64,000 bases of DNA from Candidatus Woesebacteria bacterium. GTDB lineage: Bacteria; Patescibacteriota; Microgenomatia; UBA1400; MFAQ01. This document shows, piece by piece, positions 1 to 64,000 of the stretch (the stretch's first letter is position 1; every line of letters starts with the position of its first letter). Under the pieces are notes generated by a model. The model was not told the DNA's origin, did no database searches, and saw only the letters and a list, made by a program, of their open reading frames with translations. Both the position numbers and the translations under genes were made by a program. Location of the stretch: assembly GCA_035389185.1 (NCBI GenBank), contig DAOORK010000001.1, positions 759,419 to 823,418 of the forward strand. Direction: 5' to 3'.

Positions 1-15
1 CAAAAAAATAAACTG

Positions 16-1710
16 GTGGAAAAACTGTTACCGTTGGTAGCAAAGGATAAGGTGTCAGGTTTTGTTTCCAATTACTGGGGTCATGTCGGGTGGGAAGAAG
101 ATGCTTCAACGACAAATCCTTGGTTGGCGATTGCTGACAGAGTTGGTTTGGCGCAGGAAAGAGTAATAAGAAATGGTGGAAAGGTAAGTTTCATTTTCCC
201 CAATGGTTATGTACACTCAGAGACAATTTGGCACAATCCACCCGGAAAAAGCAAAATCGACACAATCTACGGTCTAAGAAACGCAGCTTTTGCAACGTCT
301 GAGTCAAGCAGAACTGATGGTTATATGAGCGGCCACATTCACAGGATGGGGGTTGGAAAAGAACTATATAGCGGTTCAAAAGCGGCGGTGTACTATATTT
401 CATCCGGAACGGCGAAAGGATCTTCTTTGGAAGTGCCGCCTGATCGTTTTGGAGTCAAACTGGGGGCACCCTTAACAGACCCTCTCGGCCAAGGTGTAAT
501 CGTGGAACCGAGAACAAAAACAAGAAAAGAAAAGAGCTATCCGTTTGCCTCTTTGGAACAAGGAAGTATGGCTAATGACGCTCTGAGACTTTTAGATTGG
601 ACAGAGAAAATGGGGATGACACAAGAGCTGCTTGAAAAAATTAGAGTCGAAGTAGAAGAAAAACCAAAAATAACTTTGGTTGCCGGAAAAAGCAGGGTAA
701 GCGGAGACGAATATGCGGAAGACAAACCAGATGAAACGGTAAAAATTGGTCGTGAATTTGTTAAAAATCCATATTCTAAGCAAGATATGAGATCACCTTA
801 TGATTCTCTGACATACAACGTAGCCTCTAAATTGCCGGTGACTCTACATCTAATTTCGAATGCTCGATTGGGAAGTAGTTCCGAAGGGTTTGATGAACTG
901 GAAAAGTATCACCGGGAACAAATTATTGATGATCCACACTCACTGGTAGTCTTTTTGCGTAACATGATTGATAAGGACGCAGGGAGTTCTCCTCATCGAG
1001 AAGAAATTCTGAATAAATTTATGAGAATTATCAAAGGAGCCAAAGATCAGACTTTGGCCATTATGATGTGTGAGTCTTTAAGAAACAGTAGTTGGAGACG
1101 TAAGGTTAAAACCGGTGAAAAAATGATTTTTACGGGGGAATATACGAGAGATGGAGAGAAGAAGTATAGAAAGGAGATAGAGTACTCAATGCCTCTGGCT
1201 CCCGGATCATACCTTTCCAGCGGAACAGATACACCATTAATTCATCATTTGTCGATGATTAAGCTGACAGTTGGTCCAAGGGGGGCAGGTGTTGCGAGAC
1301 CAACATACACAGGAGCAATGGTAGATAAGTTGATGCATCATGGGTCTTATTCCAGACCAGAGTTTGGTTTGAAACGAATGTACGATCTTTATATTCCGGA
1401 AAAAACAGGATTCGTTGCCGGAGGACATATGCCCCATGCAGGAGCAATGACGTTTTATGACGGTAGTAATCCGGAAACCAAAACGCCGATATTGGTGGCA
1501 CCGGGGTGGTTCTCAAAATACGCTGACTCAATGGGTAAGGGAAACGTAATGCCGGGAGCAGATCCTGGTCAAGCAATAATTTTTATGCCGGGAAACTACA
1601 TGGCGTATCCAACTATAGATGCTGCTGAAACAAAACTCATGCAAGATTCCTACAAAATGTTGTTTGGGTTGGAGTGGTTAGGTATAACTGACCAGGTATT
1701 GGGGAAGTAA
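16..1710 (+). CDS. hypothetical Gly/His-rich protein; reading frame is open to base 1 so the true start may lie upstream of the window (GTG at 16 is the first in-window start)
   Basis: 564-aa ORF with no recognisable motifs; no stop between base 1 and 16 in frame. Confidence 0.45.
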   Translation: MEKLLPLVAKDKVSGFVSNYWGHVGWEEDASTTNPWLAIADRVGLAQERVIRNGGKVSFIFPNGYVHSETIWHNPPGKSKIDTIYGLRNAAFATSESSRTDGYMSGHIHRMGVGKELYSGSKAAVYYISSGTAKGSSLEVPPDRFGVKLGAPLTDPLGQGVIVEPRTKTRKEKSYPFASLEQGSMANDALRLLDWTEKMGMTQELLEKIRVEVEEKPKITLVAGKSRVSGDEYAEDKPDETVKIGREFVKNPYSKQDMRSPYDSLTYNVASKLPVTLHLISNARLGSSSEGFDELEKYHREQIIDDPHSLVVFLRNMIDKDAGSSPHREEILNKFMRIIKGAKDQTLAIMMCESLRNSSWRRKVKTGEKMIFTGEYTRDGEKKYRKEIEYSMPLAPGSYLSSGTDTPLIHHLSMIKLTVGPRGAGVARPTYTGAMVDKLMHHGSYSRPEFGLKRMYDLYIPEKTGFVAGGHMPHAGAMTFYDGSNPETKTPILVAPGWFSKYADSMGKGNVMPGADPGQAIIFMPGNYMAYPTIDAAETKLMQDSYKMLFGLEWLGITDQVLGK

Positions 1711-1759
1711 AAAGACAGCCTGTAAAGTAATATTTACTACACGTATGTTATATTAAGTT

Positions 1760-2131
1760 ATGGCAAAGTTGTTGATTGTTGAGGACGACTTAATTCTTGA
1801 CGAAGCTTACCGGAAAAAGTATTCCGGACAGTATGATATCAGGGTAGAAACGGAGGGAGAAGGAGGAATTAAGGCGATAAAGAGTTGGAAGCCTGATGTG
1901 GTATTGTTGGACCTGTACTTGCCCGGTAAGTCAAGCGGTCTGGATGTTTTGAGTTTTTTAAAAAAGGATGTAAGTACGGCTAGGATTCCGGTTCTGGTAA
2001 TTACTAATTTGCCCGATGCGACAGAAAAAGTGAAGGCAATGGGAGCTGATGAGTGTTTCATGAAAACTGACGTGGATCTGGATTTAATTGAGAAATCACT
2101 TCGGGATATTTTGACAAAAGCAACGAGGTAA
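1760..2131 (+). CDS. single-domain response regulator (REC/CheY-like receiver)
   Basis: LIVEDD...phospho-acceptor D in VVLLDLYLPG...K motif; 123 aa, no output domain. Confidence 0.85.
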   Translation: MAKLLIVEDDLILDEAYRKKYSGQYDIRVETEGEGGIKAIKSWKPDVVLLDLYLPGKSSGLDVLSFLKKDVSTARIPVLVITNLPDATEKVKAMGADECFMKTDVDLDLIEKSLRDILTKATR

Positions 2132-2132
2132 A

Positions 2133-4253
2133 ATGAAAGGCCTGAATGACGAGGTGAAAATTAGCGGCCAGTTTAGAGTTTTTTTGTTGATGGTAACGAC
2201 AGTGGTTCTTCTTTTGGGGTCATTGTGGATATGGATATATGTGTTTCAGTCGGTGGAAGAACAACGAAAAGCGGAATTTAATAGGGTGGTTGAGACGACA
2301 AAAGAGGAGGTTATAAACTCACTTTTTTTGGTTGTGGAAAGACTATATGACTTGAGAGGTTTTATCACGAGTGGAGGAGTAGACCTAGAAAAATGGAACA
2401 GTTATTTATTGGCAACCGGGGTAGATAATAGACAACCCGGTATTTACACTTTTGGCTACGCTCCTCGGGTAGAAAAAAAGGAGCTAGAGTCGTTTTTGGA
2501 AAAGATAAGAAGAGAAGAAAAGAGTCCAATGTATGAAAACTTTTCTGTTTACCCAGTTGCAGATAATGCCGATTATTTTCCAATACAATATATTTTTACG
2601 AGAGACGAAGATCTAAAGTCATTTTTGGGATATGATCTTGGATCGTCAACAACTCAAACCGCGGCAATAAAACAGGCAGTGTTTGAGGATACATCAGTAA
2701 TAACAGATTTGCTTAGTGTGGGGATGGTGATTCCGGGAAATGAAAAAGTTGGGTATGAAGTGATGTTGCCGGTATATAGTCGAGAGGATATCGGTGAGTT
2801 GCCGATGGATGAGAGAAACAAATATTTTGTGGGTTTGGTAGGTACTTGGATTTTTCCCGAGAGTTTGATACCAATGGCAGAGAAAGAAGAAATCTTACGT
2901 TTGGGAAATATAAAAGTCACCGTATTTGATGGAGATAGAGAGATGTTTTTGGTGGGAAATGAAAAGGTTAGGGAGGCTGAAGTTGTTGACTCCCATGAAG
3001 TAATACTGCTTAACAAAAAGTTTAGATTCGAGTTCGCGGCCGCAAAATCGATGATATTATCGCCTTTCACGGAAAGATTACCTTTGCTGACGGGGATTGG
3101 TTTGATTATCGTGAATTTGATGTGGATGACGACGATTTACTCTGTTTTGATAGCTAGGAGACGGGCCTTGCATTTGGCAGAAGAGGCAACCGGTGATTTG
3201 GTAAAGTTTAAACAAGCTGTGGAGGGTGTGTCGGATCAGGTGATTATCACAGATATTGATGGAGTAATGATTTACGTAAATGGAGCAACAGAAAAAGCGT
3301 CAGGTTATAAAAAAGAGGATCTTGTGGGAAAAAAGATTGAGTTTTTGCATGAGTCAACGAATGATTTTTCTAAAAAGGTTTGGAAAACAATCAAAGAAAA
3401 CAAAAAACCATTTTGGGGGGAAACTCTGAATAAAAGGAAAAACGGAGAAGTTTATGAGGCGGAAGTAGAAGTATCGCCGATTTTTGATGAAGCGGGTGAA
3501 TTAATTTATTTTGTTGGAGTAGAACGTGATTTAACAAGGATGAGAGCTATGGAAAAGATGAAGAGAGAGTTTCTTTCGCTCGCCAGTCATCAGTTGAGAA
3601 CCCCCCTTTCGGCAGTGAAATGGTTTGGTAAAATGTTGCTTTCTGGTGAGGCCGGAAAGCTGAACCCTGATCAAAAGGGATATGTTGAAAAAATTTATGA
3701 ATCTAATGAAAGAGAGATAGATTTGGTGAATTCTTTGTTAAATGTTAGTCGAATTGAGTCGGGGAAGATAGTAGTTGTACCACGTCAGACTGATTTAAAA
3801 ACGATGGTGGAAACGGTAGTGATCGATCTAAGACAGGAAGCGGATAAAGGGAGAAAGAAAATAACTTTAGTATTGGATCGGAAGATTCCTGAGATGATGA
3901 TTGACGGGGACTTGATAAGACATGCTTATTCAAATCTGATATTGAATGCGATTAGATATACCAAGACGGGGGGTAAGATTTTGGTTAAAGTGTACTTGGA
4001 TAAAAACAAGGTAATGTCTGAAGTAAAAGATAATGGAATAGGTATTCCAAGGGTGGAACAAAAAAGAGTCTTTGAGAAATTTTTTAGGGCAGCAAATGCA
4101 CTGAAGAAGGTGACTGACGGAAACGGGTTAGGACTATATTTATCAAAAACAATTATCGAGTCTTCCGGGGGGAAGATAGGATTTAAGAGTGTGGAAAATA
4201 AAGGAAGTACTTTTTGGTTCTCGCTTCCGGTAAAAAGCCAAGAAAGAAAGTAG
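2133..4253 (+). CDS. sensor histidine kinase (2 TM flanking ~270-aa extracytoplasmic sensor domain, PAS, HisKA, HATPase_c)
   Basis: H-box SHQLRTPLSAV, N-box LILNAIRYT, G1 VKDNGIGIP, G2 GNGLGLYL; PAS-like VSDQVIITDIDGVMIYVNGATEKASGY; starts 2 nt after REC gene. Confidence 0.85.
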   Translation: MKGLNDEVKISGQFRVFLLMVTTVVLLLGSLWIWIYVFQSVEEQRKAEFNRVVETTKEEVINSLFLVVERLYDLRGFITSGGVDLEKWNSYLLATGVDNRQPGIYTFGYAPRVEKKELESFLEKIRREEKSPMYENFSVYPVADNADYFPIQYIFTRDEDLKSFLGYDLGSSTTQTAAIKQAVFEDTSVITDLLSVGMVIPGNEKVGYEVMLPVYSREDIGELPMDERNKYFVGLVGTWIFPESLIPMAEKEEILRLGNIKVTVFDGDREMFLVGNEKVREAEVVDSHEVILLNKKFRFEFAAAKSMILSPFTERLPLLTGIGLIIVNLMWMTTIYSVLIARRRALHLAEEATGDLVKFKQAVEGVSDQVIITDIDGVMIYVNGATEKASGYKKEDLVGKKIEFLHESTNDFSKKVWKTIKENKKPFWGETLNKRKNGEVYEAEVEVSPIFDEAGELIYFVGVERDLTRMRAMEKMKREFLSLASHQLRTPLSAVKWFGKMLLSGEAGKLNPDQKGYVEKIYESNEREIDLVNSLLNVSRIESGKIVVVPRQTDLKTMVETVVIDLRQEADKGRKKITLVLDRKIPEMMIDGDLIRHAYSNLILNAIRYTKTGGKILVKVYLDKNKVMSEVKDNGIGIPRVEQKRVFEKFFRAANALKKVTDGNGLGLYLSKTIIESSGGKIGFKSVENKGSTFWFSLPVKSQERK

Positions 4254-4273
4254 GTTAATGTTATGATGAAATT

Positions 4274-5956
4274 GTGACCATAGATAACTCTCAACTGTAT
4301 AAATCTCTCTCAGAGATGGGAGTGATTGATAAAGAGCAATTGGATGATACTTTTGAGGATGCAAAAGAAACGGGTGAAGCATTGCCTGAGCTATTGTTAC
4401 AGAGAGACTTGATATCGGATGAAAATCTGGGAATGTTGACGGCGGATCTTTTGAAAGTGCCATTTATTAGTTTGAACAAGGTTTCTCTTAATAAAGAGGT
4501 ACTAAAGACGCTGTCTGAGGAAATGGCAAGAGCAAAAGGAATCGTCATTTTTAAAATTGATAAAGAGGGAACTCATGTGGCAATGAGTGATCCAAAAGAC
4601 TTAGTTAGCCTTTCTTTTTTGAAGAAAGTAATCAAAGGTTCGATTAAAATTTATTACGCTACTAATCGAGACATCAGACAGGCTTTGTTTGCTTACCGGG
4701 AAGATGTTAAGCGAGTTTTTGAGGAAATTATCAACAAAAATGTGAGTGAAATCAAAGAGGGAGAGACAGAAGCACCGATTATTGAGTTGGTGGAGACGAT
4801 AATGACATACGCTTATCAAAGCCGTGCTTCAGATGTCCATATTGAACCAACAGAAGAAGCAACCCAGTTGAGATTTAGAGTTGACGGGGTACTTCATGAT
4901 GTAATTATGCTGCCTAAGCGAATAGAGGATCAATTGGTAAGCAGAGTAAAGATTTTGTCTTCTTTGCCAACAGATGAGCACCTGATGGCACTCGACGGTA
5001 AGTTTGATTTTGAGGTTCCGGATATGGAGAGGATTGATGTTCGTGTATCAATAGTGCCGTCAACTCATGGGGAACGAGTGGTGATGAGAATACTGGCCGG
5101 AGATATAAGACGTTTTGCTTTGCTGGATCTGGGCATTTCGGAGAAAGATATTGAAAAAGTGAGAAAGGCATACAGTAAGCCATTCGGAATGGTATTGGCA
5201 ACAGGACCAACCGGTTCCGGCAAAACGACAACACTGTATTCATTTTTGAAGATCCTGAACAAAAGAAATATAAATATTATGACGATTGAGGATCCTGTTG
5301 AGTACCAGATACAGGGAGTAAACCAGATCCAAGTTAATCAAAAAACTAATTTAACATTTGCGGCAGGATTAAAGAGTATTGTTCGTCAAGATCCTAATGT
5401 TATTTTGGTTGGAGAGATACGTGATGAAGATACTGCTTCAATTGCGGTAAACGCGGCAATGACCGGACACTTGGTACTGTCAACTTTGCATACCAGTGAC
5501 GCGGCAACGACGATTCCGCGATTGCTGGAGATGAAGGTTGAGCCATTTTTGATCGCTTCGTCGGTGAGTTTGATTGTGGGTCAGAGATTAGTAAGAAAGG
5601 TTTGCACAAGTTGCCGAATGAGTGTTTTTGATGACGAGATGAAAGCGGCTATCGATGAGTTACCAAAAGACTTGATAAAGAAACATCTCGGAAAGATTAA
5701 TGTTGATACGAGACTGTATCGAGGAAAGGGCTGTCCTGTTTGTCAAAATACCGGATACACCGGTCGGGTGGGGATTTTTGAGATGATACCAATGACACCA
5801 GCGATTAAAGAAGCGATTATGAACAAAGCCGATGCCGGAGAAATAAAGAAAATAGCTATCAAAGAGGGAATGACGACGATGGTGGAAGACGGCCTCGAGA
5901 AGATGAAGATGGGTATTACAACTCCTGAGGAGTTATTAAGAGTAATAAAAGAATAA
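4274..5956 (+). CDS. pilB: type IV pilus assembly ATPase PilB/GspE family
   Basis: Walker A GPTGSGKTTTLYS, Asp/His boxes, C-terminal CxxC...CxxC zinc motif (CTSC...CPVC), N-terminal GSPII-like domain. Confidence 0.9.
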   Translation: MTIDNSQLYKSLSEMGVIDKEQLDDTFEDAKETGEALPELLLQRDLISDENLGMLTADLLKVPFISLNKVSLNKEVLKTLSEEMARAKGIVIFKIDKEGTHVAMSDPKDLVSLSFLKKVIKGSIKIYYATNRDIRQALFAYREDVKRVFEEIINKNVSEIKEGETEAPIIELVETIMTYAYQSRASDVHIEPTEEATQLRFRVDGVLHDVIMLPKRIEDQLVSRVKILSSLPTDEHLMALDGKFDFEVPDMERIDVRVSIVPSTHGERVVMRILAGDIRRFALLDLGISEKDIEKVRKAYSKPFGMVLATGPTGSGKTTTLYSFLKILNKRNINIMTIEDPVEYQIQGVNQIQVNQKTNLTFAAGLKSIVRQDPNVILVGEIRDEDTASIAVNAAMTGHLVLSTLHTSDAATTIPRLLEMKVEPFLIASSVSLIVGQRLVRKVCTSCRMSVFDDEMKAAIDELPKDLIKKHLGKINVDTRLYRGKGCPVCQNTGYTGRVGIFEMIPMTPAIKEAIMNKADAGEIKKIAIKEGMTTMVEDGLEKMKMGITTPEELLRVIKE

Positions 5957-6999
5957 TGGCAGTTTCAGCCGATGACAAACTATTTTTAACAAAGCGCCTG
6001 GCAATAATGATCAAAGCGGGAGTGCCGATGGATGAGACCTTGATGACCATGGCCGAACAATCACCATCTGATTTGGCTAAAGTGCTTAATAAAGTAAAAA
6101 AAGATGTAGATAATGGTACGAGTTTGGGAGAAGCATTCGAGAAGTATCCAAAAATATTCGATAAGTTTTTTGTTTCTTTGGTTAAAGCCGGTGATGTTTC
6201 GGGTACTTTGGAAGAAGCCTTGGAGTTTTTGGCGGAACAGATGGGAAAAAATATTCTCCTCAAGAAAAAAGTGCAAGGAGCTTTGGCTTATCCAATGTTG
6301 GTTTTGGCGGCAACTTTTATGATGGGTATTGGTATTTCTTGGTTTGTTTTACCGCAGCTTGTGGACATGTTCGCATCGTTTGAGGTAAATCTTCCTTGGT
6401 CAACAAGATTACTCATGGGTTTTGCTGAGTTTATGAAAAACTACGGCATGATTGCTGTTCCGGCACTAATTGGTGTATTTTTTGCACTAACGGCACTTGT
6501 CCAGATAAAAAGTATAAGGAGGTTGTGGGACAGATTTGTTTTGAAAATACCTTTTTGGGGAAAGGTGGTGATTGATGGCCAGATGGGTGAGTTTAGCCGG
6601 AATATGGGTACCTTACTTAAAAGCGGTATACCGGTAACTGATGCTTTTACCGTGACGGCCAATACACTGTCGAATCGAAAATTTATTGAGGATCTTGGAG
6701 AGGTAAAAGAAGAAGTCCAAGAAGGAAAAACAATTGCCGAAGCCATGAGCCGAAAAGAGTATTGGGAGTTTGGAAAACTAGCGATTCGAATGATTGGTGT
6801 GGGTGAGAAGAGCGGAAATCTGGAGGAAATGTTTGCTTATTTGGCTACGTACTATGAAGAAGAAATTGACAATACAAGTAAAAATTTGACAACACTTTTG
6901 GAACCGGTGTTGTTACTATTCATCGGATTGGTAGTAGGTTTTGTGGCGATGGCGATTATCAGCCCGATCTACACAATGGTGGGTAGTTTGGGAAGTTAA
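5956..6999 (+). CDS. pilC: type IV pilus platform protein PilC/GspF family
   Basis: two T2SSF-like repeats, 3 TM; ATGA overlap with pilB stop (translational coupling). Confidence 0.85.
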   Translation: MAVSADDKLFLTKRLAIMIKAGVPMDETLMTMAEQSPSDLAKVLNKVKKDVDNGTSLGEAFEKYPKIFDKFFVSLVKAGDVSGTLEEALEFLAEQMGKNILLKKKVQGALAYPMLVLAATFMMGIGISWFVLPQLVDMFASFEVNLPWSTRLLMGFAEFMKNYGMIAVPALIGVFFALTALVQIKSIRRLWDRFVLKIPFWGKVVIDGQMGEFSRNMGTLLKSGIPVTDAFTVTANTLSNRKFIEDLGEVKEEVQEGKTIAEAMSRKEYWEFGKLAIRMIGVGEKSGNLEEMFAYLATYYEEEIDNTSKNLTTLLEPVLLLFIGLVVGFVAMAIISPIYTMVGSLGS

Positions 7000-7000
7000 T

Positions 7001-7429
7001 ATGAAAGGGGTAACTTTTTTGGAACTAATTTTAGTTATAGCAATACTGTTACTTTTGGGAGTGATTTCGGTTCCTTTTACGGGAAGATTTTTGGTCAGAA
7101 ATAATCAGCAGACAGCAGTTTATCGGGTTATGTCTGAGACATGGAAAGCTCAAGATTTTGCATCGAGCGGGAGAGAGATTAACGGAAATAGAGTGTGGGG
7201 AGTTTGTTTATCCGGAACAAAATTTCGATTGTTTAACGGAAATTGTACGAGTCCTACCTTTAAAGAAGATTATGATATGCCGGTTGGAGTAAGTATTTCG
7301 GGTATAGAAAGCGTAACCTTTGATAACTTGACCGGAGAGCCTTCCGGGGTGACAACTATCACGATAAGTAATGAAGCGAGGAGTAACACAATTACCATTA
7401 ATGCTGTGGGGATGATAGAAGAAAATTGA
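7001..7429 (+). CDS. prepilin-like minor pilin/pseudopilin
   Basis: N-terminus MKG|VTFLELILVIAILLL, class III signal with Glu at +5; start taken at ATG 7001 rather than ORF-track 6941, which would overlap pilC. Confidence 0.6.
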   Translation: MKGVTFLELILVIAILLLLGVISVPFTGRFLVRNNQQTAVYRVMSETWKAQDFASSGREINGNRVWGVCLSGTKFRLFNGNCTSPTFKEDYDMPVGVSISGIESVTFDNLTGEPSGVTTITISNEARSNTITINAVGMIEEN

Positions 7430-7430
7430 T

Positions 7431-9239
7431 ATGAATAAAAAGAGATTACAGTCTGGCTTTGGATTATTGGAGGTGATTTTGGCGTCCGGACTGTGGTTAA
7501 TTTTGGCTGCCGCGGGAACAATGATGCTCGCCGGGAGTTTGAGACTAAATTCACAGTCGACAGATAATGATCAAGCTGTTTTATTGGCTACGGAAGGTTT
7601 GGAAGCGGTTAGAACCATCAAAAAAAATGGATGGATGTCTCCTTTTCTGGCAACCGATTGTTTGGCAGGGTGCGGAGTGGCGACAGTTTCCGGTACTTGG
7701 GGATTTGGAGGATCGAGTAACACTATCGGAAAATACACAAGAAAGATAACCGTAAGCCCGGTGAGCCGAGACACTGAAGGTAATGTTGTGGGAAGCGGTG
7801 GTGCAGTGGACACAAATACATATAAAGTGGAGTCTAAAGTTACTTGGCAGAGAACCCCTGTTGTATCCGGATCGGTGACTTTGATAACGTATTTAACAAA
7901 CTACATTAAGTCAATTGTGTCCACCTTGACGGGGGGGTTGTTAATCTATGGAGATGGAACTACCGTACCGCAGTATCGATTGTTTGATAGGGTAACAAAC
8001 TTTTCGACAGAACAAAGCGGTCCGATCGGAGGAGCAGGGGGTACTTTCCAGATGGATACGTCTCCGATAAAAACTGAGGCTGTTGCCGGTTATGTAACCG
8101 GGTCCGGTGCCCTACAGATAATGTGCTTTGACGGAGTAACCTGGAGTAACGAGTGGAGTGTAAATGTCGGCGGGACGGCTAGCACAAGAAGATTTGATGT
8201 TGCTTATGAAAATAACTCGGGTGATGTGTTGGTGCTTTATAGCGGAAATACAGTTAGTAACGAACTGCGTTACCGAGTCAAGTCTGGGGCAAGTGATTGT
8301 GGAAGCTCTGCCTGGTCGGCAGAAAACAGTTTAAATTCAGCAAGAACAAATGGAGTGATTCATTGGGTGAAAATGGCTGTAGATAGGAGATTATCTTCAG
8401 ACTTGATCGGAGCAATTTGGGCTGATGAAAATGCTGACCTTTCGTCGATGGTTTGGAACGGGAGCGCCTGGGTAAATGAACCTAGTGCACTCCTAGCGAC
8501 AGATCTGGAAGTAGTATCAACGGCACAAGATGTTGAGGATTTTGATTTGGAATATGAATCTTTGTCGGGTGACCTGATGGTTGTTTGGGCAATTTCGGCG
8601 GGGAATAATGGGACAAACGGTGTTAGATATGCGACCTGCACCGGAGGTACGGCTAATTGTACTTGGACACTAAACTTAACACCACCCACTTTTAAAGATG
8701 ATGCCACTAATTTGGACTTGGCTGCTGATCCAATAACTGACCAATTGGTCTTTGCTTCAATTGGAGATGCAGGGTCTGACCTGCAAATAGGATTCTGGGA
8801 TGGAACCGGGTGGTCAAACAAGGCAAATCTGGATACTTCGGCAGGAACTCCACTTGCGGGTACAAAAATAGTTTCTTCGGGCTGGCTGGCAAGCGGTACT
8901 ACCAGTCGTTTTGTGGTGGTGTACACAGACTCATCAGAGAGTGGAATAAATTGGTATGTAAGTAATGCCGCCGGTGTACCAAACGGACAGAAAGAATTTT
9001 TAACTTTACCGGTAATTGGCTATCCTAAAAAATGGATAGAGATTAAAACTGATCCTGTCGATAAGGCTCAACTGATCGCTGTGATTTCTGATGTAAATAA
9101 TGATTTGTATGCAAAAAAACTATTCATGACGACGAAGACAGCTTTTGAATGGAGTGATTTAGAAGGAGGAACGGCACTAGAAACAGGATTGACTCAGTCA
9201 ATCAACAAGCCGTTTGCATTTAGTTTTTGGAAACAATGA
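7431..9239 (+). CDS. large (602 aa) prepilin-like protein
   Basis: N-terminus MNKKRLQSG|FGLLEVILASG (G-1, E+5, hydrophobic helix) followed by ~570-aa Gly/Ser/Thr-rich globular region. Confidence 0.6.
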   Translation: MNKKRLQSGFGLLEVILASGLWLILAAAGTMMLAGSLRLNSQSTDNDQAVLLATEGLEAVRTIKKNGWMSPFLATDCLAGCGVATVSGTWGFGGSSNTIGKYTRKITVSPVSRDTEGNVVGSGGAVDTNTYKVESKVTWQRTPVVSGSVTLITYLTNYIKSIVSTLTGGLLIYGDGTTVPQYRLFDRVTNFSTEQSGPIGGAGGTFQMDTSPIKTEAVAGYVTGSGALQIMCFDGVTWSNEWSVNVGGTASTRRFDVAYENNSGDVLVLYSGNTVSNELRYRVKSGASDCGSSAWSAENSLNSARTNGVIHWVKMAVDRRLSSDLIGAIWADENADLSSMVWNGSAWVNEPSALLATDLEVVSTAQDVEDFDLEYESLSGDLMVVWAISAGNNGTNGVRYATCTGGTANCTWTLNLTPPTFKDDATNLDLAADPITDQLVFASIGDAGSDLQIGFWDGTGWSNKANLDTSAGTPLAGTKIVSSGWLASGTTSRFVVVYTDSSESGINWYVSNAAGVPNGQKEFLTLPVIGYPKKWIEIKTDPVDKAQLIAVISDVNNDLYAKKLFMTTKTAFEWSDLEGGTALETGLTQSINKPFAFSFWKQ

Positions 9240-9757
9240 AAAAACATATTAACAGTTCCGGTTTTAGTTTAATCGAGTTGATTTTGTATGTGGCTCTTTT
9301 GGGAATAATTGTGAGCGGAATGGTGACCTTTGGTTTGAATGTGGTGCAAATAAGAATAAAAAACAGAGTGGAACAAGAAGTAATTGCCAACACTCGTTTG
9401 GTGACAAGAAGAATAAATTATGAGATTCGTAACTCTTCGGCAGTGAACAGTGTTACTGCAGAGAGCATTTCTTTGGCAAGTGGCGACTCTGCGAGGAATC
9501 CAACAGTAATCTCTTTGAGCGGAGGAACAGTGACGATAGGATATGGGAGTACAGGAAGTTGTTCCACAATTGTTCCTTGTCCGCTAACAAGCAGAAATAC
9601 GACAGTACAGAGTTTGTTATTTGCTGATATGAGCAGTGGAGTATCACCCCAATCGGTGAAGTATGAAGTGGTGGTAAAAGGAGAGGTTGCCGGTGCGGGT
9701 AAGTCATATTATTACAAAGAGTACGCGACGGGGAGCGCGGAAGTTAGATCAAAATGA
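9236..9757 (+). CDS. prepilin-like minor pilin
   Basis: MKKHINSSG|FSLIELILYVALLGIIV; ATGA overlap with preceding gene; ORF-track start 9227 is an alternative. Confidence 0.6.
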   Translation: MKKHINSSGFSLIELILYVALLGIIVSGMVTFGLNVVQIRIKNRVEQEVIANTRLVTRRINYEIRNSSAVNSVTAESISLASGDSARNPTVISLSGGTVTIGYGSTGSCSTIVPCPLTSRNTTVQSLLFADMSSGVSPQSVKYEVVVKGEVAGAGKSYYYKEYATGSAEVRSK

Positions 9758-10296
9758 ATACGAGACAAATCTGCCACCCATATTCTTTGTTGGCCACCGA
9801 TAATCCGGCTTCTCCTGCGAAAGCCGGTTATCTCGATACTCGACACGAAATTTTGAACAGTAGTTCAAAACCATGCATTTCGTGTCTGCGTAGCGTGGCA
9901 CAAAGAACAAAGGTTCCGATTGGTAGTATTCATGAAGGGTATGTGGCTTTGGTGACGGTGCTGATTATTGGGGCAGTGATGGTGATTGTGGGCATGGCCG
10001 TGGTGATGAATTCAATTAATACCGGACAAGGGGTGCTATCGGAGATTAGGAAGGAGTCGAGTATTGGTCTGGTAGAGTCGTGCGTTGAGGACGCATTGTT
10101 GAGAATAAATAAGAATAATATATTGGGTTCGAGCATCGTTTTACCTGAAGGTTCGTGTACTGTTACAATAAACTCACAGTCGGGCAGTGATTGGGATTTT
10201 ACAGTCAGCGGTGTTGGGGACGGATACTTGAAGAGCATAAGAGTCGTAGCGTCTCGAACAACAAAGGTGACTGTTATTAGCTGGAAAGAGATATGA
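9754..10296 (+). CDS. putative PilX-like minor pilin/pilus assembly protein (start uncertain)
   Basis: hydrophobic helix YVALVTVLIIGAVMVIVGMAVVM without Glu+5, ~100-aa globular tail; N-terminal 55 residues of the ORF are probably not translated. Confidence 0.35.
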   Translation: MNTRQICHPYSLLATDNPASPAKAGYLDTRHEILNSSSKPCISCLRSVAQRTKVPIGSIHEGYVALVTVLIIGAVMVIVGMAVVMNSINTGQGVLSEIRKESSIGLVESCVEDALLRINKNNILGSSIVLPEGSCTVTINSQSGSDWDFTVSGVGDGYLKSIRVVASRTTKVTVISWKEI

Positions 10297-11507
10297 AAAC
10301 TGCCATTTACATAACCAGAAACAAAGTATGGGCCGGAGATTCTGCCTATGATTGGGATGGGATAAACATGGATGAGGTGTGGATGAGAATCAAGAGAGAA
10401 AAAAAGATTAATGAAGCAAGAATTATTTTGGGTAATGATGTTTCTTTTGTGACATCGATGAGACTAGAGGAGACGATGGTTAATCGGATGAGTGCTCTGC
10501 GGATGGCCAAGTCGTGGTTGCCGTTTGAGATTGACGACGACTGTTTTGATTGGAAAGAAGTAGAGATAGCTCTAGGAGAAAAGTGGCTTCAATTGATTGC
10601 AATACAAAAAGAGTTTTTGACAAGTTTGTCAGCTGCGGTGAAAAAAAACGGCGTGCGGGTGGACATGGTAACGGCAATAGGTGTGCTATTGGCAGACAAA
10701 ACTACGGAGCGAGAAGTGCCGGTAGTAGTGAAATGGACAGGAAAAGAGGACTTGTTGGTGGTTGCTGTCAAAGGATTAGTGGATATTGTGACTAGTGATG
10801 TCAGTGAAGATGATTTAATGGTTTACGCCAAACAAAAATGGGGCTTGGCGGTTAACCCTGAACAACTGAGCTTTAGCGAAGCGGAAACTGATTTAACAAA
10901 AGAGGTTTATGCTGAGAGAGCAAAGGGAGAGGATAGATTGGTACTAAATTTGCCGATATTGAAAGAGATTGTTCTGACGGGAGACGCGAGTATGGGTGCA
11001 GAAAAGGGAAGTTTGGAGACAACAGAAGAACCGAGACCAGAGAAGAAAAAATCTCGCTTGGGACTTTATCTACTTATTTTATTGGTTGTTTTGAGTGTTT
11101 GTGCGGGAATTTTGTGGAAGATAGGGAAACTGCCATTCTTGCCGGGAGAGAGCCGTGAGAAGGTTGATAGAACAGAGGAGGTCGTTAGTCCAACGCCAAC
11201 AGCGAGCCCGACAGAGGAGCCTAAACCAGACTTGTCTTTATTTTCGGTTCAAGTATTGAATGGAAGCGGAGTGAGCGGGGAAGCCGCGAAAGTCAAAGAG
11301 GTGCTGCTGGGGATGGGCTTTACATCGGTGGATGTGGGTAATACAACGACGACTAATGAGAGTTTGATTAGGACAAAAGAAACGGTTCCTTCGTCGGTAG
11401 GTAACCTGGTGATAAAAAGTATTAAAGATTACACACTGATGAACTCAGATGTTTTGACAAGCGATGGGGAATATGATTTGATAATTGTATTGGGTGGTAA
11501 TTATTAA
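10293..11507 (+). CDS. pilus-locus bitopic membrane protein with C-terminal LytR_C-like domain
   Basis: ~250-aa cytoplasmic part, TM LGLYLLILLVVLSVCAGILW, Pro/Thr linker, C-terminal FSVQVLNGSGVSGEAAKVKEVLLGMGFTSVDVGNT...DLIIVLG (LytR_C signature). Confidence 0.45.
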   Translation: MKTAIYITRNKVWAGDSAYDWDGINMDEVWMRIKREKKINEARIILGNDVSFVTSMRLEETMVNRMSALRMAKSWLPFEIDDDCFDWKEVEIALGEKWLQLIAIQKEFLTSLSAAVKKNGVRVDMVTAIGVLLADKTTEREVPVVVKWTGKEDLLVVAVKGLVDIVTSDVSEDDLMVYAKQKWGLAVNPEQLSFSEAETDLTKEVYAERAKGEDRLVLNLPILKEIVLTGDASMGAEKGSLETTEEPRPEKKKSRLGLYLLILLVVLSVCAGILWKIGKLPFLPGESREKVDRTEEVVSPTPTASPTEEPKPDLSLFSVQVLNGSGVSGEAAKVKEVLLGMGFTSVDVGNTTTTNESLIRTKETVPSSVGNLVIKSIKDYTLMNSDVLTSDGEYDLIIVLGGNY

Positions 11508-11518
11508 GACAAAGAATT

Positions 11519-11977
11519 ATGAAGACTAAACATAGTGGTTTTACTTTGATTGAGCTGTTGGTAGTGATTTTGATTATTTCAATTCTTTCGGTAACGGTTT
11601 TTGTGGCCTTGAATCCTTCAAAAAGATTCGCTGATGCTCGGGATGCAAGGAGAACTTCCGATGTGAATTCGATCTTGACGGCGGTTCATGAGTATATCGT
11701 GGATAACGGTGGAGTGTCTCCCTCGGGATTATCAGCTACAGAACGGCAGTTGGGTACAGCGACAACGGGATGCGACGTGAACTGTTTAACTCCTCAAACG
11801 CCGGCGGCCTGTCTGGATTTATCGACTTCTTTGTCTCCTTATTTGAAGACAATACCGACAGATCCAAAAGTAGGAACAGCGGCGATCACGGGTTACAAGA
11901 TTGTAAAAGATGCAAACGGTATGGTTACCGTTACTGCTTGTGCCTCTGAAAGTGCGGCGATTTCGGTTACCAGATAG
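11519..11977 (+). CDS. type IV (major) pilin
   Basis: canonical MKTKHSG|FTLIELLVVILIISILSV prepilin signal with E+5; 152 aa; Cys pair near C-terminus. Confidence 0.8.
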   Translation: MKTKHSGFTLIELLVVILIISILSVTVFVALNPSKRFADARDARRTSDVNSILTAVHEYIVDNGGVSPSGLSATERQLGTATTGCDVNCLTPQTPAACLDLSTSLSPYLKTIPTDPKVGTAAITGYKIVKDANGMVTVTACASESAAISVTR

Positions 11978-12004
11978 CTTGAGGCTGTTTGGTATGATTA
12001 GGAT

Positions 12005-12895
12005 ATGAGTGAAAGAAAAGTAAAGAAAGCTGTTATCACGGCCGCGGGTTTGGGGACAAGATTCCTACCTGCCACAAAGAATATCCCGAAAGAAATGCTC
12101 CCGATTGTGGATCTGCCAATTATTCACTATATTGCTGAAGAGTGTGTTGAAGCAGGGATTGAAGACATTATTGTGGTGATTCGTCCGGGAAACGAAGCGG
12201 CGATGACCTATTTCTCACCCAATCCTGAGTTGGAACGTCAGCTAGCCGCTACAGGCAAGGAAAAGCAGTTGGAGAGGTATTACAAGGTCGCAGGGAAGGC
12301 TAATTTTATCTTTGTTCACCAAAACACATCATTGCCTTACGGTAACGGTAGTCCTGTGCTGACGGTGAAGAATTTGGTGGGTAACGACCCGTTTGTGGTG
12401 TGCTTTGGAGATGATCTGGTGCTAAACCCGGGTGGACCAGGCGCGGTGAAGCAGATGGTTGATCTGTTTGAGGCTAATGAAGATGCACACGGAATCCTGG
12501 CAACAGTGAGAATGCCACGCGAAGAGATTACCCGATTAGGCATGGTGGAGACGGTGGATGGAACCGACGAAGGCAGGATTAAAAGAGTGGTTGAGAAACC
12601 AAAACTGGAAGAAGTGACATCAGATTTGGCTGAGTTTGGAAGAATGGTGTTTTCACCGGCGATATTTGATTATTTGAAAGCCGATGGAACGGGAAAAGAC
12701 GGGGAGCTATGGCTGATTGATGCAATCGAAAAACTATTAGTGGAGAAACCGGTGTATGCAAAGACAGTTCAAGGTGAGTTTTTGACCACGGGAGATCCAT
12801 TGCGTTTCCTAAAAGCTTCATATAAGTTTGCCATGCAGAGACCGGAAATTGCATCCGACTTGAAAGAGTTCTTGAAAAAAGAGATTTTGGGATAA
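12005..12895 (+). CDS. galU: UTP--glucose-1-phosphate uridylyltransferase
   Basis: KAVITAAGLGTRFLPATKNIPKEMLPIVD nucleotidyltransferase signature; 296 aa. Confidence 0.85.
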   Translation: MSERKVKKAVITAAGLGTRFLPATKNIPKEMLPIVDLPIIHYIAEECVEAGIEDIIVVIRPGNEAAMTYFSPNPELERQLAATGKEKQLERYYKVAGKANFIFVHQNTSLPYGNGSPVLTVKNLVGNDPFVVCFGDDLVLNPGGPGAVKQMVDLFEANEDAHGILATVRMPREEITRLGMVETVDGTDEGRIKRVVEKPKLEEVTSDLAEFGRMVFSPAIFDYLKADGTGKDGELWLIDAIEKLLVEKPVYAKTVQGEFLTTGDPLRFLKASYKFAMQRPEIASDLKEFLKKEILG

Positions 12896-12900
12896 AAAAA

Positions 12901-12926
12901 CCACCCCTGTGGGGTGGTTGGCGGAT
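12901..12926 (-). terminator. hairpin ccacccctgtggggtgg with A-run on plus / U-run on minus
   Basis: GC stem 7 bp; terminates the 12930..13268 (-) gene, weaker for galU. Confidence 0.5.
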
Positions 12927-12929
12927 CAA

Positions 12930-13268
12930 TTATTCATGAAGATGGAGTCTGTCGAATCCCAGCTTCATGAGTAAACGCATGGTTTTTTCCATGAGCTCTT
13001 TGTTGGTGATTTCATTGAAGTGGAGAGCGACACCTTTTGGTTCAATGACGATGCTTATTTTGAATGGACTATCAAGTGCGCCATCGGGGGATGATGGATC
13101 ATCGGCAAAGGCGAATGCTACATAATGATCCTGGTAATCCGCATCATGACCGATGAAGTAGGTTGGAGCGATACCTTCGTTGAGAATTGAGCCGAAGAAT
13201 GTCTCAAAAAGGGAGGTTGTCCCTTGCGATTTAACGTACCATTCTCCGTTTTGGGAAAAGATCTCCAT
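12930..13268 (-). CDS. hypothetical protein
   Basis: 112-aa ORF between two terminators. Confidence 0.4.
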   Translation of the reverse strand: MEIFSQNGEWYVKSQGTTSLFETFFGSILNEGIAPTYFIGHDADYQDHYVAFAFADDPSSPDGALDSPFKISIVIEPKGVALHFNEITNKELMEKTMRLLMKLGFDRLHLHE

Positions 13269-13413
13269 AAACCTCCGTTTCTTAAAGGGCTAGTTTGCCG
13301 ATTTTAGCCTATATGTTTTTAAAAAGCAAGAGTATGGTAAAATTGAGGCGCAATGGAACAAGTTTCTGTTCAAATGTCGACTAACCCGGGTAAAAAAGAC
13401 TCGGGAACTAACT

Positions 13414-13671
13414 ATGCAAATCGTATTACAGGCAATCATGTATTTTGGCGTCGGCTTTGTCGAGATGTTTTTGGCCACCCAAAGAACCTACTGGATTTCA
13501 AAAGGCAGATCACGCGCTGCGGCCCTCTTAGTGTTTTTTGAGAACTTTATTGCCATGTTTGTGATCTATCAGGTGGCGAATAATTTGCATAATAACTGGG
13601 GTTTGATTGCGGTGTATTCTTTGGGAAATGCTTTGGGGACGTATATTAACCTGGAAAAGGTGCCTTTTTAA
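13414..13671 (+). CDS. small membrane protein (2 TM), hypothetical
   Basis: 85 aa, hydrophobic; followed by terminator. Confidence 0.4.
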   Translation: MQIVLQAIMYFGVGFVEMFLATQRTYWISKGRSRAAALLVFFENFIAMFVIYQVANNLHNNWGLIAVYSLGNALGTYINLEKVPF

Positions 13672-13681
13672 CCAAGAAAAA

Positions 13682-13712
13682 CCGCCCCGGTGAGGGGGCG
13701 GTGTTTGTTTTA
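13682..13712. terminator. bidirectional intrinsic terminator ccgccccggtgagggggcgg + U-tract
   Basis: 10-bp GC stem flanked by A-run and T-run; sits between convergent genes. Confidence 0.6.
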
Positions 13713-15029
13713 GGAAACCTCGGCGATCAAGTCGTCGAGAAGCGGAAGAACAGGCTTGGTATAAACCGAGCTGTTTTCAACGATGGTGTTTTTGAGGACC
13801 ATCAAGAGTCTGTCGTACGAGTAGCTCATATAATCGGTCAAGTATGACCAACGAGCGAGATCTTCGCGAGACAGTTTTGAAAAGGCTTTCTCAAGAACGG
13901 CCCATGACTCTTCGAAACGAGGAGCCCGAGAGATACGAAGGAAAAAACTGCGAACCTTCTTTGTGATCAAACTGGGAACGAAGAAGGCAGTCATAACCAC
14001 GATAATCGAAGGTGTAAAGCTTAAACCAAGATCGGTAGCTTGGGCAACTTTGTAGCCCATCAGCCGAGACATGGTCGGGAACAAGTGGTCATCACGACTG
14101 TAAACGCTGTTGCCGAAATTACTGTTGGCAAAGTTATTGATGTGCTGGATAGCGGTTGGAGCAGTTTTTCCATTGCCAATATCAATCATCGCTTTGCGAG
14201 GGGTGACGATAACATCGATCGTCTTTCGGTTGATTTCGTAGAACTCTGAACCACTGAAGTCGTGTTGGTCTGGGCTTTCGGCGACATCGGCGTTGGCCAG
14301 AAGATGGCGTGGCGCTAGTGTGCAACCGTTTGTGTCCAAGCGATCGGCGAAGCGACAGGCAAGGACTGCCCAGCCGTATTTTTTACCTTCGACCTCAACC
14401 AACTCATAGTACCAAGGGTCTCTCTTTGATCCGTCGGCACACTCTACCGTTTTCAGGTAGTGTGTGTGAGAGGTAATGGCGTAGGCGATCAAGAGCCGGA
14501 GATTTTTTTCGAGGATACCGTCGGTGAGCTCGTAGAAGAGCCAGGCGCCGACTTCGGCGTGACCACCAAGCCATTCTGAGTCTTGGTATCGAGGGGTAAT
14601 GGCAGTGCCGATATCGTGAAAAGCACCGGCAATAATGCCAGCGAGGACTTCGGCAGGTTGGTAGGTGGCAACGTTTTTATCCGTGGCCAGAGCGAAGGCG
14701 GCGAGAAGATCGCGACGGGCATGACCGAAGTCGTGTCCAGGACTGCCGGCGTTAGTGAACGGTGACAAAACCTCAATCAGAATACTGAGAGAGGCAGTGT
14801 TTAGGGGCGAGTAGTTCTTCTGAGCCCTTTTTACCAGCCGGATGTAGTCTTCTCGATTGCCGATTTTCCGGAGCAGGTTGATGAATTTGATGATCGTTGG
14901 ACGGTCAACCTGGATGTCCAGGTCTTTATCTTCCAGAGGAGCCCCTGCCTTGGTCATTTGAAAACGAGCAGAAGCATTCTTGACGAGAGAAACAAGACCA
15001 AAATAAATCTTTTTTAGAAAAGCAAACAT
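13710..15029 (-). CDS. HD-superfamily-like metal-dependent phosphohydrolase, paralogue A
   Basis: ordered motifs GHDFGH...AFHDIG...GGHAEVGAWLFY...AITSHTHY...ADRLDTNG (H..HD..H..H..D pattern); strong SD aaggag. Confidence 0.5.
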   Translation of the reverse strand: MFAFLKKIYFGLVSLVKNASARFQMTKAGAPLEDKDLDIQVDRPTIIKFINLLRKIGNREDYIRLVKRAQKNYSPLNTASLSILIEVLSPFTNAGSPGHDFGHARRDLLAAFALATDKNVATYQPAEVLAGIIAGAFHDIGTAITPRYQDSEWLGGHAEVGAWLFYELTDGILEKNLRLLIAYAITSHTHYLKTVECADGSKRDPWYYELVEVEGKKYGWAVLACRFADRLDTNGCTLAPRHLLANADVAESPDQHDFSGSEFYEINRKTIDVIVTPRKAMIDIGNGKTAPTAIQHINNFANSNFGNSVYSRDDHLFPTMSRLMGYKVAQATDLGLSFTPSIIVVMTAFFVPSLITKKVRSFFLRISRAPRFEESWAVLEKAFSKLSREDLARWSYLTDYMSYSYDRLLMVLKNTIVENSSVYTKPVLPLLDDLIAEVS

Positions 15030-15087
15030 TGTGAACTCCTTATGAGATGGGATTGGACGAGAAAAAGATTGTCAACGTACGGTGAGG

Positions 15088-15116
15088 ATTATATCCTATA
15101 TTAAGAGTTTTGTCAA
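15088..15116 (-). promoter_or_regulatory. consensus sigma70-type promoter TTGACA-N17-TATAAT (minus strand) in front of HD paralogue A
   Basis: reverse complement reads ttgacaaaactcttaatataggatataat; perfect -35 and -10 with 17-nt spacer. Confidence 0.55.
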
Positions 15117-15125
15117 CAATCTGGG

Positions 15126-16367
15126 CTAGGAAATGTCGTCGATGATGTCGGTGATTAGGCCTCGAGAGAACTTGAGTACGGGTGAGTCGCTTTGACGAAT
15201 TTTTTGGTGAAGCATATCGAGCCATTCGGGATAGTTTTCTTCGGCATAGGTAAAACCTTTGGCCCAGTGAGATTGTTCTTCGGGAGTCAGAACATCCCAA
15301 AGTTTTTCGACGTCGTTGAGAGTGGACTTGATGACAGGAGAAAGGGACATACGAGTGACAAAGCGACGGAAACGGGGAAAGTCTGGTTTGCCAGTTTGAT
15401 GACGAACGATATCGATCATGGTTTCGGTTTGGTTGATTTTGTAGGTAATAAGCTTTTTCATGACTGGAAACCGGTCGTCGTGCTGACTGTAGGGGGTGAG
15501 CCTTTTGGCACTTAAAGCAAAGTTTTCCATGTGCTTAAGAGTAGAAGGCATATTATTTTCGGAGATAATAGTGTCGGGTTTGAATAGGAAACTAAGGGAT
15601 TCTTTGTTTAGCTCGTACCAACTGTCACCGGTGAAGTCACGACCCTCCTGACGGGAGCCTTCGACGTTGGCAATGATGTGACGACAGAAAAGGGTGACTC
15701 CGTTGGTGTCGAGGCGATCTGAAAAGCGGGTGATCCAGATAGAAACACCGACGGGATGACCGTCGTCTTCAAATAGGTGGTCTACCCAGGGTTGGCGAGT
15801 ATAACCATTCTTGGTTTCAACAGGTTTGAGCTGATGAGTGTGAGCGGCGATAGCATAAGCGGCAAGACGGCGGATGTGCTCGGGGAGATAGGATACAGAG
15901 AGATTATAAAAAAGCCAGGCACCAATCTCGGCATGACCGCATTCCCAGAAGTAGTCCTGATAGCGAGGCCAGATGCCGGTGCCGATATCGTGATAGGCAG
16001 CACTAAAAAAAGCGGCAGTGAGATCGCAAGGATAGGCTTTGGCGGCGTAGGGGTCGGTGCCGGCCATAGCGGCGCCACTTAGCAGGTCGCGATAAAGATG
16101 ACCAAGGTCGTGGCCTGGTTTACCGAGCACAGCATATTGATGAAGATGGTGAAATATGTTTTTGAGAGTTTTTGGTTCGGGAACAAAGTTTGAATCTTGC
16201 TTACAGAGATCGAGATATTTTTGCCGGTCTTCCAGGGGGCGCAGAGTAGAGTCGACCCATTGAGAAATTTCAAGCTGGAATTCTCGACTTTGGAGCTTTT
16301 TTTTGAGAACTTGAGGTGAAAGAGGGTGACGAAAAAAATTAAGGTTGATTTTGAAAGATAAAGGCAT
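15126..16367 (-). CDS. HD-superfamily-like metal-dependent phosphohydrolase, paralogue B
   Basis: GHDLGH...AYHDIG...CGHAEIGAWLFY...AIAAHTHQ...SDRLDTNG; collinear with paralogue A; start set at MPLSFKIN (ORF-track start 16430 would overlap the MBL gene by 37 nt). Confidence 0.5.
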   Translation of the reverse strand: MPLSFKINLNFFRHPLSPQVLKKKLQSREFQLEISQWVDSTLRPLEDRQKYLDLCKQDSNFVPEPKTLKNIFHHLHQYAVLGKPGHDLGHLYRDLLSGAAMAGTDPYAAKAYPCDLTAAFFSAAYHDIGTGIWPRYQDYFWECGHAEIGAWLFYNLSVSYLPEHIRRLAAYAIAAHTHQLKPVETKNGYTRQPWVDHLFEDDGHPVGVSIWITRFSDRLDTNGVTLFCRHIIANVEGSRQEGRDFTGDSWYELNKESLSFLFKPDTIISENNMPSTLKHMENFALSAKRLTPYSQHDDRFPVMKKLITYKINQTETMIDIVRHQTGKPDFPRFRRFVTRMSLSPVIKSTLNDVEKLWDVLTPEEQSHWAKGFTYAEENYPEWLDMLHQKIRQSDSPVLKFSRGLITDIIDDIS

Positions 16368-16393
16368 AAAACAGTTTAGCCTATTTGGATGAA

Positions 16394-16972
16394 TTAGAGA
16401 AGGAAGGACTCTCCGTGGCCAGAGAAACATTCGGTGCCTGATGGAAGTTTGCGGATAGTTTTGAGGGATTTTTGAAGATCTTTGGCACTGGAGTAGGCAT
16501 GGTCGACAGCCCCAACTGAGTCGGCAAAAAGAGTATCGCCAGAGAAGAGATGGGGCTTGCTGTAGAGACAGACGGAGCCTGGGGTGTGACCCGGCGTATG
16601 AATGACAGTAAGCATAGCAGAGCCGATTTTGAGGCTATTGGGGAGGCTCTGGGATGGTGGTAATTTGAGAGGAGGAGCGGAAGAAAAGCGAGCGGCGGAT
16701 TTGGCTGCATTTTGGTAGAGAAAAACGTCTTGGGGATTAAGGTAAATAGGAAGGTTGAAGTTGAGCTTGAGTTCGAGGCAAGCTAGGCAGTGATCGAAGT
16801 GGCCGTGCGTAAGGATAATGCACACAGGCTTGAGCTGAAGGCGGAGAATTTCTTCGGTGATAAAGTCGCCTTCGTCGCCAGGATCAATGATGGCGCAGTC
16901 GCGGGTTTGGGGGTCAAAAAAGAGATAACAGTTTTCGCGCATTTCACCCACGATTAGAGTCTTGATTTCCAT
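16394..16972 (-). CDS. MBL-fold metallo-hydrolase (glyoxalase-II-like)
   Basis: HGHFDHCLAC zinc motif (HxHxDH), HTPGHTPGS, 192 aa. Confidence 0.8.
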   Translation of the reverse strand: MEIKTLIVGEMRENCYLFFDPQTRDCAIIDPGDEGDFITEEILRLQLKPVCIILTHGHFDHCLACLELKLNFNLPIYLNPQDVFLYQNAAKSAARFSSAPPLKLPPSQSLPNSLKIGSAMLTVIHTPGHTPGSVCLYSKPHLFSGDTLFADSVGAVDHAYSSAKDLQKSLKTIRKLPSGTECFSGHGESFLL

Positions 16973-16998
16973 AGTTTGATTGTAACAGCCACAAAAAA

Positions 16999-17018
16999 GC
17001 CCCCGTAAGAACGGGGGC
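16999..17018 (-). terminator. intrinsic terminator gcccccgtaagaacgggggc
   Basis: 7-bp GC stem, U-run on minus strand; follows vWA gene stop. Confidence 0.6.
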
Positions 17019-17028
17019 GGGATTTAAT

Positions 17029-17838
17029 TTAAGGGGTGACAAAGAAATTCGCGGAGCTGACGGGATTGCCAGCTTGGGAATTGTGAACGCGAGAACCGAC
17101 GGAGCTGCTGTAAAGCTTGAGAACTTTGGCAATGCCGTCTTTTGTTTGTTCGACTTTGACGATGTTACCATCGAGAAAGCCCATACTTTTGGCGATCTGC
17201 TCAAATGGGTAATTTTCATTTACGCCAATGAAAGCGGCTACAAAGTGCGGTTTTGTGTTGAATTCTTTGAGGAAAGCTGCGACTTCGATGGCCTTACGCT
17301 TGGAATCGTTATCGCCACCATCGGTAAGAATGAGGGTGACTTCCTGAACTCCGGTGGCGCCGTTGGCAAATAATGTCGAGGCGAAGGTCATGGTCTGGGT
17401 GATGCCGTCGTAGGTGGCGTCGAAGAGGGGGGTTGACCCATCGGTGGTGTAGTCGTTTCGGGTGAGCTCAACGAAGTCTTGAATGCGGATGAAGTCTTGA
17501 ATGGTACGCAGGCCCAAAGAACCACCTCGGTTGGAAAATTCATGAACCGCGATGTATATTTCCTGACCGGTTTTGTTGCGCAGAATTTTGAAATCACCGA
17601 CACAATCGTTGATACCGTTGATGATGGTATCTTCGAAACCTTTGAGCGAATAGGTGGAGTCAACGATGAGGTTGAGAACCAAAGGTGTCACGGACTCGTA
17701 CAGTTCGACCTGGGTGCCGATCGTGCTGGGCAAAGTATTGGCGTTGAGATTGGCAAGCAGTGCCTGAGACGAGGTCTGAGTGATGTGCTTGTTGTTGGCG
17801 GCTTCGATAATTGCCTGTTTGGGATCGTTTGTACTCAT
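17029..17838 (-). CDS. vWA (von Willebrand factor A) domain protein with intact MIDAS
   Basis: DxSxS motif LIVDSTYSL, downstream Thr, TDGGDN motif; 269 aa, no TM. Confidence 0.7.
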   Translation of the reverse strand: MSTNDPKQAIIEAANNKHITQTSSQALLANLNANTLPSTIGTQVELYESVTPLVLNLIVDSTYSLKGFEDTIINGINDCVGDFKILRNKTGQEIYIAVHEFSNRGGSLGLRTIQDFIRIQDFVELTRNDYTTDGSTPLFDATYDGITQTMTFASTLFANGATGVQEVTLILTDGGDNDSKRKAIEVAAFLKEFNTKPHFVAAFIGVNENYPFEQIAKSMGFLDGNIVKVEQTKDGIAKVLKLYSSSVGSRVHNSQAGNPVSSANFFVTP

Positions 17839-17861
17839 ATTTCTCCTTTTTGGGAAAGTAA

Positions 17862-17885
17862 GGGGGAGTTGTCTCCCCCTTTTTG
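17862..17885. terminator. hairpin gggggagttgtctccccc + T5 between isochorismatase-like and vWA genes
   Basis: 7-bp G/C stem with T-run on plus and A-run on minus; may partially insulate vWA from the upstream genes. Confidence 0.35.
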
Positions 17886-17889
17886 AAAA

Positions 17890-18846
17890 CTATCCGATCG
17901 GATCGGTACTCTTGACGAGCTTGAGGCCATGCTTGGTAGAAAACTCCGCGAAGGCCTGATTGGCCATGTCTTCGAAGCTACCAACAGGTGAGGTGCAGTC
18001 TTCCAGGATACGAATCCGAGAAAGAACTTCCGGGGCTTTGGAACCAAAGTAACGAATGATCGAAACGATGGTTTCGTAGACACAGTGACTCTTGGCCTGT
18101 CCAGCGATGTAGATCAAATCGTATTTTTGGAGAAGGTTGAGGAAGTCGCTGTTGATACCGGCGTTTTTGTCACCGCTATAAGGGACTTCAGGTTCCATAA
18201 TGGAGTAGTTCTCTGTTTGGGGAACACTACCTTTGATCTCAAAGTGAGGCTGACTGACACGAGCACCGGAGTGAAAGTAGATGGCTTCCATGAGTGAGGG
18301 TTCGAGGGCATGTTCCGGGGCTCCAAGAGGAGTATGGAACGGCCAAACTGCAAGAGTTTTCTTGCTGTTTTGCTCGAGAGTGGTGAGATAGTATTCACTC
18401 CACTTCATCTTCTTTCCCGGGGCGTATTCGTAGTCGAAATCGAAGATGGGTTTGACCTTACCGTCTTTGAGGTTGGCGAGGGTCACCAGGGTGAAGTTGA
18501 AAGAGTTTACCAGTTCACCGGTTGAAGTGTCGATCCACCAAGAGGGGAAGAAGATCTGCAGAGGCAGATGACTATCCAGACTGGCGGCGATGTAGGTTAA
18601 GTTTTCGACATTGCGATAGATCCACTCGATGGTTCGCTGGGTGTCTGCGACGGCACCAGGAACAGCTAGAGGACGGCCGGGTTCGATAAAACCGATCTGG
18701 GCATCGACCAAGAGGAGCATGACTTTCATTTTGTCTTTGGTGAAGTTGGGGAGCTTGGTGGCGTGGCCAGCGAGGTAAGCTTTTTCAAGCTCCGGGTGGC
18801 GCAGGATACCAACGAGCTCTGGGTGGTAGAAACTAGGGTTTTTCAT
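17890..18846 (-). CDS. isochorismatase-family (cysteine hydrolase) protein
   Basis: LLLVDAQIGF (Asp), ...IAGQAKSHCVYETI (catalytic Cys); 318 aa with extra central insertion; SD aaggag. Confidence 0.6.
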   Translation of the reverse strand: MKNPSFYHPELVGILRHPELEKAYLAGHATKLPNFTKDKMKVMLLLVDAQIGFIEPGRPLAVPGAVADTQRTIEWIYRNVENLTYIAASLDSHLPLQIFFPSWWIDTSTGELVNSFNFTLVTLANLKDGKVKPIFDFDYEYAPGKKMKWSEYYLTTLEQNSKKTLAVWPFHTPLGAPEHALEPSLMEAIYFHSGARVSQPHFEIKGSVPQTENYSIMEPEVPYSGDKNAGINSDFLNLLQKYDLIYIAGQAKSHCVYETIVSIIRYFGSKAPEVLSRIRILEDCTSPVGSFEDMANQAFAEFSTKHGLKLVKSTDPIG

Positions 18847-18857
18847 ATTTCTCCTTT

Positions 18858-20738
18858 TTATGAATGGGTGAGATTGAGATAACTGACTTGATAATCACTA
18901 GTGATGAGGAAGTGTTTCTCCCCACCCAGGTGGTCAATCTTGTCAGAGGAACAAACAATTCTGTCGGTGTTGGGAATGGTATCAAAATTACCATTTTCCA
19001 GGTTTTCGATGACGATTCCTTGATCGGTTGGCCAAAACACTTTATGGTCGTTGAAGGCTAAGGTGTGGAGATTGTTGTTGGGGTAGCCTGATAAAGGAAG
19101 AATACGATCGTAGGTGATCTGCCCGAAGTTATTGATAACGTTGGATAGAACAATCAAACGACCGCCTCGATTAACGGTACGCCGCAGCAGTATTGAGTCT
19201 CGACTAAAATGAACACAAAGATCCTGTAAAGAATCAGAGTTTTTTAGTGGAGGAACCTGTACTTCGTAGCGTTTGCCGTTGCTGATCAGTTGGAACTGGT
19301 ATTCAGCGAAAAAACGAGAAAGAGTAAGAACCAGTTTTCCTTCGCCATCTGCCCAGAACCAGGTTTGATTCGGGGCAATACTTATAGGTAATGAATCACT
19401 TAATACACTGTCGTTTACCAGCCTACTGATGGTGAGGTCACTGCCAGAGAGCTTTAACAGCCCTTGGCTAGTACCGCGGAAAGCGGCGAGTCGATTACCA
19501 AGGTAGATGGAAGTGTTTAGGGGAATCCAGGACGAGCCTGGAGCACTGATGGGGGTTAGGTAAACGATGTCACTGTCTTCGATATTGATGGCCAGATAAT
19601 CGTTACCGACGATGTCGAAACGGATAACTTTACCTTCAGGATCGAAGTTGATCGGTACCTTGACTGCCGTACTTGTTTGGGGGCGAATCCAGAGGAAAAG
19701 ACCGGTTTTTTCTTCGGAGATAGCGTAGAGAGTAGTCCCTTGCATCTTGGCGAAGATGATTCGACCGATACTTTTTATCATGGCTTCAAAATAATAGACA
19801 GGTCTAAAGTCGATGGCTGGAGTTTTGTGAGTACAGACAGGACATGCCTTTCTGGAGTTTGGATAGAAAGACCCACACGAATTACACTCGATGAGAGAGC
19901 TTTGAAAGTTTTTGAGGTCGTCAAGCTTTGGAGCAAGATAGTGATGTTTGGCGAAAACTTCATCAAAAAGGTGAAGTAAGTTATCGTCAATTGTCTCCGG
20001 ATGGGGACACAGTTTGGGGTAATTAACCCCAGATGTGAATAACCAGACTCCTTTTGAGGCCCGATCATGAAACTCAGTATACTTGGGGTGAATCTGCGAG
20101 TATGGATTGACGTTAAAGAGACTCCAGAAAAGGATAGTGTTGAAGCTATACCAGTCTGAGCTTTCGGTGAAGCTGATTTTTCCGGTGCTGACCTCTTTGT
20201 AGAGATCAGGACAAAGAAATAGATCTGTCCATACCGGACAGCGATAGCCTCCCATTTGCCAGGAGTCGGTGTCAAAACTGAAGGTTTCGATACCGTTTCT
20301 ACCGGCAACAAAAGCAATATTCCTGCCTGAAACATCCCCAACAACGATTTGCTGTTGATGAATGAGAGCGATGTCTTTGTAAGCGGAACTGAGGATGGCG
20401 ACTAGAGTAGGAGTGTTGATCTTGAGATCGCGGCGAAGCACGCGGTTGAAAAGCACGCCTGCTTCGCGGAAGTTCTTGGGTAAAAGCTTCATACCGTAGC
20501 CACAAAGGTCGCGACCATTTTTGGTGAGTCTGGACTGAGGAACAATGAAGTTGTTGGGTAGGTGCGGTTTGTTACGCAACATGAACTCAACCTTTTTAAC
20601 CTGGTCGGGTTCAGTTGTCTTCCAGATTTTGATTGCTTGATCGTTATATTTAACGACGACGGCTTGGCCACCATTTCCTAGAGTGTCGTTGACATTCAGG
20701 GAAATTTCTTGGCCATCGAGCTGATATCTTTCAGCCAT
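18858..20738 (-). CDS. protein-kinase-like (ePK-fold) domain protein with Cys4 zinc-ribbon and C-terminal beta-rich (propeller-like) domain
   Basis: Gly loop GNGGQAVVV, Lys in QAIKIWK, catalytic-loop-like VGDVSGRNI (D..N), FDTDSW (DFG-like), SDWYSFNTILF (APE-like); CNSCGSFYPNSRKACPVCTHK zinc ribbon; start codon immediately follows the PP2C stop, with SD inside PP2C 3' end. Confidence 0.6.
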   Translation of the reverse strand: MAERYQLDGQEISLNVNDTLGNGGQAVVVKYNDQAIKIWKTTEPDQVKKVEFMLRNKPHLPNNFIVPQSRLTKNGRDLCGYGMKLLPKNFREAGVLFNRVLRRDLKINTPTLVAILSSAYKDIALIHQQQIVVGDVSGRNIAFVAGRNGIETFSFDTDSWQMGGYRCPVWTDLFLCPDLYKEVSTGKISFTESSDWYSFNTILFWSLFNVNPYSQIHPKYTEFHDRASKGVWLFTSGVNYPKLCPHPETIDDNLLHLFDEVFAKHHYLAPKLDDLKNFQSSLIECNSCGSFYPNSRKACPVCTHKTPAIDFRPVYYFEAMIKSIGRIIFAKMQGTTLYAISEEKTGLFLWIRPQTSTAVKVPINFDPEGKVIRFDIVGNDYLAINIEDSDIVYLTPISAPGSSWIPLNTSIYLGNRLAAFRGTSQGLLKLSGSDLTISRLVNDSVLSDSLPISIAPNQTWFWADGEGKLVLTLSRFFAEYQFQLISNGKRYEVQVPPLKNSDSLQDLCVHFSRDSILLRRTVNRGGRLIVLSNVINNFGQITYDRILPLSGYPNNNLHTLAFNDHKVFWPTDQGIVIENLENGNFDTIPNTDRIVCSSDKIDHLGGEKHFLITSDYQVSYLNLTHS

Positions 20739-21485
20739 TTAAATCTCCTTTTTTTGAATGAAACAGACACTGACATTGTCGATTGTTTCGGCCCTGATAC
20801 AAGCGATGCGGTTGAGATTGAGTTGAAGGCTAACACTTGTCTTTGAGTGGTCGTGAAGTTCCTCAATAAGCTGAGGAAGATCGTTTAGTCCATCCGAGGC
20901 CATACCAACAAGAGAAATGTTTCCTGATGGGAAAAGAGTAGTTTTGAAACCTGTTGGAGTAATTCGATCGATTTCATCGCTGCCGTTGAAGCCAAATCTT
21001 TTATAAAGATTGTAGGCTGGGTAGGCAGGTCTGTTATCAGGTGAATGGATGGTTTCAAAGATTTTGTCGTTTAGATAGAATGATCCATCGCCAACCGAAA
21101 GAAACATGACCTCACTTGGGGTGGCGATAATACCAAGGGCGGTGCACATGAGATAGTTGGCAATAAAGCCAGGTATATCTGTGTCAGAATTATCGAAAAA
21201 TTGACAATCGACTTGCCATTGGAGAAAGTCCAGGTAGTTTTTGAATAGACTACCGGCGAGGGATGGGAGAGGTGTTTTTTGAAGCACCATCTCGCTTGCC
21301 TTCCGGACCAGATAATGGTTGGAAAGTAGCGCACCGACCTCAGAGTATTTCCCCGCGTGGCAACCATCGTTAATAAAAATGACGGCATTTTCTCCATCAG
21401 ACCAAGACGAGATTGCATCTTGGTTGTTTTTTCCTTCACGGAAGTAATTGAGTCCTTGTGCCGATGCACAACTTAGGGTCCACAT
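20739..21485 (-). CDS. PP2C-family Ser/Thr protein phosphatase
   Basis: NQDA, FINDGCHAG, SVGDGSFYL, MASDGL metal-binding motifs; 248 aa. Confidence 0.75.
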   Translation of the reverse strand: MWTLSCASAQGLNYFREGKNNQDAISSWSDGENAVIFINDGCHAGKYSEVGALLSNHYLVRKASEMVLQKTPLPSLAGSLFKNYLDFLQWQVDCQFFDNSDTDIPGFIANYLMCTALGIIATPSEVMFLSVGDGSFYLNDKIFETIHSPDNRPAYPAYNLYKRFGFNGSDEIDRITPTGFKTTLFPSGNISLVGMASDGLNDLPQLIEELHDHSKTSVSLQLNLNRIACIRAETIDNVSVCFIQKKEI

Positions 21486-21532
21486 ATTTTCTCCTTAAAT
21501 TAAATTTTTAGAGTGCATAAGAAACAGGGGAG

Positions 21533-21562
21533 ATTATACAACCTCCAGTCTCTTATATTCAA
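21533..21562 (-). promoter_or_regulatory. near-consensus promoter TTGAAT-N18-TATAAT (minus strand) upstream of PP2C-kinase operon
   Basis: reverse complement cttgaatataagagactggaggttgtataat. Confidence 0.45.
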
Positions 21563-21666
21563 GTTCTAAGATATCTTAGTGTACTTTGTACACTTATGAT
21601 ACTACCAAATCAGAGTATGTCAAGTAGTGCGGTTTCTAAAAAGTATAGGTGATTGATGAATAACTC

Positions 21667-21695
21667 TTGCTTAAATATTATAGGAAACATATAAT
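21667..21695 (+). promoter_or_regulatory. promoter TTGCTT-N17-TATAAT upstream of deacetylase gene
   Basis: ttgcttaaatattataggaaacatataat. Confidence 0.45.
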
Positions 21696-21746
21696 ATGCA
21701 ATAAGAACCTTGAAATATTATCTGTATAAATTTACGCTTTGAGGAG

Positions 21747-22796
21747 ATGATGATGAAAAGACCAATCGGAATATTTTTGTTTTTGATTTTTATTTTGATG
21801 AGCTGTTCGATATCACCGAGTACTAGTATGGCTACGGCCGATGATTTATTGACGCCTGATATTTACCTCTCAACTGTGACTTCGACACCTAGTCCAACAA
21901 TAGAGCCGGTGTTGGTGAGTGAAAGACAAAAAATCAGGTTAATTATGGAAGGGTACGGTGTGGTTGAAGAAAGTCAGTTGAACGATGAATATTGGGAGAG
22001 ATTGGCCTCCCAGGTTTCAAAGTATGGGGAAGCCAAGAGGATTCTGACTTTGGAGTATCACGGTGATAACTATAATATGTATGACGGTACTTACTCGATG
22101 AATCCCGAAGAATTTGAGTCAGAGATGCGTTATCTACTGGACAATGATTACCATTTTGTTACTGGTCCAGAGTTGGTAGGCTATCTTGAGGGATGGCTAA
22201 AACTGCCAACTAGATCGATAATTTTGACTACAGACTCCGGAGGAAACTCCGACGAATCGATGCCAAGAATGATTGCTTTATTTGGTAATCTTGAGGCTGA
22301 GTATGGAGTAGCGCCACACATGATTTCCTTTATCTGGACAACCAGCATGGATCCGGAACTGGAAATTCAGTGCAGAGATGATGCTTGTTGGCAAACATTT
22401 CGGGAAGCTATTCAGTCTGGATATTTCACTATTGGTTCACACACAGAGACTCATAGAGATTTTTCAACTCTGACTGACGTTGATACTACTTGGGACTTGG
22501 AAACGGCAGCAAAAACAATAAATAGCAACTTGGGAATTAATGTTTATGGAATATCGTGGCCATTTGAAAAATGTTCCACGAACCCGACACTAGTATCCAA
22601 CATGGGATACAAGTTTGCTTTCGGTGGTTTCAGCCGTGATAGATACCAACTGTTCACTTACTCAAGAGACAATGAGCCGTTGTGTTTACCACGACTTTTC
22701 CCGCCGAATAGACACGGAATATCCGGCAGGCCTAGCGGGATGACATTGGCCCAAATGCTGGATGAGATGATGAACGCGTTTGCACCTTTGGAATAA
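21747..22796 (+). CDS. lipoprotein, polysaccharide deacetylase (NodB/CE4)-like
   Basis: lipobox LMSC after signal peptide; TTDSGGNSD and IGSHTETH NodB-like motifs. Confidence 0.5.
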   Translation: MMMKRPIGIFLFLIFILMSCSISPSTSMATADDLLTPDIYLSTVTSTPSPTIEPVLVSERQKIRLIMEGYGVVEESQLNDEYWERLASQVSKYGEAKRILTLEYHGDNYNMYDGTYSMNPEEFESEMRYLLDNDYHFVTGPELVGYLEGWLKLPTRSIILTTDSGGNSDESMPRMIALFGNLEAEYGVAPHMISFIWTTSMDPELEIQCRDDACWQTFREAIQSGYFTIGSHTETHRDFSTLTDVDTTWDLETAAKTINSNLGINVYGISWPFEKCSTNPTLVSNMGYKFAFGGFSRDRYQLFTYSRDNEPLCLPRLFPPNRHGISGRPSGMTLAQMLDEMMNAFAPLE

Positions 22797-22802
22797 ATGA
22801 TT

Positions 22803-22828
22803 GCCCTGACTTCGGTCGGGGCTTTTTT
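22803..22828 (+). terminator. intrinsic terminator gccctgacttcggtcggggc + T6
   Basis: stem-loop plus U-tract directly after stop. Confidence 0.65.
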
Positions 22829-22833
22829 GTGTC

Positions 22834-22862
22834 TTGAAATATCTTATAAAAATGTGTATAAT
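22834..22862 (+). promoter_or_regulatory. extended -10 promoter TTGAAA-N17-TGnTATAAT
   Basis: cttgaaatatcttataaaaatgtgtataat. Confidence 0.5.
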
Positions 22863-22908
22863 GCTTTTTTGAACTTTGAAAACAATCTTATCTCTCGAGG
22901 AGGAGACG

Positions 22909-24414
22909 ATGAAAAATAACCTTTACGGGTTAATTGTTTTAATATTATTGGTAGGGTTTTTGGCGACCCCTATAAATCGGGTAAGCGCTGAGAGTTCATC
23001 TCTTGTCCTTGATACCAGAACCGAAGTAGCTCTAAGAGCCGCTTCACTGGCAACCGAGACGATGACCGGAGTGTACTCTTGGAAAGACTATCGTTCTTGT
23101 TCAAGCTTTGTGTCTACCTACCTTAAGCAATTGGCTTTTCCGGTAGACGGCATGAAAGGACAGTACGAATACTACGACGATCCATTTCCCTGGTCGGGGA
23201 CGATTGAACAAACCGACTGGATCAGGAGAAATGCTTCTGAGTATGTTCAGGATGCACCACTAATCGACTTTTTGGAAGGAAAACTGTGGGATCAAATCAA
23301 GCCCGGGGACATCATATATCTCCAGACAGCGATTGGTCATAACGGTTATAACACTTACTACCATGTTGTTGTGTTGGTGGGTTACCACGAAGATGGTTCA
23401 CCCCAGTTTGCCGAAATCTCTCCCGGAAGTAGCGCTTCCTTTGAAAGAAGCTTTGAAGAAATGACAAGCTTTTATCAAAAGGACATGAAGGGGCAATGGG
23501 ATGTTGAACCATACCAAACAAATCCGACAGTTGTTCCTGGACCACTAATGGTTACTTGGTTTGACCCCTTGGCCTATCTGAATAGCGGGCTGTGGTTAAA
23601 ATCCGGTGTAGTTGTCCCCAATAGTGAAATATTGAGCGATAACTTTTCTACTGTCATAACGGTGAACCTTTACGATGGAACGACCGCAATTTTTGAGAAA
23701 ACACCGGAAATGACAAGTGGCTGGAACCAGGTTACGATTGACGGCAAAAAAGAGTTTTATGCAGTTATTGGTCGTTTCTTGCCCACAAACAACACAATTG
23801 GTAATACGTTTTTCCAAAGTCACGAGAACGAAATTTATGACAGTGATTTTGGAGTATATATCTCTGAGGATGGGGTTTACCAAAACACATGGACACCTCA
23901 GATGATTGCCAGAGTGACGACGTTTAGCTACATCTCCGGTTTTGGCGGATTGGACGGCTCAACTGACACGGCTATAATGACACCTCTGGTATACGACTCT
24001 AATGGTGATGCTGTGGATGCGACTTTCCATTCTTCGTTCACAATTCACAGAATTCCTGATGTAGAAAATCAAGATATGCTTCTTAGAACCGACCTTCTGG
24101 AAGCGGCAAACAATCTTGATGGCGACAACTACGGTCCGATCCCTGTCCCAAAAGGAAATCTTTCTTCTGGATGTGTCAACTACGATGTGCAAACGTGGGC
24201 GATACTAAAGGAGTATTTAAGTGGTGAGCTGGATGGGGGAGTTGGAGTTGTTCTGAGTTATCCTGGTTTTGACCAAGATATTCTTCCCAACTTCGACCTG
24301 TTTAGCAGCCCCTTTTTGGGTGAAATCTTCTCCGAGTGGTGTCCTCTATCTGGAGAAATTAAATGTGATCCTTACGATAGAAGAGACTATCGGGATACGT
24401 ACCTTGATGATTAG
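22909..24414 (+). CDS. secreted protein with putative papain-fold (NlpC/P60/CHAP-like) cysteine peptidase N-domain
   Basis: signal peptide after start at 22909 (SD gaggagg); Cys in YRSCSSFVSTY and His in YHVVVLVGYHED spaced as in NlpC/P60 Cys-His dyads; long C-terminal beta-rich region. Confidence 0.35.
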   Translation: MKNNLYGLIVLILLVGFLATPINRVSAESSSLVLDTRTEVALRAASLATETMTGVYSWKDYRSCSSFVSTYLKQLAFPVDGMKGQYEYYDDPFPWSGTIEQTDWIRRNASEYVQDAPLIDFLEGKLWDQIKPGDIIYLQTAIGHNGYNTYYHVVVLVGYHEDGSPQFAEISPGSSASFERSFEEMTSFYQKDMKGQWDVEPYQTNPTVVPGPLMVTWFDPLAYLNSGLWLKSGVVVPNSEILSDNFSTVITVNLYDGTTAIFEKTPEMTSGWNQVTIDGKKEFYAVIGRFLPTNNTIGNTFFQSHENEIYDSDFGVYISEDGVYQNTWTPQMIARVTTFSYISGFGGLDGSTDTAIMTPLVYDSNGDAVDATFHSSFTIHRIPDVENQDMLLRTDLLEAANNLDGDNYGPIPVPKGNLSSGCVNYDVQTWAILKEYLSGELDGGVGVVLSYPGFDQDILPNFDLFSSPFLGEIFSEWCPLSGEIKCDPYDRRDYRDTYLDD

Positions 24415-24484
24415 TAATCAACCCTTCCCAAACCGGGGAGGGTTTTTTAATGGTAGAATCGAGATGTACTTTACAAGGAGGATT

Positions 24485-24829
24485 ATGGAAATATTGTTTT
24501 TTAATTTTCCCAAAAATGTGTCTTATGACAGTGATTTGATATTACAGTTCCAGATTGTGGCGCAGACACTGTCAAGAGAAGCGCCGAAGATTGATTTTCA
24601 CTGTATTAATGAAGAAAGTCCTAAAGTGCATATTTTGGTGGTGAGTGTTCCTAAAAGAATGAAAGACAATGAGAGACGACAGCTGGCTTGGCATATCTTG
24701 TGGTTTTTGCACCGACACTCGCTTGATGCTGGATCAGATGTGCGCTATCCCGGTTTCAAAAAAAATGGGATCTTTACCATAAATGATTTCCCGGAGTTGT
24801 TGGCTAAACCTCACCCCTCAGTAAAATGA
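24485..24829 (+). CDS. hypothetical protein
   Basis: SD aggagg then ATG 24485; 114 aa; followed by terminator. Confidence 0.35.
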   Translation: MEILFFNFPKNVSYDSDLILQFQIVAQTLSREAPKIDFHCINEESPKVHILVVSVPKRMKDNERRQLAWHILWFLHRHSLDAGSDVRYPGFKKNGIFTINDFPELLAKPHPSVK

Positions 24830-24842
24830 GGGGCTTTTTTTT
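24813..24842 (+). terminator. intrinsic terminator cccctcagtaaaatgagggg + T9
   Basis: stem-loop overlapping stop codon. Confidence 0.65.
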
Positions 24843-24857
24843 ATATACAATGAAGTT

Positions 24858-25493
24858 ATGAAATATAAATATTTTTTGTTTGATTGGGATGGCAGTTTGG
24901 CAAATAATTTACCAATTTGGTTTTCCGGCTATAAGAAAATATTTTCCAAACACGGAATTGAGGTGAATTATGAAGTAATTTCTCGTGAGGTTTTGGGAGA
25001 CTGGGAGGGTCCTAAAAGACTGGGAATAGGGGACGTTGATGAGTTTTTTCGAGAGCTGGAGACGGAGGTTTTGGATAAATTGAACGAAGCGAAATTAAAT
25101 CCTGGAGTGATGCCTATTTTGGAACAGATTAAGGCCAATGGGGGCAAAATCGGGGTAGTGACGGCGTCTAGAAAAAGATGGGTAAAAACAGCTTTGAGAA
25201 ATAATAATTTGAGGGATTTGGTGGATGTATTTTTGGGGAAAGAGGATGTAACGTATGCCAAACCGGATCCTGAAAGTCTATTGAAAGCACTAAAATTGAT
25301 GGAAGGAAAGGCAGAAGAAGCGATTATGATTGGCGATAATGGCAAAGATGTTGTGGCCGGAAAAAGAGCCGGGATGGAAACGGCATTGTATTTTCCCGAT
25401 AGGTACAGTGAGTTTTATACAAAAGAGGTTCAAACGAGATGGGGAGCAACATATATGATTGAGGACTTTGACGAATTAAAGAAGTTTTTGTAG
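24858..25493 (+). CDS. HAD-superfamily hydrolase (subfamily IA, phosphatase-like)
   Basis: motif I FLFDWDGSL, motif II VVTASRK, motif III/IV K...GDNGKDVVAGKRAG. Confidence 0.75.
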   Translation: MKYKYFLFDWDGSLANNLPIWFSGYKKIFSKHGIEVNYEVISREVLGDWEGPKRLGIGDVDEFFRELETEVLDKLNEAKLNPGVMPILEQIKANGGKIGVVTASRKRWVKTALRNNNLRDLVDVFLGKEDVTYAKPDPESLLKALKLMEGKAEEAIMIGDNGKDVVAGKRAGMETALYFPDRYSEFYTKEVQTRWGATYMIEDFDELKKFL

Positions 25494-25512
25494 GGGGTTG
25501 GTATAAGAAAAA

Positions 25513-25540
25513 CCCGCCTTTTGGGCGGGTGGTTTTATTT
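25513..25540. terminator. bidirectional terminator cccgccttttgggcggg
   Basis: A-run/T-run flanked GC stem between convergent genes. Confidence 0.6.
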
Positions 25541-25984
25541 GGCGTCGTTGACATTGACTATTAAAAAGACAATGACAAGGTTGATGACGATGTAGAGAAG
25601 AAGGCTGGGAAGAGTCAGGTAGTTTACGGAACGAAAACAGTATATCAGTGTTTCGACAAGGACGAATAGATTCGTTCCGATCCAAACAAGAGTGAGTGAA
25701 AGGAAGCTGTTGGGCGTCATTTTGATACCAAACTCTGGTTTGTAATGAAGAATGATAGTCGAGATACTTTGGCTAAGGCCAAAAGTGCCCATAAAAATGA
25801 ATAAACAGCCAAGGAGGGAAAAAGCAAGATCGAAGAACAAAGAATAATTTAGTAGATAGATGAAGTTAACGTAGCCAATGACTATAGCGAGTATGTCACC
25901 AAGGGTGAACAATATAATCTTGGCAGTGGAGTAATTATTTATTCGAGGATGTTTTTCGGCGAACGTTTGGAATCTATTTTCCAT
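25535..25984 (-). CDS. polytopic membrane protein, hypothetical
   Basis: 149 aa, 4 predicted TM. Confidence 0.45.
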   Translation of the reverse strand: MENRFQTFAEKHPRINNYSTAKIILFTLGDILAIVIGYVNFIYLLNYSLFFDLAFSLLGCLFIFMGTFGLSQSISTIILHYKPEFGIKMTPNSFLSLTLVWIGTNLFVLVETLIYCFRSVNYLTLPSLLLYIVINLVIVFLIVNVNDAK

Positions 25985-26052
25985 TTATACCTCTCAGTCT
26001 TAAGGTGCGGTGGTGTGTATTTTAGGCCATTTGGGCTGTATGTCAATAAAAA

Positions 26053-26071
26053 CCCGCCTTTATGAGGCGGG
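26053..26071 (-). terminator. terminator cccgcctttatgaggcggg
   Basis: GC stem then U-run on minus. Confidence 0.5.
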
Positions 26072-26341
26072 GTCGGGGTTGACGAACAGGAAGATAGAGG
26101 TGAGGCCAAAAGTTTTGATTGTTTCAATGACTGCTTCTTTTTGTTCTTTGGTTAGTCCATGGTGACTAATAATCTCAAAGTTAAAAGAGGGGTTAACAGT
26201 CTCTTGGGGTAGGAGATAAAAACGATGGCTGACCCATGAACTTTGGTCTTGTTCGTTAGCCCAGTTTTGAAGTTGGACGTGGATGGATCTGGTATTTGAT
26301 TGATCTTGAACAACGGCGGAGAAGACAGTTCTAACTGACAT
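26060..26341 (-). CDS. hypothetical protein
   Basis: start moved to MSVRTVF preceded by SD aaggagg (ORF-track start 26440 lacks SD). Confidence 0.35.
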   Translation of the reverse strand: MSVRTVFSAVVQDQSNTRSIHVQLQNWANEQDQSSWVSHRFYLLPQETVNPSFNFEIISHHGLTKEQKEAVIETIKTFGLTSIFLFVNPDPAS

Positions 26342-26430
26342 ATGGCCTCCTTGTGAACGTGCGTTGAGTCTCATTCTACACATTTTTTGATAGTTTGACG
26401 AGATGATTTTGTGATTGGTATGATGAAGGT

Positions 26431-27168
26431 ATGAAAGCAATAAAATTTTCGTTAGGTTTGGGGAGCGTGGTGGCGATTTTGGCTCTTTTGTACTTCTTCC
26501 CTTGGAAAAACATTACCTGGGGTAAAGTGGTGATGAGTCCAGAGAGAATCGTTACGGTGACGGGATATGCGGAGTCTCAAGAACAAAATCAGATTGCGGA
26601 GTTTAGTGCCGGGGTGAGTTCGATAAAAGACAATAAAGATGAAGCTGTAAAAGAGGTTAATGACAAAATCAACGCCATCACAATAGCGGTGAAGGAGTTT
26701 GGAGTGAGTTCGGATGATATCCAAACCCAGTCGATGAGTGTGTACCAAGGACAGGAAACCTATTATGACAATGGAGTACAAAAAAGCAGACCCGGACAAT
26801 GGAATGTCAACAATACAATCGTGATTACACTAAGAGATACAGCAAAGGCTAACGGGCTGACGGACTTACTGACCAAGAGTGGGGCAACAAATGTTTATGG
26901 ACCAAACTTTCAACTGGACACAAGTAAAAAAGCAGAGGATTCCTTGATGGCCGCGGCAATTGCTGATGCTAGAGTCAAGGCGGAAGCAATGGCCAAGGCG
27001 AGTGACACCAGTTTGAATAAAGTGATTAGTGTGACTGAAGGAAGCAGCGGATCGACGGCTTATCCACTACTCTACGCGAAGGCTGATGGGATGGGGGGAG
27101 GAGCTTCACTTGAGGCTGGAACATCAAAAATAAGTAAGACGGTGACGGTGGTTTGGAGTCTTAAGTAG
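26431..27168 (+). CDS. SIMPL/DUF541-family periplasmic protein
   Basis: N-terminal TM anchor; characteristic two-lobed DUF541 pattern (VTVTGYAES..., ...KAEAMAKA...). Confidence 0.7.
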   Translation: MKAIKFSLGLGSVVAILALLYFFPWKNITWGKVVMSPERIVTVTGYAESQEQNQIAEFSAGVSSIKDNKDEAVKEVNDKINAITIAVKEFGVSSDDIQTQSMSVYQGQETYYDNGVQKSRPGQWNVNNTIVITLRDTAKANGLTDLLTKSGATNVYGPNFQLDTSKKAEDSLMAAAIADARVKAEAMAKASDTSLNKVISVTEGSSGSTAYPLLYAKADGMGGGASLEAGTSKISKTVTVVWSLK

Positions 27169-27170
27169 GA

Positions 27171-27201
27171 CTTGCACAAAACCATCTCGATTGGTATACT
27201 A
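27171..27201 (+). promoter_or_regulatory. promoter-like TTGCAC-N17-TATACT
   Basis: ttgcacaaaaccatctcgattggtatact located ~85 nt upstream of terminator at 27286. Confidence 0.35.
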
Positions 27202-27285
27202 TCACTTGTCCTTAGCAGACAATATGATTTTTACTCAAAAGATAACAACAAAGTCTCCTTAGATTTTTTGTTGCCTTTTGTGCAA

Positions 27286-27315
27286 AAACAGCTTCGCTAA
27301 GGCGAAGCTTTTTTA
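27286..27315 (+). terminator. intrinsic terminator agcttcgctaaggcgaagct + T6
   Basis: 8-bp stem, tetraloop, U-tract. Confidence 0.6.
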
Positions 27316-27351
27316 ATAGATGCACATTTTTAACAATCCGAAAAGATATAC

Positions 27352-27424
27352 GGGCCGTTAGCTCATCTGGTAGAGCGCTACATTTGCAATGTAGAGGTGG
27401 CCGGTCCGAGTCCGGCACGGTCCA
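27352..27424 (+). tRNA. tRNA-Ala (anticodon TGC)
   Basis: cloverleaf: acceptor GGGCCGT/ACGGTCC with diagnostic G3:U70, D-stem GCTC/GAGC, anticodon loop TTTGCAA, T-stem GCCGG/CCGGC; CC of CCA encoded. Confidence 0.9.
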
Positions 27425-27596
27425 CCCTCCTCATAGGCGAGTAGGTACTGAAATTCGAGAACTGGTGATTGACTCTAAAGAAACTTCCATTTAGAATCGA
27501 CCACGAGCTCTTGGAGCTCTAGTAAGGATTGCTCCTTGAAAAGTGAATAGATTATGCAAGTAGATCGCATGAATTCAAATTCAATTTGAAATTTTT

Positions 27597-30822
<3,226 letters not shown>

Positions 30823-30887
30823 ATTTATCATGCTATCTTTTTGCAATCGTCTATTCACTATTCAGGGAGTAATACATACTTTAATAT

Positions 30888-30961
30888 CGTATTAGGTATC
30901 AAGTATTAAGTATTATGTATTGGGAAATGCATAATACGTACTGCATAATACGTAATACGAG
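30888..30961. repeat. palindromic array of GTATTA(N)GTATTATGTAT-family repeats in 23S-5S spacer
   Basis: cgtattaggtatcaagtattaagtattatgtatt ... cataatacgtactgcataatacgtaatacg (second half is reverse complement of first). Confidence 0.6.
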
Positions 30962-31033
30962 AAACCTTGAAATTTGATAAACGATTATCACTGGAGAAGA
31001 TAGGAGAGAATTAATAACTTTTCTCTATTATCT

Positions 31034-31153
31034 TGTCCGGTGATCTGAGCGATTTGGAACCACCTCTTCCCATTTCGAACAGAGAAGTGAAACAGGTCAG
31101 CGTCGATGATAGTGACTGGGCAACCTTTTGCGAAAGTAGATCATCGCCGGGCA
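31034..31153 (+). rRNA. rrf: 5S rRNA
   Basis: CCATTTCGAACAGAGAAGTGAAAC and GCGAAAGTAG conserved blocks; terminal helix TGTCCGG/CCGGGCA; ~120 nt. Confidence 0.85.
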
Positions 31154-31161
31154 AACAAAGA

Positions 31162-31185
31162 ACTCACCTTAGGGTGAGTTTTTTG
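31162..31185 (+). terminator. rRNA operon terminator actcaccttagggtgagt + T6
   Basis: stem-loop and U-tract 9 nt after 5S. Confidence 0.65.
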
Positions 31186-31186
31186 T

Positions 31187-31400
31187 TAGCTCATCAGACT
31201 TGATCGGATAGATACGAGCTTGCTCGTCTTCTCCTCAATAATATTATTATTGAGGTATCCAGACTGCGCTTCCTCGTATATCTACGCCCATAATTCGAAT
31301 CGAATTATGGTCTTGATATCATCGCCAAGTCTGATGAGAATATATATATAAACTACCGGAAGGTGGTTTTTTTGTTGGTTCATCAGACTTGATTAAATAA
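31187..31400. repeat. direct/inverted repeat unit (G)TTrGyTCATCAGACTTGAT x2 direct plus one inverted copy, enclosing two perfect palindromes
   Basis: 31187-31209 and 31375-31397 direct copies each immediately after a terminator U-tract; inverted copy atcgccaagtctgatgag ~31320-31340; palindromes cctcaataatattattattgagg and ccataattcgaatcgaattatgg. Confidence 0.45.
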
Positions 31401-31404
31401 AAAA

Positions 31405-31421
31405 GGCCCTCGTGAGAGGGC
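31405..31421 (-). terminator. terminator ggccctcgtgagagggc
   Basis: followed by U-run on minus strand after stop of 31437 gene. Confidence 0.5.
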
Positions 31422-31436
31422 TGAAGAAAAGAAAGC

Positions 31437-31688
31437 TTACGATTTTGGAGAAATGGCGACTATTCTGGTAATTTTGTAGGTCACATCTGCCAAGTTCTTG
31501 CGACGTTTATGATGTTGATCGATAAAATCTTCTTCCATTTTTATTTCGAGTTTTTTGCGGTCGTCACCGATCGGTCTAGACTCCAACATCATCATTCTTT
31601 TTCCGTGTTGCTGCCATTCATTGTTCCAGGTGCTAACTGTTTTGATGTAATACACCATAAAAGGGTATAGAACAGGTTTTTCTGCCAT
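31437..31688 (-). CDS. hypothetical protein
   Basis: 83-aa ORF with own terminator. Confidence 0.35.
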   Translation of the reverse strand: MAEKPVLYPFMVYYIKTVSTWNNEWQQHGKRMMMLESRPIGDDRKKLEIKMEEDFIDQHHKRRKNLADVTYKITRIVAISPKS

Positions 31689-31945
31689 ACAGCCTCCATA
31701 TATTTAAAGTTCTTTGAGATTATAGCACCCACAAAATAGTGTGTATTTTTAAAAACAATTATTATTGTGGAGAATGTTGATAGGATAAATTACAATGAAG
31801 ATATTAACAGTTTAAAAGAAATGAAAAAACAACTGGGAGGGTTTGAAAACTTTGTTTACTATTTATTTATGCTTTTCACCTTGGGAGGTTTGTATGTCTA
31901 TAAAGTGGTAGTGAAGAAGGCTTTGTGTGAAATGACAGAACAGTA

Positions 31946-32440
31946 ATGAAAAAAGGAGGATGGTTAATTCTGGGGATGTTGGTTGGTGTTGTGGTGGTCG
32001 CCCAGGTGTTTTTGGCAGGACTGCGATTTGAAAAATTGGAGTATTTAAGGATGGTAGATGGAGATACTTTTTGGGTTAGAAATCTGCGAGATGGGAGTGA
32101 ATGGAGAGTACGCCTTTGGGGTGTGGATACACCTGGTACAAAGGAGTGTTATTCCGATGAGGCAACAAAAATACTGGAAAAAGAGCTGACAACCAAGAAG
32201 ATACGGTATGAGAGGTTTGGGTATGACAGCTATGGAAGGATACTGGCTAAAGTGTATGTCGATGGAGTGAATGTGGAAGAGTTGTTGGTGGCTACGGGAG
32301 CGGCGGTTCCTTATGAAGCATTTGAAGTGCACGATAAACTAAAGCCGAGTAAAGAATACATTGACAGTTTGAAAAAACTTGAAGAGAAGGCAAAAACTGA
32401 GAAGCTGGGAGTCTGGTCTGATGGGTGTGATAGCATGTAA
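31946..32440 (+). CDS. SNase-like (staphylococcal/micrococcal nuclease family) thermonuclease with N-terminal membrane anchor
   Basis: VDGDTFWV...RVRLWGVDTPGTKE...YGRILA catalytic/Ca-binding signatures. Confidence 0.8.
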   Translation: MKKGGWLILGMLVGVVVVAQVFLAGLRFEKLEYLRMVDGDTFWVRNLRDGSEWRVRLWGVDTPGTKECYSDEATKILEKELTTKKIRYERFGYDSYGRILAKVYVDGVNVEELLVATGAAVPYEAFEVHDKLKPSKEYIDSLKKLEEKAKTEKLGVWSDGCDSM

Positions 32441-32444
32441 ACAT

Positions 32445-32909
32445 ATGGGAAAAGAAATGGAAACAGAAGATTGGAAAAAAGATACGACAAATTGGTTCGC
32501 CGATGAAGGATGGGAAGATTTGGGGGACGGATGTTATGTGTTTGATGATAAAAATGGATGGGGTTGGTTTGAGTATCGAGATTTTGAACAAATTGGTGAA
32601 ACAAGCAGTTTTGTAGAACTGGAACTGGGACGAGACCTTAACGAGATGTACGTACTGCAACAAGAGATAATTGATGGCAAAGTGGAACATCGTTTGATTG
32701 TGCCGCCATTTAAAGATTATTACTGGAATCCTAGAGATAGTTGGTGTGGAGTGATCTATGGCAACGATGGGAGGATGGAGAAGAATAGAAATGTAAAGGG
32801 TTTGCCAAAGAGAATTGATATGGATAAGACGATAGAACTGTTTCTGAAACAGGTAGCGGAGAAAGATTTTTCGAAACCGGTACTAGTGAAAATAAACGAG
32901 AAAAAATGA
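32445..32909 (+). CDS. hypothetical Trp/acidic-rich protein
   Basis: in-frame ATG right after nuclease stop; 154 aa. Confidence 0.4.
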   Translation: MGKEMETEDWKKDTTNWFADEGWEDLGDGCYVFDDKNGWGWFEYRDFEQIGETSSFVELELGRDLNEMYVLQQEIIDGKVEHRLIVPPFKDYYWNPRDSWCGVIYGNDGRMEKNRNVKGLPKRIDMDKTIELFLKQVAEKDFSKPVLVKINEKK

Positions 32910-33430
32910 AGAGTGTAGAACTGGGAGAATACACTTCAAAAAACGAAGTTGTAGAAGGGGTAGATATGTGGAGAAAGAACTTGGGTTTGGAAGTGGAGGA
33001 GATAAATGCTGAAAAACCGTGGGGAGCTTATTGGAAAATAAAGAAAGAGTCCTTGGGGTTATTTTTGGAGTTATTTTTTCCAGAGATGATTGGGAGTGAT
33101 ACACAGATGGATTTGAGCCCAAAGTTTTTGTTGGTTGCGCCGAAAGAGAAACTATCTTGGCAGTATCACGATAGAAGAGCCGAAGAGTGGAAAGTAGTAA
33201 TCGGAGAGGTAAGGGTGAAACTTAGTGAAACTGATGAAGAACCTGAAGATGGAAAGCTTTACACAGAGGGAGATGTGATTGACTTGAAGCGCGAGGTAAG
33301 GCACCGACTGATTGGAGAAGATGGTTGGGGGTTGGTGGCAGAGGTATGGGTACATACCGATCCAGATAGCCCATCTGACGAGGAAGATATTGTGAGACTG
33401 GCGGATGATTACGGAAGAGAGAGAAGGTAA
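32906..33430 (+). CDS. cupin-domain protein (mannose-6-phosphate isomerase type II-like cupin)
   Basis: EKPWGAYWKI...SWQYHDRRAEEWKVVIGEVRV matches PMI-type cupin motif; acidic tail. Confidence 0.5.
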   Translation: MKSVELGEYTSKNEVVEGVDMWRKNLGLEVEEINAEKPWGAYWKIKKESLGLFLELFFPEMIGSDTQMDLSPKFLLVAPKEKLSWQYHDRRAEEWKVVIGEVRVKLSETDEEPEDGKLYTEGDVIDLKREVRHRLIGEDGWGLVAEVWVHTDPDSPSDEEDIVRLADDYGRERR

Positions 33431-33435
33431 AAAAA

Positions 33436-33454
33436 GCCCCTCGTGAAGAGGGGC
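33436..33454. terminator. bidirectional hairpin gcccctcgtgaagaggggc
   Basis: A7 upstream on plus means U-run for minus gene. Confidence 0.55.
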
Positions 33455-33463
33455 GAAAGTATA

Positions 33464-33979
33464 TTAGAGAAGGATTATTAACGCCAGTATACCGAGGATC
33501 ATAACGTAGAATAGGGCAAATAAAAGTAAGAGGAGAAAAGATAGGATAATATTGTTTATGAGGCTGTGTTCGGTAGTGACGGTAACTGGATCTTGGGTGG
33601 AGTAGAGGGAGACACGATGTTTTTGAACTTGATATAAACCTGGGTCAAGATCAGTGATGGCATAGTGGGAGGTGTCTTCACCAACTGCCGGGGGAATCTC
33701 AAGTGCCTCGATGACTACACCAGTTTGAATGTTTTTTAGGCAGAATGATTTATTTTTATTTCCTTGAATGACCAGACCTTCTGGCTGAAAAACGGTGATT
33801 TTTTCTGTCACGGGAACACTTAGGATCGTGTTTGGCCCAACTTCAGTTGTTTTTGGACGCAATTCCTCATTGGAGGCAAAACCCCAGCCAATCAGGGCGA
33901 CGATACCGAAGATGATGGTTAAACTGAGGAAGAGTTTGTAGCCGGGAGAGTTTTTATCGATTGATTTTTTTGTGGACAC
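33464..33979 (-). CDS. membrane-anchored hypothetical protein (N- and C-terminal TM)
   Basis: 171 aa. Confidence 0.4.
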   Translation of the reverse strand: MSTKKSIDKNSPGYKLFLSLTIIFGIVALIGWGFASNEELRPKTTEVGPNTILSVPVTEKITVFQPEGLVIQGNKNKSFCLKNIQTGVVIEALEIPPAVGEDTSHYAITDLDPGLYQVQKHRVSLYSTQDPVTVTTEHSLINNIILSFLLLLLFALFYVMILGILALIILL

Positions 33980-34260
33980 AGGAAGCTCCTCTTATCTAGA
34001 ATTAAAGTACAGGGTATTTTACCCTATAAGGGTAGATTCGGCAACTGTTAATGAAATATCTGTCCCTGTGCTTCCTCTTATATTCGCTCATAGTTTCGTT
34101 TCAGGTTTCACCTTCGCTGTGAAGATACGATTACGAATATTCAAGCACACTTCACTTTGATGTTTGAATATCAAGAATATTGTTGTGTTATGAGGCTAGG
34201 AAAGACAGTTTCGTGGTACAATATACGAGTCTAAAAGACAGGAAAGGAATTTTTATTAAA

Positions 34261-35385
34261 ATGAGCAAAGCTCAAACTGAAATTATTATTAAGAAAAATG
34301 TGTCCGTAATGGACAAGCTGATGGAGGGTGCCGCAAGCTTCCCTGGTGCTTTGAAAAAAGGCCAGAAGGTAGAAGGTGTGGTTTCTTCGATCGGTAAAAA
34401 GATGGTGCTTATTGATATCGGAGCCAAGACCGAAGGTGTGGTTTCCGGTGAAGATTTGGTAGAAGCCTACGATGTTTTGGCCGAACTTAAAGTTGGCGAC
34501 AAAACTGAAGCCTATGTGAAGTTTCCTGAGAATGATCAGGGTCAGATTATCCTATCTCTCAAACAAGCCGCCGAAGAAAACCGCTGGTCTCGCTTCAAGA
34601 AGTTGATGGATGAAGAAAAAGAAGTGGAAGTTATCGGTGTTGAGGTTAATAAGGGCGGAATGGTGGTTAAAGTGGGTGAGATTCGAGGATTTGTGCCTAC
34701 TTCACAGTTTGGTGAGAAGTTCCTGGGCAACATGGAAGAGCTTTTGAACAAAGCTTTCAAGGTCCGCGTTATTGAGGTGGATAAGGATCAAAATAGACTT
34801 ATTTTCTCTGAGAAGATGGTGTCTGATTCAGAGTCTTTGGCCAAAAAAGGCGAGGCTTTGGAGATGGTATCAGTGAATGATAAGTTTGAAGGAACTGTGT
34901 CCGGCATTATGCCTTTTGGTGTCTTTGTAACAGTTAGTGTACCGATGAAGGACAAAGATGGTGAAACTGCCAAGGTTGAAGGTTTGATTCATATTTCCGA
35001 GATTTCTTGGGAGAAGGTGGAAGATCCAAACGAGATGTTTAAGGTCGGCCAAGAAGTTAAGGTTCAGGTTATCGGTATCGATAAAGGTGCCGGAAAACTT
35101 AATTTGTCTATCAAACAGATGACAAATGACCCTTGGAAAGAAATCGAAAAGAACTATGCTGTGGGTACAAAACACACAGGTAAAGTCGTTCGTATCGCTC
35201 CTTACGGTATCTTCGTGAACTTCGAGAAGGGTGTTGACGGTTTGATTCACGTTTCGAAGAAACCTGCCGACAAAGAGTTCGCTATGGGTGAAGAAGTCGA
35301 GGTATTTGTAGAAATGATTGATGTGAAGTCGAGAAGAATGTCTTTGGGTGTAGTACTAACTGAAGTACCTGTTGCGTACAAATAA
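34261..35385 (+). CDS. rpsA: 30S ribosomal protein S1 (four S1 domains)
   Basis: repeated S1 motifs G.V..I..FG.FV...G..GL.H.SE; start placed at ATG 34261 (ORF-track TTG 34180 is an alternative). Confidence 0.85.
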   Translation: MSKAQTEIIIKKNVSVMDKLMEGAASFPGALKKGQKVEGVVSSIGKKMVLIDIGAKTEGVVSGEDLVEAYDVLAELKVGDKTEAYVKFPENDQGQIILSLKQAAEENRWSRFKKLMDEEKEVEVIGVEVNKGGMVVKVGEIRGFVPTSQFGEKFLGNMEELLNKAFKVRVIEVDKDQNRLIFSEKMVSDSESLAKKGEALEMVSVNDKFEGTVSGIMPFGVFVTVSVPMKDKDGETAKVEGLIHISEISWEKVEDPNEMFKVGQEVKVQVIGIDKGAGKLNLSIKQMTNDPWKEIEKNYAVGTKHTGKVVRIAPYGIFVNFEKGVDGLIHVSKKPADKEFAMGEEVEVFVEMIDVKSRRMSLGVVLTEVPVAYK

Positions 35386-35440
35386 CGTAATTTAAAGAGC
35401 GGGCCATGGGCCCGCTCTTGGTAACAATTAACAAGATATA

Positions 35441-35593
35441 CTAAATAATATGTCGAAAACTAAAATGATAGTAAAAGAGGATCAAATACTTGTAGATGTA
35501 GAAACAATTTTCAAAGAGATTGAAGCCGCAGGCGGAGATTGGAAAAAAGTGTGGGAAGAATTTAAGGCTTACCTAAAAGACGTTAAAGGCGAG
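35441..35593 (+). CDS. small ORF (50 aa), hypothetical
   Basis: MSKTKMIVKEDQILVDVETIFKEIEAAGGDWKKVWEEFKAYLKDVKGEEK; below ORF-track cutoff. Confidence 0.25.
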
Positions 35594-35641
35594 GAAAAAT
35601 AATTTGTTCGACGGTTTGAATTGTTGTAGTAGAATCTAGCT

Positions 35642-36187
35642 ATGAAAGAAAAAGATATTCGTGAAGGTCAACCGTATCCTTTGGCAAAGATGGAGGTGTT
35701 AAAAAAGGTTAGTGACTGTGGCTCTTTGGGGGATATGGAAAGCTGGAAGAGCTCGTACCCAGAGATTGAGTTTCCGGAAGTGATTACTTTTGGGGATCGT
35801 GATGACGGCGGTTGGGAGACGGAGATTGACTGGGAAGAGAGAAGTATTGAAGAAAAAGTGTTGTATGTGATGATAGCCGAGGAGAAAGAGATTGCCGTGG
35901 AGTACGTGATTGAGTCTGAAGTAAATGAGGTGTGCGAAGGAAGGGAGTGTCAGGGGACTTTTAAGGTTAGACAGTTGATTGATGATCCTCACAAAATATT
36001 CGTTATGTGGGCAGAAAGGTGTTTTGCTGAAGGGGAGCTGTCTGAGGACGCGGTAAGGGCTTTTGTGGAGTATAGCATTGCTGACGACAATTGCCGGAGA
36101 GAGTACGTGGATGATGCCGATTTTGAGGATATCAGAGTAAAAGAGATCTCGGTTAAATTAAGAGATACAAAAAGAACTCATTGCTGA
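35642..36187 (+). CDS. acidic Cys-containing hypothetical protein
   Basis: 181 aa. Confidence 0.4.
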   Translation: MKEKDIREGQPYPLAKMEVLKKVSDCGSLGDMESWKSSYPEIEFPEVITFGDRDDGGWETEIDWEERSIEEKVLYVMIAEEKEIAVEYVIESEVNEVCEGRECQGTFKVRQLIDDPHKIFVMWAERCFAEGELSEDAVRAFVEYSIADDNCRREYVDDADFEDIRVKEISVKLRDTKRTHC

Positions 36188-36300
36188 GTTCTTTAAGGAG
36201 GAGGTTACTTTTGGTAACGCTCTAGCTTAATGATCGCTCATCAAGCTGATTTTTACTGTAACAAATATTACATACTTTGTCAAGTGGGCGGATAAATTAA

Positions 36301-36323
36301 AGCCCCGGGGTTTGGCCGGGGCT
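36301..36323. terminator. bidirectional terminator agccccggggtttggccggggct
   Basis: 8-bp GC stem with T-run. Confidence 0.6.
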
Positions 36324-36331
36324 TTTGGTAT

Positions 36332-37021
36332 TTAGGAAGCAAGTTCAGCTTTGGTGATTCTGCGTATGAAGGTGGATGAACCATCTCCATCAACTTCGTC
36401 TTCTGGCTTCCAGGTGATTTGTTCGCCAGAGTTTAGATAGCGAAGTCCGTTTTCCCGTTTGGGGCATCCCTCGCAGTGAATATTATAGTCAAACAAAGGG
36501 TTTGTGCTTGCGACAGCACCGAAGCCGCGAAGGGCGGAAAACCATTTAACTTGACCTGGCAGGTACTCTTCGTCGGTTTGAACATACTCCTCGACGATGA
36601 GATAAAAAATCCCGTGCTGTTGTTGAATGCCGATACTAAAATGCCGATCGGCAACATCAAGACAAACAATATTGTTGGGCCAGCGGGGAGCTAGGCCAAC
36701 ACTTTCACCTTCAATGATGGTGATGTTTTTTTCGTAAACACCCTCACCGATCGTTTTTTTGGCGATGTGTTTGCTGGGATTGTTGGGATCGATGGTAAAA
36801 CAGGAGTGTTCGCCAATAACACTGAGATTAATCTTCAGTTTCGATCCAATGAGAAAAGCTCCCAGACGGCCAGTGACGGCCGGTTTGATGTCTTTGCCTT
36901 CTTTGGTGACCCAAAGGGCGGAGTGTGGAATGCTATCGATCGAGGTGATGATTTTGGTAGCCATTAGAAAGTCCCCTCCTTGGGGAGTAAAGCTGAACTT
37001 GAATTGGAAGGTACAGCCCAT
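36332..37021 (-). CDS. hypothetical protein (possible start at MATKIIT, 36964)
   Basis: 229 aa, CxxC-like HCEGCP near C-terminus. Confidence 0.4.
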   Translation of the reverse strand: MGCTFQFKFSFTPQGGDFLMATKIITSIDSIPHSALWVTKEGKDIKPAVTGRLGAFLIGSKLKINLSVIGEHSCFTIDPNNPSKHIAKKTIGEGVYEKNITIIEGESVGLAPRWPNNIVCLDVADRHFSIGIQQQHGIFYLIVEEYVQTDEEYLPGQVKWFSALRGFGAVASTNPLFDYNIHCEGCPKRENGLRYLNSGEQITWKPEDEVDGDGSSTFIRRITKAELAS

Positions 37022-37080
37022 CGTTGGGCTTAAAACAAGGCCTATAATAGCATAAAGTGGCTAAAAAGTCAAGCTAGGGC

Positions 37081-38397
37081 CTATTTTTTGGAAAGAGGAA
37101 TCTCTCTGATAGTCTTGTGTGTTTGGGGAGAGAAGATTTTGTCGTAGCCTAAAGTTTTGGCTTCTTTGAGCATTTTGTCGGTGAAACCAACCCTTCTGAT
37201 CTCTCCTAATAGGCCAAGTTCGCCAAAACTGATGGAGTTGTCGGGAAGAGGCACATCCTTGGCAGAAGAGATGATGGCAAGAGCAATGCCAAGATCTGCT
37301 CCCGGATCTTTGACGTCCATACCGCCAGTAACATTGACAAAAACATCCTTTTCGCTTAAAGGGAGATGGAGATGTTTGGTAAGAATAGCGCAGATAAGCT
37401 GAAGTCTGTTGGTAGAGACTCCTTTGGCAATGCGACGGGGGACGGGGAGAGGTGAGGAGACAACGAGAGCTTGGATTTCGATAGTCAGCGGTCTGGTGCC
37501 TTCCATAATCATGGTAAGACATGAGCCTGGAGCATTTTTAATACGGCCATCCAATAAAATAGCACCGGGGTCTTTGACTTCTTCCAGGCCTAAGCTTGTC
37601 ATTTGAAAAATACCGGTCTCGTCGGTGGGACCAAAGCGATTTTTGATAGTTCTGAGTAAGCGTAAAAGGTGCTGTCTATCGCCACTTAATTCAAGAACTG
37701 TATCAACCATGTGTTCAAGCATTTTTGGGCCGGCGATGTCACCAACTTTGGTGACATGACCGACAATAATCAGAGGAACACCGTGTTCTTTGGCTGTTTG
37801 AATAAGCAGTGAGGCACTGTCTCTGATCTGTGATGGAGAGCCTGGAGTAGTAGCGTTTTGGTTGGTGTAAACAGACTGTATAGAGTCGATAATGACCAAG
37901 GAATTTTTATTTTTGGCAATGGTTTCGCAAATCTCGTCGACAAGAGAAGTACTTAAAAGATGAAGATTGGCGGTGTCTTTTTTGGAGAGTCTTTTGATAC
38001 GGGTGGCTACCTGGGCGGGATTTTCTTCGGAACAGACATAGTAAACATCTTGGGGCACGGATAGAGCGAGTTGGGTGAGAAGGGTGGACTTGCCAATGCC
38101 GGGCTGACCGGCCAATAGATAAACTCCGCCGCGAGTAAGCCCGGGGCCTAGGACGCGGTCAAACTCACCAATGCCTGTTGAAAAAGTGTAGCCTTGCTCG
38201 GAGGTTAGGGCTTCTTTGACGGTGAAAGACTCGGCAGGCTTGACGGAAGTTTTTTTGGTGCCTCCTCTTGGGGTTTTGAGAAAGGGGGTGGCTTCAACGA
38301 GAGTGTTCCATTCGTGGCAAGCAGGGCATTGACCTGCCCATTTGGCAAACTCGTTGCCACAGCTATTACAGAAAAAAACAGTTGAGGATTTTGGCAT
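37081..38397 (-). CDS. radA: DNA repair protein RadA/Sms
   Basis: N-terminal C4 zinc finger CNSCGNEFAKWAGQCPAC, Walker A GQPGIGKST, KNRFG motif, C-terminal Lon-protease-like domain. Confidence 0.9.
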   Translation of the reverse strand: MPKSSTVFFCNSCGNEFAKWAGQCPACHEWNTLVEATPFLKTPRGGTKKTSVKPAESFTVKEALTSEQGYTFSTGIGEFDRVLGPGLTRGGVYLLAGQPGIGKSTLLTQLALSVPQDVYYVCSEENPAQVATRIKRLSKKDTANLHLLSTSLVDEICETIAKNKNSLVIIDSIQSVYTNQNATTPGSPSQIRDSASLLIQTAKEHGVPLIIVGHVTKVGDIAGPKMLEHMVDTVLELSGDRQHLLRLLRTIKNRFGPTDETGIFQMTSLGLEEVKDPGAILLDGRIKNAPGSCLTMIMEGTRPLTIEIQALVVSSPLPVPRRIAKGVSTNRLQLICAILTKHLHLPLSEKDVFVNVTGGMDVKDPGADLGIALAIISSAKDVPLPDNSISFGELGLLGEIRRVGFTDKMLKEAKTLGYDKIFSPQTHKTIREIPLSKK

Positions 38398-38400
38398 ATT

Positions 38401-38436
38401 CGTATTATGTATTAAGTATTATGTATTATGTATGAG
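38401..38436 (+). repeat. GTATTATGTAT-family repeat copy B
   Basis: cgtattatgtattaagtattatgtattatgtatgag; lies between radA start and four-helix-bundle gene stop (overlaps its last codons). Confidence 0.6.
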
Positions 38437-38794
38437 AATTAAGATATTTGATAAGGGAGTTTATGAGTTTGCTGACAATGATTGTTTGTTCAGCAATCGT
38501 GGTAAAGTCTTTCTGTTTTATATAACCGATGTCTTTGGCAATAAGCAGTTGGTTTTGAACTTCGGTAAGGGACCCGAGTGCTTGATGGAAAAATTGTCTT
38601 TTTTCTAAAGATGACCTTCGGGAAAAACCTTCGGCAATATTTGAAGATACAGATACGGAAGCCCGTCGAATTTGGTTTGTAAGACTGTATTGTTCGTCTT
38701 TGGGAAATGATTTGGTGATGTTGTATATGAACAAATCGAGGGAGTGAGCTTCTTTCCAAGCGTTTAGATCAGTAAAAGATTTTATGATCCCCAT
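38426..38794 (-). CDS. four-helix-bundle protein (family first described as '23S rRNA intervening-sequence protein')
   Basis: W.EAH.L...IY.ITK.FPK.E.YSLTNQIRRASVSV.SNIAEGF.R.S..E...F...ALGSL.E....L.IA.DIGY signature; 122 aa. Confidence 0.8.
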   Translation of the reverse strand: MGIIKSFTDLNAWKEAHSLDLFIYNITKSFPKDEQYSLTNQIRRASVSVSSNIAEGFSRRSSLEKRQFFHQALGSLTEVQNQLLIAKDIGYIKQKDFTTIAEQTIIVSKLINSLIKYLNSHT

Positions 38795-38836
38795 ACAAAT
38801 ACATAATACATGATTCCTGATACAAAATACGTATCC
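38795..38836 (-). repeat. GTATTATGTAT-family repeat copy C (inverted relative to B)
   Basis: reverse complement reads ggatacgtattttgtatcaggaatcatgtattatgtatttgtat. Confidence 0.55.
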
Positions 38837-39371
38837 CTAAGGGGGTATTTTGACGGGGTTTTGAAGCTAAAAAGAGTATAGGATAACCCGGAAATCGGTT
38901 ATAGGTTGATAAGCTTGACAGGTTGTGATATATTGTCGGTTAGGTCAAGTAAATTCAAAAAAACTAATGAAAAATCTGCTCAACAAATTAGTAAATACGC
39001 GTAAAAGGACCGTCCGGGTGAACCGGAACCTACATCGCGAAACCGTTTCTTTTCAGATTGCAAAAATGGGAAGAATGGGACAGCAACTAGTGGTTGCAAG
39101 CCGCTAATTCCTCAAACACTTTAAAATCGATATTTTTAGGCAAGAAAAAAGCATTATCACCGTAGCCTAACTCGAATGACAATGCTTTTTTGCATTGGTT
39201 AATGAAAGGACAGTTTTCATCAACCACCTACAGATTAACATCGGCAAAAATCACTGTCAACTATAACAAAAGGCCTCAGAGTTGGGTGTGATGACGAGTT
39301 GGGCAGGCACGTCATCACCCCTATTGTGAGGCTTTTTGGTAACAAAAAGCAGTTTCAGGAAGGGAGAGAAG

Positions 39372-39602
39372 ATGAAGTGGAAGTATCTGATTATTGGAGT
39401 ATCGAGGGATGGTTGGGTGACATCTTTCAATGACGAAGGGAAGGCACTACTTGCAGATCCTTCACAGGAGTCAACTTATATAAATCGTGCGATGAAAGTT
39501 ATCGGTGAAAATGGATGGGAACTGGTAATAGTAATTCCAGAAGGTGTCATGGGATTGGTTCCTCACGGAGATAGATACATATTTAAGAAAAAAGTTGAGT
39601 AA
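39372..39602 (+). CDS. small hypothetical protein (DUF4177-like size/shape)
   Basis: MKWKYLIIG...; SD ggaagggagag; ORF-track TTG 39336 alternative. Confidence 0.4.
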   Translation: MKWKYLIIGVSRDGWVTSFNDEGKALLADPSQESTYINRAMKVIGENGWELVIVIPEGVMGLVPHGDRYIFKKKVE

Positions 39603-39613
39603 ACAATAATATC

Positions 39614-39636
39614 CCCGGCGAAGAGCCGGGTTTTTT
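39614..39636 (+). terminator. intrinsic terminator cccggcgaagagccggg + T6
   Basis: stem-loop with U-tract. Confidence 0.65.
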
Positions 39637-39650
39637 GTGGCTAGGGGGAA

Positions 39651-39686
39651 CGTATTATGAATTATGTATTAAGTATTATGTATGAG
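39651..39686 (+). repeat. GTATTATGTAT-family repeat copy D
   Basis: cgtattatgaattatgtattaagtattatgtatgag, ~90% identical to copy B, 8 nt from stop of giant membrane protein gene. Confidence 0.6.
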
Positions 39687-39694
39687 AGGGGAAA

Positions 39695-42600
39695 TTACTT
39701 TTTATGGCGACGGCAAAGGGCGATAACTATGGCGATAAGGGGGATGAGGATGAGGACAGTAAGCCCGAGGAACTCGAGGTACTGTGGAAGGTAGAGGATT
39801 ACAATATTTGACATGCCTTCGGGAAGTATCCAAGAGTTGTGCCAGGAAGAGTTTGTTGGCGTTAGTTTGGTGAGGAACGGTGCAGTAAGCGGGGAAGCGA
39901 GTGCAAGGAGCCATGAGGACATTTGGATGTCTCTTGATGCGACAGAGAAGGCTTTCCAAGAGGAAGATCGAGTTTGGTAGAGATTGAGAATTGAGCCTTT
40001 GTCGGCAGTGACGGAGAGTGTGTAAAGGAAAGAGTATGGATGAGTGGATGAATTAAGAACTGCTTGGCTTGGAGTAGATGCAGCCCCGATGCCGATTGAC
40101 TGAAGAAAATGGAGAGGAACTGGACGAATGGAGATAGATTTTAGGAGATTGCTGGTGATGGCTCTGCCAAAAGATTGATTTGCCAGATGAAGAGTGTAAC
40201 CGGCGCTTTCCTCTGGATTGGCAACGGGCTGGATAACGTACTGAACCTCTTTGGTTTTAGCTAGACGTTCTTGGATATCACAACGGCGAGAAGTAAAGTT
40301 TTCCAGACAGATGGTGGTTGCCAGACCCTTTTGGAAACGATAATCGAAGGCAAAAAGATAGTTGAGAGAGTGAGGCAGATGACGGAGATTGAGGATGTCA
40401 CATTCATCGGCGTTTTGGCTTTGATAGAGAATGCCATCGGAGGTTATCTGTTTGACAGTAAGACCGTCGTTCCATTGATCGCAGTTGAGATTTTCCGGGA
40501 AAAGAGTGTTGCTATCCGGAGTTTCTTTTAGGTCGAACTGAGTGTCGGTATCGGGAAGAGATATTTGGATTCGCTGAAGATCGCCTTTGAGGGTAATTTG
40601 TTTTTCGGAAATGTGAGGAAGAGCGACAGAAGCTGAATAGATTTGCGGAAGAACGGCGGCTTGGATGTCGCTGTAATCAATTTCTTTGGGGGACTTGGTT
40701 TCACCGGCTTCGAGAAGAAGATTAACCTGTTGGTATGACCCGGTAGACTTGGCAAAAAGACGGGTGCGAGTAGTTTTTTCCGAGGACTGGAGACTTTGGG
40801 GAAGATTGATGGCCAAAAGATTTTTACCCGAAATATTGACGTTGCCGGTAGTGAGAGTTGGTGAAGAGTAGGAGAAAGATAGGGAGATGAGACTTCCCTT
40901 GCTAATAAAAGGAAGGGGCGCGGAAAGACAGCCGGTGACATCGGTACCAATAAGGGAGACACTGTTGGCGGTGATTAGCTTCTCGACTTTGCGATTGGGT
41001 TTTATGGTGTAGCACTGGTCTGGAGTAGCTTGACTAAGATTGTTGGTGAGATCGTAACTGACGCTTTCTGAGCTACTGTAGAGAGAGGCCGTGAAGGATT
41101 TTTGGGTGGGTAGGTAAACTGTGGTTAGAGGATAAAAGTCGGAGAAACTTTCGAGTTCTGCCGGTAGTTGAAGTTCAAAGTAGTTTTGGTTGAGTTCGAG
41201 AATAAAACCGGATCCGACGGTTCCAGGAATGGAAACAGAAATGGAGTCGGCTTGGAGATCGATCTGGTTGTTGTCGAGAAAAATGGTAGGGATGATAGGG
41301 GTGAGACGAATATCAAGACTGTTACCGAGTTTACGATACTCAATTTCGACGGGAAGGAGAGCTTCGGTGTCGCTAAGGGAAGGAATAGTGATTGTGTCAC
41401 CGGCTTGGGCGGAAACAGGCAAACCAAGGTTGAGGTAGTTGCCTTTTTTGGTCCAGTCGGTGTTGGGACGAAGTGAGAGCGAGGTAAAAGGATACTGAGT
41501 GGATGTAGCGGAACCGGCGGAGAGAAAGTTTTGGGGAGAGTCCGGAAGACTCACCTTGTAAAGAGAGATCCGGTCACCAAACTGTTTATCTAAGGTGAAC
41601 TTTTTGGAGTTTCCGAGGAATTGTTTGAGAGTGATTAAACCAGAGTCGGTTGCGTTTTCGGCGAGAGAGACATACTCGTCGACGAGAAGCCAGTTGAGGG
41701 AGTATTTGTCGAGAACAGTTTCGAAGTCTACTTGATTGCCGGAGTAGAGAGCGGTGCTCATTTCTTCGTAGTAATGTTCGCTATTTTTGTCCCAGACATC
41801 AAAAGCACGGTCCATTAAGGGCTGACGGAGACCGTACCAGAGGAAACCAGAACCGCGATAACCCCAGTCGTAGTGCCCCCAACCCCAAAAAGAGAACTGA
41901 GGGAAATTGGCGATACGGGTGGCCGGATCTTGGGTTTTCATGTAAGCAAAAAGATCAAAGTATTCTTGGGGAATTGTTTGTCTCATGGCAGGAGAAAGGA
42001 GATTGCCGGAGAAAGCGGGGGACATAAACAGGATCAGGGAGAAGGTAACGGTAAAAAGAGTGAAGTAGTAAGTGAATCTGGTGTGGAGAAAAGAGAAGAG
42101 GTCAAGAAGGAAGATGGTACCTATGGAGAAGAAAAAAGAATAAGCGAGAGAAAGAGGAATGGAAAATTTGGTGAAAGGAGAACGAAAAAGTTCACCAATA
42201 AGAGGGATTTTGTTGTTGACTAAGAGTCCGCCACCCATGAGGAAAAATAGACAAAGGGCAAGGACGCCGATAAAAGATTTGGTCCAGGTGAAGTGTTTTT
42301 TGAATGAGTAGTAGAGGCCAGTGATAACAAGAATAAAAGAGAGATAGCCGATGATATTGACGATAGGGATATTGAGATGGTTGCGCCAGACTGAAAGGAG
42401 ATAGGTGTATTTGTTGTCTTGGCCGAGGTCGAGGTAGTTGAAGAGGTAGCCCTTCAAAAGAGCTGTGTCGCTGAAGGTGGCAAACTGAAGATTTCGGGCA
42501 TAGGTCTCAGGAGAGGAGAGGAGGTTGTTTTTGGCCTGCTCGGCGACGTGACCATTGGTGAGAACAAAAAAGGCGACCGGGAGAAGCCAGAAAAGGTGAG

Positions 42601-43372
42601 GGATGATGAGTGAAAGAAGGGAAAGGAGAGTTGTCTTTAGATGTTTAATTTTGGCTTTTTGCTGGGTGAGGAACTCAATAAGGAAAGGCAAGACAGTGAC
42701 AAAAAAGACGAGGAAAATGGTCTCGACATAGAAGCTAGGGGCAGAGAGAAAAGAAATAATAAAGAGAATAAAGAAGTTTTTGGGAGAAGGATGGGTGAGA
42801 TAGGAAATAACGAAGTAGAGAAGCCAAGGGAGGGCGCCGTAGAATTGGGTGAAAGTCTCGAAGGGGACGAAAAATGTCTGCAGGGTGTTGAGGTTTAAAA
42901 GGTAAAAAAGAGCGCCGAGGAAGGAAGCAAATTGGATAGAGCGGGAGTCGAGCTTGCCTTTGAAAAGGTGATTATAAAAAAGAAGGTAAACACCCAAGGG
43001 GCCGGCAATTAGGGGTAAAAAGGTGGTGATGTAGCGAATGAGATCAACAGGAACATGGGAGAGAAATAGGATAGCAATAAAGAGGACGCGGGGAAGATCG
43101 GCGGCGTGGGCCATGCCTCCGAGAAGCCCAGGACCTCGGTATTCCTGCCAGACAGAGAAGAAAGTGCGGCGAAGGTTTTCTACTATATCAAACTCGGGGT
43201 GAAGGTTGTCCCAGCCGGTGAGAAAGGTACCCGGTTCGTAGTTGAGGAAGACCAGGAGACCGACGATAAAAAGAAGTGCAATGATGGGCCAGATGCGAGC
43301 AAGAGCTTTCCCTAGGTGACGGATTTGTTTGAGGGGAAAACGGTGTTTGGGTTTGGTAATATTCTTGGCCAC
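39695..43372 (-). CDS. giant (1225 aa) polytopic membrane protein, putative GT-C-fold glycosyltransferase-like
   Basis: ~14 TM N-terminal half with periplasmic loops (GWDNLHPEF...), ~600-aa extracytoplasmic middle, C-terminal TM cluster; GTG start. Confidence 0.55.
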   Translation of the reverse strand: MAKNITKPKHRFPLKQIRHLGKALARIWPIIALLFIVGLLVFLNYEPGTFLTGWDNLHPEFDIVENLRRTFFSVWQEYRGPGLLGGMAHAADLPRVLFIAILFLSHVPVDLIRYITTFLPLIAGPLGVYLLFYNHLFKGKLDSRSIQFASFLGALFYLLNLNTLQTFFVPFETFTQFYGALPWLLYFVISYLTHPSPKNFFILFIISFLSAPSFYVETIFLVFFVTVLPFLIEFLTQQKAKIKHLKTTLLSLLSLIIPHLFWLLPVAFFVLTNGHVAEQAKNNLLSSPETYARNLQFATFSDTALLKGYLFNYLDLGQDNKYTYLLSVWRNHLNIPIVNIIGYLSFILVITGLYYSFKKHFTWTKSFIGVLALCLFFLMGGGLLVNNKIPLIGELFRSPFTKFSIPLSLAYSFFFSIGTIFLLDLFSFLHTRFTYYFTLFTVTFSLILFMSPAFSGNLLSPAMRQTIPQEYFDLFAYMKTQDPATRIANFPQFSFWGWGHYDWGYRGSGFLWYGLRQPLMDRAFDVWDKNSEHYYEEMSTALYSGNQVDFETVLDKYSLNWLLVDEYVSLAENATDSGLITLKQFLGNSKKFTLDKQFGDRISLYKVSLPDSPQNFLSAGSATSTQYPFTSLSLRPNTDWTKKGNYLNLGLPVSAQAGDTITIPSLSDTEALLPVEIEYRKLGNSLDIRLTPIIPTIFLDNNQIDLQADSISVSIPGTVGSGFILELNQNYFELQLPAELESFSDFYPLTTVYLPTQKSFTASLYSSSESVSYDLTNNLSQATPDQCYTIKPNRKVEKLITANSVSLIGTDVTGCLSAPLPFISKGSLISLSFSYSSPTLTTGNVNISGKNLLAINLPQSLQSSEKTTRTRLFAKSTGSYQQVNLLLEAGETKSPKEIDYSDIQAAVLPQIYSASVALPHISEKQITLKGDLQRIQISLPDTDTQFDLKETPDSNTLFPENLNCDQWNDGLTVKQITSDGILYQSQNADECDILNLRHLPHSLNYLFAFDYRFQKGLATTICLENFTSRRCDIQERLAKTKEVQYVIQPVANPEESAGYTLHLANQSFGRAITSNLLKSISIRPVPLHFLQSIGIGAASTPSQAVLNSSTHPYSFLYTLSVTADKGSILNLYQTRSSSWKAFSVASRDIQMSSWLLALASPLTAPFLTKLTPTNSSWHNSWILPEGMSNIVILYLPQYLEFLGLTVLILIPLIAIVIALCRRHKK

Positions 43373-43514
43373 AGTTCAGTTTAACAAAAAACCCAACGAA
43401 GGGGGAGGAAGCCGGTGTGACTTGAAAATTGGCCCATAAGTTTGTATAATACGCGTGTTCTTTTACAACAACTAAAAAACAATAAAGGAAAGGAATCACA
43501 AACAGGAGGAATGA

Positions 43515-44570
43515 ATGAAGAACGTATTAAAAGCGTTTTTGGTCACAGTATTTCTGTTCATGTTGTTTGCCCCAAACCCTGTGTCGGCTGACGATTACGT
43601 CGGTAATGCCCTAGAGGCATTACAAAACGGAAACGTTTATGTTGATCCAGAACTGATTGGCACTCTGAGTGTAGATAACGATACAGCAAGTAAATTGCAG
43701 TCGAAACTGTTCGAAGGAGACAATTTGGTGCTGGTCATGTTACCAGCAGAAGCAGAGACAGGGACAGATATCTACGCAATTGCCCAACGTTTGTCCGAGG
43801 GATTGGGAGATCAGAAAATCATCGGGCTAGCTGTCGGCAATAAGGTGATTGGATATGGGCCAACGTTACCTTCAGGGGTAGCGGCAGATATGATGAGACG
43901 AGCGGACAATGTGTCCAATAATTCTTTAACGGCTCTAGTTACGTTCTCTCAGAATATTCATGCATGGCAAGAGGTTCATCCTCAACCAACACCCACACCA
44001 ACTCCGATACCAACTCCAGTACCCCAGCCAACTTCTGCCGAAGACGGTCAGAAATCATGGGTTATCGGCGGAATCTCTATGTTCGTTGTGGTGATCATCG
44101 CGATTGTGGTCTTAATCAAGGCACGACCAGTGATGACCAAAATCAGCCGAGTTCAGTCGTTTGCACCTTTGAAGAAACTGATCGAAAACATTCAAGAGAA
44201 TGCGAATGAGATCAGAGACACTCAGGTGAGAATTGAATTGAATGAGGCCTGTCTGGTGGCTGATGGCGTTGTGGAAAATCTCCAAAACGCGAGTAAGCCC
44301 CAGGGCTACATCGAAGAAAAATTCCCCGAACTACTGAAGAACATGGATGAACAGACCATGGCCTTACTGGGTCATGAGTCTAGAAAACATCCGTTAAACC
44401 AGGAGATTTTGGGGAAGTTGAAACAAGTATTGCTGGGTTATGATGATATCTTCTTGAAGTTTCAAGAAGGCGATGAGGATGCCGCAAGGTTGTTGGCTAC
44501 AATCATCGATTCGCAACAAACAGCTATTTCCACCTTGGGCTATCTGCCCGAGGATCATAAAAATAACTAG
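43515..44570 (+). CDS. membrane-anchored secreted protein with Pro/Thr linker (possibly TPM-like N-domain)
   Basis: signal peptide, PTPTPTPIPTPVPQPT linker, single TM, cytoplasmic coiled tail. Confidence 0.4.
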   Translation: MKNVLKAFLVTVFLFMLFAPNPVSADDYVGNALEALQNGNVYVDPELIGTLSVDNDTASKLQSKLFEGDNLVLVMLPAEAETGTDIYAIAQRLSEGLGDQKIIGLAVGNKVIGYGPTLPSGVAADMMRRADNVSNNSLTALVTFSQNIHAWQEVHPQPTPTPTPIPTPVPQPTSAEDGQKSWVIGGISMFVVVIIAIVVLIKARPVMTKISRVQSFAPLKKLIENIQENANEIRDTQVRIELNEACLVADGVVENLQNASKPQGYIEEKFPELLKNMDEQTMALLGHESRKHPLNQEILGKLKQVLLGYDDIFLKFQEGDEDAARLLATIIDSQQTAISTLGYLPEDHKNN

Positions 44571-44579
44571 GAGGAACGA

Positions 44580-45881
44580 ATGACAGAAAACGGAAACAAA
44601 GAAGATATTTTTGCAGGAATTGGAACCCCACCTGAGAAAATTGAGTCTTCGGAGCAGAGTTCCACTGTGGCGGCCCAGATCACCAATGATGTGGAGATTA
44701 AAGCCCAGCGGATGAAAGCAGAACTTGACGCTCAGCAAGAGGCGATGATCAAACAACAAAACTTGACCACAAAACGCATTGGTGATGTGGTTGGCTTTAG
44801 ATTGCAAACGGTTTTGGACGGCTGGTTTACCCCCGATCTGATCGCCAAGGCATCGTCCGATATCGCTCTGCGAAAAAATCTACGTCTCAACGTGGATTCG
44901 GCTGCTGTTTACGGCGTGGTGCCCGACAATGTTGTGGCCCAGTTTATAGACTCAGCGGCAACCAAAGCGACAGGTCAGGCTCGTCTCGAAGTAGCAAAAA
45001 CATTGGATGTGGCGACGGGAATTACCCGGAACATTTCCGATGATCGCGGGGTTTCAGCAGAAGAAGTGTCTAAAAAGGCACAGAAACTGCTTAAAATCTG
45101 GCGTGATACTAAGGTACTCGAGGCATTATTTGAGCGCCTGTTCCGTCAAACGGTTAACCGAGTGGTGGATTACCAAACTCGCCTGCAGAGTGTTAGCCAA
45201 GAGCTGGCCAAAAAGCAGGTGGTCCTGGAAAATGTGTCGACTTCTATGGTTGTTCGTCAGCAGATGGTGATAAAGAGTCTTTATGACACTTGTGTCGCCG
45301 GAATAGCTCTCGAAACAATCCTGGATCGAGAAACAAAGTACCTGCATGAGCTTGAGGAAAAAAAAGCTCAAGATACTGAAACGCCTCCTCAGGTTTGGGC
45401 CGAAAAGATTGATGATCAAATGAATTTGATTCAGATCATCACCAAACGGCTCGTCGATGAGAAGGCTTTTGCTATTAAACTCATCGGTCTCAATTCGATC
45501 TTGCGAAGCACCCGGAAGAACATCGCGGCTATTAAGGCTGATGTCGTGTTTTCACGCACCAACCTGATGGCTTCCTTGGGAATCCAACTTGGTTTGGTGG
45601 TCGATATGATCTCAACTTTGCGTATCAGTAAGGCGGCTCAAGATGTTCGTAGAGCAGAAGCCGAAGCGGCTAATCAAGTGGGAGTTGGAAGCCAGGCCTT
45701 GAATGAGGCCGGGAATAAATCTCTCCTTGAAGTTGATACTACGATCAAAAGCCTGCACGCGACTGTAAATGCTGCCCTTATGGGTATTCAGAATACCAAG
45801 GACAACATGCAACGCGTTCAGGAGATGACGGCAAAGGCTGAAAGCGAGTTCAGTAATATGTTCTCGCAGATGTCCGCGTAA
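44580..45881 (+). CDS. coiled-coil protein, TelA-like (toxic anion resistance family) candidate
   Basis: 433 aa all-helical, size and heptad pattern resemble TelA/KlaB; no catalytic motif. Confidence 0.3.
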   Translation: MTENGNKEDIFAGIGTPPEKIESSEQSSTVAAQITNDVEIKAQRMKAELDAQQEAMIKQQNLTTKRIGDVVGFRLQTVLDGWFTPDLIAKASSDIALRKNLRLNVDSAAVYGVVPDNVVAQFIDSAATKATGQARLEVAKTLDVATGITRNISDDRGVSAEEVSKKAQKLLKIWRDTKVLEALFERLFRQTVNRVVDYQTRLQSVSQELAKKQVVLENVSTSMVVRQQMVIKSLYDTCVAGIALETILDRETKYLHELEEKKAQDTETPPQVWAEKIDDQMNLIQIITKRLVDEKAFAIKLIGLNSILRSTRKNIAAIKADVVFSRTNLMASLGIQLGLVVDMISTLRISKAAQDVRRAEAEAANQVGVGSQALNEAGNKSLLEVDTTIKSLHATVNAALMGIQNTKDNMQRVQEMTAKAESEFSNMFSQMSA

Positions 45882-45967
45882 CTGATTAGTGTTATGAAAA
45901 GTCCCGAGGTGGCATAACTGTTGCCTGGGACTTTTTTAACAAATCCAAAATTTCAAAGGAGAATGTT

Positions 45968-46930
45968 TTGAAAACAAGGAAAGTGCAATTTGTAATCAGT
46001 TTGTTTATCTTGGTGGCCTTGGTTTTGACGGCCTGTTCGGTGTCCACAAAAACGGCCACCTGTGCCTACATCGTAGGTGCAGGCTATGGTGATTATGATG
46101 CCAGTATCCACGAGATCGTCTACCCCGGACAGACAGTTAAAGGTGGTGTTGATGGTGAAGTGATTCAATATGTTCCCTGCAATAGCAGGAACTACATCAT
46201 CAATGATGGTTCTAAGACGATGGTGGGTGGAGCACAGGTTGGTGATCAACATATCTTGATCAAAGCAACAACCAACACCGGAGTACAGATCTCGATTGCC
46301 GCTACAGCCTATTGGACACTGAACCAGTCACCTGAGGTGCTGAAAGACTTCTACACCGTTTGTCAGAAATACGAGTGTTATTCGGAGGCAGATGAGTCCG
46401 GAAACTCAAACTTCTCGACCGATGGCTGGAATGGCATGCTCGCGGAAAACTTTGGTCCCAGTATGGAAGCGGCCGCCCGTAAAGCTGCTTTTGTAGTGGA
46501 TGACTCGATTTGGCAGGTTAATGATCCTGTACAGTATCAGGCTTTGGCTGACAAGATGTCCGAGTACTTTGGAGGTGAGATTCAAGCACGGTTTGGCTTC
46601 GCTGAAGACTTTTTCTGCGGAAGCGGAAACTCACAATGGAGTGATCCAAATCAACCTGGTGTAGGCGAGTTTACCTGTTCTCCTGTGCGTTTTACAGTGG
46701 AAGATGTTAAACCATTGGAAAATGCTGCGGATACGGGTACTCCGGCTCAGTTGCAGTTGAACGCAGGTCGTCTTTCGAGCGCTGAAGCTCTGTATGGTGA
46801 GGATGCTAGTTACTGGCTTGGTTTGCAAGACACGATCGCGGCCTGTAAGGATGCAGGAATCACCTGTGTCTTTAACATCGGCGGCGGAAGTATGCCTGTG
46901 TCAGTGCCTGTCACGTCTAGTGGACAGTAG
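45968..46930 (+). CDS. lipoprotein, hypothetical
   Basis: lipobox LVLTAC; Cys-rich 320 aa. Confidence 0.5.
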   Translation: MKTRKVQFVISLFILVALVLTACSVSTKTATCAYIVGAGYGDYDASIHEIVYPGQTVKGGVDGEVIQYVPCNSRNYIINDGSKTMVGGAQVGDQHILIKATTNTGVQISIAATAYWTLNQSPEVLKDFYTVCQKYECYSEADESGNSNFSTDGWNGMLAENFGPSMEAAARKAAFVVDDSIWQVNDPVQYQALADKMSEYFGGEIQARFGFAEDFFCGSGNSQWSDPNQPGVGEFTCSPVRFTVEDVKPLENAADTGTPAQLQLNAGRLSSAEALYGEDASYWLGLQDTIAACKDAGITCVFNIGGGSMPVSVPVTSSGQ

Positions 46931-46962
46931 CTCGATTCTAAATAAATAGAACATGTAAGTTT

Positions 46963-46990
46963 GCGGGTGACGAAAGTCACCCGCTTTTTT
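46963..46990 (+). terminator. intrinsic terminator gcgggtgacgaaagtcacccgc + T6
   Basis: 9-bp stem with GAAA loop. Confidence 0.7.
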
Positions 46991-47016
46991 GTGGGAAAAA
47001 AGTAAGATCTAAAAAA

Positions 47017-47034
47017 CCCCGCATATAGCGGGGT
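47017..47034 (-). terminator. terminator ccccgcatatagcgggg
   Basis: A6 upstream on plus means U-run on minus after 47047 gene. Confidence 0.55.
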
Positions 47035-47046
47035 CTTGAGAAATTT

Positions 47047-47754
47047 TTACTTTATCATGGCGATTAGGCCGAGGACGTCGACTTCGAAATCTTCTTTAGT
47101 ATCTTCGAATTCTTTGGGGTCGTTGATAGTATCTGAATCAACCTTGTCCCAGGGGGTGGCTAGGAGAATATCGCAGATACGTCGATCTCGAAGATGATTT
47201 TCCCAGAGCGTTTCGGCGATGCTTTTGAGAAGCCAGAAGCGGATGTAAAACCCATAAGCGGATGGATCTTTGACTGTCTGACAATAGCACTGGTAGGCAT
47301 TGGCGGCTTCGATGGCCGTATTGAGAACATTGTTTCTTTTGGAATTATCGACAGCCTTTGAAGCTCCGGCAGTCACCAAGACAGCAAACAAACCGCCCAA
47401 ACTACCATCTCCCTGGGCAACAAAACCTCGATGATTTCCCCAGACATTGAGTGCCGTGAAGTGAGCTGCGATCTTGGCCCAAAAGTTTTGGGGATCGATG
47501 GCCATGGCAAGTTTTTGATATTGTTTCGACTTTTCCCATTCTTCGATGAAGGCGAAACAAAGCGAGGATAGGCCGTAGATAAATTTCTGATCGTCTTCAA
47601 CGGTCGGGTTTTGCTGTTCAGCCATCGATAGATAGGTGATGGCTTTGCGCATTAGGCGAGTTCGCTCGTCACCTATAACTCCGGTGGCGTCGCCAAAGTT
47701 TTCCCAGCCTTTGTTGATGTAGCTATCAATCTTTGATGCAGGTGAGTCACTCAT
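47047..47754 (-). CDS. hypothetical protein
   Basis: 235 aa helical. Confidence 0.4.
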   Translation of the reverse strand: MSDSPASKIDSYINKGWENFGDATGVIGDERTRLMRKAITYLSMAEQQNPTVEDDQKFIYGLSSLCFAFIEEWEKSKQYQKLAMAIDPQNFWAKIAAHFTALNVWGNHRGFVAQGDGSLGGLFAVLVTAGASKAVDNSKRNNVLNTAIEAANAYQCYCQTVKDPSAYGFYIRFWLLKSIAETLWENHLRDRRICDILLATPWDKVDSDTINDPKEFEDTKEDFEVDVLGLIAMIK

Positions 47755-47886
47755 AACATCTCCTTAAGGTGCAGAATTGTATTGGTATTGTACATCTACT
47801 ATAGGTTGAAGTCAATCAACAACGACATAAAATTAAGGAGAAAATGGAAATCTGGATATATGTTTATCATGTGAGATAATTTCCCT

Positions 47887-49470
47887 ATGCGTAGATTATT
47901 TAAGATCAATAAATCGTTTCTGAATGAGGTAGACAAGTTGTTTGCAGAAAACTTCGGGTTACCAGAGGTTGATAAACAAATGGCGATTTATTTTACTCAC
48001 GAAAAAGAAGAGAATAAAGAAGTCCATCTAAAATTAAAGAAACGACAATGTATTGTTAGATTCGTAAACAATATTTGGAAAGAAAAAACTGTTCCGGTTG
48101 AGTTCTCGACAAACGGGAAAGGATTTAGATCTCTTTTGAAATTGCTTCGAGACGCGGAATATATAAAAGCAACAGTCGGAAAAGTTGTAACACTGACTTA
48201 TGGAGAAGAAGATAAAGATAGCATCGAGGTTGTACTAAATTCTTTTATTGGTGATATTTTTTATACCCCTCAAACTGGTGAACTTAAATCGTGTGATCGG
48301 ATGTTAAAGAAGCTACTTGATAAAAAAATGATAGCTGAAATCGACAGGACTGAGATTCCTGAAACGATAGAAGAACTTTCATTAGAGAAGGTCCAGATAA
48401 TTGATGATCTGGGAATAATTAGAAAAGAAGTGTACGATTTTTGTCATGAAAGTGGTATTAATGTGGCGAATGCATCGGTGTCGTTAGGAGAACAGATTGA
48501 CTCTTTTAAAAATAATTATGAGATGTATGAAGACATTTTTAAACAATTAACGGGAGTGGATCTATTGGGAAAAGCATCGATAAGTGATACTTCTCTATAT
48601 GAGCCATTGTCAATCGTGATTCCAAGTTATAAATCAGAGGCGACAATAAAAAAGACACTAGCCTCGATTCAATCACAAGACCTTCCCTTGGAAAAGCTAA
48701 GAAAGACCGAAGTAATTATTGTTGATGATGGATCGGATGTTTCTGTTGAAGATATTCTTAAAGAATATGAAGGGGAAATCTTAACAAAATTAAGAGTAGT
48801 GAGATTAGTTAACAACTCTGGACTTTCAGTGGCAAGAAATATTGGTGTAGATATTGCGTGTAACAGAACGGTTTTGTTTTTGGATTCAGACGTTTTATTG
48901 TCAAAAAATTATTTATTGGAAGTATCTGTTCGGAATCAGATTATTCCAAATGCAGTGTTTGTAGCCTTTAAGGAGAATATTGATCCTAGTGACGAACGGA
49001 CGCGAATGAATACGATTGAAAAAGGATTGGATAGACCCGATATATCAAGAGACATGAGAATATCAAAAAATATTAGTGAAGAATCAAAAGGAATGATAAA
49101 CATTACCAGAAAAAAAGGTGTTGAGATTTTATCTGAGACAAATTATTTTAAAGATTTTGGATTTGGACGAAAGGTGGGAATTTTTGATTTGCCTTCGATG
49201 GTGATTGGACATAATATGAGTACTAGAGTTAAGACATTTTTGAGGACTGGCGGTTTTTCAAAAGAGTTTAAGGGTTGGGGGATGGAAGATAGTTATTTTG
49301 GAGCGAGAATGGTGGCAAATCGAAATTTTGTTATCCCGATTTTGAGTAGTGGTGTTTTCCATGTTGATCACCCTGTGAGGTCTGGGTCAGATGAAAAGAA
49401 GCAAAAAGAATTGATAAATAACATAAAAAGATACACACAATTACTGAATAAACCCTTTGATGCTGATTGA
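47887..49470 (+). CDS. family 2 glycosyltransferase with ~230-aa N-terminal extension of unknown function
   Basis: GT2 core SIVIPSYKSE...VIIVDDGSD...LDSDVLL (DxD); 527 aa. Confidence 0.7.
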   Translation: MRRLFKINKSFLNEVDKLFAENFGLPEVDKQMAIYFTHEKEENKEVHLKLKKRQCIVRFVNNIWKEKTVPVEFSTNGKGFRSLLKLLRDAEYIKATVGKVVTLTYGEEDKDSIEVVLNSFIGDIFYTPQTGELKSCDRMLKKLLDKKMIAEIDRTEIPETIEELSLEKVQIIDDLGIIRKEVYDFCHESGINVANASVSLGEQIDSFKNNYEMYEDIFKQLTGVDLLGKASISDTSLYEPLSIVIPSYKSEATIKKTLASIQSQDLPLEKLRKTEVIIVDDGSDVSVEDILKEYEGEILTKLRVVRLVNNSGLSVARNIGVDIACNRTVLFLDSDVLLSKNYLLEVSVRNQIIPNAVFVAFKENIDPSDERTRMNTIEKGLDRPDISRDMRISKNISEESKGMINITRKKGVEILSETNYFKDFGFGRKVGIFDLPSMVIGHNMSTRVKTFLRTGGFSKEFKGWGMEDSYFGARMVANRNFVIPILSSGVFHVDHPVRSGSDEKKQKELINNIKRYTQLLNKPFDAD

Positions 49471-49528
49471 GAAAATGGGATTGTAAGACTATTTTCGTTC
49501 CAAGATAAATATAGTGTTTGTTGACTAA

Positions 49529-50389
49529 CTACATTAAATCTGAATTAATTAAGAAACAAAGGTATGAATAGATTTGGAGCATCTGGCCGTTGTCAGTTCT
49601 TTCTTGTAAAACAGTATAAGCATTTTTGGGGTTAAAAAACTGTCTGTTAGTCGTTTCTAAGGGTATCCATTTCTTGTGATATTGTGTGATGTGTGATGTG
49701 GTTAACGGAATTTGAGAGACTGGCGGAAATTCTGAAATTGCTTGCCCAGTCAGATTGGTAACTTTGATATACCCAAAGACCCTGATGTTGTTAATTTCAA
49801 CACCACCTTCTTCTTGGGCTTCTCTTTGAAGTGTCTCTTGCCATGTTTCTCCATTTTCGATGTGTCCACCAAGAGGATTCCACCATCCATTTTTATCGAA
49901 GGTAAGCAATATACCCTTGTCATTTTCGGAAAAAGTAAGGGGAGTTGAGATATAAATATCAGAAGGGAGAATCTTACTTGGATGAAAAACGACATCTGCA
50001 GTAAGGTTACCTTTCCTGATGGTATAAGGGATGAACTTTCCTTGTTGAAGAAGATTATTTTTAATTTGATTGAGATCTATGTTGGATGGAATATCAATTG
50101 TTTTGGGATTAAGGTTGTTTTTGGGGAAAAGCAGTTTTGCTACAGAAAAACCTGCATAATTAAGAGAAATAATGTCATTTGAAGATTTTTGATGTTTTTC
50201 AATGAGACTTAGTAATTTCCAGAGATATTCTCTAATCGAAGGAGCGCTCCACTTTTTTCTTGAATCAAGGTCGATATCGGACAAATTTGATACAGGCTGA
50301 GAAATACTATCTGCTGATATATCCAGGGGGAATGGGATAACTTTTGTCAGTGGAAAACCCTTAGTTGAAAGTTGAAGAGAAACAGGCAT
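49529..50389 (-). CDS. NUDIX hydrolase domain protein with N-terminal extension
   Basis: Nudix box GGHIENGETWQETLQREAQEEGG in C-terminal half. Confidence 0.65.
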   Translation of the reverse strand: MPVSLQLSTKGFPLTKVIPFPLDISADSISQPVSNLSDIDLDSRKKWSAPSIREYLWKLLSLIEKHQKSSNDIISLNYAGFSVAKLLFPKNNLNPKTIDIPSNIDLNQIKNNLLQQGKFIPYTIRKGNLTADVVFHPSKILPSDIYISTPLTFSENDKGILLTFDKNGWWNPLGGHIENGETWQETLQREAQEEGGVEINNIRVFGYIKVTNLTGQAISEFPPVSQIPLTTSHITQYHKKWIPLETTNRQFFNPKNAYTVLQERTDNGQMLQIYSYLCFLINSDLM

Positions 50390-50390
50390 A

Positions 50391-50915
50391 TTAGTTAGTA
50401 ATGCCAGCTTTTTTTTTAAAGGTTTTTAATTCATCTGATTTTCCAAGCCATGGGATTATGTCACAAGCTTCGGCAATGGTGAATGCCTTGACAAAATTGA
50501 TGCGCTCGCTCATCTTTTCAGTTTCTTTTTCTTGAGACTTGAGAGTAAGATCTTGACTATTTTTTTCGAGTTTAATGAAAAACCTGGTTTGTAAGATGTC
50601 CACTAAGGAGGTTCCTTCAGAATTTGGTTCACTAACAAAATAGTAGCCGAAGAATCGTAATTTGTCAGAAATGTCAGTGATATCTTGACCAGCTTCTTCG
50701 CTAACTTCTCTGACGGCCGTCTCAACAAAAGTTTCTCCTAATTCTGGATGACCTCCAGGAAACTGCCATTTTTGACCATCTTTTGAGACAAGAATGATTT
50801 TGTTATCCGCAGTGAGAATCCAGACATACACTTGATTGACTTTGGTTGACTGATGTTCGTTCTTAATAACATCGCCTCCGACCCAACAAAAAGAGGTATT
50901 TAGTTTTGTATCCAT
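50391..50915 (-). CDS. NUDIX hydrolase
   Basis: Nudix box GGHPELGETFVETAVREVSEEAGQ. Confidence 0.75.
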   Translation of the reverse strand: MDTKLNTSFCWVGGDVIKNEHQSTKVNQVYVWILTADNKIILVSKDGQKWQFPGGHPELGETFVETAVREVSEEAGQDITDISDKLRFFGYYFVSEPNSEGTSLVDILQTRFFIKLEKNSQDLTLKSQEKETEKMSERINFVKAFTIAEACDIIPWLGKSDELKTFKKKAGITN

Positions 50916-50985
50916 AATTAGTTGATTATGATAATGTGTTTACAATTATAGATTAGTTGCCGAGATTAGGTTAAACTACAAAGTA

Positions 50986-51669
50986 ATGTTTGAGGGAAAT
51001 GAAAATATAAGAAGTGCAGAAAAAAAGGAAGCTCTTGGAGAAAGAGAGACATATGCATTAGTGATGGTAAAACCGCATGCGATGAGAGAGTCCGTCGATA
51101 CGGTGATAATGGATTTGTTTAGTGGAGGATTTGAGAAGCATTTGCCATATTTAAAGTTGTCGGAAGAGACCAAAAGGGTATTAGTTGATTTGAAGGTGTT
51201 GAGTTCTGAATATCGAGATTTAAGAGATGAAAGGTATTCTAGAATACTTGATATTTTGTATCAGAAAGAGGAGGGAAAACCGCAACACTCAATAATTAAG
51301 GAAGAATATACAGGTCCATGTTTGTTTATTATTCTTTCTTCATCTCTGACTGCCGATGTGTGTTATGGAGGACTTCAGGCATTAAAGGGTAAAGAACAAC
51401 TATTGAATGATTTTGGAGAAATAATTGATGAGGGTAATGGAATTCGGGGAGTGATGATTCAACCAAGAAAGATGATGGATCTTGACCACTTGAATGAAGC
51501 AGATATCAAAATAATCACTCAAAACGTGGTGCATGTAGCCGATAGGGAAAATGAAGCGGCAAGTGTAATCAGAATACTATTATCTCCGACAGAAGTTGAA
51601 CGACTGGGGACACTAGCTCCAGGTTTTAAAAAATTTATGAATAAAAATGCACCAGTTAGTATTATTTGA
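50986..51669 (+). CDS. nucleoside-diphosphate-kinase-like protein (divergent, extended)
   Basis: N-terminal ETYALVMVKPHAMRESVDTVIMDLFSGGF resembles NDK fold start; NVVHVADRENEAASVIRILL aligns to NDK N.IHGSDS.E.A.REI..FF with catalytic His retained but GSD changed to VAD; 227 aa versus ~145 typical. Confidence 0.4.
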   Translation: MFEGNENIRSAEKKEALGERETYALVMVKPHAMRESVDTVIMDLFSGGFEKHLPYLKLSEETKRVLVDLKVLSSEYRDLRDERYSRILDILYQKEEGKPQHSIIKEEYTGPCLFIILSSSLTADVCYGGLQALKGKEQLLNDFGEIIDEGNGIRGVMIQPRKMMDLDHLNEADIKIITQNVVHVADRENEAASVIRILLSPTEVERLGTLAPGFKKFMNKNAPVSII

Positions 51670-52300
51670 CATTGGGAACACCTTAATATATAGGGATAAG
51701 GATTTGATTGAATTTGATGTTGAATTGATAGAAATGTTTTTTAGAATAAACAAAAAGAAGGTTATTGATGTGATTAAAAATAAGCTTTTAGTTAGTCCAG
51801 GATTTTACGATTATTCATTAATTCGGATGAAAGATTTGGAAGAAGAGAGAACTTTCACTCATGGTTTTTTTATGTCAGTTTTTAAAGATTTGAAGATTTC
51901 TCTTGAGAAGTTGGATGGCTTTATTGCGAATCGTGAATCCGAACAAAGATACAAGGTGTTTCCCAGGGTTCGAGAGATGTTGTCTGAGCTAAGAAAACGA
52001 GGGTATATCTTGGGAGTGGCTTCAAACGGAAGACCTTCAAGAAGAAGTGTATTACAGCAAATGGAGTTAATGGATTATTTTGATCAAGACCAGATATATA
52101 TATCCGATGAGATGGGAGTTAATAAACCGAGTGAGGGATTTTTTGAGTATATTGAGAAGAAGTCAGGGTTTACTGAGTTTGTTTTATGTGATGACGAAAT
52201 TGCAAATATTGTTACAGTCTCTAAACATGGATGGAGAACGATAGAGATGGATCATAACAAAGATGTTTACAATGAAGTATTGTCAAAGATAATACGATGA
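51647..52300 (+). CDS. HAD-superfamily hydrolase
   Basis: motif I LVLFDIGNTL, motif II GVASNG, motif III/IV ...ISDEMGVNKP.. Confidence 0.65.
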   Translation: MHQLVLFDIGNTLIYRDKDLIEFDVELIEMFFRINKKKVIDVIKNKLLVSPGFYDYSLIRMKDLEEERTFTHGFFMSVFKDLKISLEKLDGFIANRESEQRYKVFPRVREMLSELRKRGYILGVASNGRPSRRSVLQQMELMDYFDQDQIYISDEMGVNKPSEGFFEYIEKKSGFTEFVLCDDEIANIVTVSKHGWRTIEMDHNKDVYNEVLSKIIR

Positions 52301-53427
52301 TGAAAATTTGTGAATATATTCCGACAGCGAGTTTTTTTGTAGGAGGGGGTGAAGTGTACCCAATGATTCAGGCTAAAGCCTTAGCTAGTATAGGTGAAGA
52401 TGTAACTTTGGTGGTTCTTAAGACAGATTTGGAGACGGATTATTTTAAAAAATTCAAAGAAGAAAACACAAACATAAAATTCGTATATCTTGAGTCGCCC
52501 TTTGAGCAGTTTTTGCCTTATGCAAAGAGAGAAGTAAACCATGATGCGATCCATGAGCTTTATTTTTCTTTGAGTAGGAGTATGTCGCAACTATGCTGTG
52601 AAAAGAAGTTTGATGCAGTTATTGTTCATTACGGTCCGGGAGTTATATCCGTACCTAAGGAAACAAAAGAGATTTTGTTTCTGCACGGAGTGCCATCGAC
52701 TTTACAGATAATAAATAAAACTGCTGTGTTGGTTGCTGATAAATTGTTTGCAGTGAGTAAATCTGTTGCTGAAGGATGGAAAGAATTGTTCGGTATCAAT
52801 GGACCAGTTGATGTTTTATATAATGCGGTAGATGCTGAAAAATTTTATCCAGATGAAAATATAGTTAAAGACATTGACCTTTTATATTTGGGAAGACTGA
52901 TTGAAATTAAAGGGGTACAGTATTTACTTAGAGCTGTTGCCATTTTGAATGAAAAGAATAATATTAATGTTAGATTGGTTATCGTTGGGGATGGCCCTTA
53001 TCGAAGAGATTTAGAAAAATTAACAGTGAAGTTGGGGATCGAAGACAATGTTGAATTTCTGGGGTTTTTGGATGAAGAGAAAAAGAGAGATATTTATAAT
53101 AGGGCGAGGATTTGTGTTTTTCCTTCGTATGCAAAAGAGGGAGTATTAACAACGATGTTGGAGGCAGCTGCATGTGGCAGTGCAATCGTAACAACAAATT
53201 CATGCGGAATGATTGATTTTTTGGAAGATGGAAAAGATGGCTTACTTTGTAAACCTAAAGACGGCAAAGATTTAGCAAGGAAAATTGAGATGATTTTAAG
53301 CGATAAAGAATTAATGACGATACTAGGTCATCAAGCACGCGAAAAAATTTTTAGAGACTGGAGTTGGAAAAAACATGTTGATAAGTTAAGTCAGGTGTTA
53401 TATCAATTAAAAGTAAAAGAGGAATGA
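52297..53427 (+). CDS. family 4 glycosyltransferase (GT-B, Glycos_transf_1)
   Basis: FLGFLDEE...VFPSYAKEGVLTTMLEAAACGSAIVTT..EDG.DG motif; ATGA overlap with HAD gene. Confidence 0.8.
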   Translation: MMKICEYIPTASFFVGGGEVYPMIQAKALASIGEDVTLVVLKTDLETDYFKKFKEENTNIKFVYLESPFEQFLPYAKREVNHDAIHELYFSLSRSMSQLCCEKKFDAVIVHYGPGVISVPKETKEILFLHGVPSTLQIINKTAVLVADKLFAVSKSVAEGWKELFGINGPVDVLYNAVDAEKFYPDENIVKDIDLLYLGRLIEIKGVQYLLRAVAILNEKNNINVRLVIVGDGPYRRDLEKLTVKLGIEDNVEFLGFLDEEKKRDIYNRARICVFPSYAKEGVLTTMLEAAACGSAIVTTNSCGMIDFLEDGKDGLLCKPKDGKDLARKIEMILSDKELMTILGHQAREKIFRDWSWKKHVDKLSQVLYQLKVKEE

Positions 53428-54299
53428 ACATTATATTCAAATCTGGAGGGGCTTCTTTGAAGATTATTTCTTCTAATGAATTGGGTGAAAAAATTTTAGC
53501 AACGAAGTTTTTTTATGACTACATTCCGGGATTGGTAATGTCTAAAGCAGCAATGGTGAGTGATGGAGAAGTTGAACTATATGAAAACTCTAAGTTTAAT
53601 TTCGAGTTTAAAGACGGTGTAGGGGAAATACATTTTAGTTTGGGTAAAAATTTAAGCATGATGGATTTGGTCACACTAATTGATTATTTACTTGAGTATT
53701 TTCGACAGAAAATGGGGGTTTATTGTCTACATGGAAGTGCAATTTCAATTAAGGGGAATGGAGTTTGGTTTATGGGGCCAATAAGTGGATTGGGTAAAAC
53801 AACCTTAGCTTTGAACATGTGCTTGCGTAATGATTGCAAATTTATTGGAGATGAAAAAATTCTTCTTGATAAGAAAGGTAATTTAATTGAGGGGATAAAA
53901 AATATTAATTACAACAAAGAATTATTGACCAAGTCGGTTGCCGTTAATTTTGATGGTATGGTGGAGAAAGATATACAAAATGTACTTGAATTAGAAAAGA
54001 ATCTAGTTCGTTTGAAATTGATTATATTACCAATATTGATGAGAGGAGCTGGATTTATTGAGATTGATAAATGGAAAATTGAGAAATCTTCTTTCCATAT
54101 ATATGAGCAATTATCCTTGAAGATAAGAGCGGTATCTAGACGATTAAATAATTTTGTTGTGCCAATACAATCAATTGATAACGATGAACTGAGCCAGAAG
54201 CGATCTGATTTTGCGAATGAAATTGTGAAAAATGTTGAGGTTTATATGTTAAAAGGGGACGAGAAGTCTGTGGCACAAAAAATTTTAGAACTGGTTTAG
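53424..54299 (+). CDS. HPr-kinase/phosphorylase-like P-loop protein (HprK C-domain-like)
   Basis: LHGSAISIKGNGVWFMGPISGLGKTTLALNM resembles HprK C-terminal Walker-A segment; 4-nt overlap with GT4 gene. Confidence 0.45.
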   Translation: MNIIFKSGGASLKIISSNELGEKILATKFFYDYIPGLVMSKAAMVSDGEVELYENSKFNFEFKDGVGEIHFSLGKNLSMMDLVTLIDYLLEYFRQKMGVYCLHGSAISIKGNGVWFMGPISGLGKTTLALNMCLRNDCKFIGDEKILLDKKGNLIEGIKNINYNKELLTKSVAVNFDGMVEKDIQNVLELEKNLVRLKLIILPILMRGAGFIEIDKWKIEKSSFHIYEQLSLKIRAVSRRLNNFVVPIQSIDNDELSQKRSDFANEIVKNVEVYMLKGDEKSVAQKILELV

Positions 54300-54394
54300 G
54301 ATATTGGGATTTTGGAAAGGTGGAGTGTGAAGTGGCTGAAGTTTGAGGGATGGCCTGTGTAGAAAAGAGAATTGGTTTCATGTAGACTGGGAGT

Positions 54395-54985
54395 GTGAGG
54401 AATAATAGTTTTATTATTTTTTTGATTGGGCTGGCGGTGATACTTGCTGGGGTGTTGGGGTGGTTACTAATTAAAACGGGGACAATAAATATTGTCTTGA
54501 CCTCAAAACCTTCGAGAGTAGTGGAAAAAACGATTAGTAAAAGCAATGAGTTTTTCCCGACAGGCGCTGAAGCGAGTTTGGGAGGGCAAATTAACTGGAA
54601 AAGGAGTATTTTGCAGCCTGTTTTTAGCAAAACATCTGAGGACAAAGACGGAAAGTATTTGGATGTCTTTTTTCAGGCAACGGCTAGCGGTGAAATAACT
54701 GCCGGAAAGGTGTTTGTGATGATGCAAAATCGATATATTGATGAGAATGGAGTTGCGGTAACTATAAGTGATACGGAGCTGATGGGTAAGTTTAAAGAAG
54801 GAGATCAATTTGGAATATATTATGTGTCGCAGATTCCCGATGATTTTTCGGTGTCATCGGAGTATTGTCAGAATCCAAACGGAATGCCGGTGGAGTGTTT
54901 GGTGACGGCGCTTCAGCAAGTAAGTAATCAAAATGGAACGAATATTTTCTATCCGATGATGGTTTTTAGGAAATTGGTGGATTGA
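54395..54985 (+). CDS. membrane-anchored hypothetical protein
   Basis: N-terminal TM, 196 aa. Confidence 0.35.
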   Translation: MRNNSFIIFLIGLAVILAGVLGWLLIKTGTINIVLTSKPSRVVEKTISKSNEFFPTGAEASLGGQINWKRSILQPVFSKTSEDKDGKYLDVFFQATASGEITAGKVFVMMQNRYIDENGVAVTISDTELMGKFKEGDQFGIYYVSQIPDDFSVSSEYCQNPNGMPVECLVTALQQVSNQNGTNIFYPMMVFRKLVD

Positions 54986-55019
54986 TTGACGCAGATGGAA
55001 TAGTGGTTTAATATGAGCT

Positions 55020-56357
55020 ATGGAAAACGGAGAAAGAAAACCAGAGTTATCTGAGAGTATCGTGTACGTGAATGGGTATGAAAATTTGGTCGGTCAACTG
55101 GCCAAGGGGATGGTGGTAAAGGAAAAAGTGTTGTTTCCTAAAGAGGGCGATAATTTTGATCAAGAGGATATCTATAGCTGGATAAATGCGGTGAAACTGC
55201 GCGAGAGTGCGCCAAAAATTGAAGCAACACTAAAAGAAGACAAGGGGGAAAAAATAATTTATCTAAAAACTGAGAAACTGGAGCCCGTGCAGAACTTTGA
55301 TGAAGAAGCAGACAAGGATAGACTACTGTACTCAATGGCACTGACCGAGGCAAAAATGAAGGTGATTAAGGGGGTTGCGGAAGAGACCTATCCGGCTGTG
55401 GCTTTTCAGATCGCGGATTATCAGAAGGAGATGGAAAAGGTGCGCAAAGAGATTTTTGAGGTGCGTGATTGGAAGGTGAAGATGAAGGAAGTTTTTGATA
55501 AATTAAATAGAAATAAAGTACTTAAAGGGGCGACGGCAATTGTGATCTTGGGTCTTTTGATAGCGGGCTGTACGAGTGGCCCTGTGGTGAACCCTGAGAC
55601 GACGGATACTTCGGCCGTGCCTACAGAGGTAATGCCGACAGAGATGCCGACACCAACCGAAATACCGATGTCGGCAAGACCGGATTTTGAGTCGATGAGT
55701 GACGATGAGCTACTGCAAACTTTTGAGGAGTATAGAGCTTTGTTTACCGAGCAGATTGATTGCAAACCCGGAGCTGTGGGATTGCCCGAGGCTAAAGAGC
55801 AAGTAAAAATCATAGAGGATAATATTGGAAATACATATTGGAAGTCTGAGCTTTTGGGAGTTTATGAAGCTCCACTTACCGGAAAAGATGGCCTGCAGGC
55901 CGGATATGTGAATTGTCTGTATTTTGCGGCTTCTAATCCGGGGGAGGTTTTTACAATTGCCGGGGGAGGAGAGCTTTGGGGGGAAGATATTATGATGCAG
56001 GTTGATAATCAAGCGTTTGGAATATCTGCACCAACGAGTGTTGAAGGACTAGTAAGAACCGATGATCTGATGGCTAAACTTAGTGTGGGCGAGGAGTATC
56101 TTTTTGCTCCGGAATACAATACGAGAACAGAAGATCATTTAAATAGTCGGGATGTACAAATTAGGGCAGCAAGATATCGTGTGGAAAATGGGGGATATGC
56201 GTCAGCTTTGATGTATTTTATCGAAGAGATAGACATTCAAAATTGGATTCAGAATAATGTTGAATCGAGTTATCCCTATACGAATACATCGCAGTTGATT
56301 CAAAATACTGAAAAACCTGTTTATTCGTGGAGATTAGCACCGTATACAGGAGAGTAG
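55020..56357 (+). CDS. hypothetical protein with central TM/lipobox-like segment
   Basis: 445 aa; VILGLLIAGCTSGP in the middle of the protein. Confidence 0.4.
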   Translation: MENGERKPELSESIVYVNGYENLVGQLAKGMVVKEKVLFPKEGDNFDQEDIYSWINAVKLRESAPKIEATLKEDKGEKIIYLKTEKLEPVQNFDEEADKDRLLYSMALTEAKMKVIKGVAEETYPAVAFQIADYQKEMEKVRKEIFEVRDWKVKMKEVFDKLNRNKVLKGATAIVILGLLIAGCTSGPVVNPETTDTSAVPTEVMPTEMPTPTEIPMSARPDFESMSDDELLQTFEEYRALFTEQIDCKPGAVGLPEAKEQVKIIEDNIGNTYWKSELLGVYEAPLTGKDGLQAGYVNCLYFAASNPGEVFTIAGGGELWGEDIMMQVDNQAFGISAPTSVEGLVRTDDLMAKLSVGEEYLFAPEYNTRTEDHLNSRDVQIRAARYRVENGGYASALMYFIEEIDIQNWIQNNVESSYPYTNTSQLIQNTEKPVYSWRLAPYTGE

Positions 56358-56361
56358 GTTT

Positions 56362-58416
56362 TTGATAGACTTAATTGTGGGTAAAATACTGCGTTTTGGG
56401 AGCCTACTGATTTTTACAATAATTGCTTTGGGACGAGCTCCTGTGGTTTTGGCCGGCACATATTGTGCAGGCACAACAGTAAGAAGTATCATTAATTACG
56501 GGTGTACAACAGCAAAATATTGTGCAGTTGCTTTTTATACGAACGTTCCTATTTCTTGTCCAAACGACGGTTGTTCTTCTGATTCTTACGACTCAGCGCT
56601 ATCTATGTGTGAAGAAGATGGTGTTAATGTTGGGGTTAATGACTATTGTAACGGAAATGGTTCAGCAGAATCTGTGAGCACAAAAACGACTCAGTGTTAT
56701 GTGTATTGCAATGAGAATAACTGGACATCATGTTCTGAAAGTTGCGGTGGGGGAATAATGACTAATGATTGTGGAGATTCCCAAGATTGCAATACACAAC
56801 CTTGCTGTACCGAGACGGCGCCGGCCAGCCCGACAGCAGTGAGTCCGATGACCGTGGATGGCTACACAGAAAAAACTGGGACAGCAACCTTGACCTGGAC
56901 GGCGGTGACGGCGTGGGGAGAGGAGTGTACCGGAAGCCAGACGAGGGGATACGAGATATGTGTAAGCGGAAATGCGGCGGACCCATGTAATGGACAAACA
57001 CCGATTACTGTTGCAGGAGAAGGGGTAACTTCCTATCAGGCATCGGGAATGACTTCGGCGATCAACTATTGGCAGGTGAGAGCCAAGAATAAAGCTGGAG
57101 AAGTGTCTAGCTGGTCTTCACCACAGAATTTTTGTTATTACGGCTCGGATTCTGTGAATCCATTACCGGCGTTGAGATGGAGCGCTTGTGACGGGGATAC
57201 TCATATGCGTTCACGAACTTGTGAAGTGGGCTGTGATTGTTCAACGGTTTCTTTATCTGAGGTTTGTCAAGCTGAAGTGAGTGGAACATTTTTTGATGCC
57301 AGTTACTCGACTGACTGCGCAACGGGAGACACAACTGCTTCAGGGCTAAGCTTTACCATGACGGATACAGCCGGAACACCTCCAGCCCTGATTTTCTTGT
57401 CACCGACATTTAATGGGACAACAAATTATTTAGGAAATTATGCCGTGACTCTTTACCCGAGAGCATATTATGATTTTGATTTTACCTCCCTATCCACGTT
57501 TTTTGATGTAACGGCCGGGCCAAGAGTATTTTGTGGAACTTCTTCTGAGAAAGATGTTTTGGTTCAGGATAGTGATGCGGATAGAGATTGTTTGACTCAA
57601 CCGTGTACAACCTTGAACAACGTGAGCTTTGGTTTTTGGAAAATATTTGGGGGCTGGTGGCAAGCGGTTGGAGGAAATGCTTATGGCGCGGGGGGAGTCA
57701 AGAGCTATATTCCGCCTCAGATGGCTTCGACTGACCAACGTCTGATTTTGCCAGACACTAATGGCAGATATGGTGTATTGTCGTATGGAACGAAGACAGC
57801 CGAAGAACTGGGACAAAGCAGTGAGGCACGAGTGAGTACTGTACTTTGGGAGGTGCAGAGCTTGTACCAAGGTCTGCGTTTTGACTTTAATTATTACAAA
57901 ACAAGGATGGACGTTTTTACTCAGACAAGTTGGGATGGGGGCGAGATCAACTACAACGATGGAGGAGCGGGCTTCCAAATTTTTGCCCATACCGGAGATG
58001 TGACTTTGGGTGCGCTGAGCTTGAGTGCAGGGCAAAAAGCGATTTTGTTGGTTGATGGCAGTGTAACGGTAAACGGAAACTTACTGACCCCCGAAGGAGC
58101 ATTTTTGTCGATTGTGGCGAGTGAGAATATTGTTTTTAATCCTGGGGTGACGCAGGCACAAGGGTGGTTCGTGGCGGAGACAATAGATTTGCCCTGTTTG
58201 GATGCAAATAGCGATAATGCCTGTGACAAGACAGACACGCAGTTTTTGGGAGAAGGCTCATTTGTGGGGTGGACAAATATTCTTTTGGGCCGAGATCAGG
58301 GACTGTTGAATAATTCTCAACCGTCGGAGAAGTTTACTCTACGGAAGGATATGCTTATTTCGGCGCCAACACCGATGAAGGTGTACACAAAGAGATTTAC
58401 ACCATTTATCCCTTAG
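56362..58416 (+). CDS. secreted Cys-rich protein with FN3-like segment
   Basis: N-terminal hydrophobic signal; >30 Cys in first 300 aa; TLTWTAV...YQASG...YWQVRAKNKAGE fibronectin-III-like pattern. Confidence 0.45.
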   Translation: MIDLIVGKILRFGSLLIFTIIALGRAPVVLAGTYCAGTTVRSIINYGCTTAKYCAVAFYTNVPISCPNDGCSSDSYDSALSMCEEDGVNVGVNDYCNGNGSAESVSTKTTQCYVYCNENNWTSCSESCGGGIMTNDCGDSQDCNTQPCCTETAPASPTAVSPMTVDGYTEKTGTATLTWTAVTAWGEECTGSQTRGYEICVSGNAADPCNGQTPITVAGEGVTSYQASGMTSAINYWQVRAKNKAGEVSSWSSPQNFCYYGSDSVNPLPALRWSACDGDTHMRSRTCEVGCDCSTVSLSEVCQAEVSGTFFDASYSTDCATGDTTASGLSFTMTDTAGTPPALIFLSPTFNGTTNYLGNYAVTLYPRAYYDFDFTSLSTFFDVTAGPRVFCGTSSEKDVLVQDSDADRDCLTQPCTTLNNVSFGFWKIFGGWWQAVGGNAYGAGGVKSYIPPQMASTDQRLILPDTNGRYGVLSYGTKTAEELGQSSEARVSTVLWEVQSLYQGLRFDFNYYKTRMDVFTQTSWDGGEINYNDGGAGFQIFAHTGDVTLGALSLSAGQKAILLVDGSVTVNGNLLTPEGAFLSIVASENIVFNPGVTQAQGWFVAETIDLPCLDANSDNACDKTDTQFLGEGSFVGWTNILLGRDQGLLNNSQPSEKFTLRKDMLISAPTPMKVYTKRFTPFIP

Positions 58417-59294
58417 GAAAGACTTAAACGAAGGCGGAGATGATCCATGGTTTCTTTGATTTTGGTGCGGCGGACGAGGGTATAAAGAGGGAAGATCATG
58501 GAGGTAGGAATTAGTTTGATGACCACTTTTTGGACTTGGGAGACGATTTTGGATTTGAGGCTGGGACGATAGCCGTAACGACGAACGGCGAGGTGGCGGA
58601 CCTTTTGGGTAATTTGGAAGGTGTATTTGGGGTTTTTGAAGGTTTCGGAGTCGATGTGCTGACGATACATGAGGATGAAACTATGAAGATTGGCATAAAG
58701 ACCGTATTTGCCCAGACGGAAAAAGAGATCGAGATCTTCGGCTGGAGTGAGGAGAGGGTTGTACCAGGAGAAGTTTTTGGGGAGCAGACTACGGCGGATC
58801 ATGATACTGGGGTGCTGAAGAGGATTGGCAGTGTACATGAGATCGTGAATACCGATATGAGTAGTAGGGAAGATTTTTTCGCCGGTGACACGGTCATCTT
58901 TGTCGATGGTAAGGCACTGACCACCCACAACAACAACTCCGGGATGGGCGAGAAGGAACTTCACTTGTTTGAGAAAGCGGTTGGGGAGTGAAAAGTCGTC
59001 GGCATCCATGCGGGCTATGAAGCTCCCCTTAGCCTTGGTAAGGCCAAAATTGAGGGTGCGGGCGATTTTGAGGTTGGTTTTGTTGCGAAAAACCCTAAGA
59101 CGAGGCTCTGTTTGGGCGTATTTTTTGAGGATAGCGTAAGAATCATCGGTTGAGGCATCGTCAATAGCGATAATCTCGAAGTTATCGTAGGTTTGGTATC
59201 TAAGGCTTTCTAGAGCTTTAGAAAGGTATTTGGAGGCATTGTGAACCGGCAGGATGACGGATACCAGGGGTGATTGATTAATTTGTTGTCTCAT
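58413..59294 (-). CDS. family 2 glycosyltransferase
   Basis: LVSVILPVHNASKYL...IIAIDDASTDDS...RMDADD (DxD). Confidence 0.8.
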   Translation of the reverse strand: MRQQINQSPLVSVILPVHNASKYLSKALESLRYQTYDNFEIIAIDDASTDDSYAILKKYAQTEPRLRVFRNKTNLKIARTLNFGLTKAKGSFIARMDADDFSLPNRFLKQVKFLLAHPGVVVVGGQCLTIDKDDRVTGEKIFPTTHIGIHDLMYTANPLQHPSIMIRRSLLPKNFSWYNPLLTPAEDLDLFFRLGKYGLYANLHSFILMYRQHIDSETFKNPKYTFQITQKVRHLAVRRYGYRPSLKSKIVSQVQKVVIKLIPTSMIFPLYTLVRRTKIKETMDHLRLRLSLS

Positions 59295-59565
59295 AGTGAT
59301 ATATACAGGTTATTATACTTTTATCCGTTTGTCAAGTACTACAGGGGAATAGGTTCAATTTTCTCTATTCCTCTCGTACTTATCCTTCTGAGGACCGGCT
59401 ACGTCAATTTGCCTGCGCAAATTGCGGCCTATTACACAGCGAAATTTTCTTTGACTACAAAGAAACCAGGCAATTTCGCTTTGCGTAACTTCCTCATAAG
59501 GACAAAGTACTGCGGAATTTAAAGAAAATTTGAGACAAACTGATTATTATTTTGAGCAAAAAAAT

Positions 59566-59585
59566 GCCCCGGGGTGAGCCGGGGC
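59566..59585 (-). terminator. terminator gccccggggtgagccggggc
   Basis: A-run on plus means U-run on minus, just after stop of small ORF 59602..59763. Confidence 0.55.
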
Positions 59586-59601
59586 AAACTGAATATGGAG
59601 C

Positions 59602-59763
59602 CTAAAGTCGGGTGCTGAAGATGAGCAGGCCGACACCGATGAGAAGAATGATGAGTCCGGGCAAGAAGAAGCCGGTGTTAACAGAAACAATGATGAAGAT
59701 TAAAGTTCCGATGGTGATCAGACCCGCGGCAAAGACCTGGAGAATACTTTTATCTTTGGGCAT
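59602..59763 (-). CDS. small membrane protein (53 aa, 2 TM), not in ORF track
   Basis: MPKDKSILQVFAAGLITIGTLIFIIVSVNTGFFLPGLIILLIGVGLLIFSTRL; strong SD aggagg 7 nt upstream; own terminator. Confidence 0.45.
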   Translation of the reverse strand: MPKDKSILQVFAAGLITIGTLIFIIVSVNTGFFLPGLIILLIGVGLLIFSTRL

Positions 59764-59829
59764 AGAACCTCCTATTTAAATGGACTAAAGCTTCCTTTTG
59801 AGCACGAGATTCATGCTCAAGAGAAAACT

Positions 59830-59851
59830 CCCCCGAGCTGGGCTCGGGGGA
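59830..59851 (-). terminator. terminator cccccgagctgggctcggggg
   Basis: 9-bp stem; U-run on minus after stop of 59867 gene. Confidence 0.55.
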
Positions 59852-59866
59852 AAGGTTTGGAAGTAG

Positions 59867-61135
59867 TTAGTTGTTTGGTTGGCAGGTCCAACCTTCGAGG
59901 CTGGATTGCCAGGTAACGTCACCGAACTGGGTATCACCGGTGTACAAGGTGTAAACCGATTCGTCGAGCTCGGGGGGCAGAGTGCCGCAGGCGAGAAGGG
60001 TAACGCTTAGAACATCGTCACGATCGACGACTTCATGGAACGTGGCCTGGAGCATACGCTTCTGGAGGTCGGATTCGCCGACTGTGAAGTCGCCGGACCA
60101 GATCCAGTAGGTTCCCTGGTAGCCTTCGGGGATAGGCATCTCATCGTTCGGGCGAACCTGAACGTGAGTGACATAACCCGGAGTCTGCCAGAACTGGCCG
60201 TAAATGACTTCATTGTTGCCAGTTTTTAGCGTACGGTTTGACTGGATTGTGGAGACAAAGATGCCTTCAGAAGCGGTAAGGCCCCTTGGATCAATCTTTG
60301 TTTCCTCATAGAGCCATGTTGAGGCTTTCCACCAACCGTCGACTTTGTCTGCGGTTTTCCAGCCTGTAGGCAGGGTGTCTCCAGAATTGGCACCGACAAC
60401 GATGAGGTCGTCGATGTTACCAGTGTAGAGTTTTTCGGCAAGGCAGACGCCTTCGGCAAGTGAGCCGTTGAAACGGTCACTGGTGAAGTACATCTGGCCA
60501 AGATACTCAACGTCCACGCTGGCGCCGGGCATGATGACGAACAAGACAGGGTCTTTGGTCGGGTTGTCACGGGTGACCATAAGGATGGTACCCATGACAG
60601 CGTCGCCGTCATCAAGATTGTTTTCAACCATACCGCCTGTCGTGAAGCCTAGATTTTCGGCGAGAGTACAGGTGGTCGGGTTGTCGCTGGTGATGTCCTC
60701 CGTGATGTCGCCGGTAGTCAGGTCGGGGTTAGCTGCAGGAGAACAAGATTCCGGGGCGGTGAAGGGGAGGCTGATGGTAGGGATGGTGAGCTCAGAGCAG
60801 AGCATCAAACCGGCGATAGCGAGGATAGCAAGAATCTTCAAGATGGGCTTCTTAACCAAAAGGAAAAGATAGACACAACCGGAGATTAATACAGTCCACA
60901 ATAGAAACCACCAACCAAGAAAGAATGTGGCGAAAACACCAACGGCGATGACGGCCAGTAGCCACCAGTCTCTGCGGCGGACCGTGAGCCAAGTGAAGGC
61001 GATGACGGCCAGGACAAAGATGAGGCTTAAAACAAAATCAGCGGTGGTAATTGTGCCCAGAAGGGCAAAGATTGAAGTGAACATACGTTCCTCCTTGAAC
61101 GAAAGATATCGCCTTATTGGCGAGTGAATTACCAA
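59867..61135 (-). CDS. membrane protein (4 N-terminal TM) with ~300-aa extracytoplasmic domain
   Basis: 422 aa. Confidence 0.5.
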   Translation of the reverse strand: MVIHSPIRRYLSFKEERMFTSIFALLGTITTADFVLSLIFVLAVIAFTWLTVRRRDWWLLAVIAVGVFATFFLGWWFLLWTVLISGCVYLFLLVKKPILKILAILAIAGLMLCSELTIPTISLPFTAPESCSPAANPDLTTGDITEDITSDNPTTCTLAENLGFTTGGMVENNLDDGDAVMGTILMVTRDNPTKDPVLFVIMPGASVDVEYLGQMYFTSDRFNGSLAEGVCLAEKLYTGNIDDLIVVGANSGDTLPTGWKTADKVDGWWKASTWLYEETKIDPRGLTASEGIFVSTIQSNRTLKTGNNEVIYGQFWQTPGYVTHVQVRPNDEMPIPEGYQGTYWIWSGDFTVGESDLQKRMLQATFHEVVDRDDVLSVTLLACGTLPPELDESVYTLYTGDTQFGDVTWQSSLEGWTCQPNN

Positions 61136-61228
61136 AGTTGGGATTTACTTCCAAATTTTAGTGTGCGTAGAATTGAGATCTACTCTCTGTTTCCTAGTTA
61201 GGCTTGGAAACAGAGGTAAACTTCAAGA

Positions 61229-61678
61229 TTATTTTTTAAGTCGTTTGGCTTTGGCGAAGGAAAGAAGGCCGCCAATATAGGCAAGGCCGGCGAGATTGAA
61301 GAAAATAGCATTTTCGGCACCAGTGTCGACAACGACGTGCTCGGTACAAGTGTCAGCAGATCCGTAAACTGGAGTACAGATAGTGGTTTTGGTGACGGAG
61401 GTCTGAACGGCAACGCTATTTTGGATTGATTTGGTGGCCGCTTTTTCGGTGACAACGGGAAGGGTAGTAGGATTGGAGATAACAGCAGTAGTATTGATTG
61501 AGCCAAAAGTAGACTTGGGAGTTGGGGAAACAATACTGTCGGTGTTGCCTTCAAGCTGGTTAGCGGCAATACCCATGTTATCAACAGGTTTTACGGGAAC
61601 TGATCTTTTGATGAGGGAATAGGTAATTCCGCCCACAAGAACGAGGATGATAAAAATAATCGGTAAGATTGATTTCAT
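61229..61678 (-). CDS. secreted/surface protein with C-terminal tripartite sorting-signal-like tail
   Basis: signal anchor; Thr/Ser/Val-rich; tail VVDTGAEN-AIFFNLAGLAYIGGLLSFA-KAKRLKK (motif, TM, basic). Confidence 0.5.
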   Translation of the reverse strand: MKSILPIIFIILVLVGGITYSLIKRSVPVKPVDNMGIAANQLEGNTDSIVSPTPKSTFGSINTTAVISNPTTLPVVTEKAATKSIQNSVAVQTSVTKTTICTPVYGSADTCTEHVVVDTGAENAIFFNLAGLAYIGGLLSFAKAKRLKK

Positions 61679-61799
61679 ATGCTGGGTAGTATATCAAAGA
61701 AAGGGGAGAATGTCAACCTATAAGAGTTGAGGAGGCTGGTTGACTTTTGAGTAAGATTTGGGCATACTGAGATGGAGAGGATAACAATTAGCTAAAAAA

Positions 61800-62324
61800 A
61801 TGGATACGAATCAATTTCGAGAGTCGGTTAATAAGTCTCAGTTAACTAACGAGACGAAAGAAAAAATATACCGCTTGCTAGAAGACACAAACAACCCTAA
61901 CTCTTGGGAGCAGATCAAAGAGTTGATTATTTTTGAGGCCAAAGAACTAATGAGTTTGACGGATAGAAAAGAAGAAATGGAAGATACTGATATGTATAAG
62001 ACCGATGAAGCGGAGCAAACTATAGAAACACCTGCGGAGCCAGTTGTTGAACAACAGCCAGTGGAGCTTGTGACAGCACCAGTTTGGGAAACTCCGGTCC
62101 AAGAGACACCTGTTCCAGCTACACCTGCTTGGAATCAGCCAAGTCAACAAACAACTGAGCCTGTTCCAGCTACACCTGCTTGGAGTCAGCCAGCAGAACC
62201 AGTACAACAAACAACCGAAGAACCTGTAGAACAGTCGACGCCCCAGTGGGATCAAATGGCAGAACAGCCTGTTCCACCAGCATCTCCGGCACCTTTTCCC
62301 GGTAATGACCAAAATCAGGTATAG
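61800..62324 (+). CDS. hypothetical protein with Pro/Thr/Gln-rich tandem repeats
   Basis: two ~18-aa repeats PVPATPAW(N/S)QP...QQTTE; DNA direct repeat 62107-62140 / 62161-62194. Confidence 0.45.
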   Translation: MDTNQFRESVNKSQLTNETKEKIYRLLEDTNNPNSWEQIKELIIFEAKELMSLTDRKEEMEDTDMYKTDEAEQTIETPAEPVVEQQPVELVTAPVWETPVQETPVPATPAWNQPSQQTTEPVPATPAWSQPAEPVQQTTEEPVEQSTPQWDQMAEQPVPPASPAPFPGNDQNQV

Positions 62325-62340
62325 AGTAACTTAAACAAAA

Positions 62341-62358
62341 ACCCTCCGGATGGAGGGT
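62341..62358. terminator. hairpin accctccggatggagggt
   Basis: between convergent genes. Confidence 0.5.
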
Positions 62359-62384
62359 TGGGAAACTTATTTCAATTTGAAGAT

Positions 62385-62657
62385 TTATATGTTATGTTTT
62401 TGCCTGATGTCTCCAACGCTTTTAAGCAGGTCATTGTGGACCTTGTTGAATTGGGATCGAAGGATCCCCGTGGCGATCAAGGAACCAAGAAAAATGACCC
62501 CGAAGATGATGAGAACGATTGGGAAGTTAGCGACAATGCTCAGAAGAATAACGGGTATACTCACAATGCCCAAGATTGTGGCGAAGACCTGCCTGTCGAG
62601 AATCTTTATTTCTTTTTGGTAAAGAACGATCATGGAAGAAAGATCATATTTGTCCAA
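62385..62657 (-). CDS. small membrane protein (2 TM), TTG start
   Basis: hydrophobic helices; preferred over overlapping plus-strand ORF 62358..62672 that would begin inside the terminator hairpin. Confidence 0.3.
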   Translation of the reverse strand: MDKYDLSSMIVLYQKEIKILDRQVFATILGIVSIPVILLSIVANFPIVLIIFGVIFLGSLIATGILRSQFNKVHNDLLKSVGDIRQKHNI

Positions 62658-62738
62658 TATAGCCTCCAGTGAAAATAGGTTAAAGTTCTAAATGGGAATT
62701 GTATCTTGGTGAAATATGAATGTCAACAATGAAGGAGT

Positions 62739-63365
62739 CTAGTTGACACGATTGGCGTAGACGAAGAAACGTTCGGGTGAGTTCCACATTTGGCAGGTAT
62801 ACAGGATCAGATTCGCATTGTATTCGGTTATTTTTGTACCAGATGACGTTGAGTAAACTTTGTACTCAAAAGGACGTTGGTTCCAATAAATGGTAATGGT
62901 GTCGCCAACAACTAATTTGGGAAGACTGTAAAAAGAGTTGAGTTTTCTAAAAGCGGCAGACCAGTCGAGATAACCCCAACGATGGGCGGCGATGATTATT
63001 GGCCGAGAGGTGTTTTCGGGGGTGCCAAAGTCCGGAACACGCCAGATACCGGTTTTGAGAATCTCTTGCCAGTTGTCTCCTTCGTGGATTTCGCCTTTGA
63101 CTCCAATTTTGTCAATAATCAGACCATTTTCTTTTGGGAGAGAGGGATCGATGTCGGGAAGTTTGGAGGAAATGATTTGAGCTGAGGATGTAGACGGAAG
63201 GTTTTCTGAGGAGACAGTTGAGGCAATAGTTGAGGCAAGTGTGCCTGAAGTTTGGGGAAAAAGGCGATAAAAGAGGTGCGGCCAGGAGGGGAGAAGAGCC
63301 AGGATGATAGCCGAGAGCCAGAGGAAAAGGCCGGTATAGATAAATGGCTTTTGGGACAGGTGCAT
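62739..63365 (-). CDS. sortase-family transpeptidase
   Basis: N-terminal TM anchor; LIIDKIGVKGEIHEG, active-site His in IIIAAHRWGY, catalytic Cys in LILYTCQ (TLxTC), conserved Arg in YANRV. Confidence 0.65.
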   Translation of the reverse strand: MHLSQKPFIYTGLFLWLSAIILALLPSWPHLFYRLFPQTSGTLASTIASTVSSENLPSTSSAQIISSKLPDIDPSLPKENGLIIDKIGVKGEIHEGDNWQEILKTGIWRVPDFGTPENTSRPIIIAAHRWGYLDWSAAFRKLNSFYSLPKLVVGDTITIYWNQRPFEYKVYSTSSGTKITEYNANLILYTCQMWNSPERFFVYANRVN

Positions 63366-63390
63366 ATATTTAGTTTAGCAGGTACAAAAA

Positions 63391-63408
63391 AGCACCCGGA
63401 TGGGTGCT
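63391..63408 (-). terminator. terminator agcacccggatgggtgct
   Basis: A-run/T-run flanks. Confidence 0.55.
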
Positions 63409-63421
63409 TTGATTGATGAAG

Positions 63422-63760
63422 CTATTTTATTTCAGAATTGATCTGTTTCCTGAGGATTTGCTCAGCCTTGGCCTTTTGTGAATATATGAAGGACAGTATT
63501 ACAGCGACGGCTATGGTTACAGGAAATATCAAAGAGAAATAACTGAAACTGATCTGAAATGACAGTTTTATGATCAAATATACCAAATAAGCCACGGATG
63601 CAAAACCAAAAATGAAATTGGCGATGTGATGTTTCCTTTCGTATTTTGTTTCTCTTTCTATCGAATCATTGATTTTTGTCAGCCATCCGATATTGGATGA
63701 AGGGTTATCATCCCTATCAGCTAACTTATTTTGATTGTGTTGATCAACGGACATGGACAA
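63422..63760 (-). CDS. membrane protein, hypothetical
   Basis: 112 aa, 2-3 TM. Confidence 0.4.
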   Translation of the reverse strand: MSMSVDQHNQNKLADRDDNPSSNIGWLTKINDSIERETKYERKHHIANFIFGFASVAYLVYLIIKLSFQISFSYFSLIFPVTIAVAVILSFIYSQKAKAEQILRKQINSEIK

Positions 63761-63847
63761 CCTCCAGTTAAGATCGATTTTAAGGTGAACTTATAGTGGG
63801 GAGAGTATACCCTATAATGGTGAAAAAGTCAAACTGGGGTAAAAAAA

Positions 63848-63863
63848 CACCCCTTGCGGGGTG
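63848..63863 (-). terminator. terminator caccccttgcggggtg
   Basis: A7 on plus means U-run on minus after stop of the partial gene. Confidence 0.5.
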
Positions 63864-63871
63864 TGTGGTGC

Positions 63872-64000
63872 TTATGACGCTTGGTAGGTGTTTGTGAATT
63901 TTAGGAAGCTTTCTCTGCAGATATAGATTCCTAAATTTGAGAGAAAGAAACCGATAACGGTGAAGATAACTAACCACCCAATAGAGGGGATGGCGAGGCT
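63872..64000 (-). CDS. 3' end of membrane protein gene continuing beyond window
   Basis: open frame to window edge ending ...SLAIPSIGWLVIFTVIGFFLSNLGIYICRESFLKFTNTYQAS*; followed by terminator; preferred over ORF-track 63780..63977. Confidence 0.35.
   Translation of the reverse strand, partial: SLAIPSIGWLVIFTVIGFFLSNLGIYICRESFLKFTNTYQAS

Follow-up and report, generated by a model that had tools for sequence, protein, structure and literature searches.

Do the seven closely packed genes at positions 47,887–54,299 of a Candidatus Woesebacteria DNA window (the whole stretch analysed, 64 kb) belong together, and if so, what might they make? An earlier note, made from the sequence alone, had proposed a single island coupling sugar transfer to nucleotide and diphosphate handling, distinct from a standard O-antigen cluster, and had suggested that it might make or edit a nucleotide-activated sugar or a phospho-glycan.

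A compact, AT-rich block of seven genes

Seven densely spaced open reading frames fill this interval exactly (Table 1), with intergenic distances, in gene order, of 58, 1, 70, −23, −4 and −4 nt, confirming the tight spacing and overlaps that had been noticed. The three overlaps (−23, −4 and −4 nt) point to an operon structure and so support one module. The block is AT-rich, with a GC content of 0.348 compared with 0.442 across the remaining window, and each of the seven encoded proteins has a soluble prediction. Pfam matches above gathering scores back the annotation of the GT2, both NUDIX proteins, the HAD and the GT4; those to NDK (E = 9e-4) and Hpr_kinase_C (E = 4e-5) were below. The individual families are common and generic, and none reached equivalog-level assignment in NCBIfam. 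The 70-nt divergent region is presumed to be a bidirectional promoter region; its top promoter-like match lay on the minus strand (50,974–50,945), and total match counts were no higher than in shuffled sequences. The window also holds a second GT2 and a sortase, envelope genes near the module.

Table 1 Features of the seven-gene block, with positions in the window
Feature	Position	Strand	Evidence
CYTH(degenerate)::GT2 glycosyltransferase, 527 aa	47887-49470	+	Pfam GT2 7.6e-22, Glyco_transf_7C; AF2; Foldseek
NUDIX hydrolase, long form, 286 aa	49529-50389	-	Pfam NUDIX 8.1e-11
NUDIX hydrolase, short form, 174 aa	50391-50915	-	Pfam NUDIX 2.8e-13
70-nt divergent intergenic region, NUDIX pair versus NDK-HAD-GT4-kinase operon; presumed bidirectional promoter	50916-50985	.	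Gene layout
Divergent NDK-like protein, 227 aa	50986-51669	+	Pfam NDK 19.6 bits (gathering score 27)
HAD-IA hydrolase, 217 aa	51647-52300	+	Pfam Hydrolase/HAD_2 ~1e-10
GT4 (GT-B, retaining-type) glycosyltransferase, 376 aa	52297-53427	+	Pfam Glycos_transf_1 5e-41
Mini-PEPCK/HprK-superfamily P-loop kinase, 291 aa	53424-54299	+	Pfam Hpr_kinase_C 4.3e-5, PEPCK_ATP 2.4e-3, both below gathering score

The gene set travels together across CPR lineages

Using the kinase as the module's marker gene, we sampled 20 other non-redundant loci, with kinase identities from 54% down to 25%, and counted neighbours within 7 kb. At least eight CPR lineages and a gut ‘Alphaproteobacteria’ MAG are represented. A GT4 gene was present in 20/20 loci, in the great majority directly upstream of the kinase and usually overlapping it. 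One to three NUDIX enzymes were present in every locus, NDK and GT2 each in 19 (the sole miss for both being a truncated contig) and HAD in 17. The earlier note had named scattering of the genes in relatives as what would refute an island; this synteny is the opposite outcome, and it upholds the proposed coupling.

Might the genes simply be chance neighbours, with generic glycosyltransferases lying next to a housekeeping ndk and to NUDIX enzymes that sanitise nucleotides in the manner of MutT? Every family involved is indeed common, generic and below equivalog-level assignment. Yet six functions stay linked across the sample, the non-CPR MAG included, despite rearrangement of gene order from locus to locus, subfamily swaps and fusions; moreover, the genes overlap, and the composition of the block differs from that of its flanks in 19/19 loci. 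The association exceeds chance by far: with the same functional set beside the kinase in 20 other loci, chance association is untenable, and synteny effectively refutes this explanation. We are highly confident that the seven genes are a single functional module.

Comparison of the loci shows that the NDK-like protein, NUDIX, GT4 and the P-loop kinase are an orthologous core that travels together, and that GT2 and the phosphatase form a tail swapped among subfamilies. The tail is CYTH::GT2 plus HAD-IA in the window and, elsewhere, GT2 plus a Cof-type HAD-IIB, the two being fused into single GT2::HAD-IIB proteins in two lineages (L016 and L021). Accessory genes comprise an adenosine deaminase (L005 and L007) and a SAM methyltransferase (five loci). 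Genes flanking the module vary by lineage; Glycos_transf_4 and PMT_2 occur in the vicinity of locus L008. In the neighbourhoods of the loci, we found no flippase, polymerase, transporter, lipid-carrier transferase or precursor-peptide gene conserved with the module, in agreement with the earlier view that this is not a standard O-antigen cluster. We did not find a description of the module in the literature.

The inventory of enzyme classes matches that of nucleoside natural-product and phage nucleotide-modification pathways. The classes seen here, which agree with those of phage hypermodification, are NUDIX, NDK-like, kinase, HAD, deaminase and methyltransferase enzymes and a GT-B plus GT-A pair. 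Nucleic-acid hypermodification in the T-even phage manner, in which pool enzymes would bias dNTPs and the two glycosyltransferases would modify an altered DNA or RNA base, is nevertheless very unlikely. The neighbourhoods of the loci show no conserved hydroxymethylase and no other conserved enzyme of base modification, and the module differs from both kinds of pathway in having no scaffold-forming enzyme and no phage relatives: the kinase and NDK-like protein had none in GenBank phages, IMG/VR or, giant-virus PEPCKs excepted, BFVD. Pfam and NCBIfam detected no nucleic-acid-binding domain in the module proteins, and PADLOC returned only generic NUDIX matches.

A half-size PEPCK-like kinase

The last gene had been described as encoding an HprK-like P-loop protein. 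The P-loop stands, within the motif series H-G-S-A, G-P-I-S-G-L-G-K-T-T and G-D-E-K; neither the P-loop nor G-D-E-K varies across the family alignment (A1), many basic residues are likewise invariant, and an RKIRGxSRR-type basic helix is conserved. The family numbers 134/406 clusters. The HprK identity does not stand: Foldseek with the AF2 model (pLDDT 93.7) gave 35 best matches that were all ATP-PEPCK (TMq 0.50–0.59, E down to 2e-8), while HprK reached a TMq of about 0.28, and the sole viral structural match was a giant-virus PEPCK. Profile scores were below threshold for Hpr_kinase_C (PF07475; 23.6 bits, gathering score 33.3), TIGR00679 (25.5 bits, cut-off 240) and PEPCK_ATP (PF01293; 17.1 bits, gathering score 26.5). 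HPr kinase/phosphorylase was therefore rejected as an identity, its HMMs being under threshold and its fold match confined to the P-loop domain.

On the predicted structure, the protein is a half-size (mini) ATP-PEPCK-like P-loop kinase. Its two-domain fold aligns with ATP-PEPCK over the whole length and has the motifs H-x-S-A, SG-x-GKT-T and GD-D/E in common, but it is about half the size (291 aa compared with ~530–540), and the PEPCK substrate-motif region is unconserved in the alignment. Like HprK, it has a Walker A P-loop with an acidic motif after it, but it lacks the HprK-type (MurE-like) N-terminal domain. From the PEPCK/HprK superfamily as a whole it differs in the extra invariant Arg/Lys-rich helix and the constantly adjacent GT4.

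Divergent NDK-like and intact NUDIX enzymes

The description of the fourth gene product as a divergent NDK-like protein was borne out. Lys29, Tyr92, Arg154, Asn180 and His183 correspond to NDK K12, Y52, R105, N115 and H118 and are invariant or nearly so (alignment A2), so that the catalytic and phosphate-binding residues of NDK (PF00334), including the phospho-histidine, are all present. A PDB search with its profile picked up almost nothing but NDKs, which aligned over three collinear segments (best 3vvt, 5.7e-7). The Pfam NDK match of the window protein falls short of the gathering score and covers only the C-terminal N-x-x-H region; type B orthologues score above threshold, at 29–42 bits. 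Compared with typical NDKs of ~140–150 aa, the protein is enlarged, with longer Lys-to-Tyr and Arg-to-Asn-x-x-His segments, and it sits within a glycosyltransferase operon. Every lineage shows this combination of strong divergence and enlargement with a complete set of catalytic residues, which is not what a simple housekeeping enzyme would lead one to expect.

Both NUDIX proteins scored well above the PF00293 gathering score of 21.1 (42.5 and 50.5 bits). The long form carries its Nudix domain at residues ~140–286, with an intact Nudix box (GGHIENGETWQETLQREAQEEGG), behind an N-terminal extension of ~130 aa that occurs in the closest relatives only; orthologues elsewhere are ~170 aa (alignment A6). 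The short form, whose Nudix box is also intact (GGHPELGETFVETAVREVSEEAG), belongs to an orthologous group found in 20/20 loci. The G, E, R-E and E-E positions of the box GX5EX7REUXEEXGU are invariant in both orthologous groups (A6). NCBIfam equivalog matches were all far under their cut-offs and assign no substrate class. The tandem pair reported in the earlier note is present here but is typical of the type A cluster only, most type B loci having a single NUDIX. A NUDIX enzyme within a glycan cluster has a precedent in WcaH/NudD of the colanic acid cluster.

Two glycosyltransferases of unlike fold

The GT2 had been credited with a 230-aa N-terminal domain with no obvious motifs. The domain is there, but it is not featureless: residues 1–232 (nt 47,887–48,582) form a degenerate CYTH/triphosphate-tunnel-like domain from which the ExExK and EIE acidic motifs are absent. 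The single window sequence had no Pfam match; a profile of the domain (A5) matched CYTH proteins in seven of its eight PDB matches (best 2een, 1e-7). The CYTH/TTM group includes class IV adenylate cyclase, thiamine triphosphatase, PH1819 and Saci_0718. The domain is homologous to that of a sister clade with canonical CYTH motifs, ExExK/R and G-x-F-x-E-I-E (hhalign, 99.6%, E 2e-24), and its predicted strand and helix order agrees with that of the CYTH barrel. Both acidic metal-binding motifs have been lost from the window clade: 0/46 sequences carry either, compared with 14/16 sister-clade sequences carrying both, and the window protein reads LFKINKS and FIGDIFYT at these sites. The CYTH fold binds organic tri- and polyphosphates. 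In the sister clade, CYTH::GT2 adjoins a histidine phosphatase and, in L039, also HD, ITPase-like and adenylate-kinase-like genes. Fusion to a GT-A glycosyltransferase sets these proteins apart from other CYTH/TTM members, and we found no description of such a fusion in the searchable literature. In type B loci and L027 the tail GT2 and HAD occur without a CYTH domain, which places CYTH outside the core.

The GT-A catalytic domain (residues ~240–527) has the motifs VDDGS, DSD, GWGxED and HxxHPxR, the first three invariant; it scored above the Pfam threshold (78.5 bits), and the AF2 model (pLDDT 92.1) had K4CP, ppGalNAc-T and TarP/S as its best Foldseek matches. The GT4 scored 140.5 bits, also above threshold, with a C-terminal E-x7-E read from the sequence (EGVLTTMLE); its nearest PDB structures were sucrose-phosphate synthase (6kih, 8e-18) and BshA (2jjm, 3mbo and 5d00), with MshA and TarM also among the matches.

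The presence of TarM, TarP/TarS and ppGalNAc-T in these lists would fit a pair of enzymes decorating a macromolecule, either an envelope polymer, in the manner of TarM and TarS on teichoic acid, or a protein or peptide phosphorylated on Ser by the HprK-superfamily kinase. HprK and lasso-peptide kinases phosphorylate Ser, faint ScmC matches were seen in Pfam, and envelope genes lie near some loci (those in the window and at L008). We regard macromolecule glycosylation as unlikely. The whole-length fold of the kinase is that of PEPCK rather than HprK, the module proteins are without exception predicted soluble, and flanking genes vary by lineage. The gaps among the module genes are insufficient for a peptide gene, and the transporter, flippase, polymerase, lipid-carrier transferase and precursor-peptide genes sought are not conserved with the module.

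The phosphatase and the choice between small-molecule chemistries

The HAD protein scored above threshold with the family HMMs (PF00702/PF13419), but its set of the four HAD motifs, which include D-x-D in motif I, is incomplete. Conservation extends to nucleophile Asp8, the motif II Ser, Lys160, Asp182-Asp183 and an NGRPSRR loop, but the usual acid/base Asp at position +2 is replaced by Gly in 9/9 aligned sequences of type A and by Asn in L027 (alignment A7). An enzyme with an Arg-rich loop and no general acid would, judging by these residues, be adapted to a substrate that is polyanionic and has a good leaving group. Weak NCBIfam matches of the HAD-IA were to REG-2-like, CTE7 and pyrimidine 5′-nucleotidase families. 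The type B HAD-IIB enzymes have the canonical DxDxT, and the HAD halves weakly match the families of mannosyl-3-phosphoglycerate phosphatase, S6PP and phosphoglycolate phosphatase.

The pairing of a glycosyltransferase with a HAD phosphatase, both soluble and cytoplasmic, is shared with SPS/SPP, TPS/TPP, MpgS/MpgP, GpgS/GpgP and MshA/MshA2. The module could thus follow the logic of sucrose-phosphate, trehalose-phosphate, mannosyl- or glucosyl-3-phosphoglycerate and mycothiol synthesis: a small hydroxy-acid or sugar phosphate, which the PEPCK-like kinase might supply, would be glycosylated by GT4 and GT2 and dephosphorylated by HAD. NDK and NUDIX would then just regenerate NTP from NDP and keep the NDP-sugar pool in check, in hosts without de novo nucleotide synthesis. 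We rate this compatible-solute-type chemistry as doubtful but a close second to a nucleotide-centred one. It gains from the GT2::HAD-IIB fusions and canonical type B HADs, the families that the HAD halves match, the GT4 relatives sucrose-phosphate synthase, BshA and MshA, and a kinase fold nearest to PEPCK, a C3/C4-acid enzyme. The sister-clade pairing of GT2 with a histidine phosphatase also resembles mycobacterial GpgS/GpgP, in which a GT2 is paired with such a phosphatase.

Against it, the family matches are all far under curated cut-offs: for the named synthases and phosphatases (SPS/SPP, MpgS/MpgP, GpgS/GpgP and MshA), no equivalog threshold was reached, with best scores of 20–100 bits against cut-offs of 160–600. 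A phosphomonoesterase should have the acid/base Asp that is missing from the type A HAD, and the divergence of the NDK in every lineage and the accessory adenosine deaminase are left unexplained. NDK, NUDIX and CYTH are not known from compatible-solute clusters. The features in common with glycoside-phosphate systems are confined to GT-plus-phosphatase pairing and fusion; the module differs in combining two glycosyltransferases of unlike fold with a dedicated PEPCK-like kinase and a divergent NDK, and each locus adds one to three NUDIX enzymes; none of these is known from glycoside-phosphate pathways.

A possible nucleotide-derived product

Our tentative preference is for a nucleotide-derived acceptor that would be glycosylated, phosphorylated and then trimmed. 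Alignments show predicted catalytic residues intact in the NDK-like protein, both NUDIX enzymes, the GT-A domain and the kinase P-loop. A nucleotide scaffold is pointed to by the divergent yet catalytically complete NDK-like protein, the intact-box NUDIX in every locus, the CYTH-derived domain on GT2 and the many invariant basic residues of the kinase. The acid-less, Arg-rich HAD-IA, with pyrimidine 5′-nucleotidases among its weak matches, points the same way, as do the sister-clade neighbours (the histidine phosphatase and the L039 HD, ITPase-like and adenylate-kinase-like genes) and the accessory adenosine deaminase and SAM methyltransferase.

Several observations weigh against nucleotide-centred chemistry. 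Known GT–phosphatase fusions, of which L016 and L021 provide examples here, come from sugar-phosphate and hydroxy-acid glycoside pathways, and none is known from nucleoside pathways. The closest solved relatives of GT4 take sugar-phosphate, malate and inositol-phosphate acceptors, and PEPCK works on C3/C4 acids. CYTH is not core, NDK and NUDIX could merely manage NDP and NDP-sugar pools, and the module has no conserved nucleotidyltransferase or base-modifying enzyme.

On the nucleotide reading, the module would glycosylate a nucleotide-derived small molecule and control its phosphorylation state. The kinase and NDK-like enzyme would increase the phosphate level of the scaffold, and two sugars would be added from NDP-sugars, the first by GT4 (retaining type) and the second by GT2 (inverting GT-A type), the degenerate CYTH domain docking the acceptor (tri)phosphate. 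NUDIX would cut the pyrophosphate and HAD would remove the last phosphate, releasing a product that, in some lineages, an adenosine-deaminase-family enzyme or SAM methyltransferase may tailor.

By NCBIfam, the module proteins are orthologous to none of the characterised pathway enzymes, and the module as a whole is without a characterised counterpart. It is a soluble, cytoplasmic six-function unit, the Woesebacteria version of a conserved CPR gene set, and it probably makes a sugar-decorated small molecule.

Conserved clustering of the seven genes across CPR relatives

All seven open reading frames that an earlier note, made from the sequence alone, had placed in the module were confirmed at their coordinates. 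Pfam matches above threshold were obtained for the GT2 (residues 242–376, plus Glyco_transf_7C at 440–478), both NUDIX proteins, the HAD and the GT4, while the NDK (19.6 bits) and Hpr_kinase_C (23.6 bits) matches fell below it; equivalog-level NCBIfam assignments were obtained for 0 of the 7 proteins, and none of the seven has transmembrane-like segments. The NDK-like, HAD, GT4 and kinase genes overlap successively by 23, 4 and 4 nt. On the opposite strand, 1 nt separates the two NUDIX genes, and a 70-nt divergent spacer lies between them and the NDK-like gene. A promoter and terminator scan of the region gave counts not above those of shuffles.

Kinase homologues were collected by database search and their contigs retrieved; a scan derived from the alignment, covering one genome for each GTDB species, was added. 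The resulting synteny set held 20 non-redundant loci (the window's own species not counted), labelled Woesebacteria, Amesbacteria, Shapirobacteria, WWE3, Saccharimonadales/Saccharibacteria, Lloydbacteria, Buchananbacteria and Paceibacterota; three gut ‘Alphaproteobacteria’ MAGs were entered as one locus, L027. Neighbours within ≤7 kb of the kinase gene were counted by iterative searches seeded from both of the cluster types described below. A GT4 gene (directly upstream in the great majority) and a NUDIX gene were found near the kinase in 20/20 loci, NDK and GT2 genes in 19/20 each, and a HAD gene in 17/20; the sole miss for both NDK and GT2 was L018, a contig ending inside the GT4 gene. The earlier note had held that scattering of the genes in relatives would speak against a joint function; we found the same functions clustered. 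These neighbour counts contradict chance juxtaposition, which is effectively excluded, and that the seven genes form one functional module is well supported.

Two layouts were distinguished. Type A, found in the window, Microgenomates, WWE3 and one Saccharibacteria locus, comprises a long GT2 fused to a triphosphate-tunnel domain (CYTH::GT2), two NUDIX genes, a divergent NDK, a HAD-IA, a GT4 and the kinase, in variable order. Type B, found in Parcubacteria-type lineages and Saccharimonadales, is an operon with all genes in one direction: GT2, Cof-type HAD-IIB, NDK, NUDIX, GT4 and kinase. L024 carries all six genes co-directionally at 5915–10867. A ‘minimal three-gene core’ for type B was ruled out, as GT2, HAD and NDK are present there too, from other subfamilies. 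GT2 and HAD are fused into a single 570–579-aa protein in L016 and L021. The L027 kinase is only 25% identical to that of the window, with NDK-like, NUDIX, GT4, kinase, HAD and GT2 genes still adjacent. Because NDK, NUDIX, GT4 and kinase are orthologous in all loci, and the GT2 and phosphatase come from different subfamilies in type A, type B and L027, the module consists, on these orthology assignments, of a conserved core and a GT2–phosphatase tail that can be swapped.

Five loci carry an accessory SAM methyltransferase gene, and L005 and L007 one for an adenosine-deaminase-family protein. No conserved export, polymerase or precursor gene accompanies the module, which argues against a role in envelope-polymer or protein glycosylation; we consider this unlikely, and it fares worse than the two leading readings discussed later. 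Module GC is 0.348 compared with 0.442 in the remaining window, and cluster GC was below flank GC in 19/19 loci, yet follows host GC; such low GC tracking that of the host is an accessory-gene signature. The distribution of the module is patchy but wide across CPR, with at least one occurrence outside it. Three MAGs (L012, L015 and L022) are labelled ‘uncultured Pseudomonadales’ or ‘Gammaproteobacteria’ yet carry a CPR-type module, with kinases 54%, 36% and 30% identical to the window's, respectively; the taxon assigned to these third-party assemblies is probably incorrect.

Genomic surroundings of the module

The window lies on the chromosome of a Candidatus Woesebacteria member (CPR/Patescibacteria). 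Proteins identical to the window's also occur on anaerobic-digester metagenome contigs. Most genes neighbouring the module lack a Pfam match, and the window flanks are not kept beside the module in other lineages. Among the proteins that the flanking ORFs encode are one of 1,225 aa, a Cys-rich one of 684 aa and several that appear to be secreted or membrane-anchored. A second GT2 gene lies ~4 kb downstream, on the opposite strand; its homologue is similarly placed in the closest relatives but not in more distant loci.

No 16S rRNA was found anywhere within the 64-kb window, and the 23S match covers 3,222 nt compared with a 2,925-position model, which suggests that the 16S is unlinked and that the 23S carries at least one insertion. 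Both features are on record for CPR bacteria. GC skew is positive in all 2-kb windows of 1–64000 (0.08–0.43) and cumulative skew climbs monotonically, so the entire window lies on a single replichore, with strong strand bias.

Positions of the module, its surroundings and related features in other loci
Sequence	Position	Strand	Feature
Window	27352–31152		tRNA-Ala, 23S and 5S rRNA set
Window	39695–43372	−	Large flanking ORF without Pfam domain
Window	43515–46930	+	Large flanking ORF without Pfam domain
Window	47887–54299		Seven-gene module
Window	51647–52300		Type A HAD
Window	54395–58416	+	Large flanking ORF without Pfam domain
Window	58413–59294	−	Second, ordinary GT2 (293 aa; Pfam 5e-35)
Window	62739–63365	−	Sortase gene
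L005	13896–14777		Homologue of second GT2
L012	4980–5861		Homologue of second GT2
L013	14021–15571	−	516-aa protein with NDK-like domain
L037	7486–12352		Sister system: 279-aa histidine-phosphatase-like, then canonical CYTH::GT2, then 570-aa GT2
L039	102–5185		Sister system, same order

A predicted PEPCK-like fold for the P-loop kinase

Across the kinase family alignment, the motifs G-x-x-S-G-L-G-K-T and G-D-E-K are invariant, as are many Arg and Lys residues. Single-sequence PDB searches with the kinase or the NDK-like protein gave no match, and profiles were required; the kinase profile matched both ATP-PEPCK and HprK weakly. The top 35 hits to a confident AlphaFold model of the kinase (pLDDT 93.7) were ATP-PEPCKs, which it matched along its entire length (TMq 0.50–0.59); HprK/P matched in the P-loop domain only (TMq ~0.28). 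The protein, termed ‘HprK-like’ in the earlier note, is therefore not an HprK orthologue and is best described, by predicted fold, as a half-size PEPCK-like kinase.

An exhaustive profile search placed 134 clusters (50% identity) in the family at E ≤ 1e-30 and 406 at E ≤ 1e-10, nearly all members being stand-alone proteins of 270–310 aa. Some homologues carry the Pfam label PF27840 (‘ScmC’), through ‘faint’ matches only; we take ScmC to be an uncharacterised protein of the SynChlorMet cassette, and a search of the ScmC literature found nothing relevant. A candidate GT4::kinase ‘Rosetta-stone’ fusion, P0266 (639 aa), was rejected, its N-terminal domain being unrelated. P0266 is a distant kinase-family member outside the module, with a degenerate P-loop (GGAINLGKSS) and a ~360-aa N-terminal region that by eye looks like a Rossmann-type transferase.

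An enlarged NDK-like protein

Orthologues of the window's NDK-like protein occur in all type A loci, and its close homologues are rare (six clusters). Its profile matched essentially only NDKs in the PDB, in three collinear segments (best E 5.7e-7), and K29, Y92, R154, N180 and H183 are invariant or near-invariant; we take these to be K12, Y52, R105, N115 and the catalytic H118 of NDK. Type B orthologues exceed the Pfam NDK threshold with low scores of 29–42 bits. In NDK, the segments from the Lys to the Tyr motif and from the Arg to the Asn-x-x-His motif line the nucleotide cleft on the side of the base. Both are enlarged in the NDK-like protein, which may reflect an unusual substrate. One locus, L013, encodes a protein whose C-terminal half is the NDK-like domain, preceded by an uncharacterised N-terminal region of ~215 aa.

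A CYTH-related domain in the type A GT2

The GT-A half of the GT2 has the motifs VDDGS, DSD, GWG-x-ED and H-x-x-H-P-x-R, and in a confident model built with database homologues (pLDDT 92.1) it resembles the chondroitin polymerase K4CP, polypeptide GalNAc-transferases and TarP/TarS. The N-terminal 232 residues are kept across about 46 CPR homologues, and they align with the N-domains of a sister clade, in which ‘IECELRG’ and ‘IGDFFEIEE’ occur. Seven of the eight PDB matches to the N-domain profile were CYTH/triphosphate-tunnel structures (2een at 1e-7, 7ns8, 1yem, 2dc4, 3n0y, 2fjt and 2aca), and the window clade alone matched the sister clade with 99.6% probability (E 2e-24), so a domain that had seemed motif-less is CYTH-related. 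As both acidic CYTH motifs are missing in every window-clade member, it is a degenerate and probably non-catalytic CYTH, and we infer that it binds a phosphate-rich ligand.

The sister-clade GT2 belongs to another cluster, where its neighbours are a histidine phosphatase and a second GT2. These clusters were ruled out as a module extension, with no kinase or NDK there, and may represent a second uncharacterised system linking glycosyltransferases with phosphate/nucleotide-handling enzymes. A stand-alone CYTH gene adjoins the system in L037, and HD, ITPase-like and two adenylate-kinase-like genes lie nearby in L039. Among homologous proteins, P0150 (578 aa) has an APH-type small-molecule kinase domain fused to GT2, and P0124 (601 aa) has an N-terminal region ~60 aa longer, whose start (VRHL...) resembles, by eye, the sister clade's histidine-phosphatase neighbour.

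NUDIX, HAD and GT4 proteins

Both NUDIX orthologous groups have a full Nudix box, with unspecific matches in PDB and NCBIfam; the 130-aa N-terminal extension of the long NUDIX is limited to the window, L005 and L007. The type A HAD retains the nucleophile, motif II, Lys160 and the motif IV aspartates (alignment A7). Its motif I reads F-D-I-G-N-T, the acid/base Asp+2 being replaced by Gly in 9/9 aligned type A sequences and by Asn in L027, and motif II is followed by a near-invariant, Arg-rich loop, NGRPSRR. In the Cof-type HADs of type B, motif I is the canonical DxDxT (D-I-D-G-T). The GT4 is a standard retaining-type GT-B, with sucrose-phosphate synthase, BshA and, more distantly, MshA as its nearest solved relatives.

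These GT4 relatives, the Cof-type phosphatases, the GT::HAD fusions and the PEPCK-like fold of the kinase point to a compatible-solute-type glycoside, made via a phosphorylated intermediate; NDK and NUDIX would then do no more than service the nucleotide-sugar economy. We regard this pathway as possible but doubtful, and as a close rival to the reading that we favour.

A candidate nucleotide-centred chemistry

We tentatively favour nucleotide-centred chemistry, yielding a glycosylated nucleotide-derived scaffold, because one scaffold would account for every component. It would be phosphorylated by the kinase and NDK-like enzyme, trimmed by NUDIX and HAD, docked by the CYTH remnant, tailored by the deaminase and methyltransferase, and decorated by the two glycosyltransferases. 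A fuller version, speculative and rather improbable in its entirety, is that the product is a previously unknown glycosylated nucleotide or nucleoside, acting as a signal, antimetabolite or protected nucleotide store in the host or phage dealings of these ultra-small episymbionts, and that the mini-PEPCK-like kinase, remodelled NDK and CYTH-derived acceptor-docking domain evolved specifically for that scaffold.

Phage-like nucleic-acid hypermodification, which also fares worse than the two leading readings, is very unlikely, with no base-modifying enzyme in the module and no phage relatives: none were found for the kinase or NDK-like protein in GenBank phages or IMG/VR, and a BFVD search returned giant-virus PEPCKs only. 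A phage origin was rejected on the same searches, PHROGs matches being generic only. A defence-system reading was also set aside, as the only PADLOC matches were generic NUDIX ones, to a candidate family, and the GT4-conflict Pfam match was far weaker than those to generic GT4 models.

The enzyme superfamilies of the module are all known. We found no description of a Nudix/NDK/HPr kinase/glycosyltransferase combination in CPR, Patescibacteria or Saccharibacteria in the searchable library, and the six-function combination, with its mini-PEPCK-like kinase family, enlarged NDK clade and CYTH::GT2 fusion, appears undescribed. CPR/Patescibacteria account for much of bacterial diversity; to our knowledge, they are unable to synthesise nucleotides themselves, and no function is known for most of the genes conserved among them. 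The module is a compact set of six enzymes, soluble and hence experimentally tractable, with the PEPCK-like kinase as a clear marker gene. Solving its product would show what an uncharacterised kinase family, the divergent NDK clade and the CYTH::GT2 architecture do, would test whether chemical diversity arises from a conserved core and a swappable GT2-plus-phosphatase tail, and would reveal whether CPR organisms spend scarce nucleotides on a specialised glycoconjugate.
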